A stretch of 63,951 nucleotides of DNA from Macrostomum lignano (taxonomy: Eukaryota): contig NIVC01004025.1 of NCBI GenBank assembly GCA_002269645.1, forward strand, positions 1-63,951, given 5' to 3'. The notes under the pieces were generated by a model that had not been told where the DNA came from, did not search any database, and worked only from the letters and a program-made list of their open reading frames with translations. Positions 1 through 63,951 of the stretch are shown one piece after another (the stretch's first letter is position 1; each line of letters begins with the position of its first letter). A program made the translations under genes and the position numbers.

Positions 1-1350
1 ATGAGAGAGGGAATGAGAGAGGGGATGAGAGAGGGACGAGAGAGGGATGAGAGAGGGGATGAGAGAGGGATGAGAGAGGGGATGAGAGAGGATGAGAGAG
101 GGGTGAAAGAGGATGAGAGAGGGGTGAGAGAGGGTGAGAGAGGGGGTGAAACAGAAAATGATCGAGAGGGGATGCAAGAGGGATGAGAGAGGGATGAGAG
201 AGGGATGAGAAAGGGACGAGAGAGGGATGAGAGAGGGATGAGAGAGGATGAGAGAGGGGATGAGAGAGGGGATGAGAGAGGGGATGAGAGAGGGGATGAG
301 AGAGGGATGAGAGAGGGGATGAGAGAGGGGATGAGAGAGGGGACGAGAGAGGGATGAGAGAGGGGAGAGAGGGGATGAGAGAGGGGATGAGAGAGGGGAC
401 GAGAGAGGGATGAGAGAGGGATGAGAGAGGGGATGAGAGAGGGGATGAGAGAGGGGGTGAAAGAGGGGATGAGAGAGGGTGAGAGAGGGGTGAGAGAGGG
501 GGTGAAACAGAAAATGATCGAGAGGGATGCAAGAGGGATGAGAGAGGGGATGAGAGAGGGGATGAGAGAGGGGACGAGAGAGGGGATGAGAGAGGGGATG
601 AGAGAGGGGATGAGAGAGGGGATGAGAGAGGGATGAGAGAGGGGATGAGAGAGGGGATGAGAGAGGGGAGAGAGAGGGATGAGAGAGGGGATGAGAGAGG
701 GGATGAGAGGGGATGAGAGAGGGACGAGAGAGGGGATGAGAGAGGGGATGAGAGAGGGGATGAGAGAGGGGGTGAGAGAGGGGGTGAGAGAGGGGATGAG
801 AGAGGGGATGAGAGAGGGGGTGAAAGAGGGGATGAGAGAAGAGTGAGAGAGGGGATGAGAGAAATGATGCGAGAGGGGATGCAAGAGGGATGAGAGAGGG
901 GATGAGAGAGGGGATGAGAGAGGGGATGAGAGAGGGATGAGAGAGGGGATGAGAGAGGGGTGAAAGAGGGGATGAGAGAAGAGTGAGAGAGGGGATGAGA
1001 GAAATGATGCGAGAGGGGATGCAATAGGGGATGAGAGGGGATGAGAGAGGGGATGAGAGAGGGACGAGAGAGGGGATGAGAGAGGGGATGAGAGAGGGGA
1101 TGAGAGGGGATGAGAGAGGGGATGAGAGGGGATGAGAGAGGGGATGAGAGAGGGGATGAGAGAGGGATGAGAGAGGGACGAGAGAGGGGATGAGAGAGGG
1201 GATGAGAGAGGGATGAGAGAGGGGTGAGAGAGGGGACGAGAGAGGGGATGAGAGAGGGGATGAGAGAGGGGATGAGAGAGGGGGTGAAAGAGGGATGAGA
1301 GAAGAGTGAGAGAGGGGATGAGAGAAATGATGCGAGAGGGGGTGAGAGGG
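1..1350. repeat. Purine-rich ~12-bp minisatellite (ATGAGAGAGGGG)n, truncated by window start
   Basis: Direct reading; degenerate tandem copies with occasional GAAACAGAAAATGATCG interruptions. Confidence 0.95.
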
Positions 1351-1894
1351 TCACCAAAGCCTCGCTAAATCAATAAAATCATAGTCATAACACACACGGA
1401 GAAAGCAGACAGAACTGCGCAGTAAAAAGTCTCCTGAAAAAGCTCCCCCCGCTTCCAACTGTTGGAAGATATATTAATATTATTCGAAAGGGCGGACCTC
1501 AGCAAGGAATGACTACATGTAGAGAGAGGTCAAAGGATTTTATTACCCTTCCGAACCTGATGGGCCGTCAAGGAGAGCGTCTGATAAGGATAAAGTCGAA
1601 AGGTAACCAAGGTAACCTGCTGCCCAGACTTGAAACAGCAAAAAGGTAGTCTTCAGAGTGGCAGAAAAACAAAGGTGCCAATGTTTTTCAAGTGTCAAGA
1701 CTGCTGGTCCGTAACTTAGGCGAAAAGCAGTGCAAATTATAACACTTGGTGGTTTACAAGCAACCTGCCAAGAGAGCTGCGCCGACCACTGAATGTCTCT
1801 GGTGCAATATCTGCTGTCTTTTATTGTTTTATTTTGTTTTGAAAATAATTATACGACGACTGACTACTGACTGTCATTTGATGACGCCCACAGT

Positions 1895-2320
1895 GTATCT
1901 TCCACTGACACCCCAATGTCTCCGACTGACACTCCAATGTCTCCTACTGACACCCCAATGTCTTCCAATGACACTCCAATGTCTTCCACTGACACCCCAA
2001 TGTCTCCTACTGACACCCCAATGTCTTCCAATGACACTCCAATGTCTCCTACTGACACTCCAATGTCTCCTACTGACACCGCAATGTCTCCTACTGACAC
2101 CGCAATGTCTCCTACTGACACTCCAATGTCTCCTACTGACACTCCAATGTCTCCTACTGACACTCCAATGTCTCCTACTGACACTCCAATGTCTCCTACT
2201 GACACTCCAATGTCTCCTACTGACACTCCAATGTCTCCTACTGACACTCCAATGTCTCCTACTGACACCGCAATGTCTCCTACTGACACCGCAATGTCTT
2301 CTACCAACACTCCGATGTCT
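1895..2320. repeat. 21-bp minisatellite (CAATGTCTCCTACTGACACTC)n
   Basis: About 20 tandem copies; gives the 7-aa periodic ORFs in several frames. Confidence 0.95.
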
Positions 2321-2734
2321 CGAGTTATTCAATCTTTATTGAAAAAAGTCTCTTCAACAGGATTTGAATATATTTAATCCCCGCTAATTTCATTGCAGAA
2401 AAATATATTCCTACAGCAGACATTGCATTGCTCACCTGTTCACTCAGCTGTGTCAGCCTAATGCTTTGTCTCTATTAATATTTTTGTTAAAATTGCAATC
2501 AGAAAGGCTCACTGCTTTTACCCTGCAGCTATGCTGAAATGATTTTCATGCCTTTTTTTAAAATAAATACAAATCAAAATCCTTGAAACAATATTGCTCT
2601 GCAGACAATTCCTATCTACGAAAGCAGTTATTAAAAAAAATTTGAAAGGGAAACAATCTACCTAAGCAAACATTAGAGATTTTCAACTGAGATTTTGTAA
2701 CATAATCTAGCTTTTACCATACAGTAAATTTGTG

Positions 2735-3185
2735 ACAGTCAAAATGTGACTGACAGTCAAATTGATACTGATAGTAAAAATGTCACTGATAGTCAAATGT
2801 CACTGACAGTCAAATGTCACTGACAGTCAAATGTCACTGATAGTCAAATGTCACTGACAGTCAAATGTCACTGACAGTCAAATGTCACTGATAGTAAAAA
2901 CTCACTGATACTCAAATGTCACTGATAGTAAAAAGTCACTTATAGTGAAATGTCACTGACATTCAAATGTCACTGATAGTACAGGCGAAATGTCACCGAC
3001 AGTCAAATGTCACTGATAGTAAAAACTCACTGATACTCGAATGTCACTGATAGTAAAAAGTCACTGATAGTAAAAAGTCACTGATAGTAAAAAGTCACTG
3101 ATAGTGAAATGCCACTGGCAGTCAAATGTCACTGATAGTAAAAAGTCACTGACAGGCAAAATGTCACTGACAGGCAAAATGTCAC
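2735..3185. repeat. ~17-bp minisatellite (GTCAAATGTCACTGACA)n
   Basis: Degenerate tandem copies with the near-palindrome TGTCA-C-TGACA. Confidence 0.9.
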
Positions 3186-3619
3186 TTGAACTGACTTTCC
3201 TAAATACTAAATGATTATCAATTCAAGCATCAAGCTTTATTTGAGAACAGTCCGAGCGAACGGCAGAAAGGAGCATTCATAAGTCAAAACCGCACCATCT
3301 TCTTCAGAATCTCTGCGAAACTGAATAGCCGGATTTCGAGGGGTAAAGGGATATTTATCCCAAAGCGAAATCCCAAAGAGGGGATTTCCAATTCCGCTGC
3401 TTTCCCAACTCATACCAATGGCTAATGGATCTCTAGTAGTTATCCCCCACTCTCCCTTACATCCCCGCACTCATGCCGGCAATGCTCATTTCTTTATCCT
3501 CTTACATTTCTATAAATCCCAATTTTCCTATAACGAGAAGAGGGGAGGGGGGTTTATTGTGCTAAAACATTATCCCATCACAACTATTCAAACGATGATT
3601 GAAATTCGAAATGTCGCAG

Positions 3620-3800
3620 CCCTGAGGGCCAGCCCCCAGGGCGCAGAGAGTGCACATGCCTGACGATTGGAAAGACAGATGGCCGCAGTACACCCCGTGT
3701 GAGCGTGTGGATGAGTGCGGGCCTGTGTACAGTATTGGCGCGCTTGTAGTTGTGCTCAGGGGTCAGCTGACTGGGCAGAATTGGCGTCAGCGATTGTGTT
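3620..3800 (+). mobile_element. Diverged internal fragment of the SINE family seen at 23993-24362
   Basis: Colinear blocks shared with 24120-24295: GGCGCAG..GTGCACATGCCTGACGATTG vs GGCGCAG..GTGTACATGCCTAACAATTG, GTGTGAG, GCGCGCTTGTA..TGCTCAGGGG; no tRNA head or TSD seen. Confidence 0.55.
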
Positions 3801-4054
3801 TGCATGTCTGACACACTATCAATAACGTATAGGCTGCTAAAACATCTCTATCAACAATTACATTAACAGTGTCCACTTAACTGTCTACTCCATTATCTTT
3901 TTAGCTATCTACCCAACTGTTTGTTCTATTGTATGAGCCGTATATCACAATATAAGTTTACCCGACAACACACCGGATAAGCTAGCCCACTATCTAATTC
4001 AGAATGCGAGCTAAAATTCATCCATTGTCTACCAAACCAAATATCTACGCGGCT

Positions 4055-4562
4055 AACTACCCCACTATCTACCCTACTATCTACCCAGTTATCTACCCCA
4101 CTATCTACCCCATTATCTACCCCACTATCTACATCACTATCTACCCCACTATCTACGCTACTATCTACCCAATTATCTAACCCACTATCTACCCAATTAT
4201 CTACCCTACTTTCTACCCTACTTTCTACCCGACTATCTACCCAAATATCTACCCCACTATCTACCCAATTATCTACCCCACTATCTACCCAATTATCTAC
4301 CCTACTTTCTACCCTACTTTCTACCCCACTATCTACCCAAATATCTACCCCACTATCTACCCAATTATCTACCCCACTATCTACCCAATTATCTATCCCA
4401 CTATCTACACCAATATCTACCCAATTATCTACCCCACTATCTACCCAATTATCTATCCCACTATCTACACCAATATCTACTCCACTATCTACCCTACTAT
4501 CTACCCAATTATCTACCCGACTATCTACCCCACTATCTACCCAACTTTCTACCCCACTATCT
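4055..4562. repeat. ~12-bp minisatellite (CTATCTACCCCA/TTATCTACCCAA)n
   Basis: Tandem copies starting ~15 bp beyond the Kv exon donor at 4577. Confidence 0.9.
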
Positions 4563-4577
4563 ACTCCGCAGTCTCAC

Positions 4578-5327
4578 CAGAAACGGCAGTAACGGATCCA
4601 ATGATGAAGCCGGGCCCGCCCTTGGGCACAATGTCGCCATATCCAACGGTAGTCAAGGTGACAATGCTCCACCAGAAGGCGTGCGGTATGTCGCTGAAGG
4701 TGTCAATCTGATTGTACTCGGCCATGTACACCATGGAGCTGAACAGGAACATGCCATTCATCAGCAGGAAGCCCAGCAGCACCAGCTCCGGGATGGACTT
4801 CTTCACAGTCAGCATCAGCACCCGGAGGCCTCTGCTAATCTTGCTGATCTTGAAGATTCTAAGAATTCGAAGAGCCTGCGACATTGACAGGACGTTGAGC
4901 CACCAAATGCTGACCAGGGGCTCCTCGAGTTCCATGGAGTTCTTCAACTCGTCCGCGTTCGGGCGGTAGTAATAGAAGAAGAACAAGGACACGTAGATCC
5001 AATAAGATCCCAGAATGATGATGTCCATTATTGATATTGGCGATCGAAGGAATTTCGGTTTATCCGGCGAGACAATTAGTTTGATGAAGAATTCAAAGGT
5101 GAAAAAAGCGTTCAAAGTGATGTCGACAACAACTAGCGCTGCCAGGGCTCCGTTTCGCAGTCCTTGCGAATTTTGGGATTTTCAAACCGATTGGCGTGGC
5201 TGCAGAGGCCGTCTGTTGAGTTGCTCCATTGGATCTTATTGCTGGGAGTTCGGAAGGCCAGGTGAGTCTGCAGGCAGTAGCACATCACGCTGCAAATCAT
5301 CAGCAGGAGCAGCAGCATCGCCCACAA
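4578..5327 (-). CDS. Shaw: Shaw/Kv3-type voltage-gated K+ channel, exon covering S1-S5, pore and start of S6 (apparent frameshift at ~5145)
   Basis: Acceptor ccaacag|TTG TGG (phase 0); S1 LWAMLLLLLMICSVMCYCLQTH; after a 1-nt shift AALVVVDITLNAFFTFEF (S2), S4 LRILRIFKISKISRGLRVL, pore FWWSIVTLTTVGYGDIVPK; donor TCT G|GTGAGA (phase 1). Confidence 0.9.
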
Positions 5328-5454
5328 CTGTTGGTTGCAATTGGGGGGGAGCGGTTCCACTGGGATCATTGACGTTATTTTTATTGCGTTATTCTCACGT
5401 ACTTTGGCGGAGTGATAAACAATTGGAGATCGAGTGGGGAGAGGGTGCGACGAA

Positions 5455-7580
5455 TAGGGAGACACGGAGAGGGAGACACTGAGAGGGAGACACGGAGAGG
5501 GAGATAACGAGAGGGAGACACGGAGAGGAAGATAACGAGAGGGAGACACGGAGAGGAAGATAACGAGAGGGAGACAACGAGAGGGAGACACGGAGAGGGA
5601 GACACGGAGAGGGAGACACGGAGAGGGAGACACTGAGAGGGAGACACGGAGAGGGGAACACGGAGAGGGAGACACGGAGAGGGAGACACGGAGAGGGAGA
5701 CACGGAGAGGGAGACACTGAGAGGGAGACACGGAGAGGGAGATAACGAGAGGGAGACACGGAGAGGGAGACACGGAGAGGGAGACACTGAGAAGGAGACA
5801 TGAAGAGGGAGACACGGAGAGGGAGATAACGAGAGGGAGACACTGAGAGGGAGACACGGAGAGGGAGATAACGAGAGGGAGATAACGCGAGGAGATAACG
5901 AGAGGGAGACACGGAGAGGGAGACACGGAGAGGGAGACACGGAGAGGGAGACACGGAGAGGGAGACACTAAGAGGGAGACACAGAGAGGCACGGAGAGGG
6001 AGACACGAAGAGGGAGACACGAAGAGGGAGACACGAAGAGGGAGACACGGAGAGGGAGATAACGAGAGGGAGACACGGAGAGGAAGATAACGAGAGGGAG
6101 ACACGGAGATGAAGATAACGAGAGGGAGACAACGAGAGGGAGACACGGAGAGGGAGACACTGAGAGGGAGACACGGAGAGGGAGACACGGAGAGGGAGAC
6201 ACGGAGAGGGAGACACGGAGAGGGAGACACGGAGAGGGAGACACTGAGAGGGAGACACGGAGAAGGAGATAACGAGAGGGAGATAACGAGAGGGAGATAA
6301 CGAGAGGGAGACACGGAGAGGGAGACACTGAGAGGGAGACACGGAGAGGGAGACACGGAGAGGGAGACACTGAGAGGGAGACACGGAGAGGGAGACACTG
6401 AGAAGGAGACATGAAGAGGGAGACACGGAGAGGAAGATAACGAGAGGGAGACAACGAGAGGGAGACACGGAGAGGGAGACACGGAGAGGGAGACACGGAG
6501 AGGGAGACACTGAGAGGGAGACACGGAGAGGGGAACACGGAGAGGGAGACACGGAGAGGGAGACACGGAGAGGGAGACACGGAGAGGGAGACACTGAGAG
6601 GGAGACACGGAGAGGGAGACACGGAGAGGGAGACACTGAGAGGGAGACACGGAGAGGAAGACACTGAGAAAGAGACATGAAGAGGGAGACACGGAGAGGG
6701 AGATAACGAGAGGGAGACACTGAGAGGGAGACACGGAGAGGGAGATAACGAGAGGGAGATAACGAGAGGGAGATAACGAGAGGGAGACACGGAGAGGGAG
6801 ACACTGAGAGGGAGACACGGAGAGGGAGACACGGAGAGGGAGACACTGAGAGGGAGACACAGAGAGGCACGGAGAGGGAGACACGAAGAGGGAGACACGA
6901 AGAGGGAGACACGAAGAGGGAGACACGGAGAGGGAGATAACGAGAGGGAGACACGGAGAGGAAGATAACGAGAGGGAGACACGGAGATGAAGATAACGAG
7001 AGGGAGACAACGAGAGGGAGACACGGAGAGGGAGACACTGAGAGGGAGACACGGAGAGGGAGACACGGAGAGGGAGACACGGAGAGGGAGACACGGAGAG
7101 GGAGACACTGAGAGGGAGACACGGAGAAGGAGATAACGAGAGGGAGATAACGAGAGGGAGATAACGAGAGGGAGACACGGAGAGGGAGACACTGAGAGGG
7201 AGACACGGAGAGGGAGACACGGAGAGGGAGACACTGAGAGGGAGACACGGAGAGGGAGACACTGAGAAGGAGACATGAAGAGGGAGACACGGAGAGGGAG
7301 ATAACGAGAGGGAGACACTGAGAGGGAGACACGGAGAGGGAGATAACGAGAGGGAGATAACGAGAGGGAGATAACGAGAGGGAGACACGGAGAGGGAGAC
7401 ACTGAGAGGGAGACACGGAGAGGGAGACACGGAGAGGGAGACACTGAGAGGGAGACACAGAGAGGCACGGAGAGGGAGACACGAAGAGGGAGACACGAAG
7501 AGGGAGACACGAAGAGGGAGACACGGAGAGGGAGATAACGAGAGGGAGACACGGAGAGGGAGACACGAAGAGGGAGACAC
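5455..7580. repeat. 14-bp minisatellite (GAGAGGGAGACACG)n with higher-order variant blocks
   Basis: About 150 degenerate copies in Kv intron 1; source of the 500-800 aa SPSxCLPL pseudo-ORFs. Confidence 0.95.
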
Positions 7581-8068
7581 TCCTAAAAGAGTCGGTCACG
7601 TTGGCTGAGACATACAATGAGTTCGCAGCTCTTTTCACCAGTCGGAAATTCAAATTTCAGAATGATTTGCGGTGGTTTTTTTCACCGTGACCGATTTCGC
7701 AGACTGGATTGGGGCGGCCCTCGCGGCGCAGCCACTTCAGACATTTTGCACTACTAGAATAAACCCCATTTCAGCTTTTAATATCCTGCCGCTGCTGCTG
7801 TTGCTGCGGCTGGTCAGACCATTCGAAGTGCTCCACGCTTCGCGGCGAAAGGATGAAAAATAAGAAAAGATCCCTTGCAGTTGTGAGTTGCTCCCAATTT
7901 TCCAGAACTTGGCAATATCCTTATTTGCGGTTGTAAATTCTGGGCAGCAATATCTATTTTCGGTCGAGAGTGAAAATAACTTGCGAAATTCCTGTCTATT
8001 CATCTCCCCTCGCCTCCTGGCTGTCTGGGCTCGGCTTTTATAGCCGCCTTCCGGACCCAACTGTGTCT

Positions 8069-9093
<1,025 letters not shown>

Positions 9094-9623
9094 AATCATC
9101 TATTCCCATAAGCTGAAACCGGCCCCTCAAATGCCGCAATGTCAGCAAGGGTTTGAAAGTGGCAGAGGTACTGTATTGCAGCAGAGCGAAGAGCCAGCAT
9201 TCACAGTACTGAGCTACAGAGAGACAGATTTGCATTCGGTATAGAAAATCAATACTGAATAAAAAATCCCTAACCCGTTGAGACAAGAAATATTTCCAGT
9301 TGGTAATCGCACAGAGACTATTCAATCTCGGGATAAGAAATTTTCAGATTTCAGAAAATATCTAGCAGAAAAAGGCCGCATGATTGCAGGCCATGTATTT
9401 TACTGGCCTGAAGTGCCCCGATCTATAATAACCCGCATCTAAAAATCGTGCCTTTCGGTGGGATATGTTCGAGAGAAAGGAACACACTGGTAGAAAATTT
9501 CAGAATATCCGCTTTTTTTCTGATTTTTTCTGTTGGCACTTCATCGACTTTGCGCTTAGGAGCTGGCAGCCAAACGCGAATTTCGCAGCGTTGAAAGCTG
9601 AAGAAAGAGAGAGAGAGAGAGAG

Positions 9624-9663
<40 letters not shown>

Positions 9664-9909
9664 TGGGAGCGGTTTTAATCTTCCCAAATCTGCACCGCTG
9701 CACTGCAGTTCCTGTTTTCTTCCCCTTTTCGCTGCTTTGGTTGCTCCCCTGACCCTACAGTGGAGACCAACTGTTCTATAATATTAGTGGAATTTTAGCA
9801 GCAAACTCTGCGGCTCTTAACTTATCAATGGAATGCGATAAGTGCACCGCTGGCTGATATGGCCTCGCAGCAATGCTGCTCACGTGCGCACACTGACTGC
9901 TCCTCACTG

Positions 9910-10690
9910 TCTTCCCCCTCTCTTCCCTCCCCTCACTTACCCTCACTTCCCCTCACTTCCCCTCTCTTCCCCTCACTTCCCCTCACTTCCCCTCACTTCC
10001 CCTCACTTCCCCTCACTTCCCCTCACTTCCCCTCACTTCCCCTCACTTCCCCTCACTTCCCCTCACTTCCCCTCAATTCCCCTCGCTTCCCCTCACTTCC
10101 CCTCACTTCCCCTCACTTCCCCTCACTTCCCCTCACTTCCCCTCACTTCCCCTCTCTTCCCCTCACTTCCCCTCACTTCCCCTCACTTCCCCTCTCTTCC
10201 CCTCACTTCCCCTCACTTCCCCTCTCTTCCCCTCTCTTCCCTTCCCTCACTTCCCCTCTCTTCCCCCCTCTTTCCCCTCTCTTCCCTCCCCTCACTTCCC
10301 CTCACTTCCCCTCACTTCCCCTCACTTCCCCTCTCTTCCCCTCTCTTCCCCTCTCTTCCCCTCACTTCCCCTCACATCCCCTCACTTCCCCTCACTTCCC
10401 CTCTCTTCCCCTCTCTTCCCTTCCCTCACTTCCCCTCTCTTCCCCTCTCTTCCCTCACTTCCCCTCACTTCCCCTCACTTCCCCTCACTTCCCCTCACTT
10501 CCCCTCACTTCCCCTCACTTCCCCTCTCTTCCCCTCTCTTCCCCTCTTCCCCCTCTCTTCCCTTCCCTCTTTTCCCCTCTCTTCCCCCTCTTTCCCCTCT
10601 CTTCCCTCCCCTCACTTCCCCTCACTTCCCCTCTCTTCCCCTCACTTCCCCTCTCTTCCCCTCTCTTCCCCCTCTTCCCCCTCTCTTCCC
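9910..10690. repeat. 10-bp polypyrimidine repeat (CTTCCCCTCA/CTTCCCCTCT)n
   Basis: Direct reading. Confidence 0.95.
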
Positions 10691-11164
10691 CTGTCTACCA
10701 ATCTATTTCCCTCTATTTCCGATTCTCACCCCTCTTTCCCTCTTTTCCCCTCTATTTTCCCCTCTCTTCCATCCCCTTTCTCCAACCTGTGCACTACAAA
10801 TGCTTTATAAAATACATCGCAAACCCGCTCCTGTCAGTTCCACACCGGCATGGGAAGCCCTGTAATAGCTGCGCAATGCATATCGTCATCTCTCTTCCCC
10901 AGGCTCCCCCTCGCAACAGATACCTCGCCCCTGTGCGTAGTCAATCATAGTTTAATTATCTCAGACCGCAACATGAGCCCAGGGCCTCAAAGTGGAAAAA
11001 TTATCCCTAGAAACATTAGATAACTCTTGTAGCGAATTGTACCCAACTGTCGAGTCGAATAGGCTTCCAATCCAGTTGATTTTAGAGGTCCATGCAAAGC
11101 TGACAGCAAAAAAGATCATATTGATAATCCCGATGATAATATAAATAATAATAAATACGAGAGG

Positions 11165-11720
11165 GTAGGAGAGCGGAAGAGAGGGGAAGAGAGCGGAAGA
11201 GAGGGGAAGAGAGCGGAAGAGAGGGGAAGAGAGCGGAAGAGAGGGGAAGAGAGGGGAAAAGAACGGAAGAGAGGGGAAGAGAGCAGAAGAGAGGGGAAGA
11301 GAGGGGAAGAGAGCAGAAGAGAGGGGAAGAGAGGGGAAGAGAGGGGAAGAGAGGGGAAGAGAGCGGAAGAGAGAGGAAGAGAGTAGAAGAGAGGGGAAGA
11401 GAGTAGAAGAGAGGGGAAGAGAGTAGAAGAGAGGGGAAGAGAGAGGAAGATAGCAGAAGAGAGGGGAAGAGAGGGGAAGATAGCAGAAGAGAGGGGAAGT
11501 GAGGGGAAGTGAGGGGAAGAGAGGGGAAGATAGCAGAAGAGAGGGGAAGAGAGGGGAAGATAGCAGAAGAGAGGGGAAGAGAGAGGAAGAGAGCGGAACA
11601 GAGGGGAAGAGAGTGGAAGAGAGGGGAAGAGAGTGGAAGAGAGGGGAAGAGAGTGGAAGAGAGGGGAAGAGAGGGGAAGACAGCGGAAGAGAGGGGAAGA
11701 CAGCGGAAGAGAGGGGAAGA
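11165..11720. repeat. 10-bp polypurine repeat (AGAGGGGAAG)n
   Basis: Direct reading; reverse complement of the 9910-10690 unit. Confidence 0.95.
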
Positions 11721-12349
11721 AACCAAGGGTCCGGAGCCAGCTGAACTGAGAGGGGTCGATAAGCCAGTTGTCATCAAAGCCAGTTTTACTTCAGAAGCAG
11801 CAAATCAGTTTTCAGCTGTTTCCGTGTCAGCGCGAACAGTGCGAGGGCGAACTTATTATTTAATGACTGCGGACCACAGCAGGGTCGGTTAATCTTCAGA
11901 TCGTTTGATTTCATTCGCGGAGAGACAGGCGGGGTGGAGAGAGCTGGTAGTATCGACCGGCTTGTCAGATTTCACTGAACAGAAGTCTGAGTCGACTTTT
12001 ATTATAACACTCACTACTGGCTTAGGAGGGGTTGCAGGGTGGGGCTCGGGGGAGAGAGGTCGGGGCTCCGAAGGGAAGATTTCGCATTGATTTGCTTTCT
12101 TCCCACCAGTCGATCCAAACTCGCTCTTACGCACGGATCGTTCGTGAAATTCCATTTCCAATTTTCAGTTCATTTTTCCCATAGCTCGATACTTTGTCTA
12201 ACAATTGGCCAAATCGACTTGCCATTGACTTCCCCGAAACTAAGGGGAAAAAGAACAGGGAGAAATCATGTTTTATGTTTTATAATTTAGCATTAACGGC
12301 TGAATTTAGAATAGGGACATTCTGCTTTTCCGGGGGATAATTTGGAAGG

Positions 12350-13520
12350 AGGGAAAGAGGATAGGAAGAGGATGGGAAGAGGAGGGGAAAAGGAGGGAAG
12401 AGGAGGGGAAGAGGAGGGGAAGAGGAGGGGAAGAGGAGGGGAAGAGGAGGGGAAGAGGAGGGGAAGAGGAATAGAAGAGGAGGGGAAAAGGAGGGGAAGA
12501 GGAGGAGAAGAGGAGGGGAAGAGGAATATAAGAGTAGGGGAAAATTGAGGGGAAGAGGAGGAGAAGAGGAATGGAAGAGGAGGGGAAGAGGAATGGAAGA
12601 GGAGGGGAAGAGGAATGGGAGAGGAGGGGAAGAGGAATAGAAGAGGAGGGGAAGAGGAGGGGAAGAGGGGGGAAGAGGAGGGGAAGAGGGGGGAAGAGGA
12701 GGGGAAGAGGAATAGAAGAGGAGGGGAAGAGGAATAGAAGAGGAGGGGAAGAAGAGGGGAAGAGGGGGGAAGAGGAGGGGAAGAGGAATAGAAGAGGAGG
12801 GGAAAAGGAGGGGAAGAGGAGGAGAAGAGGAATTGAAGAGGAGGGGAAGAGGAGGGGAAGAGGAATAGAAGAGGAGGGGAAGAGGAGGGGAAGAGGGGAA
12901 GAGGAGGGGGAGAGGAGGGGAAGAGGAATAGAAGAGGAATGGAAGAGGAATGGAAGAGGAATGGAAGAGGAGGGGAAGAGGAGGGGAAGAGGAATGGAAG
13001 AGGAATGGAAGAGGAGGGGAAGAGGAGGGGAAGAGGAGAGGAAGAGGAGGGGAAGAGGGGGAAGAGGAGGGGAAGAGGAATAGAAGAGGAGGGGAAGAAG
13101 AGGGGAAGAGGGGGGAAGAGGAGGGGAAGAGGAGGAGAAGAGGAATGGAAGAGGAATGGAAGAGGAGGGGAAGAGGAGGGGAAGAGGAATAGAAGAGGAG
13201 GGGAAGAGGAGGGGAAGAGGAATGGAAGAGGAGGGGAAGAGGAGGGGAAGAGGAATAGAAGAGGAATGGAAGAGGAATGGAAGAGGAATGGAAGAGGAGG
13301 GGAAGAGGAGGGGAAGAGGAGGGGAAGAGGAGGGGAAGAGGAGGGGAAGAGGAGGGGAAGAGGGGGGAGAGGAGAGGAGGAGGAGGGGAAGAGGAGGGGA
13401 ATAGGAGGGGAAGAGGGGGGAAGAGGAGGGGAAGAGGAATAGAAGAGGAGGGGAAGAGGAGGGGAAGAGGAGGGGAAGAGGGGGAAGAGGAGGGGAAGAG
13501 GAATGGAAGAGGAGAGGAAG
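12350..13520. repeat. ~11-bp polypurine repeat (GAGGAGGGGAA)n
   Basis: Direct reading. Confidence 0.95.
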
Positions 13521-14104
13521 AAATGGAGGGTGCATAGCCGAGACCCTACCGCACTGAGACAGACCAATGAGCCAGTAGTCACTACAGCAGGTTACTCTGC
13601 AGTTTCTAGGCCAAGCGATCGAGAGATCAGATCCCATAGAGCCCGCCCGTAGAAGTCACAAGCAACAAAATAAATTGATTTTATTGAAATTTAACACTAG
13701 ACTATATGCAAAAACTCGAATGGGTTGCTAATGGGACACTCCGACGGTGCCTTCTTCCCTCGGCCCTGCACTCTCGAGGGTTTGCAAATCTACTTGTAGA
13801 GTCTACCCTGCACCCCCACCAATCAATTATTCCAGGGGGCAGGGTGTGGAATTAGTCCTTCACCATGGACTTGACGAAAACTCAAAATTGTGCTCTTTCG
13901 GGGATGCTATCAGCAATGTTAGCTTGCTGAATTAAGGGTGCACAGTCCCTTGTCTGGGTGTTGGCTTTTGCAAGTTTACGACCTAAAGAGCTGCTGTCAA
14001 AGTACTTTTGGCACTTTTGCGAATTCGCCGGCTGGAGTGTGGGGAACGGCCGGTGTTGGTGGCTGAAGGAGAGTTGGAATTAAAATGTAGGATTCGAAAC
14101 AGAT

Positions 14105-14572
<468 letters not shown>

Positions 14573-16629
14573 TATTGGTTTAGCTATAGGCAGTTTTCCA
14601 AATTGTCGAAAATGAAATAATTTTTTAATTATCAATTTTCAAGAAACCAAATTTATCCATCCATTTTACACTGACTGCCTCGCGCAGACCTTGGCGACGT
14701 TGTTGCACAAACATTGATGGTGCAAATCGCTACATTTTGATGGAAAGAATAGTTATAAAGTGCATGCGTCTTCTAAATAAAGTAGGATGGATTAATCAGC
14801 GAGAAAATTGGAACATTGCGTAGGAAAGCGTGCAGTGCAATGGGAGTTCTAGCAGCTGTCTTCTCAAATGCACATTTCGTGTTTTTTGTTCTTTATACAC
14901 CTAAGAGATGTCTAATGAATCGTTTTTCCTAGCCCGTCGATTTTAAATTAATCATTATTTTAGTTTGTGCATATTAAATTTACAGTGTATATTTAATTTT
15001 AGTTCTTTGATTTCTAAATTAGTAATTATTCTTTAGTTTGTCCAATTCTGAATTTATTATTCTTACTTCGCTGACGTTTTAAATTGTTCAGTAGCTAAAT
15101 TTAGTTCATCGGTTATAAAATTTAAATAAAATTAATCAGTAGCTATTATTAATTCGTCGATTCTAAAATTAAATCATGAATTCTTTTATGGATTCTTTTA
15201 GTTGAGTTAATATTTCTTATAGTTCTTTGTCGATTTCTATGAAATTAAATTAATTAATCATTATTTGCACAGTTCATTGATTTCTAAATAATTTTATAAA
15301 TCACTGTTTTTATAATTCTACGATTTAATAATTAGTTAAAATTGTTTATTAGATAATATTAATATATATCTAAATGAAAATATTTGATAATTTTCCCTAT
15401 ACTTCATCGATTTCTAAATAAATCAATAAATGTGAATTAATCTTTCATAACTATAAAAATGCCGAACTTTTTTTTAAATACGAAGCTACAAGAAACCAAA
15501 TATTCGACTATGGCTGCATAAAGCGATAATTTATAATATTTGTAATGCTTTTGAAGCGAAAGAAAGTCACTTCCGGTGGGATTAATTTTGCGGGAAATAA
15601 TTAGCTAAATAATGATTTAACAAAATAGTGAAGCTCCAGACAGGAAGCTCTCAAAGCAGATAGCTATTGCAACAAAAATTGAATTTTTTCATTACTGAAG
15701 GATTTCCTCGCTGGTTATAATTTTTCCACAAAAAATAAAAGGGAATGAAAAAGCATTGGGAGGTCCAGGGGAGATTTCTGTTGATCCAGGCTAGAGGCAG
15801 AGACGAAATGGCAGCCTTTTATTCCATTTTCAGTTGGCAGCGAGATAGCTAGATGTATAATGCATTCATAATGGGTTTTCATATTTCCATTGGGGGTAAA
15901 TATGCTATCATATGGCTTTGCGTGAGAGAGCTGCGGGCTGCGAATAACAGAACTGAAAGATGTGCCTCATGCCCGCCATGATGACTTCTTTTGACAGGTT
16001 TCATCAAATATTTAAACTTGATTCTCGACTTAATGAAGGAAAACTGTCTTTTCTTGGATGTATTTTCCCACTGGAATTGGTTGAAATCTGCGGTATTTAG
16101 AACCCATTCACACCGCCATCAAATTCACAGGCCAATTTTCGAGTGATCACACAAAATTTCAGTTGATAATTAACGAATCTTTGACAGTCACCTCAGTTTT
16201 TCACGCCATCAACAACTGACTTTTACGAGTGATCGCAATCAACTGACATACTGAGAAGAATGACTGGGGCTGGGGTTTAGAGGAGGGTGACGCAAGTATT
16301 ACAATTTGTTGCTCGAGCAATACTGTGCGCACACATCTCCAACTGAGCTCAAAATCGTACATATTTTCAGCACGTTTGAGAAAACTATTTTGTGCTTTGA
16401 ATTCAATACCAGTGTACAGTCTGTATCAGAGTACAAAGGCCAGCGCTCTTATTGATATAACTGGCGCGAGCTAACGAAAAACCTAGCACCTACACTTTTC
16501 CGATCGTCCTTTCCTGGTATTCCGATTGTCAGGTCGTATAGAACAGGATTTTCTTGCACCTTGTTTACCAGGGGTTCCAGCGGCAACCAACGGGCGCTGT
16601 TTTTTCACGCTTGCTCATTTCGCTTATGT

Positions 16630-17033
16630 CAGGGGTCGGCAAACTTTTTACCCCAATGGCCAGATAAAGAACCTAGAGCAGGGGTCGGCAAACTTTTTAC
16701 CCCAATGGCCAGATAAAGAACCTAGAGCAGGGGTCGGCAAACTTTTTACCCCAATGGCCAGATAAAGAACCTTAGAGCAGGGGTTGGCAAACTTTTTTAC
16801 CCCAATGGCCAGATAAAGAACCTTAGAGCAGGGGTTGGCAAACTTTTTTACCCCAATGGCCAGATAAAGAACCTTAGAGCAGGGGTTGGCAAACTTTTTT
16901 ACTCCAATGGCCAGATAAAGAACCTTAGAGCAGGGGTCGAAAAACTTTTTTACCCCAATGGCCAGATAAAGAACCTTAGAGCAGGGGTTGGCAAACTTTT
17001 TTACTCCAATGGCCAGATAAAGAACCTTAGAGC
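16630..17033. repeat. 8 tandem copies (49-51 bp) of the MITE left terminus
   Basis: Units start at 16630, 16679, 16728, 16778, 16829, 16880, 16931, 16982, each beginning CAGGGGTYG. Confidence 0.95.
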
Positions 17034-17438
17034 ATGACTGCGGTCCGGAGGAAGGAGGAGATTAAAGGGAATAAAAAAGAAAGAAGGGAGATAGGAGAAG
17101 GGAGAGGCGAGAGAATAAAGGAGCAATGAGGAGAGAGGAGAGGAGAGATGAATTTAACTAGGAGAGTATCAGATAAAGAGGAGAGAGGGAGAGTAGGAAA
17201 GAGAGAAGAGAGGAGAGAGTAGAGGAGAGATGAAATTAGGCTAGGAGAGTATCAGATAAAGAGGAGAGAGGGAGAGTAGGAAAGAGAGAGGAGAGCAGAA
17301 AAGAGAAGAGCGCTGAGAAGAGACAAACATCGAGCGGGCCGGATTGCTATTGTGCAGTTTCAAAGGACCGCGAGGGCCGGATGAAGAGGCTTTGCGGGCC
17401 GCATTTGTGGCCTGCGGGCCGGAGTTTGCCGACCCCTG
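16630..17438. mobile_element. Non-autonomous hAT (Charlie/MER58-like) DNA transposon (MITE)
   Basis: 16-bp TIR CAGGGGTCGGCAAACT (16630) / AGTTTGCCGACCCCTG (ends 17438); 8-bp TSD GCTTATGT (16622-16629) vs GCTCATGT (17439-17446), 7/8 match; repeated GCGGGCCG subterminal motifs; no transposase ORF. Confidence 0.9.
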
Positions 17439-17864
17439 GCTCATGTGATGGAAATTAATAAAATAGTTAATAACCTGACTGGTGAGATGGCCAGTCAATT
17501 TTAAAACGACAGTCAGACTAGACGGAGAGCTGTTGGAATAGAGTGGCTTGAGTTGAATTTTGTCTGTTGCGCAACTTGGGGTGCTGTGTAAGAGGCAAGC
17601 AACCAATGTACAGCGTTTTAGTTGATCAACTGGCCCTCGCGTTATTAACTTTTGTCGCTGAATTCGAAAATATTCTAAGTTAGCTGAGATTTCAAGTGAT
17701 CACAGAAAAAGGTAGAAATTCTGTGTGTGATCAAACGAGTCGTGTGATTTGGTCTTTTTTGCAGTGTGAATGAGCCTTTATTAAACATGAAATTGACTCA
17801 CGATGTAAAGCTCTTTCTTGGACCTGCAGTGAGTGCCGCCATTCTACCTTTAGGATGATTCTAC

Positions 17865-18560
17865 TGGATCAATCTACTTTAGGATTGTTTATTTTTTGGG
17901 ATGATTCTACTTTGGGATCAATCTACTTTAGGATTGTTTATTTTTTGGGATGATTCTACTTTGGGATCAATCTACTTTGGGATCAATCTACTTTGGGATC
18001 AATCTACTTTGGGATCAATCTACTTTGGGATCGATCTACTTTGGGATCAATCTACTTTGGGATCAATCTACTTTGGGATCAATCTACTTTGGGATGGTTC
18101 TACTTTGAGATGGTTCTACTTTGGGATGATTCTACTTTGGGATCAATCTACTTTGGGATCAATCTACTTTGGGATGGTTCTACTTTGGGATGGTTCTACT
18201 TTGGGATCAATCTACTTTGGGATCAATCTACTTTGGGATCAATCTACTTTGGGATGATTCTACTTTGGGATCAATCTACTTTGGAATCAATCTACTTTGG
18301 GATCAATCTACTTTGGGATGGTTCTACTTTGGGATCAATCTACTTTGGGATGGTTCTACTTTGGGATCAATCTACTTTGGGATCAATCTACTTTGGGATC
18401 AATCTACTTTGGGATCAATCTACTTTGGGATCAATCTACTTTGGGATCAATCTACTTTGGGATCAATCTACTTTGGGATCAATCTACTTTGGGATCAATC
18501 TACTTTGGGATCAATCTACTTTGGAATCAATCTACTTTGGGATCAATCTACTTTGGGATC
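17865..18560. repeat. 16-bp minisatellite (TCTACTTTGGGATCAA)n
   Basis: About 43 copies ending ~35 bp from the Kv exon-1 donor. Confidence 0.95.
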
Positions 18561-18596
18561 ATTTTACACTACTTAAAATCATGCGACTCCTCTCAC

Positions 18597-19064
18597 CTTA
18601 GCCGGTAGCGATGAAGTTGGATAATCCAGAAACAGCCACATCCGGTAGCGCAGTCTCCGCACTCCCCGACTGCATCTAACCAGCGACTGCATGGGCTCGA
18701 TGTCCTCGAAGCAGTCCTTGAACAGCGTGTTTTTAGTCCGTTTCTCCTCATCGTAGCGGACGTAGTGCGGCAGGCAGCAGGGCCCGATGCTGGCCTCGTG
18801 GATGCCCCAGAACACCAGCTCTTTGCGCACAAACGGGCCGCAGATGTTCGTCGGCAGGTGCAGCTCGCCAGTCCTGTAAAAATCCAAAATAAAGCGAAAC
18901 ACCTCTGGGTCGCGGTCGAAGAAGTAGCTATCCTTCTGGAGCTCGTCCGCGGCAATCTGGTTGTACAGTCTGGTGTTCGGGAATCTGTACAGCGTGGCCC
19001 GCCGGGTGACGAAGTTACAGCCGCCAACCGTGATGGTGACAGTGTCAGCCGGATTCACCGCCAT
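18597..19064 (-). CDS. Shaw: Shaw/Kv3-type K+ channel, first coding exon (T1/BTB tetramerisation domain)
   Basis: ATG at 19064; TITVGG..F..RATL.RFPNTRL, YFFDRDPEVFRFILDFYRTGELHLPTNICGPFVRKELVFWGI..IGPCC is Shaw-type T1; ends YPTSSLPAK with donor AAG|GTGAGA (phase 0), matching the phase-0 acceptor at 5327. Confidence 0.93.
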
Positions 19065-19459
19065 GCTTGCCGAAGTCCAGACCACTGCAGGGCCGCACGC
19101 AAGCAAGTTGGCGAAGTCGAAAAAGACGCAAAATTCTTTTGCCTTCCGGTATTAAACCTGAATTGGAGAAGAGCAGTCTGCATGGGGTGGGCGGTTGGCA
19201 GGGGAGAGGACAAGGGGATTCTATAGTTGCTGGGATCAGGGGATTGGCTGGACTGGAATTACTGCACTCCCTCAAAATCCCTACAACTCCCCCCATAGCA
19301 GCAAATCCCCAATGCTGATGCCGGGACAGCGGGTCTGACGCTACAAGTTGGCGCCCTTCCAGCCTTCTGCTCCTGCCTACCGCTTCGTCTCCCTCTCCCC
19401 ACCTCACTCTCAACCCTGTCTTTCACTCCCTTCTCACCCTTCTAACATCTCCCCGGTCT

Positions 19460-20900
19460 CCTACCTCTCTGTGTCCTATCTCTCTGTCTCTTATCTCACT
19501 GTCTCCTATCTCACTGTCTCCTATCTCACTGTCTCCTATCTCTCTGTCTCTTATCTCACTGTCTCCTATCTCACTGTCTCCTATCTCACTGTCTCCTATC
19601 TCTCTGTCTCTTATCTCACTGTCTCCTATCTCACTGTCTCCTATCTCACTGTCTCCTATCTCACTGTCTCTTATCTCACTGTCTCCTATCTCACTGTCTC
19701 CTATCTCTCACTGTCTCCTATCTCTCTGTCTCTTATCTCACTGTCTCCTATCTCACTGTCTCCTATCTGACTGTCTCCTATCTCAATCTCACTCCTATCT
19801 CACTCTCCTATCTCACTGTCTCCTATCTCACTGTCTCCTATCTCACTGTCTCTATCTCACTGTCTCCTATCTCACTGTCTCCTATCTCACTGTCTCCTAT
19901 CTCACTGTCTCTATCTCACTGTCTTCTATCTCACTGTCTAATATCTCTCTGTGTCCTATCTCACTGTCTCCTATCTCACTGTCTCCTATCTCACTGTCTT
20001 CTATCTCACTGTCTCCTATCTCACTGTCTCCTATCTCACTGTCTCCTATCTCACTGTCTCCTATCTCACTGTCTCCTATCTCACTGTCTCCTATCTCACT
20101 GTCTCCTATCTCACTGTCTCCTATCTCACTGTCTCCTATCTCACTGTCTCCTATCTCACTGTCTCCTATCTCTCACTGTCTCCTATCTCTGTGTCCTATC
20201 TCACTGTCTCCTATCTCACTGTCTCCTATCTCTCTGTCTCCTATCTCTCTGTCTCCTATCTCATTGTCTGCTATTTCACTGTCCTATTTCACTGTCTAAT
20301 ATCCCTCTGTGTCCTATCTCACTCTCCTATCTCACTTTCTCCTATCTCACTGTCTCCTATCTCACTGTCTTCTATCTCACTGTCTCCTATCTCACTGTCT
20401 CCTATCTCACTGTCTTCTAGCTCACTGTCTCCTATCTCACTGTCTCCTATCTCTCTGTCTCCTATCTCACTGTCTCCTATCTCTCTGTCTCCTATCTCTC
20501 TGTCTCCTATCTCACTGTCTGCTATTTCACTGTCCTATTTCACTGTCTAATATCTCTCTGTGTCCTATCTCACTCTCCTATCTCACTGTCTCCTATCTCA
20601 CTGTCTCCTATCTCACTGTCTTCTATCTCACTGTCTCCTATCTCACTGTCTCCTATCTCTCTGTCTCCTATCTCACTGTCTCCTATCTCACTGTCTTCTA
20701 TCTCACTGTCTTCTATCTCACTGTCTTCTATCTCACTGTCTCCTATCTCACTGTCTTCTATCTCACTGTCTCCTATCTCACTGTCTCCTATCTCTCTGTC
20801 TCCTATCTCTCTGTCTCCTATCTCTCTGTCTCCTATCTCACTGTCTCCTATCTCACTGTCTCCTATCTCTCTGTCTCCTATCTCACTGTCTCCTATCTCA
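19460..20900. repeat. 15-bp minisatellite (CTGTCTCCTATCTCA)n
   Basis: About 95 copies just upstream of the Kv first exon. Confidence 0.95.
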
Positions 20901-21549
20901 CAATCACCCCGTGAGTCACTCCGATCTCAGTCAGCAGACTCCCAATACAGACATACGAGTACCTGTCTCTCCCTATCTCCCCTGCGTGCTCCTAGACTGC
21001 AAGAAGGCAGAAGTCACACCATTGATGAACCGACCGCTTGGACTTTTATTGATGGGTGGTTAGGCAAGGCAGTTGGGGTAACAATTCTTTCTTTTAGCTA
21101 CTTTTTCCAGGCCGCCGATAGGGTGGTGGGAACATTGTCCCTCAGTTCACACCTGTGAGGTGTGCCTTAATGGGGGGGCGACTTCTTGTAGTTTTCTTCT
21201 TGCAGTTTTTATCTGTTTGCTGCTGTTGCTGTTGTCTATGCGAGTGAAATTAACATTTTTTTGGCCCAGTTACCTGACGCTGGTAATCATAACTTGCTTT
21301 TAATGGCAAAATCCATAGTAAAAATGAAATGAAGAATACACAATTGCTTGGAAGCTGTTGCGCTTGCCTGGGTGGAACAGGCGCAAAAGCATGTTTATGA
21401 GCATTGACAAGCAGCTTTTCTCTAAGTTGTAGACAGTCTGCTAACTGGTGAATATGCACTCTTCATCTCTGCGAAGAAATGTAATTTGTTTTTTAGTCTA
21501 AATATGTGTCTCTATTGTTTCTAAAAATGTACTTATATATCACTAAAAG

Positions 21550-21895
21550 TGTGTCACCGATTTTTCACTGATTTGTCACTGAAAAGTGTCACTAATTTGT
21601 CACTGAAGAGTGTCACGGATTTGTCAGTGAAGAGTGTCACTGATTTGTCAGTGAAGAGTGTCACTAATTTGTCACTGAAGAGTGTCACTGATTTGTCAGT
21701 GAAGAGTGTCACTGATTTGTCAGTGAAGAGTGTCACTAATTTGTCACTGAAGAGTGCCACTGATTTGTCACTGAAGAGTGTCACTGATTTGTCAGTGAAG
21801 AGTGTCACTAATTTGTCACTGAAGAGTGCCACTGATTTGTCACTGAAGAGTGTCACGGATTTGTCACTGATTTGTCACTGATGAGTGTCACTAAT
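21550..21895. repeat. 24-bp minisatellite (GTGTCACTGATTTGTCAGTGAAGA)n
   Basis: About 14 copies; unit carries the hairpin TCACTGA-TTTG-TCAGTGA. Confidence 0.93.
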
Positions 21896-22284
21896 TTGTT
21901 ATTATATGCGTATTACTCATTTAAATCTACAAAATTCACTTTTTCATTCGTTAGCAAATTTTAACCTACGTTATCAGACTCAATAAAAGCAACCTTCAGT
22001 TGCTTTTTATAAAAATTTCTCAAAAAGTGAGCTAATCCTTACTCAAGCATATTTTCTGCTTTTAATCTTTTCACAGCATTCGAGACTGACGGGGTATCAG
22101 CTGCAGTTCCTGGGAGTCTGCAAGATAGCTCTGGTTCCATTAGAATCCCAGATCTAGAGATCTCATCAAAAATCATGAGATTTCACCTGAAACCATGAGA
22201 TCTGACATTAAATCATGAGATATAACCGAAAGTGAGACTCTCTAGATGTGATTGTTTTGAGATGATATTCTTGGGGATTATATT

Positions 22285-22870
22285 CTCTGAGATGAGATTC
22301 TTCTGAGATGAGATTCTCTGAGATGAGATTCTCTGAGATGAGATTCTCTGAGATGAGATTCTTCTGAGATGAGATTCTTCTGAGATGAGATTCTCTGAGA
22401 TGAGATTCTCTGAGATGAGATTCTTCTGAGATGAGATTCTTCTGAGATGAGATTCTTCTGAGATGAGATTCTCTGAGATGAGATTCTCTGAGATGAGATT
22501 CTTCTGAGATGAGATTCTCTGAGATGAGATTCTCTGAGATGAGATTCTCTGAGATTAGATTCTCTGAGATGAGACTCTCTGAGATGAGACTCTCTGAGAC
22601 GAGATTCTCTGAGATTAGATTCTCTGAGATGAGATTCTCTGAGATTGGATTGTTCTTAAATATGATTCTTATAAGATGAGATTCTCTGAGATGAGATTCT
22701 CTGAGATGAGATTCTCTGAGATGAGATTCTCTGAGATGAGATTCTCTGAGATGAGATTCTCTGAGATTGGATTCTTCTTAGATAAAATTCTTCTAAGATG
22801 AGATTCTCTAAGATGTGATTCTCTGAAATGAGATTCTCTGAGATGAGATTCTCTGAGATGAGATTCTCTC
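22285..22870. repeat. 15-bp minisatellite (GAGATTCTCTGAGAT)n
   Basis: Direct reading. Confidence 0.93.
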
Positions 22871-23134
22871 GGTTAAGATTCAGAGAATGGAATGGAGAAT
22901 GTAGATTTTTTAGGGTTAAAAAACTTGGAAGACAATTGTTTACACAGGAATGTTTATAGAAACGCACATATAGAGGCTGTTTATTATTATAGGCAAAAAA
23001 TCTAAAAAAAGGCACAAAGCTTCTTTCATGAATATTTGTCGAACACTTGAATTTTTACGGTAGTACGGCGCTTTCTGTAAAAAATGTTCACAAAATTTTT
23101 AAATCTTCATTCTTCTGTCCGCGCGCGATGAAGT

Positions 23135-26050
23135 TCACTTTAATTTTCTAATAAAGTGAACAGCACCAATGGCTGCACAAACAGCGGCCGTAACGATTAT
23201 CACCACCACCCAAGCAACTCGGCCGGGACTGAAAATATTTAATTTAGATGCTATTTTCCTGACTGCTCTACTGATTTAAGCAAATTTAGTAGAATAAGAA
23301 TAATTTGAGAATATAATTTCCTTTTAAACTATAATCATAAATCCTATATATTAAGATGTATATACTATATACCATACCATATACTATAAACAAGATTTGA
23401 GTATCTCCATCTGGGCACCACTATCTGCTAGGTTATTATAGATATGCGAAATCCCAATCTCCAGGTATCTTAGATGTGGGAAATTCTAATCATGGTATCT
23501 TGGATATTTGAAATCTCAGTGTCCAGATACCTTAGACACGGAAAATCCCAATCTGGAGGTATCTTAGACATGGGAAATCCCAATCTCCGGGTATTTTAGA
23601 TATGGGAAATCCCAATCTGCAGGTATCTTAGACATGGGAAATCCCAATCTTCGGGTATCTCAGACATGGGAAATCCCAATCTTCGGGTATCTTAGACATG
23701 GGAAATCCCAATCTGGAGGTATCTTAGACATGGGAAATCCCAATCTGCAGGTATCTTAGACATGGGAAATCCCAATCTGCAGGTATCTTAGACATGGGAA
23801 ATCCCAATCTGCAGGTATCTTAGACATGGGAAATCCCAATCTCCTGGTATTTTAGACATGGGAAATCCCAATCTTCGAGTATCTTGGACATGGGAAATCC
23901 CAATCTGCAGGTATCTTAGACATGGGAAATCCCAACTTTCGGGTATCTTAGACATGGGAAATCCCAATCTGCAGGTATCTCAGACATGGGAAGGGGGGCC
24001 GTAGCCCAGCGGTAGCGCAGCTGCTCTGGTGTGCCGCGACCCAGGCTCGATTCCAAGTGCAGCCACATTAATTTGGGGCTGGATTGGAATCTTGGCTTGG
24101 CTCGCTTGTGCAATTAACGGCCTTGAGAGCCAACCCCCCCAAGGCGCAGTGAAGTGTACATGCCTAACAATTGACAAGTTAGGGCCGCTGTACACTCCTG
24201 TGTGAGTTTGTGCCTGCGTAACGTATCCGCGCGCTTGTATGCCTGCTCAGGGGAGTCGGCGGAATGGGCAGTAATGCCTCTCGCCGGTTGTGTGCCAAAG
24301 ACGTTTAAATTGCGCCAGGGTGCACACAACCGCCCCCTGCGTCTAATAAATAATAATAATAAATCTCAGACATGGGAAATCCCAATGCCTCGCACAGACA
24401 CTTACTTGTCCCAGAAGGTGCAGCAGTACTCAGCGGTCTCGGGTCCGCAGCAGTACTTCTTGTCGCCCCTGTCATCCAGCGGGCAGGCAAAAATTCCCAG
24501 TACAGTTTCGTTTCGATAGAGCCACGGTTCAACAACAGAATTGTTGAGGTCCGCGGTGATCGGGTCCAGCAGGTTCACGCACAGAGTGGGCTGCTCATTG
24601 TCATCGTAGTGCCTCCGGTAGCGCGAGCGGGAAAAGAATATGCCTCGCGTCAGGGCGAAGGCCTGGACATAGACGCTGAAGACCGGTGGTTGATGGTCTG
24701 TACACTAGTCATAACCCAATCTGTACCCTCAGTCATGATCCCAATCTGTACATGATCCCAATCTGTACATGATCCCAATCTATACATAATCCCAATCTGT
24801 ACATGATCCCAATCTGTACATGATCCCAATCTATACATGATCCCAATCTGTACATGATCCCAATCTGTACATGATCCCAATCTATACATGATCCCAATCT
24901 GTACATGATCCCAATCTGTACATGATCCCAATCTATACATGATCCCAATCTGTACATGATCCCAATCTGTACATGATCCCAATCTGTACACTCAGTCATG
25001 ACCCCAATCTGTACACTCAGTCATGATCCCAATCTGTACACGATCCCAATCTGTACACTCAGTCATGATCCCAATCTGTACACGATCCCAATCTGTACAC
25101 TCAGTCATGATCCCAATCTGTACACTCAGTCATGACCCCAGTCTGTACGCTCAGTCATGACCCCAATCTGTACACTCAGTCATGACCCCAATCTGTACAC
25201 TCAGTCATGACCCCAATCTGTACACTCAGTCATGATCCCAATCTGTACATGATCCCAATCTGTACACTCAGTCATGATCCCAATTAGCAGCACGGACTCA
25301 CGAGAATCTGCTTCTCACAACGTTGGACACGGAGCCTGAGTACTTGATGGAGCGGTACCCTCCGCTGCGGTAACTCATGGACCTGGAGGAGTACCCGCCA
25401 CCGTACCTGCCGCCCGACCTTCCGCCGCCACCCCTGGCAGCGTCAACTGGGTCGACTAAAAACATGTAAGTTAAGTCTGGAGTGCTCAGAGGTTTGGATG
25501 GACCAGGAAGGCTCATGAAGGTTGAAGTAGATGGCGAAGAGCCAAGCGGTAAAGACATCAGAGTGATAAGGAAGAGATCAGAGTGATAAGGAAGATATCA
25601 GAGTGATAAGGAAGACATCAGAGTGATATGGAAGACATCAGAGTGATAAGAAAGACAACAGAGTGATAAGGAAGACATCAGAGTGATAAGGAAGACATCA
25701 GAGTGATATGGAAGACATCAGAGTGATAAGGAAGACATCAGAGTGATATGGAAGACATCAGAGTGATAAGGAAGAGATCAGAGTGATATGGAAGACATCA
25801 GAGTGATAAGGAAGAGATCAGAGTGATATGGAAGACATCAGAGTGATAAGGAAGAGATCAGAGTGATAAGTAAGACATCAGAGTGATAAGAAAGACAACA
25901 GAGTGATATGTAAGACATCAGAGTGATAAGGAACACATCCGAGTGCCAAGTCAAACAATCTTGAATGAAAAGATCAAGCAGGAACTTACGCAGTTGTCCC
26001 AGCAGCACAAGACCGCAGATTAGCAGTAAAATATTCTGTATCAGCCGCAT
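23135..26050 (-). CDS. Predicted 192-aa type I membrane protein: signal peptide, RGG/Gly-Ser-Tyr-rich N-terminus, six-Cys Shisa/CX-module-like domain, TM, very short tail
   Basis: Exons 26050-25990, 25455-25302, 24675-24406, 23228-23135 (579 nt), all GT-AG with consistent phases 1/2/2. Protein: MRLIQNILLLICGLVLLGQLLDPVDAARGGGGRSGGRYGGG...PTLCVNL...FACPLDDRGDKKYCCGPETAEYCCTFWDNPGRVAWVVVIIVTAAVCAAIGAVHFIRKLK*. The exon-3 acceptor was chosen for phase compatibility. Confidence 0.85.
23440..23992. repeat. 32-bp minisatellite (ATCTTAGACATGGGAAATCCCAATCTGCAGGT)n
   Basis: About 17 copies in intron 3 of the Shisa/CX-like gene; SINE inserted near its end. Confidence 0.93.
23993..24362 (+). mobile_element. 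Full-length tRNA-derived SINE (~370 bp)
   Basis: Head GGGGGGCCGTAGCCCAGCGG (pol III A box) and GGCTCGATTCC (B box); (TAA)n tail; 16-bp TSD ATCTCAGACATGGGAA at 23977-23992 and 24363-24378. Confidence 0.88.
24715..25280. repeat. 17-bp (CATGATCCCAATCTGTA)n grading into a 25-bp variant carrying CACTCAGT
   Basis: Fills intron 2 of the Shisa/CX-like gene. Confidence 0.93.
25553..25945. repeat. 20-bp minisatellite (GAAGACATCAGAGTGATAAG)n
   Basis: Fills intron 1 of the Shisa/CX-like gene. Confidence 0.93.
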
Positions 26051-26489
26051 GTTAATTTCCAATGGGTACGGGATAGGTTAGCTGTAGTTGGCTCTTGCAA
26101 ATTTTACTTTGTATTGCGTCTATGCTTGAGAAAGGCTGTATTAAAGTGTCTTGCGTCAATGCCACTCAAAAAACAAGCCTAGAAGTGTTTTTTTCTCTTT
26201 TGTACACTGAACTCAACGCACAATGATGTTGAAAGTACACATGCACAGTTAAAGCTGTGCATTAGTGCTCAATTTTGCGTGCAGATTTTCTGGATAGAAA
26301 TTGCTTTATCTTATATAGTTAGCAACACTTTTCTTCTCTTCTAAAACTGTGTGACGCCAGCAGTCCTGTTCTATCCAATGCCTTATTTGGCTCGAGCGAT
26401 ATTTCTTTTGAGTTGCGTACTGGGGCGGTGTCACTAATGCTTGAATTAACATTTCATGGGTACATGTAAAATCCTAAAGTTCTATTTGC

Positions 26490-27205
26490 TCTTCCCCATA
26501 CCCCTGTGTCCTTGCCCATACCCCTGTGTCTTTGCCCATACTCCTGTGCCCTTCCCCATACTCCTGTGCCCTTCCCCATACTCCTGTGCCCTTCCCCATA
26601 CCCATGTGCCCTTCCCCATACTCCTGTGCACTTCCCCATACCCCTGTGTCTTTGCCCATACCCTGTGCCCTTCCCCATACCCCTGTGCCCTTCCCCATAC
26701 CCTGTGCCCTTGCCCATACTCCTGTGCCCTTGCCCATACCCCTGTGGCCTTCCCCATACCCCTGTGTCTTTGCCCATACCCTGTGCCCTTCCCCATACCC
26801 CTGTGCCCTTCCCCATACCCCTGTGCCCTTGCCCATATTCCTGTGCCCTTGCCCATACCCCTGTGCCCTTGCCCATACCCCTGTGGCCTTCCCCATACCC
26901 CTGTGTCTTTGCCCATACCCTGTGCCCTTCCCCATACCCCTGTGCCCTTCCCCATACCCCTGTGTCCTTGCCCATACTCATTTGTCCTTGCCCATACTCA
27001 TGTGCCCTTGCCCATACCCCTGTGCCCTTCCCCATACCCCTGTGTCTTTGCCCATACCCTGTGACCTTCCCCATACCCCTGTGCCCTTCCCCATACCCCT
27101 GTGCCCTTCCCCATACCCCTGTGTCCTCGCCCATACTCCTGTGCCCTTCCCCATACCCCTGTGCCCTTCCCCATACCCCTGTGTCCTTCCCCGAACCCCT
27201 GTGCT
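26490..27205. repeat. 20-bp minisatellite (CCCCATACCCCTGTGCCCTT)n
   Basis: Direct reading. Confidence 0.93.
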
Positions 27206-27634
27206 CTTCCCCAACAGACGGAGAGGAGAGGAGAGAGGTAGAGTGGGAGAGGGAGAGGAGGCGCAGTGAGAGGTTTTGGTTACAGGCGGCAGCTTAGTGA
27301 TCTAGCATTAGTCTAATATTATGCAGCCCAGTGGCTTCCAGAGTCTCAGTTTACACGTCAGCGCTTCGTAAGCCAGTAAAAACCAGTAGCCTAAGTTTAT
27401 GGCTGCAACTCCTTGTTATAGTAGCTAATTAGCATATTCTGCTATGTTAATTTGTAGCTGAATTCGAAACAGTAAGCAATTCAGTGACGCGAAATTGGTA
27501 TCAGTATACACATTGGACTGATTTTGTTTCCTGCAATTTGATACCATTTTTCACTAGGGTGAGTAATTTCTCTCAGGGGTTAAAATCACTTTACGCTAAT
27601 AGTCAAAATGTCTGTCTGTTTTGACTATTAGCGT

Positions 27635-28790
<1,156 letters not shown>

Positions 28791-29319
28791 ACCGACCGAC
28801 CGACCGACGACAGATGGAGCGCGTGAGTTGATGGGGTGTTCAGAATACAAAGATTAATGTAAAGGGCAGATCGAATTTCAAGGGTTTTTCGATAGTTCCC
28901 TATAAAACACACCGGTTTCTGTCCTGTCCAATGGTCTGCCGCTTTGGACCCTCAGCCCCCACCCACCCACACAGCCTATGCGGAAATGACTTCGAATTTG
29001 AATTACTCAAGGAGGCCCAACATCAGTGCCTGGAGTGGAGCCTGCACATTTCCAGACAACTGTGGGCTGAATATTGTAACTCTTCAGTTTATGACACGTG
29101 AAAGAAAGGAGAGGGGGAACAGAGGGAAGAGGAGAGGAGAGATGGTATGAGAGAAGAGGGCAGGAGAGAAGATAAAAAGGGAATTGCGAGAGAATTGATG
29201 AAGAGATTAGACTGATGCCAGATGAAAGGAGATAAGAGATAAGCGAAAATCAAATGAGAGAGCAGAGGGGAATGTGGAGAGAGGAGACGAGAGAGAAAGA
29301 AGAGAAAATAAAGTAGAGA

Positions 29320-29652
29320 GGGGAGAGGAGAGGAGAGGAGAGGAGAGGAGAGGAGAGGAGAGGAGAGGATAGTAGAGGAGAGGAAAGGAGAGGAGAGGAG
29401 AGGAGAGGAGAGGAGAGGAGAGGAGAGGAGAGGATAGGATAGGAGAGGAGAGGAGAGGAGAGGAGAGGAGAGGAGAGGAGAGGAGAGGAGAGGATAGGAG
29501 AGGAGAGGAAAGGAGAGGAGAGGAGAGGAGAGGAGAGGAGAGGAGAGGAGAGGATAGGATAGGATAGGAGAGGAGAGGAGAGGAGAGGAGAGGAGAGGAG
29601 AGGAGAGGAGAGGAGAGGAGAGGAGAGGAGAGGAGAGGAGAGGGGAGAGAGG
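29320..29652. repeat. (GAGGA)n pentanucleotide repeat in a purine-rich tract
   Basis: Direct reading. Confidence 0.93.
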
Positions 29653-30539
29653 AGAGAAATGAGACCATAGATAAAATTCGAAATGAAAGGAGAGAAAATA
29701 TAAGTGAGGATAAAAGACGAAGAGCAGAGGGCACTGGGAGAAAGGAGAAAAGAGATGGAAGAGAGGATTAGAAAGAAGAGAGCTGAGAAGAGACACAAAG
29801 CTTAACCAAATATTGTAAAGTTTCAATCGAATTAACCCGAAGACTCGACAAGCAAAAGTGAAAGAGTTGGCGAATTCCCATGTCTTAGACTCTTCTTTTA
29901 ATAATTTTTTTAACAAATAACTCTTTCCACAAGGATAGGAAATCTGTCAAGAGTTGCTGAATTTCCAAACACTCCAAGTTGCAGTCCTCCTTGGCGCGGA
30001 GGTTGGGGTGGATGTCGAACCCAGCTAATGCCCATAAATTCTCTGACTCGACCGGGGGGTCAAGCAAGGGTTGGTCCCGTGAGGAGGCCAAAGTGTTGAT
30101 TTCCGCTAAGGTTATAAAGAAGGCCCCTCGGCCCCAGTTTACAGACGTCAAAAAACCGACACTGTTCAGACTTTGTCTTTAAATTGTATTGGAATTTCAT
30201 TTCCTATCCACAGGTAAAATAGAATTGGTAACTACGACAGACTGACACACAACAGCCGTGAGAATAGGGGGGGGGGCAGCTTCTTGATGACGCCTCGAAT
30301 TTATTGACAAGAAGTCTTTGGTGTCATGGAGCTGCTCTCCTGTTCTCAGCGTCTTTGGCTGCAACCTGCGTTTGGATAATTCAATTGTACCTACCTACCT
30401 ACTTCTCTTTACTATCTCCCTGTCTATCTACTTCTCAAGCTACTTTCTACTTACTACACTATCTACTTACTGATATTTCTAAGTTCTATCTACGCTCGTA
30501 TCTACTTCTTAGCCTCTGTTAATCTACATCTCAACTTAC

Positions 30540-31130
30540 TCCTTACCCTGTCTATCTACTTCTCAAACTACCGTCTATCTACTTCTCAACCTACCTGGTC
30601 TATCTACTTCTCAAACTACCGTCTATCTATTTCTCAACCTACCCTGTCTATCTACTTCTCAACCTACCCTGCCTATCTACTTCTCAAACTACCGTCTATC
30701 TACTTCTCAACCTACCCTGTCTATCTACTTCTCAACCTACCCTGCCTATCTACTTCTCAAACTACCGTCTATCTACTTCTCAACCTACCCTGTCTATCTA
30801 CTTCTCAACCTACCCTGTCTATCTACTTCTCAACCTACCCTGTCTATCTACTTCTCAACCTACCCTGTCTATCTACTTCTCAACCTACCCTGTCTATCTA
30901 CTTCTCAACCTACCCTGTCTATCTACTTCTCAACCTACCCTGTCTATCTACTTCTCAACCTACCCTGTCTATCTACTTCTCAACCTACCCTGTCTATCTA
31001 CTTCTCAACCTACCCTGTCTATCTACTTCTCAACCTACCCTGTCTATCTACTTCTCAACCTACCCTGTCTATCTACTTCTCAACCTACCCTGTCTATCTA
31101 CTTCTCAACCTACCTGGTCTATCTACTTCT
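30540..31130. repeat. 25-bp minisatellite (CTACCCTGTCTATCTACTTCTCAAC)n
   Basis: About 23 copies. Confidence 0.95.
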
Positions 31131-31485
31131 CAGACTTCTCTATCTATCTATCATACCACAGTCCACAAATATAAACTTACGAAAGCAAATAAACAACAAA
31201 ACAAACTTTCTCATTTAAATCTGGAATAGAAATGTCTCGCTGTTTGATAAACAAGTTCAATATCAGTTCTTTTAATGCAGCGATTTGAATTCAAACTTTC
31301 TTTTATGTCAATTACAGTAACTTACCGTAGGAGACAATTATTGTATCATGATTTACGGTGTTCCATAGACACAAATGACATCGCTCTTAAAAAAGGATAT
31401 TGGTGTCATTCTGTATGCTCACAGTTTGTCTTGATACTGTAACTTGGACATTAAAGTTAAAATAGTAAACAGCAAGTTCGAGAAT

Positions 31486-33505
<2,020 letters not shown>

Positions 33506-33514
33506 ATTGCGTCA

Positions 33515-36500
33515 TCAGCTCAGCTGACCACATGCGTGCCTGCTGGCCGCCAGCTCGTCAAACGACAAATCCTCGTCTCCATGGTTACCAGCCTCGTTAT
33601 TAAAATCGTTGCCAAGGCGACTGCCATCGTGAGTCGTGTGCCGCAGTTCCCCACAACCAACAACAGCGACAGCAGCTTCTTGCGCATCAAATTTCGAGCA
33701 GACGCCCAGCAACAGAAAGTTGGCCAAGCGACCCCGGGTCAGCTGAGACTTTTGAGTCCGACAGCCAAGAGTGGCCAGAGAGAAGCACAGGACCAGAGCC
33801 AGGATGACAAACAGGGAATGAAATATGGGATAAACCTGCAGACTCATCCGCTGCATGGCCTGCGGGTATAAAATACGACACAATGGGTTCGTGTTAGATT
33901 CGTGTCTATCGCCTGTTAGAAACAGATTCTAAACTTTTAAATACATATTTTCACCTGTTAGATACAGATTCTTAACTGTTAGATACAGATTCTTAACTGT
34001 TAGATACAGATTCTTAACTGTTAGATACAGATTCTTAACTGTTAGATACAGATTCTTAACTGTTAGATACAGATTCTAAACTTAAAATACAGATTTTCAA
34101 TTTTTAGACAAATATTGTTTGTATTTATGAGTTGAAAATAACAATTACTCACTCTCTGAAGAACTTTCGTACATAGTAAAAATAAATGTACAAGCATACT
34201 TCAGCAGAGAAACTGTTGGTACTCACGGTCACCATGGCAACGGGCACAACAGCTTCGCCAAGTGCAGCAGACGCAACCAACGCTGTGGCTCTGCTGGCTG
34301 TCAACATTTTTATCAGGGAATGCAAGATTGAACTACAGGCTAGGTATGCTATAAGTATGACCATTATCCCAAATCCCAAATTACATGTACATCGATCCCA
34401 TATCAAATTGCTCCCATATACCCTATCGATCCCATATCCCATCGATCCCATATCCCATCGATCCCATATCCCATCGATCCCATATCCCATGATCCCACTC
34501 TATGCACGAAATCCCCAGAATCCCACAGACAAACCTGTCAGATGGACAAATTGCTCAGTCACAGCCAGTAGTGCAGGCATGCAATGGCTAATAAAAAATC
34601 CGGTGAGCAGTGTGCTCAAAAACAGCAAAGTCACGCTTCCCCAGCCCATTGAAAACAGCGCAGCCGCGACAAGGAGACCTGCCTAAAAAAGCATGCGCTA
34701 ATTTAGCTACTGGAACTGTAAGTAGTGTAGTAAGAAAGTTCAACTAATAATTATGACAGTCAAATTGCTCACCAGATCGAAAAATAAAACATAGATTGAA
34801 GCGACTTTTAAGGTCAGAAAAATTCCGACCAGCCGTCCCAACAGAGTGAAGCCCTGGAAATTCCAGGAAATGTCAGGTAGCCAATCTTTCTAATTAGGAA
34901 CTAGAAATTTAAGGCTTCAAATCGACTCACGATAAAATGGTTTTATTATTTAAAAAAATACTTTCACCTCTACTTTCGCCTAAAATTACGCTACATATCG
35001 GCTAGCTGATTCAAAGTCAAGACAAACTATTCCAGTAAAGTTTATTACGCTACATATCTGCTAGCTGATTCAAAAGTAAAGAAAATTATAAGCTGATTCA
35101 AAGTCAAGACAAACTATTCCAGTAAAGTTGAGTACGCTACATATCGGCTAGATGATCCAAAGGCCAATACAGACTATGCCAGTAAAGTTGATTACGCTAC
35201 ATATCAGCTAGCTGATTCAAAGCCAAGACAAACTATTCCAGTAAAGTTTATTACGCTACATATCGGTTAGCTGATTCAAAAGTCAAGAAAACTATAAGCC
35301 AGTAAAGTTGATTACGCTACATATCGGCTAGATGATCCAAAGGCCAATACAGACTATGCCAGTAAAGTTGATTACGCTACATATCGGCTAGATGATCCAA
35401 AGGTCAATACAGACTATGCCAGTAAAGTTAATTACGCTACATATCGGCAAGCCATCCGAATTCCAAAGACAAATTATTTATCGCTCTCTCGCTTCTCTCT
35501 TCTTATCTCTGAGCTTTCTAAGAAACACTCACCCAGAAAGTGGCGGACAGGTAGGCAGTTTGGGATTTCTCACTAGGCAAGCTGACAGACTCGAGCGAGA
35601 ACGCATAGATCAGGCTGCCGAAGCTGCCCTGCAACAATGAGGAGCACTTTTATATTTTTGAGATTAAGCAAGATTTATTGTCAAATGATTATTCAAGTGG
35701 CACCAAATGATTCTAAAAGTGGCGCCAAATGATTCTAAAAGTAGCGCCAGATGATTCTAGAAGTGGCGCCAGATGATTCTAGAAGTTGCGCCAGATGATT
35801 CTAGAAGTGGCACCAAATGATTCTAAAAGTGGCGCCAAATGATTCTAGAAGTGGCGCCAGATGATTCTAAAAGTGGCGCCAGATGATTATAAAAGTGGCG
35901 CCAGATGATTCTAGAAGTGGCACCAAATGATTCTAAAAGTGGCGCCAAATGATTCTGGAAGTGGCGCCAGATGATTCTAGAAGTGGCGCCAGATGATTCT
36001 AGAAGTGGCGCCAAATGATTCTAAAAGTGGCACCAAATGATTCTAGAAGTGGCGCCAGATGATTCTAAAAGTGGCGCCAGATGATTCTAAAAGTAGCGCC
36101 AGATGATTCTAGAAGTGGCGTCAGGTGATTCTAAAAGTGGCGCCAGATGATTCTAAAAGTGGCACCAGATTATTCTAGAAGTTGCACCAGATTATTCTAG
36201 AAGTGACGCCAGATGATTCTAGAAGTGGCGCCAAATGATTCTAGAAGTGGCGCCAAATGATTCTAGAAGTGGCGCCAGATGATTCTAGAAGTTGCGCCAG
36301 ATGATTCTAGAAGTGGCGCCAAATGATTCTAAAAGTGGCGCCAAATGATTCTAGAAGTGGCGCCAGATGATTCTAAAAGTGGCGCCAGATGATTCTAAAA
36401 GTAGCGCCAGATGATTCTAGAAGTGGCGCCAGATGATTCTAAAAGTGGCGTCAGATGATTCTAAAAGTGGCACCAGATGATTCTAGAAGTTGCACCAGAT

Positions 36501-39500
36501 GATTCCAGAAGTGGCGCCAGATGATTCTAGAAGTGGCGCCAGATGATTCTAGAAGTGGCACCAGATGATTCTAGAAGTGGCGCCAGATGATTCTAGAAGT
36601 GGCACCAGATGATTCTAGAAGTGGCGCCAAATGATTCTACGCTCTAAAAATCGTGTCCAGATGTTTCAACAGAGCTCCGATCCCCTCTCACAAGAATCCC
36701 GTCCAGGACAAAGGCGCTAAACGAAGCGCAGACGAGAACCAAGAAGATCAGGGTGCCTTCGGCCTTGTCGAAGCCCTGCTGCCGCTGCCGCTGCCGATGC
36801 TCAGTCTGATTGGCGTCAGCTATGATAGGAAAAATGGTAGAAAATCAAAATTAGGATTGATAAAAAACAACGGAAATAAGTGTCAATAGATTCAAGCCAC
36901 ACCTGAGACGGCTGGGTCGGCAGTCTCGACAATGTCGTTCCAGCCTTCCCTGTAGGCCAGCCAGAGTGCCGACATTGCTATGGGGATCTGAAGTTGGCAG
37001 AGCAGATATTTATAAAGTAGCTTAGCCATTGATGAGTTTGGGGGTCAGGTGACTCCCTTAATGACTTCTTTTTATGATCAGAAAAAGGCCAGAATACGCC
37101 TACTAACTTAATTATTAAGCATATGAATTGGTCATATGACTTCTCTGATGAAGTTGAAACACCGGAAAGGGGTCAACTGACTCTCGCACCCAAATTTTCA
37201 TGAGACCATCCACATTGGGGGGTCAACTGACTCCCCCACCCTACTGACCCTTAAAGCATCCAAAAAGGGGGGTCACCTGACTCCCCCACCCTACAGACCC
37301 TTAAAGCATCCAAAAAGGGGGGTCAACTGACTCCCATCCCGGAACTCGCCTGCAGCACAGCGATCAGATAAAAGGGCATTCGAACCCCCTCAGCCAGGCT
37401 ATCGGCGTCCTCAGCCGTACAGTTGCCCCCACCAGCCGGGCCAACCCCAGCCGCCACCCTGTCCGACATGAAGGCGCCAACAATTAGCGGCGCTAAAAAG
37501 GCGCCAAAACTTTGACAGCAGAACATGGCCTGCAGGAAAGGGGCGGCCTGCTCCCGATAGGTGGCCAGCAGCCGGGCGTTGCACAGGAACTCCAGACAGC
37601 CCTCGGCCAGCCCCATCAGGCTGAGCACAGCGGCCAGAGCTGGCAGGGTGCGACTTTGACCAGCCAATGCGAAACAAATTGGCAGCGCCGTGGCAACAAT
37701 GGCCAGGATCAGGTTGGCTGGCAACCTGTTGAGTTTGAGTAAATTATTACACTAATTAAATAGTTCATATTTTCACTACTACTAGCTGTGTTTCTATTGA
37801 AACTGCAGGTTAGTTAAGAAAAGTACTTTATTATTAACTTTATACGTGTAATATGCTACTATCTCTACTATCAGTAAATTATCAAGAATATAGTAAGCAT
37901 TTGTAATTTATTTAATATATCAAATTATCGATCGTACATCGTAGACTAGAGAAGGCCTGACCGGAAGGTACTGTAGGATAAATATCCCCTTGAGACTGAC
38001 CAGAAGTTACTGTAGGATAAATATCCCCTTGGACTGACCGGAAGTTACTGTAGGATAAATATCCCCCTTTGACTGACCGGAAGTTACTGTAGGATAAATA
38101 TCCCCTTGTGACTGACCGGAAGTTACTGTAGGATAAATATCCCCTTTTGGCTGACCAGAAGTTACTGTAGGATAAATATCCCCTTGTGACTGACCAGAAG
38201 TACACTAGTTTCTTTAAGATAAATATCCCCTTTTGGCTGACCGGAAGTTACTGTAGGGTAAATAACCTGTTTTTTGAAGGCCTGCCCGGAAGCACATGAA
38301 AATTGTACGCGTTCGTTAAGCGAATGCACAGCGCACTAACCTACACAACAGGAAATCAGATTTAGCTGAGACCAACACTGAAAGCGCATAAATTTGATGG
38401 TAAATAGTCAATTATGGCCATTGTCTAGAACACAGTAAAAATGAGTTCATATTTTATATTCCATTACGGGGCTATTAAACTGCTACTCTCGTCTTTCAGC
38501 TAGTTACTGCTAATTGCCTCGTCAGAGTTTTACAGCTAGGCTTAATGCCTTATAGCGCTTGGCAAATTCTAGAAGCAAACAGAAAAATATAATAACTGTA
38601 AAATAAAGACAGAAGTATACTGTGAGGTCAAATTGGGGACAAAGTAGGGACTTCTTGTACTTTTAAGCATTTCAATTGAAGAATCTTTTCGATTAAATTA
38701 AATGGCCTCCCCTCAACTGAAATGGCATCCCCTGAACTGAAATGGCATCCCCTCAACTGAAATGACATCCCCTGAACTGAAATGGCATCCCCTGAACTGA
38801 AATGGCATCTCCTCAACTGAAATGGCAGCCCCTCAAATGAAATGGCATCCCCTCAACTGAAATGGCAGCCCCTCAAATGAAATGGCATCCCCTCAACTGA
38901 AATGGCAGCCCCTCAACTGAAATGGCAGCCCCTCAACTGAAATGGCAGCCCCTTAAATGAAATAGCATCCCCTCAAATGAAATGGCATCCTCAACTGAAA
39001 TGGCATCCCCTCAAATGAAATGGCAGTCCCTAAAACGAAATAGCATCCCCTCAACTGAAATGGCATCCCCTGAACTGAAATGGCAGCCTCTCAACTGAAA
39101 TGGCATCCCCTCAAATGAAATGGCATCCCCTCAACTGAAATGGCATCCCCTCAACTGAAATGGCATCCCCTCAACTGAAATGGCATCCTCTCAACTGAAA
39201 TGGCATCCCCTCAAATGAAATAGCATCCCCTCAAACGAAATAGCATCCCCTCAACTGAAATGGCATCCCCTGAACTGAAATGGCAGCCTCTCAACTGAAA
39301 TGGAATCCCCTCAAATGAAATGGCATCCCCTCAACTGAAATGGCATCCCCTCAACTGAAATGGCATCCCCTCAACTGAAATGGCATCCCCTCAACTGAAA
39401 TGGCATCCCCTCAACTGAAATGGCATCCCCTTAACTGAAATGGCATCCCCTCAACTGAAATGACATCCCCTCAACTGAAATGGCATCCCCTCAACTGAAA

Positions 39501-42500
39501 TGGCAGCCCCTCAACTGAAATGGCAGCCCCTCAACTGAAATGGCAGCCCCTCAACTGAAATGGCAGCCCCTTAAATGAAATAGCATCCCCTCAAATGAAA
39601 TGGCATCCTCAACTGAAATAGCATCCCCTCAAATGAAATGGCAGTCCCTAAAACGAAATAGCATCCCCTCAAATGAAATGGCATCCCCTCAAATGAAATG
39701 GCATCCCCTCAAATGAAATGGCAGCCCCTCAAATGAAATGGCATCCCCTCAAATGAAATGGCATCCCCTCAAATGAAATGGCAGCCCCTCAAATGAAATG
39801 GCATCCCCTCAAATGAAATGGCAGTCCCTAAAACGAAATAGCATCCCCTCAAATGAAATAGCATCCCCTCAAATGAAATAGCATCCCCTCAAATGAAATA
39901 GCATCCCCTCAAATGAAATGGCATCCCCTCAAATGAAATGGCAGCCCCTCAAATGAAATGGCATCCCCTCAAATGAAATAGCATCCCCTCAAATGAAATG
40001 GCAGTCTCTGAAAGGAAATTATACTAACCAGTCTACATGGGTCTGAGCAAAAACGTACTAATGTGTTTTAGGCAGGTAACTTCAATAAATGCTTTCAACA
40101 AAATTGAAATTAGTAATTCTTTCTCGGGCATCCCGACTGGACGAGAAGCTTTCAGAAAATCGAATTTACAAAGCCATAATAAAGCAGGGGGATTTCAAGC
40201 TTAAGAAAAAATCTGATCGAACGAGTGCGTGATGCTCGTGATTTACTGCCCATCAACTCTTCTGTTGCTAGACCTAATGCTAATATTTTAAGCCGTTTCT
40301 GTCCTGATTTTATCTGCCCAGACGCTCAGTTCTGAGTCCCATGCATGTCAATTTATTAGTCTCTCAGTTTATTATCTGCTTCTCAAACTAGGTCTATTCT
40401 TGCTACCTCTCCTCTCATCTCCTTTCATCTCCTCTCATCTCCTCTCTTCTCCTCTCATCTCCTCTCATCTAATCTCCTCTCATCTCCTTTCATCTAATCT
40501 CCTCCTTTCCTCTCCTATCCTCTCCTCTCATCTTATCTCCCCTCCTCTTTTTTGTTGTCATCTCATCTCGTGTGTTCACATCTCCTCTCATCTTTCTCCT
40601 TTTCTCCTTTCCTCTCCTCTCCTCTCACTCCTTTCATCGCATCTCCTCTCCTCTCTTTTCCTCTCCTCTCATTTTATCTCGTTGTTACATCTTCTCTTCC
40701 TTCTTTTTTCTTTTTTCGTCTTGTCTCATCTTTTCTTATCTCTCATCTCCTCTCATTTCATCTTTTCTTATCTCCTCTCTGCTCAAACTCCATCTCCACT
40801 TCTCTCCACTCCGTTCCTCAGTCGTACGCATTAACTGCAGCGGAGCTATATCAAGATATAACCTAGGTTAGGTTGGCAAAGATCTAAGCGGTCAATTCAG
40901 GATAGATAAAAAAATCAGAAAGAAACTGCCGCTGAACTCTTATCATATTCTTCGAATTTGCAAACATTTCAGCAATCCATTCCAGTTGACAATTCTGTTT
41001 GCCAAGGACCGCCAAAATTAGACTTTGAAATTGCACACCTCCTATCCCCCCCCCGAGGCAATTCCTCACTGCACAGCATTGCAGTGCAAGTCATTTAATG
41101 GAGTCTGGATGCCAGAAACTAAGTGCTGCAAAGTCAACATCAACTGCCCCAATCCCACTGGATCAAAATGGAGTTCTTTTTTAAAAATAAACATTCGACG
41201 TTTCTCATATCGAGTTTTCCGGTGTTAGAGAGAGAGAAAAATATGTGAACTTTTATGAGACTAAACTCAACTCCAACATACAGCAGTATGGAAGTAAGTC
41301 CTGCATGCAGATGCAAAGCTGTGTTTTACAGTCCAAAAATAAAGGATTTGTAATATGCTGACTTAATCAGAAGTATTCACTGCCGGCAAAGATCAAAGGG
41401 GGCAGCCTCCCTAAAATTAATATGAAGCATTGATTGGCGGCAAATATCAAAGGCGGTAACCCCAGAATCAATAATCAGAGACATTGCTTGGCGGCAAAGA
41501 TAAAAGGCGGCAACCCTCCATTATTGATAATCAGAAGCATTCGTTTGGCGGCAAAGATCAAAGACGGCAACCCCATAATCATAATCAGGGACACTCATTT
41601 ACGGCAAAGATCAAAGGTGGAAGCCCCAGAATCAATAATCAGAGACATTGATTGGCGGCAAATATCAAAGGCGGAAGCCCACCATTATTGATAATCAAAG
41701 ACATTCATTGGCGGCAAATATCAAAGGCGGAAGCCCACCATTATTGATAATCAAAGACATTCATTGGCGGCAAATATCAAAGGCGGAAGCCCACCATTAT
41801 TGATAATCAAAGATATTCATTGGCGGCAAATATCAAAGGCGGAAGCCCACCATTATTGATAATCAAAGACATTCATTGGTGACAAATACCAAAGGCGACA
41901 GCTCCCTAATCAATAATCAGAAGCATTCGTTGGCGGCAAAGATCAAAGGCGGCAACCCCCATGATCAATAATCATAGACATTCAGTGGCGGCAAAGATCA
42001 AAGACGGCAACCCTAAAAGCATTTATCAAGCACGCATCGATTAGCGGCAAAGATCAAAGGCCTGATACATATAACAGGTCATAAATAACCATCATAAGAT
42101 TGCCCACCTGCGATTCAGCAAACCGGCAGATAGTGCTGTAGCCAACACAGCAGCCTCGTGACAGAACAGCACCAAAGGCGCCGCTTCCAGCATCCGTGAC
42201 TCCTCGGCTTCATCATCTCGCACCAGACAAGCCAGCCCGGGCAGAGCCGCCCCAATGCTGGAGTCAGACATGCCGACCAGAACGAACATTAGACAGCAAT
42301 TGACAGTCTTCATTGAATTCTCTCGAAACAATGGCCACCAGAGCACTCCACGCTTTGGTAAGGCATTGGAGACTGCGACATTGAGAAGTCCTGCAGACTC
42401 GGGCAGTGGCTGCTGCATCAGCGGCTTCTGCTGCTCCTCCTGCTTCTGCTGCCGGGCACTTTGCTCCGCTGATCTGAACGGCTGTTCAAATAAGCAAAGT

Positions 42501-42728
42501 TGAGCAATACACGCGCGAACACGTGTTATTACACGCGCGAAATTTGGCGCCACGGCCAGTTGACATGAAATTTGGCGCCCTGGATGACATGAAATTTGGT
42601 GCCATGGCCAGTTGACATGAAATTAGGCGCCATGGGCAGTTGACATGAAATTTGGCGCCATGGCCAGTTGACATGAAATTCGGAGTTTCCATGTAAACAA
42701 GCCCCTTTCTACTCACATCAGAAGCCAT
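33515..42728 (-). CDS. MFSD4: MFSD4-family (MFSD4A/NaGLT1-like) major facilitator superfamily transporter, ~571 aa, 10 exons
   Basis: Exons 42728-42717, 42481-42108, 37725-37350, 36987-36903, 36819-36692, 35628-35533, 34853-34773, 34682-34535, 34297-34227, 33859-33515 (1716 nt, phases 0/2/0/1/0/0/0/1/0 all consistent). Motifs [89 protein letters not shown] match the MFSD4 pattern. The 12-nt first exon is the least certain part. Confidence 0.88.
33945..34085. repeat. 21-bp minisatellite (GATACAGATTCTTAACTGTTA)n
   Basis: MFSD4-like intron 9. Confidence 0.9.
34390..34495. repeat. 16-bp minisatellite (ATCGATCCCATATCCC)n
   Basis: MFSD4-like intron 8. Confidence 0.85.
34985..35450. repeat. ~60-bp tandem repeat (ATTACGCTACATATCGGCTAG...CCAGTAAAGTT)
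   Basis: About 7-8 degenerate copies in MFSD4-like intron 6. Confidence 0.88.
35695..36638. repeat. 22-bp minisatellite (GATGATTCTAGAAGTGGCGCCA)n
   Basis: About 43 copies in MFSD4-like intron 5. Confidence 0.97.
37170..37335. repeat. ~51-bp repeat (GGGGTCAACTGACTCCCCCACCC...AAAAG), 3-4 copies
   Basis: MFSD4-like intron 3. Confidence 0.8.
37955..38270. repeat. 38-39-bp minisatellite (GACTGACCGGAAGTTACTGTAGGATAAATATCCCCTT..)n
   Basis: About 8 copies in MFSD4-like intron 2. Confidence 0.92.
38705..40010. repeat. 20-bp minisatellite (CCCCTCAACTGAAATGGCAT)n
   Basis: About 65 copies in MFSD4-like intron 2. Confidence 0.97.
41380..42060. repeat. ~56-bp tandem repeat (GGCGGCAAATATCAAAGGCGGAAGCCCACCATTATTGATAATCAAAGACATTCATT)
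   Basis: About 12 degenerate copies in MFSD4-like intron 2. Confidence 0.9.
42535..42685. repeat. ~28-bp minisatellite (TTGACATGAAATTTGGCGCCATGGCCAG)n
   Basis: MFSD4-like intron 1. Confidence 0.88.
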
Positions 42729-43054
42729 TCTCTGCAGTCAAATATTTGATGAAAAAATGAAGTTTATCCCTGCGAGTTTCCAAGAAACGATTGTCTTGCA
42801 CGCGATCGCCGATCAATCGATTCTAATAAACTTCGAAGCTCTCGAGATGACAACGCGTTTTGAAAGTCAATTCGTAGCCTTATGGTTGCAAATGCGAATT
42901 GGCTAATCTAGATGTGGTCGAGTTGGTCGATTTCTACGAATACTGCTATATGAAACACACTTTCTTGTCTTCTTCTTTTCTTCTTTCTTCTTTTCGATTG
43001 GCTGATAACGGTGGGAAAGAAATGCTTTCTCTGGAGAGAGTTCTTCTGTAGTCT

Positions 43055-43700
43055 CAGAGACAGGCATCAGCTATGCTCAGAGACAGACACCAGCTATGCT
43101 CAGAGACATCAGCTATGCTCAGAGACAGGCATCAGCTATGCTCAGAGACAGACATCAGCTATGCTCAGAGACATCAGCTATGCTCAGAGACAGGCATCAG
43201 CTATGCTCAGAGACAGGCATAAAGCTATGCTCAGAGACAGGCATCAGCTATGCTCAGAGACATCAGCTATGCTCAGAGACAGGCATCAGCAATGCTCAGA
43301 GACAGACACCAGCTATGCTCAGAGACAGACACCAGCTATGCTCAGAGACAGACACCAGCTATGCTCAGAGACAGGCATCAGCTATGCTCAGAGACAGACA
43401 CCAGCTATGCTCAGAGACATCAGCTATGCTCAGAGACAGGCATCAGCTATGCTCAGAGACAGACACCAGCTATGCTCAGAGACATCAGCTATGCTCAGAC
43501 AGGCATCAGCTATGCTCAGAGACAGACACCAGCTATGCTCAGAGACATCAGCTATGCTCAGACAGGCATCAGCTATGCTCAGAGACAGACACCAGCTATG
43601 CTCAGAGACATCAGCTATGCTCAGAGACATCAGCTATGCTCAGACAGGCATCAGCTATGCTCAGAGACAGACACCAGCTATGCTCAGAGACATCAGCTAC
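43055..43700. repeat. 20-26-bp minisatellite built on CAGCTATGCTCAGAGA
   Basis: Direct reading. Confidence 0.93.
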
Positions 43701-44184
43701 ATTTTTCTTGTCTGCCAACGCAGCTCCTCATAGTTTCTTGAGCGAGTAGGTTTTCCGTCTTAGTTTAAGTCCTGCGTTTTTCAAATGCTTGTTCATCAAA
43801 ATCACTACGGATCAGAAAGACAGGAATGACGGCCTTTCAACCAGGACTGCTTTTATTCCTCGCGTGTGGAACTATACCGACTAAAAATATCAATCTTTGA
43901 TCCCTTCGGGAAATATTACTTCGCGCTAATCTCTTCGGTCTCTCAATTCGAAAGCATTGCAATAGCTTCATAATAATCCTTTTATATCCTTGAGCCATTC
44001 TGAAATCACGCGCTCGAAGGACAAAGGAAAATATTGAATAAAGATGAAAAAATAAAACGACTGATGCTGCAGGAAGAATTCAATTATTTCACTCGAGATG
44101 ACTGTATGTACTTTTGCCATGACTGAGTTGATTAATTTCAATTCCTTAACTAGCTTTCGAGCGTAAACAGATATTGTACAGACT

Positions 44185-45620
44185 CCATAGTGACTGAGTG
44201 CTCAGCTGAGTGCTCAACCCTATAGTGAATGAGTGTTCAGCTGAGTGCTCAACCCTATAGTGAATGAGTGCTCAACCCTATAGTGACTGAGTGCTCAGCT
44301 GAGTGCTCAACCCTATAGTGAATGAGTGCTCAGCTGAGTGCTCAACCCTATAGTGAATGAGTGCTCAACCCTATAGTGACTGAGTGCTCAGCTGAGTGCT
44401 CAACCCTATAGTGAATGAGTGCTGAGCTGTGTGCTCACTCCATAGTGACTGAGTGCTCAGTTGTGTGCTCAACCCTATAGTGACTGAGTGCTCAGCTGTG
44501 TGCTCAACCCTATAGTGACTGAGTGCTCAGCTGAGTGCTCAACCCTATAGTGACTGAGTGCTCAGCTGTGTGCTCACTCCATAGTGACTGAGTGCTCAGC
44601 TGTGTGCTCACTCCATAGTGACTGAGTGCTCAGTTGTGTGCTCAACCCTATAGTGACTGAGTGCTCAGCTGTGTGCTCACTCCATAGTGACTGAGTGCTC
44701 AGTTGTGTGCTCAACCCTATAGTGACTGAGTGCTCAGCTGTGTGCTCACTCCATAGTGACTGAGTGCTCAGCTGTGTGCTCACTCCATAGTGACTGAGTG
44801 CTCAGTTGTGTGCTCAACCCTATAGTGACTGAGTGCTCAGCTGTGTGCTCAACCCTATAGTGACTGAGTGCTCAGCTGTGTGCTCACTCCATAGTGACTG
44901 AGTGCTCAGCTGTGTGCTCACTCCATAGTGACTGAGTGCTCAACTGTGTGCTCACTCCATAGTGACTGAGTGCTCCGCTGTGTGCTCAACCCTATAGTGA
45001 CTGAGTGCTCAGCTGTGTGCTCAACACTATAGTGACCGAGTGCTCAACTGTGTGCTCAACCCTATAGTGACCGAGCGCTCAACTGTGTGCTCAACCCTAT
45101 AGTGACCGAGCGCTCAACTGTGTGCTCAACCCTATAGTGACCGAGTGCTCAACTGTGTGCTCAACCCTATAGTGACCGAGTGCTCAACTGTGTGCTCAAC
45201 CCTATAGTGACCGAGTGCTCAACTGTGTGCTCAACCCTATAGTGACCGAGTGCTCAACTGTGTGCTCAACCCTATAGTGACCGAGTGCTCAACTGTGTTC
45301 TCAACCCTATAGTGACCGAGTGCTCAACTGTGTGCTCAACCCTATAGTGACCGAGTGCTCAGCTGTGTGCTCAACCCTATAGTGACCGAGTGCTCAACTG
45401 TGTTCTCAACCCTATAGTGACCGAGTGCTCAGCTGTGTGCTTAACCCTATAGTGACCGAGTGCTCAGCTGTGTGCTCAACCCTATAGTGACCGAGTGCTC
45501 AACTGTGTGCTCAACCCTATAGTGACCGAGCGCTCAACTGTGTGCTCAACCTTATAGTGACCGAGCGCTCAACTGTGTGCTCAACCCTATAATGACCGAG
45601 TGCTCAACTGTGTGCTCATA
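44185..45620. repeat. 35-bp minisatellite (CTATAGTGACTGAGTGCTCAGCTGTGTGCTCAACC)n
   Basis: About 40 copies with a variant gradient along the array. Confidence 0.96.
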
Positions 45621-46169
45621 CATTTACTAAAGCAGTTTATGATGCATGTATGTAAGTCATTATAGGACGCAAAGAAAGTCGTGAAACCAGCGGTACATGC
45701 ATTTATTGACGCTAGTCCTTGAACCCCGTCGGAGGATTCAACCAATAGAAACACAATGAGCGTGTATATTTCGAAATAGTCGAAAAAATAATTGCAATAA
45801 TTAGCAATTTCAAGTAAGCGAGATCCAGAGAGCGGGCAAGCGGCTCTAGGCTTCATTACAAATAAGCCACACATGCATAGGGGGATGGAGAGGCAGGCTC
45901 AAAGCCACCCCCAGCGGCACCAACCCCCCCCCTCTCAGCAGCCAATCACAGTGCAGAGCCCGAGAATCAGATGGCAAGATAATTAATCGAACGCATGGGC
46001 GAGTCAGGCGAGTCAGGAAGATAGGAGATGAGACGTATGGGCACAACTTTCAGCAAGCGGTAAAATTGAATGTAAAATGGAATATTCTGGTTTGTGTTTT
46101 TTTTAAAAAACATGGAATGATTTTGTTTAATCGCATTGCGAATAAGCACAGAAAAAAGGAAGGATAAAA

Positions 46170-46685
46170 AGACAGACGGACAGACACTAAGGCACGAGAC
46201 AGACTGAGACAGACATACAGACAGACAGACCGGCAGCCAGACACTAAGACAGACAGACAGACAGGCAGACAACAGACAGACAGACAGACAGGCAGACAGA
46301 CAGGCAGACAGACAGACAGGCAGACACACAGACAGACAGACAGACAGACAGACACTAAGGCACTAGGACAGACAGACAGACCGACAGACGGACAGACAGA
46401 CTGACAGACACAGAACGACAGACAGACAGACAGACAGACAGGCAGGAAGGCAGGCAGACAGACAGACAGGCAGACAGACAGACACACACAGACAGACAGG
46501 CAGACAGACAGGCAGACAGACAGACCGACAGACACACACAGACAGACAGACAGACACTAAGGCACTAGGACAGACAGACAGACGGACAGACAGACGGACA
46601 GGCAGGCAGGCAGGCAGACAAACAAACAGACAGACCGACAGACACACAGAACGACAGACACAGTCAGTCAGACAGACAGACAGAT
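46170..46685. repeat. Degenerate (GACA)n microsatellite
   Basis: Direct reading; starts ~40 bp beyond the stop codon of the TNFR-like gene. Confidence 0.93.
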
Positions 46686-46724
46686 GCATGTTCATCAGTT
46701 ATCAGCCTAAAAAAGGCTGTCCCA

Positions 46725-47204
46725 TCAAACAGTAGTAGTTTTCCAACGATTCCTGCAACCCAAGCGCCATCTTCTCAGAAAGGCGGCGTTCGGAAGTACA
46801 ATGTAGAAAACCGCAAGGCCAGTGGCGCAGCCTAAAACGTACGAGAATGTAGCAATTTTATATGGTTGAATGGCCTCGCTACAGTCATTCTGGACAGCGC
46901 CTGCGCTAGGGTTGGCTGCAGACGCAGCCACACTACTAGCAGGGGCAGTAGTAGTTGCGGATTCGACAGCCGCTTTAGATTGTTCCCAGAAATCTGAGCA
47001 AGCGGACTTAATTAACGGCCTGTCGCACCTGGCTGCCCAGGCTTTGCCAAAGTCGCCGCGGCACTGCGATTGACTTGGGCAGTCCTTGCAATTGTTGGCT
47101 CCCTCGCTGTCGCGATACTGGCCAGGGGGGCAGGCAGGCAGGGGAACTGCCAGCATGGGCAGCACCAGCGCCAATGTTGTTAAAAGGACCAACTGCAGCT
47201 GCAT
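46725..47204 (-). CDS. 159-aa single-pass membrane protein with one TNFR-type cysteine-rich domain (TNF receptor superfamily-like)
   Basis: True ATG; signal peptide MQLQLVLLTTLALVLPMLA; CPPGQYRDSEGANNCKDCPSQSQC...C...C (6 Cys); Ser/Thr/Ala stalk; TM IATFSYVLGCATGLAVFYIVL; basic juxtamembrane RRWRL; non-repetitive. Confidence 0.78.
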   Translation of the reverse strand: MQLQLVLLTTLALVLPMLAVPLPACPPGQYRDSEGANNCKDCPSQSQCRGDFGKAWAARCDRPLIKSACSDFWEQSKAAVESATTTAPASSVAASAANPSAGAVQNDCSEAIQPYKIATFSYVLGCATGLAVFYIVLPNAAFLRRWRLGCRNRWKTTTV

Positions 47205-47317
47205 GAAGGTGGGTGACTGAAATTTGATGGAGACTGTCTATGAATGCTTTTTTCCTGTGTCTGTTTGTCATAGTTTCCGCATTAGTATCTGCCAGTCTAT
47301 CTGCCCACCTGCCTTGA

Positions 47318-47348
<31 letters not shown>

Positions 47349-49805
47349 TGCATTAGGCATTTCTTGGGACAAGCGTGTATAAACTGACCCGTGCTATTAG
47401 GACCAAAAATGTGTTGGGCCAGGCCCAATAAGTGCGTCCCGACACTTCCAAAAATGAATTCTATTGAAATGAAAAAATATTCATTGGAACCGTCTTTCGA
47501 TTCTCCTTCCAAAAATCAATGTCATTTTTTCATATTTTTAATCAAACACGGGGAATCTAATGATTTGCAGTGTCCTAAGAAGTTTAAAAAATTATGCGAA
47601 CTGATGGTCTGATCCAACAGAACAATTGGGTCTCAAATCGGAATTCTCGTTTTATTACAATATTTCTTACAATATCAAGAAAGTCTACTACAAGTAACAG
47701 ATAGAGGTTCTCCACAGGGCTGCCAATCGACACTTGAAAGGATCCTGACATTTGGCATCGTGTTTACTATAAAATATGAAATAATTTAATAAAGATTTAG
47801 AATATTACAATTAAGCATACAAACCTTATAGATTTAGTATATTTAGATTTTTGCATAGAAACAGCTAGCATCTAAATTCATTAGCTTCCAATTTCACTTA
47901 TACACGAAACATGGCAAATTAAGGTTACATCCGCCTGTGCCCTCGGCCATTTTAACTGAAATTCTCGTTTTCAGTCAGCTGCATTAATCTATTTGTCATA
48001 TGTGAATGGGTATTAACTGACTCAAGTTAGTGACTGGAGGCCATTAACGTAAAGTGACACTTTGAGTGAGGTAGTTTTCCGGTGGAAATTCTCAGTCTTA
48101 TGAAGCGCTTTTAGAGCAAAGAAATAAAGGGCAAAGAAAAACTTTGCATTTCCCGAGAAAACCAAGGACGAGTATTAAAGGGAAACGTTTAATCTCTAAG
48201 GCTTTAAATGACTTCCTTATTGGCCTGGGTTTGGGCAGCTATACTATGTAGCAAAATGTTTTCTAGAATTGTGATAATTATCGTCTGGTATACTGAAATG
48301 TACTGAGATACGAAGAAACTTAGATGACTGCATGGACTGCTAGCACATGTTTGAGTGTCACTGTCACTGTAAAGTCTAAATCGATGACTAGTTGGCCCAA
48401 AACTAACTACTAGGCCTTCCTGAAAAACAATTCTGCTTATCTTGGATCGTAAAGATAAACCCACGTACAGAGCAGAAGTGTTAGGACAAGCGTGTACAAG
48501 ACCCAGGCAATCCCTTACCCAGGCCACGTGTACATTCCTATCGCGGCGGGGGGAAGCGGGGAGGAGAGGCGGGCGCAAGGGAGTCAGGATAAAGTTTACA
48601 CTGAAGTTGAGGCCTACAAGAGGAAGAGCCAATTCTAACGGAAAGGTACATGTAGAAGTTCCCTTTGACAAACGGCGTACTGCATATGTTCAAACGAATA
48701 TAATTCATTTACGAGACCTGCACTACACAGACAAAATGTGCCACGTCACAAGAGTTTCCATGCATGACCTGGCATGAAAAGACTTGGCTAGGAACCATTA
48801 CACATATGTAAGTAGAATTTAAAATTCTTTTTAAAATTTTATGATTAAATAAAAACTTAACCGGAATTTACATATGTACTTTTCTAAAATTCCAGATACG
48901 TTGATATCGATAAGCTACCGTTTTCTTCTATAACAAACAGATTGGCCTTCATTGTCAAGTAAGTCTTGTCTCGTACTCGTATATGTCGTATTTTTTGTAC
49001 GTTGAAAAAAATAATAAGCAGCCTAGTAATACTCTGAGCTCAGTGAAATATAAGAGAGGCGGCACGATCACCTTATTTATCAATTAATTTACAACAGCCA
49101 GTTGAGCAATCATAAGTAGGCAAAATTTACACTTCTAGGAAGAACAAATTTTACTAAAAGTTTCAATCAAAACATTTAGGAAAGAAATCTCGCATGACAC
49201 ATCGCCCACAGTACTAGAGACTTGGAGAAATACCATGTGAGTTTGCTGGGCAACTAATATAATATATTACTGTTATAATTCGATAGTCAAATTATTTTTC
49301 TACTCAAAGCAGTATTATTACATAACTAAAGAACAGTATAAAATGACAGCATTCTAGAACGAGAAACAAAGCTTACTGCAAAGGCAAACGCCAAAAGAAA
49401 AGCAGGGCAGAGTCAGCAACAAAAAAGAAGCTCATCTGATTGGGAAGATGAGCGGTCAGCAAAGAGATAGGATCTCAGAAAATTGCAACTCCCAGTAACT
49501 GAAACTTAATTGCAATAAGTGTTTTGTTTTCTAGGGCATTATTAAAACAAGCAAGCCTGCCTGCAGTCAGCTAAGGGCAAAGTAAGTTGCTGCGGCACTA
49601 TCGAGAAAGTGAAATTTGTACTCCATCTAACTGACACAAGCAGCACCGTTGGGACAAACTACGAATATTTTAATTGTACAGACATTTACAGCATTTATAC
49701 AGCATTTATACAGCATTTATTAGAACAGCGACATTTAAATCTGTTTTCAAACAAATCAGACAGATTTCTCAATAAGTGATTTTTCTTTTGTGCGCCCACG
49801 CACAG

Positions 49806-49991
49806 GTTCGTCCGCATTCAAACTCGCCGCTGCATCCGTCATTTATTTCAATTGCTGCTCACAAGCCGCAGCAGCAGCAGCAGCAGCAGCCGCTATCCGT
49901 GCAGGCAGTCAGTCTATTTGTGAATTTTCTGGTGGATCTGAAGAAAACCCGTCCGGCACAGGATTAAAGAGAAAGAGACGATCTGTTTTGG
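49806..49991 (+). other. Putative first array exon (186 nt, phase 1-1, open frame GSSAFKLAAASVIYFNCCSQ(A)10IRAG...KRKRRSVLG)
   Basis: Own acceptor ccacgcacag|GT and donor TTG G|GTGAGT; length divisible by 3. Confidence 0.55.
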
Positions 49992-50378
49992 GTGAGTATT
50001 ATCTGCTGTAGAAGTATTGTACACCAGAGTACTTGTGTTACTTGGTAGAGCACAATTCAAAAGCAATGCAACAATCTCAGTGGCATTGTTGGGACACAAG
50101 CTACAAACGCAATGAATAGTAAACACAGCCCAGCATAGCTCAAGGGTAGTAATTTGTTGGGCATTTATTGGGACATTGCAGCCAGGCCTATTTTTTGAAC
50201 AGCATTTGTTGGGTCGCACTTATTGGGACAATACTGATTCTAATCGCGACTACTTCTGAGTTCTGACTTTTCAAAACAGACCCAGCATTAGTTGAACACG
50301 TTCTATTAAAGGGTTCCTTTATAGCCTATTAATGATTACTAAAGCAAGCCTATCTTAATTGATTTCTTTTCCTCGCAG

Positions 50379-50500
50379 ATTCTGAAGTCAGCCACGCCAG
50401 CGACATGCCTAAGAGACAAGAATGCGCTTTAACGATCAGCAGCGAGCATTCTGATCTCGCCGCTGCATCCGTCATTTGGTTCACTTGCTGCTCACAAGCC

Positions 50501-50560
<60 letters not shown>

Positions 50561-50660
50561 GCTATCCGTGCAGGCAGTCAGTCTATTTGTGAATTTTCTG
50601 GTGGATCTGAAGAAAACCCGTCCGGCACAGGATTAAAGAGAAAGAGACGATCTGTTTTGG
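50379..50660 (+). other. Representative repeated putative exon (282 nt, phase 1-1)
   Basis: Acceptor ttaattgatttcttttcctcgcag|AT and donor TTG G|GTGAGT; open frame DSEVSHASDMPKRQEC...CCSQ(A)22IRAGSQSICEFSGGSEENPSGTGLKRKRRSVLG; coding status unproven. Confidence 0.55.
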
Positions 50661-51169
50661 GTGAGTATTATCTGCTGTAGAAGTATTGTACACCAGAGTA
50701 CTTGTGTTACTTGGTAGAGCACAATTCAAAAGCAATGCAACAATCTCAGTGGCATTGTTGGGACACAAGCTACAAACGCAATGAATAGTAAACACAGCCC
50801 AGCATAGCTCAAGGCTAGTAATTTGTTGGGCATTTATTGGGACATTGCAGCCAGGCCTATTTTTTGAACAGCATTTGTTGGGTCGCACTTATTGGGACAA
50901 TACTGATTCTAATCGCGACTACTTCTGAGTTCTGACTTTTCAAAACAGACCCAGCATTAGTTGAACACGTTCTATTAAAGGGTTCCTTTATAGCCTATTA
51001 ATGATTACTAAAGCAAGCCTATCTTAATTGATTTCTTTTCCTCGCAGATTCTGAAGTCAGCCACGCCAGCGACATGCCTAAGAGACAAGAATGCGCTTTA
51101 ACGATCAGCAGCGAGCATTCTGATCTCGCCGCTGCATCCGTCATTTGGTTCACTTGCTGCTCACAAGCC

Positions 51170-51211
<42 letters not shown>

Positions 51212-52453
51212 GCTATCCGTGCAGGCAGTCAGTCTATTTGTGAATTTTCTGGTGGATCTGAAGAAAACCCGTCCGGCACAGGATTAAAGAGAAAGAGACG
51301 ATCTGTTTTGGGTGAGTATTATCTGCTGTAGAAGTATTGTACACCAGAGTACTTGTGTTACCTGGTAGAGCACAATTCAAAAGCAATGCAACAATCTCAG
51401 TGGCATTGTTGGGACACAAGCTACAAACGCAATGAATAGTAAACACAGCCCAGCCTAGCTCAAGGCTAGTAATTTGTTGGGCATTTATTGGGACATTGCA
51501 GCCAGGCCTATTTTTTGAACAGCATTTGTTGGGTCGCACTTATTGGGACAATACTGATTCTAATCGCGACTACTTCTGAGTTCTGACTTTTCAAAACAGA
51601 CCCAGCATTAGTTGAACACGTTCTATTAAAGGGTTCCTTTATAGCCTATTAATGATTACTAAAGCAAGCCTATCTTAATTGATTTCTTTTCCTCGCAGAT
51701 TCTGAAGTCAGCAACGCCAGCGACATGCCTAAGAGACAAGAATGCGCTTTAACGATCAGCAGCGAGCATTCTGATCTCGCCGCTGCATCCGTCATTTGGT
51801 TCACTTGCTGCTCACAAGCCGCAGCAGCAGCAGCAGCAGCAGCCGCTATCCGTGCAGGCAGTCAGTCTATTTGTGAATTTTCTGGTGGATCTGAAGAAAA
51901 CCCGTCCGGCACAGGATTAAAGAGAAAGAGACGATCTGTTTTGGGTGAGTATTATCTGCTGTAGAAGTATTGTACACCAGAGTACTTGTGTTACTTGGTA
52001 GAGCACAATTCAAAAGCAATGCAACAATCTCAGTGGCATTGTTGGGACACAAGCTACAAACGCAATGAATAGTAAACACAGCCCAGCCTAGCTCAAGGCT
52101 AGTAATTTGTTGGGCATTTATTGGGACATTGCAGCCAGGCCTATTTTTTGAACAGCATTTGTTGGGTCGCACTTATTGGGACAATACTGATTCTAATCGC
52201 GACTACTTCTGAGTTCTGACTTTTCAAAACAGACCCAGCATTAGTTGAACACGTTCTATTAAAGGGTTCCTTTATAGCCTATTAATGATTACTAAAGCAA
52301 GCCTATCTTAATTGATTTCTTTTCCTCGCAGATTCTGAAGTCAGCCACGCCAGCGACATGCCTAAGAGACAAGAATGCGCTTTAACGATCAGCAGCGAGC
52401 ATTCTGATCTCGCCGCTGCATCCGTCATTTGGTTCACTTGCTGCTCACAAGCC

Positions 52454-52537
<84 letters not shown>

Positions 52538-53095
52538 CGCTATCCGTGCAGGCAGTCAGTTAAAGAGAAAGAGACGATCTGTTTTGGGTGAGTATTATCT
52601 GCTGTAGAAGTATTGTACACCAGAGTACTTGTGTTACTTGGTAGAGCACAATTCAAAAGCAATGCAACAATCTCAGTGGCATTGTTGGGACACAAGCTAC
52701 AAACGCAATGAATAGTAAACACAGCCCAGCTAGCTCAAGGCTAGTAATTTGTTGGGCATTTATTGGGACATTGCAGCCAGGCCTATTTTTTGAACAGCAT
52801 TTGTTGGGTCGCACTTATTGGGACAATACTGATTCTAATCGCGACTACTTCTGAGTTCTGACTTTTCAAAACAGACCCAGCATTAGTTGAACACGTTCTA
52901 TTAAAGGGTTCCTTTATAGCCTATTAATGATTACTAAAGCAAGCCTATCTTAATTGATTTCTTTTCCTCGCAGATTCTGAAGTCAGCCACGCCAGCGACA
53001 TGCCTAAGAGACAAGAATGCGCTTTAACGATCAGCAGCGAGCATTCTGATCTCGCCGCTGCATCCGTCATTTGGTTCACTTGCTGCTCACAAGCC

Positions 53096-53137
<42 letters not shown>

Positions 53138-54378
53138 GCTATCCGTGCAGGCAGTCAGTCTATTTGTGAATTTTCTGGTGGATCTGAAGAAAACCCGTCC
53201 GGCACAGGATTAAAGAGAAAGAGACGATCTGTTTTGGGTGAGTATTATCTGCTGTAGAAGTATTGTACACCAGAGTACTTGTGTTACTGGTAGAGCACAA
53301 TTCAAAAGCAATGCAACAATCTCAGTGGCATTGTTGGGACACAAGCTACAAACGCAATGAATAGTAAACACAGCCCAGCCTAGCTCAAGGCTAGTAATTT
53401 GTTGGGCATTTATTGGGACATTGCAGCCAGGCCTATTTTTTGAACAGCATTTGTTGGGTCGCACTTATTGGGACAATACTGATTCTAATCGCGACTACTT
53501 CTGAGTTCTGACTTTTCAAAACAGACCCAGCATTAGTTGAACACGTTCTATTAAAGGGTTCCTTTATAGCCTATTAATGATTACTAAAGCAAGCCTATCT
53601 TAATTGATTTCTTTTCCTCGCAGATTCTGAAGTCAGCAACGCCAGCGACATGCCTAAGAGACAAGAATGCGCTTTAACGATCAGCAGCGAGCATTCTGAT
53701 CTCGCCGCTGCATCCGTCATTTGGTTCACTTGCTGCTCACAAGCCGCAGCAGCAGCAGCAGCAGCAGCCGCTATCCGTGCAGGCAGTCAGTCTATTTGTG
53801 AATTTTCTGGTGGATCTGAAGAAAACCCGTCCGGCACAGGATTAAAGAGAAAGAGACGATCTGTTTTGGGTGAGTATTATCTGCTGTAGAAGTATTGTAC
53901 ACCAGAGTACTTGTGTTACTTGGTAGAGCACAATTCAAAAGCAATGCAACAATCTCAGTGGCATTGTTGGGACACAAGCTACAAACGCAATGAATAGTAA
54001 ACACAGCCCAGCCTAGCTCAAGGCTAGTAATTTGTTGGGCATTTATTGGGACATTGCAGCCAGGCCTATTTTTTGAACAGCATTTGTTGGGTCGCACTTA
54101 TTGGGACAATACTGATTCTAATCGCGACTACTTCTGAGTTCTGACTTTTCAAAACAGACCCAGCATTAGTTGAACACGTTCTATTAAAGGGTTCCTTTAT
54201 AGCCTATTAATGATTACTAAAGCAAGCCTATCTTAATTGATTTCTTTTCCTCGCAGATTCTGAAGTCAGCCACGCCAGCGACATGCCTAAGAGACAAGAA
54301 TGCGCTTTAACGATCAGCAGCGAGCATTCTGATCTCGCCGCTGCATCCGTCATTTGGTTCACTTGCTGCTCACAAGCC

Positions 54379-54417
<39 letters not shown>

Positions 54418-55656
54418 GCTATCCGTGCAGGCAGTCAGTCTATTTGTGAATTTTCTGGTGGATCTGAAGAAAACCCGTCCGGCACAGGATTAAAGAGAAA
54501 GAGACGATCTGTTTTGGGTGAGTATTATCTGCTGTAGAAGTATTGTACACCAGAGTACTTGTGTTACTGGTAGAGCACAATTCAAAAGCAATGCAACAAT
54601 CTCAGTGGCATTGTTGGGACACAAGCTACAAACGCAATGAATAGTAAACACAGCCCAGCCTAGCTCAAGGCTAGTAATTTGTTGGGCATTTATTGGGACA
54701 TTGCAGCCAGGCCTATTTTTTGAACAGCATTTGTTGGGTCGCACTTATTGGGACAATACTGATTCTAATCGCGACTACTTCTGAGTTCTGACTTTTCAAA
54801 ACAGACCCAGCATTAGTTGAACACGTTCTATTAAAGGGTTCCTTTATAGCCTATTAATGATTACTAAAGCAAGCCTATCTTAATTGATTTCTTTTCCTCG
54901 CAGATTCTGAAGTCAGCAACGCCAGCGACATGCCTAAGAGACAAGAATGCGCTTTAACGATCAGCAGCGAGCATTCTGATCTCGCCGCTGCATCCGTCAT
55001 TTGGTTCACTTGCTGCTCACAAGCCGCAGCAGCAGCAGCAGCAGCCGCTATCCGTGCAGGCAGTCAGTCTATTTGTGAATTTTCTGGTGGATCTGAAGAA
55101 AACCCGTCCGGCACAGGATTAAAGAGAAAGAGACGATCTGTTTTGGGTGAGTATTATCTGCTGTAGAAGTATTGTACACCAGAGTACTTGTGTTACTTGG
55201 TAGAGCACAATTCAAAAGCAATGCAACAATCTCAGTGGCATTGTTGGGACACAAGCTACAAACGCAATGAATAGTAAACACAGCCCAGCCTAGCTCAAGG
55301 CTAGTAATTTGTTGGGCATTTATTGGGACATTGCAGCCAGGCCTATTTTTTGAACAGCATTTGTTGGGTCGCACTTATTGGGACAATACTGATTCTAATC
55401 GCGACTACTTCTGAGTTCTGACTTTTCAAAACAGACCCAGCATTAGTTGAACACGTTCTATTAAAGGGTTCCTTTATAGCCTATTAATGATTACTAAAGC
55501 AAGCCTATCTTAATTGATTTCTTTTCCTCGCAGATTCTGAAGTCAGCCACGCCAGCGACATGCCTAAGAGACAAGAATGCGCTTTAACGATCAGCAGCGA
55601 GCATTCTGATCTCGCCGCTGCATCCGTCATTTGGTTCACTTGCTGCTCACAAGCGC

Positions 55657-55688
<32 letters not shown>

Positions 55689-56934
55689 TATCCGTGCAGG
55701 CAGTCAGTCTATTTGTGAATTTTCTGGTGGATCTGAAGAAAACCCGTCCGGCACAGGATTAAAGAGAAAGAGACGATCTGTTTTGGGTGAGTATTATCTG
55801 CTGTAGAAGTATTGTACACCAGAGTACTTGTGTTACTTGGTAGAGCACAATTCAAAAGCAATGCAACAATCTCAGTGGCATTGTTGGGACACAAGCTACA
55901 AACGCAATGAATAGTAAACACAGCCCAGCCTAGCTCAAGGCTAGTAATTTGTTGGGCATTTATTGGGACATTGCAGCCAGGCCTATTTTTTGAACAGCAT
56001 TTGTTGGGTCGCACTTATTGGGACAATACTGATTCTAATCGCGACTACTTCTGAGTTCTGACTTTTCAAAACAGACCCAGCATTAGTTGAACACGTTCTA
56101 TTAAAGGGTTCCTTTATAGCCTATTAATGATTACTAAAGCAAGCCTATCTTAATTGATTTCTTTTCCTCGCAGATTCTGAAGTCAGCCACGCCAGCGACA
56201 TGCCTAAGAGACAAGAATGCGCTTTAACGATCAGCAGCGAGCATTCTGATCTCGCCGCTGCATCCGTCATTTGGTTCACTTGCTGCTCACAAGCCGCAGC
56301 AGCAGCAGCAGCAGCAGCAGCAGCCGCTATCCGTGCAGGCAGTCAGTCTATTTGTGAATTTTCTGGTGGATCTGAAGAAAACCCGTCCGGCACAGGATTA
56401 AAGAGAAAGAGACGATCTGTTTTGGGTGAGTATTATCTGCTGTAGAAGTATTGTACACCAGAGTACTTGTGTTACTTGGTAGAGCACAATTCAAAAGCAA
56501 TGCAACAATCTCAGTGGCATTGTTGGGACACAAGCTACAAACGCAATGAATAGTAAACACAGCCCAGCCTAGCTCAAGGCTAGTAATTTGTTGGGCATTT
56601 ATTGGGACATTGCAGCCAGGCCTATTTTTTGAACAGCATTTGTTGGGTCGCACTTATTGGGACAATACTGATTCTAATCGCGACTACTTCTGAGTTCTGA
56701 CTTTTCAAAACAGACCCAGCATTAGTTGAACACGTTCTATTAAAGGGTTCCTTTATAGCCTATTAATGATTACTAAAGCAAGCCTATCTTAATTGATTTC
56801 TTTTCCTCGCAGATTCTGAAGTCAGCCACGCCAGCGACATGCCTAAGAGACAAGAATGCGCTTTAACGATCAGCAGCGAGCATTCTGATCTCGCCGCTGC
56901 ATCCGTCATTTGGTTCACTTGCTGCTCACAAGCC

Positions 56935-56985
<51 letters not shown>

Positions 56986-59501
56986 GCTATCCGTGCAGGC
57001 AGTCAGTCTATTTGTGAATTTTCTGGTGGATCTGAAGAAAACCCGTCCGGCACAGGATTAAAGAGAAAGAGACGATCTGTTTTGGGTGAGTATTATCTGC
57101 TGTAGAAGTATTGTACACCAGAGTACTTGTGTTACTGGTAGAGCACAATTCAAAAGCAATGCAACAATCTCAGTGGCATTGTTGGGACACAAGCTACAAA
57201 CGCAATGAATAGTAAACACAGCCCAGCCTAGCTCAAGGCTAGTAATTTGTTGGGCATTTATTGGGACATTGCAGCCAGGCCTATTTTTTGAACAGCATTT
57301 GTTGGGTCGCACTTATTGGGACAATACTGATTCTAATCGCGACTACTTCTGAGTTCTGACTTTTCAAAACAGACCCAGCATTAGTTGAACACGTTCTATT
57401 AAAGGGTTCCTTTATAGCCTATTAATGATTACTAAAGCAAGCCTATCTTAATTGATTTCTTTTCCTCGCAGATTCTGAAGTCAGCCACGCCAGCGACATG
57501 CCTAAGAGACAAGAATGCGCTTTAACGATCAGCAGCGAGCATTCTGATCTCGCCGCTGCATCCGTCATTTGGTTCACTTGCTGCTCACAAGCCGCAGCAG
57601 CACAGCAGCAGCAGCCGCTATCCGTGCAGGCAGTCAGTCTATTTGTGAATTTTCTGGTGGATCTGAAGAAAACCCGTCCGGCACAGGATTAAAGAGAAAG
57701 AGACGATCTGTTTTGGGTGAGTATTATCTGCTGTAGAAGTATTGTACACCAGAGTACTTGTGTTACTTGGTAGAGCACAATTCAAAAGCAATGCAACAAT
57801 CTCAGTGGCATTGTTGGGACACAAGCTACAAACGCAATGAATAGTAAACACAGCCCAGCCTAGCTCAAGGCTAGTAATTTGTTGGGCATTTATTGGGACA
57901 TTGCAGCCAGGCCTATTTTTTGAACAGCATTTGTTGGGTCGCACTTATTGGGACAATACTGATTCTAATCGCGACTACTTCTGAGTTCTGACTTTTCAAA
58001 CAGACCCAGCATTAGTTGAACACGTTCTATTAAAGGGTTCCTTTATAGCCTATTAATGATTACTAAAGCAAGCCTATCTTAATTGATTTCTTTTCCTCGC
58101 AGATTCTGAAGTCAGCCACGCCAGCGACATGCCTAAGAGACAAGAATGCGCTTTAACGATCAGCAGCGAGCATTCTGATCTCGCCGCTGCATCCGTCATT
58201 TGGTTCACTTGCTGCTCACAAGCCGCAGCAGCAGCAGCCAGCAGCAGCAGCAGCAGCAGCCGCTATCCGTGCAGGCAGTCAGTCTATTTGTGAATTTTCT
58301 GGTGGATCTGAAGAAAACCCGTCCGGCACAGGATTAAAGAGAAAGAGACGATCTGTTTTGGGTGAGTATTATCTGCTGTAGAAGTATTGTACACCAGAGT
58401 ACTTGTGTTACTTGGTAGAGCACAATTCAAAAGCAATGCAACAATCTCAGTGGCATTGTTGGGACACAAGCTACAAACGCAATGAATAGTAAACACAGCC
58501 CAGCCTAGCTCAAGGCTAGTAATTTGTTGGGCATTTATTGGGACATTGCAGCCAGGCCTATTTTTTGAACAGCATTTGTTGGGTCGCACTTATTGGGACA
58601 ATACTGATTCTAATCGCGACTACTTCTGAGTTCTGACTTTTCAAAACAGACCCAGCATTAGTTGAACACGTTCTATTAAAGGGTTCCTTTATAGCCTATT
58701 AATGATTACTAAAGCAAGCCTATCTTAATTGATTTCTTTTCCTCGCAGATTCTGAAGTCAGCCACGCCAGCGACATGCCTAAGAGACAAGAATGCGCTTT
58801 AACGATCAGCAGCGAGCATTCTGATCTCGCCGCTGCATCCGTCATTTGGTTCACTTGCTGCTCACAAGCCGCAGCAGCACAGCAGCAGCAGCCGCTATCC
58901 GTGCAGGCAGTCAGTCTATTTGTGAATTTTCTGGTGGATCTGAAGAAAACCCGTCCGGCACAGGATTAAAGAGAAAGAGACGATCTGTTTTGGGTGAGTA
59001 TTATCTGCTGTAGAAGTATTGTACACCAGAGTACTTGTGTTACTTGGTAGAGCACAATTCAAAAGCAATGCAACAATCTCAGTGGCATTGTTGGGACACA
59101 AGCTACAAACGCAATGAATAGTAAACACAGCCCAGCCTAGCTCAAGGCTAGTAATTTGTTGGGCATTTATTGGGACATTGCAGCCAGGCCTATTTTTTGA
59201 ACAGCATTTGTTGGGTCGCACTTATTGGGACAATACTGATTCTAATCGCGACTACTTCTGAGTTCTGACTTTTCAAAACAGACCCAGCATTAGTTGAACA
59301 CGTTCTATTAAAGGGTTCCTTTATAGCCTATTAATGATTACTAAAGCAAGCCTATCTTAATTGATTTCTTTTCCTCGCAGATTCTGAAGTCAGCCACGCC
59401 AGCGACATGCCTAAGAGACAAGAATGCGCTTTAACGATCAGCAGCGAGCATTCTGATCTCGCCGCTGCATCCGTCATTTGGTTCACTTGCTGCTCACAGC
59501 C

Positions 59502-59537
<36 letters not shown>

Positions 59538-60775
59538 GCTATCCGTGCAGGCAGTCAGTCTATTTGTGAATTTTCTGGTGGATCTGAAGAAAACCCGTCC
59601 GGCACAGGATTAAAGAGAAAGAGACGATCTGTTTTGGGTGAGTATTATCTGCTGTAGAAGTATTGTACACCAGAGTACTTGTGTTACTTGGTAGAGCACA
59701 ATTCAAAAGCAATGCAACAATCTCAGTGGCATTGTTGGGACACAAGCTACAAACGCAATGAATAGTAAACACAGCCCAGCCTAGCTCAAGGCTAGTAATT
59801 TGTTGGGCATTTATTGGGACATTGCAGCCAGGCCTATTTTTTGAACAGCATTTGTTGGGTCGCACTTATTGGGACAATACTGATTCTAATCGCGACTACT
59901 TCTGAGTTCTGACTTTTCAAAACAGACCCAGCATTAGTTGAACACGTTCTATTAAAGGGTTCCTTTATAGCCTATTAATGATTACTAAAGCAAGCCTATC
60001 TTAATTGATTTCTTTTCCTCGCAGATTCTGAAGTCAGCCACGCCAGCGACATGCCTAAGAGACAAGAATGCGCTTTAACGATCAGCAGCGAGCATTCTGA
60101 TCTCGCCGCTGCATCCGTCATTTGGTTCACTTGCTGCTCACAAGCCGCAGCGCAGCAGCAGCAGCAGCAGCCGCTATCCGTGCAGGCAGTCAGTCTATTT
60201 GTGAATTTTCTGGTGGATCTGAAGAAAACCCGTCCGGCACAGGATTAAAGAGAAAGAGACGATCTGTTTTGGGTGAGTATTATCTGCTGTAGAAGTATTG
60301 TACACCAGAGTACTTGTGTTACTTGGTAGAGCACAATTCAAAAGCAATGCAACAATCTCAGTGGCATTGTTGGGACACAAGCTACAAACGCAATGAATAG
60401 TAAACACAGCCCAGCCTAGCTCAAGGCTAGTAATTTGTTGGGCATTTATTGGGACATTGCAGCCAGGCCTATTTTTTGAACAGCATTTGTTGGGTCGCAC
60501 TTATTGGGACAATACTGATTCTAATCGCGACTACTTCTGAGTTCTGACTTTTCAAAACAGACCCAGCATTAGTTGAACACGTTCTATTAAAGGGTTCCTT
60601 TATAGCCTATTAATGATTACTAAAGCAAGCCTATCTTAATTGATTTCTTTTCCTCGCAGATTCTGAAGTCAGCCACGCCAGCGACATGCCTAAGAGACAA
60701 GAATGCGCTTTAACGATCAGCAGCGAGCATTCTGATCTCGCCGCTGCATCCGTCATTTGGTTCACTTGCTGCTCA

Positions 60776-60822
<47 letters not shown>

Positions 60823-61435
60823 GCTATCCGTGCAGGCAGTCAGTCTATTTGTGAATTTTCTGGTGGATCTGAAGAAAACCCGTCCGGCACAGGATTAAAG
60901 AGAAAGAGACGATCTGTTTTGGGTGAGTATTATCTGCTGTAGAAGTATTGTACACCAGAGTACTTGTGTTACTTGGTAGAGCACAATTCAAAAGCAATGC
61001 AACAATCTCAGTGGCATTGTTGGGACACAAGCTACAAACGCAATGAATAGTAAACACAGCCCAGCCTAGCTCAAGGCTAGTAATTTGTTGGGCATTTATT
61101 GGGACATTGCAGCCAGGCCTATTTTTTGAACAGCATTTGTTGGGTCGCACTTATTGGGACAATACTGATTCTAATCGCGACTACTTCTGAGTTCTGACTT
61201 TTCAAAACAGACCCAGCATTAGTTGAACACGTTCTATTAAAGGGTTCCTTTATAGCCTATTAATGATTACTAAAGCAAGCCTATCTTAATTGATTTCTTT
61301 TCCTCGCAGATTCTGAAGTCAGCCACGCCAGCGACATGCCTAAGAGACAAGAATGCGCTTTAACGATCAGCAGCGAGCATTCTGATCTCGCCGCTGCATC
61401 CGTCATTTGGTTCACTTGCTGCTCACAAGCCGCAG

Positions 61436-61471
<36 letters not shown>

Positions 61472-62717
61472 GCTATCCGTGCAGGCAGTCAGTCTATTTG
61501 TGAATTTTCTGGTGGATCTGAAGAAAACCCGTCCGGCACAGGATTAAAGAGAAAGAGACGATCTGTTTTGGGTGAGTATTATCTGCTGTAGAAGTATTGT
61601 ACACCAGAGTACTTGTGTTACTTGGTAGAGCACAATTCAAAAGCAATGCAACAATCTCAGTGGCATTGTTGGGACACAAGCTACAAACGCAATGAATAGT
61701 AAACACAGCCCAGCCTAGCTCAAGGCTAGTAATTTGTTGGGCATTTATTGGGACATTGCAGCCAGGCCTATTTTTTGAACAGCATTTGTTGGGTCGCACT
61801 TATTGGGACAATACTGATTCTAATCGCGACTACTTCTGAGTTCTGACTTTTCAAAACAGACCCAGCATTAGTTGAACACGTTCTATTAAAGGGTTCCTTT
61901 ATAGCCTATTAATGATTACTAAAGCAAGCCTATCTTAATTGATTTCTTTTCCTCGCAGATTCTGAAGTCAGCCACGCCAGCGACATGCCTAAGAGACAAG
62001 AATGCGCTTTAACGATCAGCAGCGAGCATTCTGATCTCGCCGCTGCATCCGTCATTTGGTTCACTTGCTGCTCACAAGCCGCAGCAGCAGCAGCAGCAGC
62101 AGCAGCAGCCGCTATCCGTGCAGGCAGTCAGTCTATTTGTGAATTTTCTGGTGGATCTGAAGAAAACCCGTCCGGCACAGGATTAAAGAGAAAGAGACGA
62201 TCTGTTTTGGGTGAGTATTATCTGCTGTAGAAGTATTGTACACCAGAGTACTTGTGTTACTTGGTAGAGCACAATTCAAAAGCAATGCAACAATCTCAGT
62301 GGCATTGTTGGGACACAAGCTACAAACGCAATGAATAGTAAACACAGCCCAGCCTAGCTCAAGGCTAGTAATTTGTTGGGCATTTATTGGGACATTGCAG
62401 CCAGGCCTATTTTTTGAACAGCATTTGTTGGGTCGCACTTATTGGGACAATACTGATTCTAATCGCGACTACTTCTGAGTTCTGACTTTTCAAAACAGAC
62501 CCAGCATTAGTTGAACACGTTCTATTAAAGGGTTCCTTTATAGCCTATTAATGATTACTAAAGCAAGCCTATCTTAATTGATTTCTTTTCCTCGCAGATT
62601 CTGAAGTCAGCCACGCCAGCGACATGCCTAAGAGACAAGAATGCGCTTTAACGATCAGCAGCGAGCATTCTGATCTCGCCGCTGCATCCGTCATTTGGTT
62701 CACTTGCTGCTCACAAG

Positions 62718-62756
<39 letters not shown>

Positions 62757-63358
62757 GCTATCCGTGCAGGCAGTCAGTCTTTGTGAATTTTCTGGTGGAT
62801 CTGAAGAAAACCCGTCCGGCACAGGATTAAAGAGAAAGAGACGATCTGTTTTGGGTGAGTATTATCTGCTGTAGAAGTATTGTACACCAGAGTACTTGTG
62901 TTACTTGGTAGAGCACAATTCAAAAGCAATGCAACAATCTCAGTGGCATTGTTGGGACACAAGCTACAAACGCAATGAATAGTAAACACAGCCCAGCCTA
63001 GCTCAAGGCTAGTAATTTGTTGGGCATTTATTGGGACATTGCAGCCAGGCCTATTTTTTGAACAGCATTTGTTGGGTCGCACTTATTGGGACAATACTGA
63101 TTCTAATCGCGACTACTTCTGAGTTCTGACTTTTCAAAACAGACCCAGCATTAGTTGAACACGTTCTATTAAAGGGTTCCTTTATAGCCTATTAATGATT
63201 ACTAAAGCAAGCCTATCTTAATTGATTTCTTTTCCTCGCAGATTCTGAAGTCAGCCACGCCAGCGACATGCCTAAGAGACAAGAATGCGCTTTAACGATC
63301 AGCAGCGAGCATTCTGATCTCGCCGCTGCATCCGTCATTTGGTTCACTTGCTGCTCAC

Positions 63359-63399
<41 letters not shown>

Positions 63400-63951
63400 G
63401 CTATCCGTGCAGGCAGTCAGTCTATTTGTGAATTTTCTGGTGGATCTGAAGAAAACCCGTCCGGCACAGGATTAAAGAGAAAGAGACGATCTGTTTTGGG
63501 TGAGTATTATCTGCTGTAGAAGTATTGTACACCAGAGTACTTGTGTTACTTGGTAGAGCACAATTCAAAAGCAATGCAACAATCTCAGTGGCATTGTTGG
63601 GACACAAGCTACAAACGCAATGAATAGTAAACACAGCCCAGCCTAGCTCAAGGCTAGTAATTTGTTGGGCATTTATTGGGACATTGCAGCCAGGCCTATT
63701 TTTTGAACAGCATTTGTTGGGTCGCACTTATTGGGACAATACTGATTCTAATCGCGACTACTTCTGAGTTCTGACTTTTCAAAACAGACCCAGCATTAGT
63801 TGAACACGTTCTATTAAAGGGTTCCTTTATAGCCTATTAATGATTACTAAAGCAAGCCTATCTTAATTGATTTCTTTTCCTCGCAGATTCTGAAGTCAGC
63901 ACGCCAGCGACATGCCTAAGAGACAAGAATGCGCTTTAACGATCAGCAGCG

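What the first reader, a model, noticed from the sequence alone, without database searches (positions are those of the whole stretch)
49806..63951. 14-kb tandem array of splice-ready exon+intron cassettes (best candidate for a novel system)
Seen: each ~640-bp unit has a polypyrimidine acceptor (ttaattgatttcttttcctcgcag|), a ~245-285-nt segment and a consensus donor (G|GTGAGT). In intact units the segment is a multiple of 3, phase 1 at both ends and stop-free, so any number or subset could be spliced in frame. The divergent first unit uses a different acceptor yet keeps phase 1. Inference: a giant modular repeat protein, a cassette or mutually exclusive exon bank (Dscam-like combinatorics), or a repeat-exon lncRNA (FIRRE-like), rather than inert satellite. 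An open frame of this length can arise by chance, so coding is unproven.
Basis: partly seen in the sequence, partly recalled or inferred. Interest (0 to 1): 0.85.

Follow-up and report, generated by a model that had tools for sequence, protein, structure and literature searches.

The report
Flatworm gene built from repeated exons
The 14-kb array is a real run of near-identical exon-plus-intron cassettes from a gene family found only in the flatworm Macrostomum lignano; it is an unstudied example of a known kind of gene architecture, not a new system.

Summary
Window 49806-63951 has one truncated first cassette, 21 full cassettes and a cut-off one. Each has a canonical acceptor, a 243-282 nt exon, a GTGAGT donor and a 386-387 nt intron. 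Eleven of the 21 full exons are in frame and stop-free; all ten frame breaks lie in or next to the (GCA)n tract.

The genome is Macrostomum lignano Mlig_3_7, and the contig ends inside the array. Complete paralogues show a whole gene: leader, truncated first cassette, 8-15 cassettes, then a degenerate terminal cassette with a stop and AATAAA. A diverged sister family has the same plan.

GenBank proteins from the transcript-based annotation carry the predicted exon-exon junction, so the cassettes are transcribed and cis-spliced. The family sits on about 49 contigs and has no homologue outside the species.

Coding is probable, not proven. Only one frame is open in both families and dN/dS is about 0.5. 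But substitutions show no codon periodicity, the introns are as conserved as the exon ends, and no start codon with a clear signal peptide was found. The conserved KRKRR motif could be a cleavage site, a nuclear localisation signal or just a purine-rich splicing enhancer.

Dscam-like combinatorics is not supported. The closest analogue is the Schistosoma SmPoMuc repeated-exon genes.

The parts
47318..47350 (.). (GT)n microsatellite at the 5' edge of the copied gene module
   Evidence: Homology of the window to all paralogous copies (C271, C12, C257, C2503) starts here. The flanks beyond it differ in every copy.
47351..49805 (+). Leader / promoter region shared by all family-A copies (96.5-98.9% identical) and, from about 48483 on, homologous to family B (66-78%)
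48652..48807 (+). Conserved block ending in the donor ACATAT|GTAAGT; putative non-coding leader exon E1 (5' end undefined)
   Evidence: Block and donor are conserved between families A and B (coordinates). It contains no ATG that feeds the main frame (and reading of the sequence).
48896..48958 (+). Putative 63-nt leader exon E2 (ttccag|ATACG...TTGTCAA|GTAAGT)
   Evidence: Acceptor and donor are conserved in families A and B. In the frame that would enter the cassettes it has a TAA.
49448..49454 (+). Candidate mini start exon ATGAGCG|GTCAGC. It would give MSG-SSAFKLAAASVIYFNCCSQAAAA..., a signal-peptide-like N-terminus
   Evidence: Best phase-1 ATG+donor found in the leader, but the donor is weak and is deleted in family B. 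Speculative.
49806..49991 (+). First cassette exon, truncated (starts at unit position 68), 186 nt, open in phase 1-1, no ATG
   Evidence: All paralogous arrays have the same truncated first cassette.
49992..50378 (+). Cassette intron (387 nt), representative of all 22. Features: GTGAGT donor, three + strand TTGGGACA motifs, ATTAAA at intron position 314, TACTAAA branch point 36 nt before the acceptor, pyrimidine tract, CAG acceptor
   Evidence: The intron is 75-93% identical to the family-B intron. No Rfam match. Fold z-score -0.77.
50379..50660 (+). Cassette exon 2, 282 nt, in frame (22 Ala). Holds the first in-frame ATG (MPKRQEC)
51048..51311 (+). Cassette exon 3, 264 nt, in frame
51699..51944 (+). 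Cassette exon 4, 246 nt, in frame (N variant)
52332..52587 (+). Cassette exon 5, 256 nt, out of frame, with a 51-nt deletion in its 3' part
52974..53237 (+). Cassette exon 6, 264 nt, in frame
53624..53869 (+). Cassette exon 7, 246 nt, in frame (N variant)
54257..54517 (+). Cassette exon 8, 261 nt, in frame
54904..55146 (+). Cassette exon 9, 243 nt, in frame (N variant); translated as P0001
55534..55786 (+). Cassette exon 10, 253 nt, frameshift in the (GCA)n tract
56174..56425 (+). Cassette exon 11, 252 nt, in frame
56813..57085 (+). Cassette exon 12, 273 nt, in frame
57472..61571 (+). Cassettes 13-19 (exons 57472-57716, 58103-58361, 58749-58993, 59381-59637, 60025-60272, 60660-60922, 61310-61571). 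All are shifted by 1-2 nt inside or next to the (GCA)n tract
   Evidence: Exons 13 and 15 carry the identical lesion.
61959..62210 (+). Cassette exon 20, 252 nt, in frame
62598..62854 (+). Cassette exon 21, 257 nt, frameshifted
63242..63499 (+). Cassette exon 22, 258 nt, in frame
63887..63951 (+). Start of cassette exon 23, cut by the contig end, with a 1-nt deletion relative to the consensus

Best explanation
The array is the 5' part of one member of a multigene family specific to Macrostomum lignano. Each gene in the family is built from tandem copies of a 0.64-kb 'one exon + one intron' cassette.

Shown:
- The genome is M. lignano Mlig_3_7.
- A complete gene has four parts: a roughly 2.5-kb leader, a first cassette truncated at unit position 68, N near-identical cassettes, and a degenerate last cassette that has lost the donor and carries a stop codon and AATAAA.
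- Every cassette has a donor, branch point, pyrimidine tract and acceptor. These signals are conserved in a sister family that is 20% diverged.
- Models from the transcript-based annotation join consecutive cassettes at exactly the predicted junction.
- Cassettes within an array are homogenised (99.7-100% identical). Only the (GCA)n length varies, which points to unequal crossing-over or gene conversion plus microsatellite slippage.
- The whole transcription unit occurs at many loci with unrelated flanks, and its homology ends at (TG)n tracts.

Inferred:
- The spliced RNA is translated in the single frame that stays open. The product would be a repetitive, low-complexity protein with units of the form [acidic/Ser-rich] - [hydrophobic WFTCC + polyAla] - [Gly/Ser/acidic] - KRKRR. 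Translation would probably start at the MPKRQEC methionine of cassette 2.
- The amino-acid sequence is only weakly constrained.
- If the protein enters the secretory pathway, RKRR|S and PKR|Q would be furin/convertase sites. Cleavage would release many copies of a conserved 14-mer (SVL[D/A]S[E/K]VS[H/N]ASDMP) and a variable Ala-rich 60-70-mer. This last step is the least secure.
- The ten frame-broken cassettes of the window are either uncorrected PacBio indels in an unpolishable repeat or true decay of this copy.
For: Species. All homologues are M. lignano proteins. The genome has 764 Mb in 5269 contigs, against 764 Mb and 5270 scaffolds for Mlig_3_7 (PMC5730564).

Gene ends. The terminal exon reads ...CCSQ(A)nICAAVS-TAA, with AATAAA about 110 nt later, in C271, C12, C257 and C1686. 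All copies share the same truncated first cassette and leader.

Intact copies. In the large contigs 7/8, 11/11 and 8/9 internal exons are in frame.

Sister family B. It has the same architecture, splice signals, phase and open frame.

Transcription and cis-splicing. GenBank PAA53853.1 and BOX15_Mlig026960g1 contain RRSVL|ASEVSN, the latter across three cassettes plus a terminal exon. That GenBank annotation is the genome-guided transcriptome.

Open frame. Only one of three frames is open in both A and B. Indels that shift the middle of the exon are compensated. dN/dS is 0.50, Fisher p=0.024. Of the 150 best exon hits genome-wide, 146 have no stop. The C-terminal tail GAG[YF]F is shared by A-like and B models.

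Spread. The family is on about 49 contigs with 780-1230 first-look exon candidates. The flanks differ even between copies that are 99.5% identical.
Against: Protein-level selection is weak. Substitutions between A and B fall 10/9/14 on codon positions 1/2/3 (p=0.53). Cysteine positions and the polyAla/hydrophobic segment are not conserved: family B reads QEQQQ there.

The introns (75-93% identical) are as conserved as the exon ends and more conserved than the exon middle (57-62%). The constraint is therefore not mainly on the protein.

The conserved 'basic sites' coincide with purine-rich AAGAGAAAGAGA-type tracts next to the splice sites. They could be exonic splicing enhancers and not cleavage signals.

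No upstream exon supplies an ATG in frame with a good donor. Family B has no hydrophobic N-terminus, and some B copies have a stop or frameshift in the first or terminal exon.

One subfamily carries an in-frame TAG in nearly every cassette yet persists as long arrays.

In the window itself 10 of 21 cassettes are out of frame.

AlphaFold gives no confident fold (pLDDT 52, single sequence), and there is no Pfam domain.
Confidence: 0.6

Rival explanations
1. Spliced but non-coding or decaying repeat. The cassettes are transcribed and spliced, but the open frame is a historical accident or a relic. The unit behaves as a satellite-like element, kept uniform by concerted evolution, with constraint on RNA and splicing signals rather than on a protein. 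The window copy in particular would be a pseudogene.
For: Substitutions show no codon periodicity. The intron is as conserved as the exon ends, and the upstream flank less so. The conserved KRKRR and PKR motifs overlap purine-rich enhancer-like tracts. No convincing start or signal peptide was found. A subfamily with an in-frame TAG still forms arrays. Ten of 21 window cassettes are frameshifted, two with the identical lesion. By simulation, family B would keep the ORF by chance in about 18% of cases for substitutions alone. The family has a satellite-like copy number.
Against: One and the same frame is open in both families, despite indels that needed compensation. dN/dS is below 1 (p=0.024). 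A defined terminal exon with a stop shortly before AATAAA exists in both families, and the C-terminal tail motif is conserved. Almost all cassettes genome-wide are stop-free. The well-assembled copies are nearly all in frame.
Confidence: 0.22
2. Operon-like array of mini-genes. Each cassette would be its own cistron, with 3'-end formation at the ATTAAA in the 'intron' and SL trans-splicing at the next acceptor about 70 nt downstream. Each monocistronic mRNA would encode an 85-aa protein, MPKRQEC...RRSVLGEYYLL.
For: ATTAAA sits at intron position 314, inside a block 93% conserved with family B. Each unit has a self-contained ORF with its own ATG that stops 6 codons into the intron. M. lignano trans-splices 30% of its genes, and its operons have spacers of about 100 bp (PMC8629364). 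One GenBank model begins a few nt upstream of a cassette acceptor.
Against: Every cassette ends in a strong, conserved GTGAG donor. By the Conrad rule quoted in PMC8629364, an acceptor with a donor upstream in cis is cis-spliced. Annotated transcripts show the cis junctions. The terminal cassette has a different, dedicated stop and AATAAA. In C2092 the 'spacers' are 2.9 kb.
Confidence: 0.06
3. Host gene for intron-encoded small RNAs (SNORD116-like). The exons would be filler, and the invariant 387-nt introns would carry a snoRNA, miRNA or other small RNA.
For: Intron length is invariant (386-387 nt) and intron conservation is high. The introns carry strand-specific repeated TTGGGACA motifs.
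Against: No Rfam family matched even at E<=10 apart from microsatellite noise. The intron folds no better than shuffles (z=-0.77). In family B the intron tolerates expansion to 2.9 kb by an internal minisatellite.
Confidence: 0.03
4. Dscam-like bank of mutually exclusive or combinatorial exons that generates protein diversity.
For: The symmetric phase 1-1 exons would allow any subset to be spliced in frame.
Against: The cassettes are 99.7-100% identical apart from polyAla length and one H/N site. Annotated transcripts include consecutive cassettes. No selector or docking structure is evident.
Confidence: 0.02
5. Assembly artefact: an over-expanded or mis-joined repeat.
For: The contig ends in the array. 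The assembly is PacBio RSII/Canu with only 64% error-free bases by REAPR. Frameshifts pile up towards the contig end.
Against: Arrays of the same cassette, with both flanks, lie inside large contigs (C12 1.7 Mb, C257 590 kb, C271 475 kb). They are also mirrored in models from the independent ML2 assembly.
Confidence: 0.02

Closest known systems
SmPoMuc polymorphic mucin genes of Schistosoma mansoni (PMC2576457)
   Same: Both are from flatworms. Both are multigene families in which one exon plus its flanking intron is repeated in tandem: about 1-kb units, up to about 20 per gene, with intronic parts >94% identical, which blocks assembly. The repeats include microsatellites. Some groups are pseudogenes. 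Splicing is aberrant or alternative, and repeat number varies.
   Different: The SmPoMuc repeat exon is 27 nt (9 aa, mucin-type) and follows a clear signal-peptide exon and 13 unique 3' exons. Here the exon is about 250 nt, nearly the whole gene is the repeat, and no signal-peptide exon was found. There is no sequence similarity: no hit outside M. lignano in 1.84 billion representative proteins.
Multi-copy prohormone / polyprotein precursors cleaved at dibasic sites (e.g. FMRFamide-type neuropeptide precursors, yeast alpha-factor, profilaggrin; own knowledge)
   Same: A short conserved peptide (SVL[D/A]S[E/K]VS[H/N]ASDMP) is flanked by RKRR and KR and separated by a fast-evolving spacer, repeated many times.
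   Different: No demonstrated signal peptide. No amidation glycine. The basic motifs may be splicing enhancers. Processing is untested.
Large in-gene exon VNTRs such as LPA kringle IV-2 and NBPF Olduvai repeats (own knowledge)
   Same: Copy-number-variable tandem repeats whose unit includes exon(s) and intron(s), kept in frame and homogenised by unequal crossing-over.
   Different: Those units encode folded domains (kringle, Olduvai) within otherwise unique genes. Here the unit is low-complexity and gave no confident fold.
Schistosome micro-exon genes (MEGs; own knowledge)
   Same: Flatworm, lineage-specific genes made of symmetric exons, so that exon skipping keeps the frame.
   Different: MEG exons are 6-36 nt and all different. 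Here the exons are about 250 nt and identical.
Satellite DNA / SNORD116-type tandem host-gene arrays (own knowledge)
   Same: Head-to-tail homogenised arrays at many loci. In the SNORD116 type, each unit is an exon plus an intron.
   Different: A conserved open frame and dedicated first and terminal exons. No small RNA was detected in the intron.

Membership tests
Tandem repeated-exon (exon+intron VNTR) genes, SmPoMuc type | The genomic tandem repeat unit contains one exon with its flanking intron, with near-identical introns | tested here: met
   22 cassettes, 99.7-100% identical, introns 386-387 nt.
Tandem repeated-exon (exon+intron VNTR) genes, SmPoMuc type | The repeat exon is symmetric, so any copy number keeps the frame, and transcripts contain several repeats | tested here: met
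   Phase 1-1, length divisible by 3 in intact units. P0019 joins three cassettes.
Tandem repeated-exon (exon+intron VNTR) genes, SmPoMuc type | Signal-peptide first exon and mucin-type Ser/Thr/Pro repeat | tested here: not met
   No start exon with a signal peptide was found in the 2.5-kb leader. The unit is not PTS-rich.
Tandem repeated-exon (exon+intron VNTR) genes, SmPoMuc type | Sequence homology to SmPoMuc | tested here: not met
   Only M. lignano proteins were hit in 1.84 billion representative proteins and the 5.8-billion-sequence protein database.
Dibasic-cleaved polyprotein / prohormone precursor | N-terminal signal peptide | tested here: inconclusive
   UniProt labels some MPKRQEC-initiated models 'Secreted protein' and others not. 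The n-region is 17 aa and acidic. Family B has no hydrophobic segment.
Dibasic-cleaved polyprotein / prohormone precursor | Repeated conserved peptide flanked by K/R sites, with variable spacers | tested here: met
   KRKRR-SVLxSxVSxASDMP-KR is conserved between A and B (omega 0.27 at the exon ends), while the middle is divergent.
Dibasic-cleaved polyprotein / prohormone precursor | Processed peptides exist in vivo | not testable with these tools
   Needs peptidomics.
Dscam-type mutually exclusive exon cluster | Tandem alternative exons that differ in sequence | tested here: not met
   The cassettes are identical except for polyAla length and an H/N site.
Dscam-type mutually exclusive exon cluster | Exactly one exon of the cluster per mRNA | tested here: not met
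   Models from the transcript-based annotation contain consecutive cassettes.
Repeat-exon lncRNA (FIRRE-like) | No conserved open reading frame | tested here: not met
   One frame is open in families A and B and in 146 of the 150 best hits. Constraint on the protein is weak, however.
snoRNA/miRNA host-gene array | A recognisable small RNA in each intron | tested here: not met
   No Rfam match. The fold z-score is -0.77. A novel RNA cannot be excluded.
SL trans-spliced operon | Poly(A) signal about 100 nt upstream of a trans-splice acceptor, with no cis donor upstream | tested here: inconclusive
   ATTAAA lies 73 nt before the acceptor, but a strong cis donor is present in every unit. SL reads are not available.
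Satellite DNA | Homogenised head-to-tail arrays at many loci | tested here: met
   About 49 contigs and 780-1230 exon candidates.
Satellite DNA | Non-coding, not part of a gene structure | tested here: not met
   Leader, terminal exon, stop, AATAAA and spliced annotated transcripts are all present.

The most novel reading that the evidence does not exclude
The unit that spreads may not be a normal gene duplicate. It could be a self-contained 'gene-satellite' module: promoter/leader, an expandable array of exon+intron cassettes, and a terminator. This module has been copied to dozens of unrelated sites, with breakpoints in (TG)n tracts. Its introns carry strand-specific TTGGGACA repeats and are as constrained as its exons. 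On this reading it would be a new kind of selfish or domesticated element that rides on the splicing machinery. Alternatively it could be a copy-number-tunable factory for a rapidly evolving peptide, for example a reproductive or defensive secretion, in which cassette number sets the dose.
Probability: 0.12. Interest if true: 0.7.

Novelty: new member of a known kind. Interest (0 to 1): 0.4.

Why it matters
The array shows that at least part of the unusually heavy tandem-repeat load of the M. lignano genome is expressed gene structure, not junk. It also gives a free-living counterpart to the schistosome SmPoMuc repeated-exon genes.

These arrays break assemblies: this contig ends in one. They also mislead gene predictors: several UniProt models stitch frames together through improbable splice sites or carry spurious names such as 'Rho-GAP domain-containing'. 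Annotators therefore gain from recognising the family.

If the product is a processed polyprotein, cassette number would set peptide dose and could vary between worms. M. lignano has transgenesis and RNAi, so this can be tested directly.

Tried and rejected
Pfam scan of the unit: only an insignificant TMEM108 hit.

AlphaFold2 of one cassette: pLDDT 52, not used for a fold search.

Rfam at E<=10 over the leader and three cassettes: only microsatellite noise. The intron is not more structured than shuffles.

Homologues outside the species: none in 1.84 billion representative proteins or the 5.8-billion-sequence protein database.

A start exon with a signal peptide: every ATG...GT phase-1 combination in the 2.45-kb leader was enumerated. 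The only candidate (ATGAGCG|GTCAGC at 49448) is weak and absent from family B. Joining the conserved leader exons E1 and E2 to cassette 1 gives no ATG in the main frame.

The ATG at the end of the spliced leader (SL), joined to cassette 1, opens only a 54-codon ORF in the polyGln frame. Joined to an internal cassette it opens an 18-codon ORF (my own reading of the sequence, using the SL sequence).

Within-family dN/dS: no power, with only two shared exon variants, both nonsynonymous.

The look-up of encoding contigs for the GenBank protein: nothing on record, as records of this genome are withheld.

Further genome DNA, wanted for the TAG subfamily, C3014 and C487, could not be fetched.

Literature searches for the family, its locus tags or M. 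lignano satellites found nothing. The Wasik 2015 genome paper is not held.

Several UniProt ML2 models use junctions such as ACCC|GTCCGG or IRAG|NSEVS to change frame. I treat these as predictor artefacts, not evidence of isoforms.

Full report
**1. What is in the sequence**

Window 49806-63951 is a head-to-tail array. The strings TCCTCGCAG and TTTTGG|GTGAGT each occur 22 times in strict alternation. They delimit exon-like segments of 243-282 nt and intron-like segments of 386-387 nt.

All length variation sits in an (AGC/GCA)n microsatellite inside the exon. Outside it the units are 99.7-100% identical.

Each intron carries a GTGAGT donor, a TACTAAA branch-point-like motif 36 nt before the acceptor, a pyrimidine tract and a CAG acceptor. 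These fit the M. lignano cis-splice consensus GT[G/A]AG ... CAG reported in PMC8629364.

Read in phase 1, 11 of the 21 complete exons are stop-free with a length divisible by 3. Ten are shifted by 1-2 nt within or next to the microsatellite, and one of these also has a 51-nt deletion. Eight of the ten lie in the distal half of the array.

The first unit (49806-49991) is a truncated cassette with its own acceptor and is open in the same phase. The contig ends at 63951, inside cassette 23.

**2. Whose genome, and how common**

The genome has 764 Mb in 5269 contigs. Every protein homologue found is from Macrostomum lignano. The size and contig number match the Mlig_3_7 assembly: PacBio/Canu, 764 Mb, 5270 scaffolds, 15% simple and tandem repeats, strong redundancy (PMC5730564).

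The same cassette forms arrays on about 49 contigs, with 780-1230 first-look exon candidates. No homologue exists outside this species in 1.84 billion representative proteins.

**3. The complete gene, seen in paralogues**

Copies inside large contigs have both ends: C271, C12, C257 and C1686. All start with the same roughly 2.45-kb leader (96.5-98.9% identical to window 47315-49805) and the same first cassette truncated at unit position 68.

All end in a degenerate cassette that lacks the donor. It reads ...CCSQ(A)nICAAVS-TAA and is followed about 110 nt later by AATAAA, then by a 38-50-bp minisatellite.

C271 is a 10-exon gene whose frame is broken by a single 1-nt deletion. In the large contigs 7/8, 11/11 and 8/9 internal exons are in frame. 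The small contigs (this window, C1686, C2503) have many more single-base lesions, some outside the microsatellite. That pattern fits consensus errors in a repeat that cannot be polished, although two window cassettes share an identical lesion. I leave error versus decay open for the window copy.

**4. A diverged sister family**

Family B (UniProt A0A1I8HX90; loci C2092, C1526, C2516, C2189, C630) has the same plan. It has a homologous leader (66-78% identical), a truncated first cassette behind the acceptor gtacgcacag|GTTCAG, and internal exons of 240 nt bounded by ttcttcgcag|CTTCT and CTGG|GTGAGC. It also has the same branch-point motif, a terminal cassette and the same 3' minisatellite.

In C2092 the intron has grown to 2.9 kb by amplification of an internal 125-bp sub-repeat. 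C1526 has only a first and a terminal exon.

In both families exactly one of the three exon frames is stop-free, and it is the phase-1 frame.

**5. Is it expressed and spliced?**

The GenBank annotation of Mlig_3_7 is the genome-guided transcriptome. Two of its proteins belong to the family:
- PAA53853.1 (BOX15_Mlig033615g2) contains GTGLKRKRRSVL|ASEVSNASDMP.
- BOX15_Mlig026960g1 (236 aa) runs through three cassettes with two such junctions and ends in a terminal exon...IRAGSQLIDEFSGRAGYFLSF*. Its best genomic matches are the C487 and C90 arrays.

UniProt models from the independent ML2 assembly contain RRSVL|DSEVS, the exact junction predicted for this window. Cis-splicing of consecutive cassettes is thus supported by existing transcript-based annotation, though not for this very locus.

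**6. Is it coding?**

For:
- The chance that a shuffled exon is open in a given frame is 1.8%.
- Family B keeps the same frame open after about 45 substitutions (18% by simulation) and several indels that had to sum to a multiple of 3.
- Part of the exon middle is read in a different frame relative to nucleotide homology. The frame was kept while the sequence was not.
- dN/dS is 0.50 overall and 0.27 at the exon ends (Fisher p=0.024).
- A-like and B terminal exons share a GAG[YF]F tail.
- Of the 150 best exon hits genome-wide, 146 have no stop.

Against:
- Differences between A and B fall 10/9/14 on codon positions 1/2/3, which shows no periodicity.
- Cysteines and the hydrophobic/polyAla segment are not conserved. 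Family B reads the microsatellite as QEQQQ.
- The intron is 75-93% identical between the families, as good as the exon ends (88-93%) and better than the exon middle (57-62%) or the leader (66-78%).
- The conserved PKR and KRKRR motifs are translations of purine-rich AAGAGA-type tracts next to the splice sites, where exonic splicing enhancers are expected.
- No upstream exon provides an in-frame ATG. The first in-frame ATG is MPKRQEC in cassette 2. Its N-terminus is only borderline signal-peptide-like, and UniProt calls some such models 'Secreted protein' and others not.
- A subfamily on C56, C90, C4527, C3682 and C1277 carries an in-frame TAG in nearly every cassette.
- A single cassette gives no confident AlphaFold model and no Pfam domain.

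I rate translation of a repetitive low-complexity protein as more likely than not. Furin-type processing into peptides is a plausible but unproven add-on.

**7. Other readings**

- Small-RNA host gene. Rfam finds nothing in the cassettes and the intron is not unusually structured. This reading is unsupported.
- Operon-like mini-genes. There is an ATTAAA 73 nt before each acceptor and a self-contained 85-aa ORF per unit, and M. lignano has SL trans-splicing and operons. The strong cis donor in every unit and the annotated cis junctions argue against it.
- Dscam-like choice. There is nothing to choose between identical exons.

**8. How the arrays evolve**

Near-identity within arrays contrasts with 3-6% divergence between arrays. 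Cassette numbers vary (10, 11, at least 17, at least 23), and the window shows a three-unit higher-order pattern of polyAla lengths. All this points to unequal crossing-over or conversion plus microsatellite slippage.

Homology between copies begins and ends at (TG)n tracts. The flanks are unrelated even for C271 and C12, which are 99.5% identical. The whole transcription unit has therefore been copied as a module. I could not establish the mechanism.

**9. Comparison with known systems and verdict**

The architecture matches the SmPoMuc genes of Schistosoma mansoni. These have about 1-kb exon-2+intron repeats, up to about 20 per gene, with >94% identical introns that prevent assembly, and they form a multigene family with pseudogene groups (PMC2576457). 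There is no sequence relationship, no mucin-type repeat, no clear signal peptide, and the exon here is ten times larger.

This is a new, uncharacterised member of a known kind of gene architecture. It is of moderate interest, mainly for flatworm genomics and annotation.

Noticed in passing
window 4561-5181 (-) and 18579-19151 (-): Exons of a voltage-gated K+ channel gene on the minus strand. The T1/BTB_2 domain (PF02214, E=1e-21) is at 18.6-19.2 kb and the S4-pore Ion_trans domain (PF00520, E=2e-30, with TVGYGD) at 4.6-5.2 kb. Its introns are packed with unrelated minisatellites.
   Followed up: partly
window 1-47300: Dozens of different micro- and minisatellite arrays (periods 2-164 bp, 0.03-2 kb each) occur every 1-2 kb, for example (TATC)n at 8070-9103 and its complement at 31484-33506. 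This fits the 15% simple/tandem repeat content reported for this genome.
   Followed up: partly
window 46725-47237 (-): A 170-codon open frame pointing away from the array has a signal-peptide-like start (MQLQLVLLTTLALVLPMLAVPLPA) and a Cys-rich segment. It gives only a sub-threshold ephrin-receptor-like match (E=7e-4). It may be the first exon of a divergently oriented neighbour gene.
   Followed up: partly
window 49992-63886 (every intron) and 47364, 49649: The motif TTGGGACA (context GCAYTTRTTGGGACA) occurs 66 times in the array (3 per intron), always on the + strand. It occurs twice in the leader and never in the other 47 kb. It is also the core of the minisatellite 3' of complete copies and of the 125-bp intronic sub-repeat amplified in family B. 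Its function is unknown.
   Followed up: partly
L015:3399-8312 (C12 about 1221.3-1226.2 kb): A non-LTR retrotransposon with a 1637-codon open frame (endonuclease, RVT_1, RNase H) is inserted exactly in the (GCA)n tract of one cassette of the C12 paralogue. A different insertion of about 0.9 kb sits in the same tract in C1686 (about 3940-4835). The microsatellite may be a preferred target.
   Followed up: partly
C12 local 21240-23285 (L015/L016): An element of about 2 kb with terminal inverted repeats of about 32 bp (CACAGATACTATAAACACTAGATAGGCCACTC) and a duplicated GGTCGCAC target is inserted in a cassette intron.
   Followed up: no
C56:649.5-657.5 kb, C90:291.5-294.9 kb, C4527, C3682, C1277: A subfamily with a 623-bp period carries one in-frame TAG in almost every cassette, when aligned to family B, yet forms long arrays on at least five contigs. 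On C90 it lies 4.6 kb from an intact array. The DNA could not be fetched.
   Followed up: no
module ends: window 47318-47350; C271 local about 17100; C12 local about 26700; C257rc about 20880; C1686 about 12640: The copied gene module is bounded by (TG)n on the 3' side in all copies and on the 5' side in most. The left end (GTGCATTAGGCATTTCTTGGGACAAG) and the reverse complement of the right end (GTGCACGAGGCACTTATTGGCCAAG) are about 70% alike. This may be a weak terminal inverted repeat or just the TTGGGAC motif in opposite orientation (comparison by eye).
   Followed up: partly
UniProt A0A1I8H9C4, A0A1I8HKX3, A0A1I8FS11, A0A1I8JIZ4, A0A1I8JHC9: Family members in UniProt carry misleading automatic names (Rho-GAP, DRIM, Dymeclin, UCH domain-containing). 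Several models change frame through non-consensus splice sites. These are probably predictor artefacts on an error-rich assembly.
   Followed up: partly
window 50661-51047 (-), repeated in each unit: A 101-codon stop-free stretch runs on the minus strand across the intron (VRPNKCCSKNRPGC...). It is probably chance.
   Followed up: no
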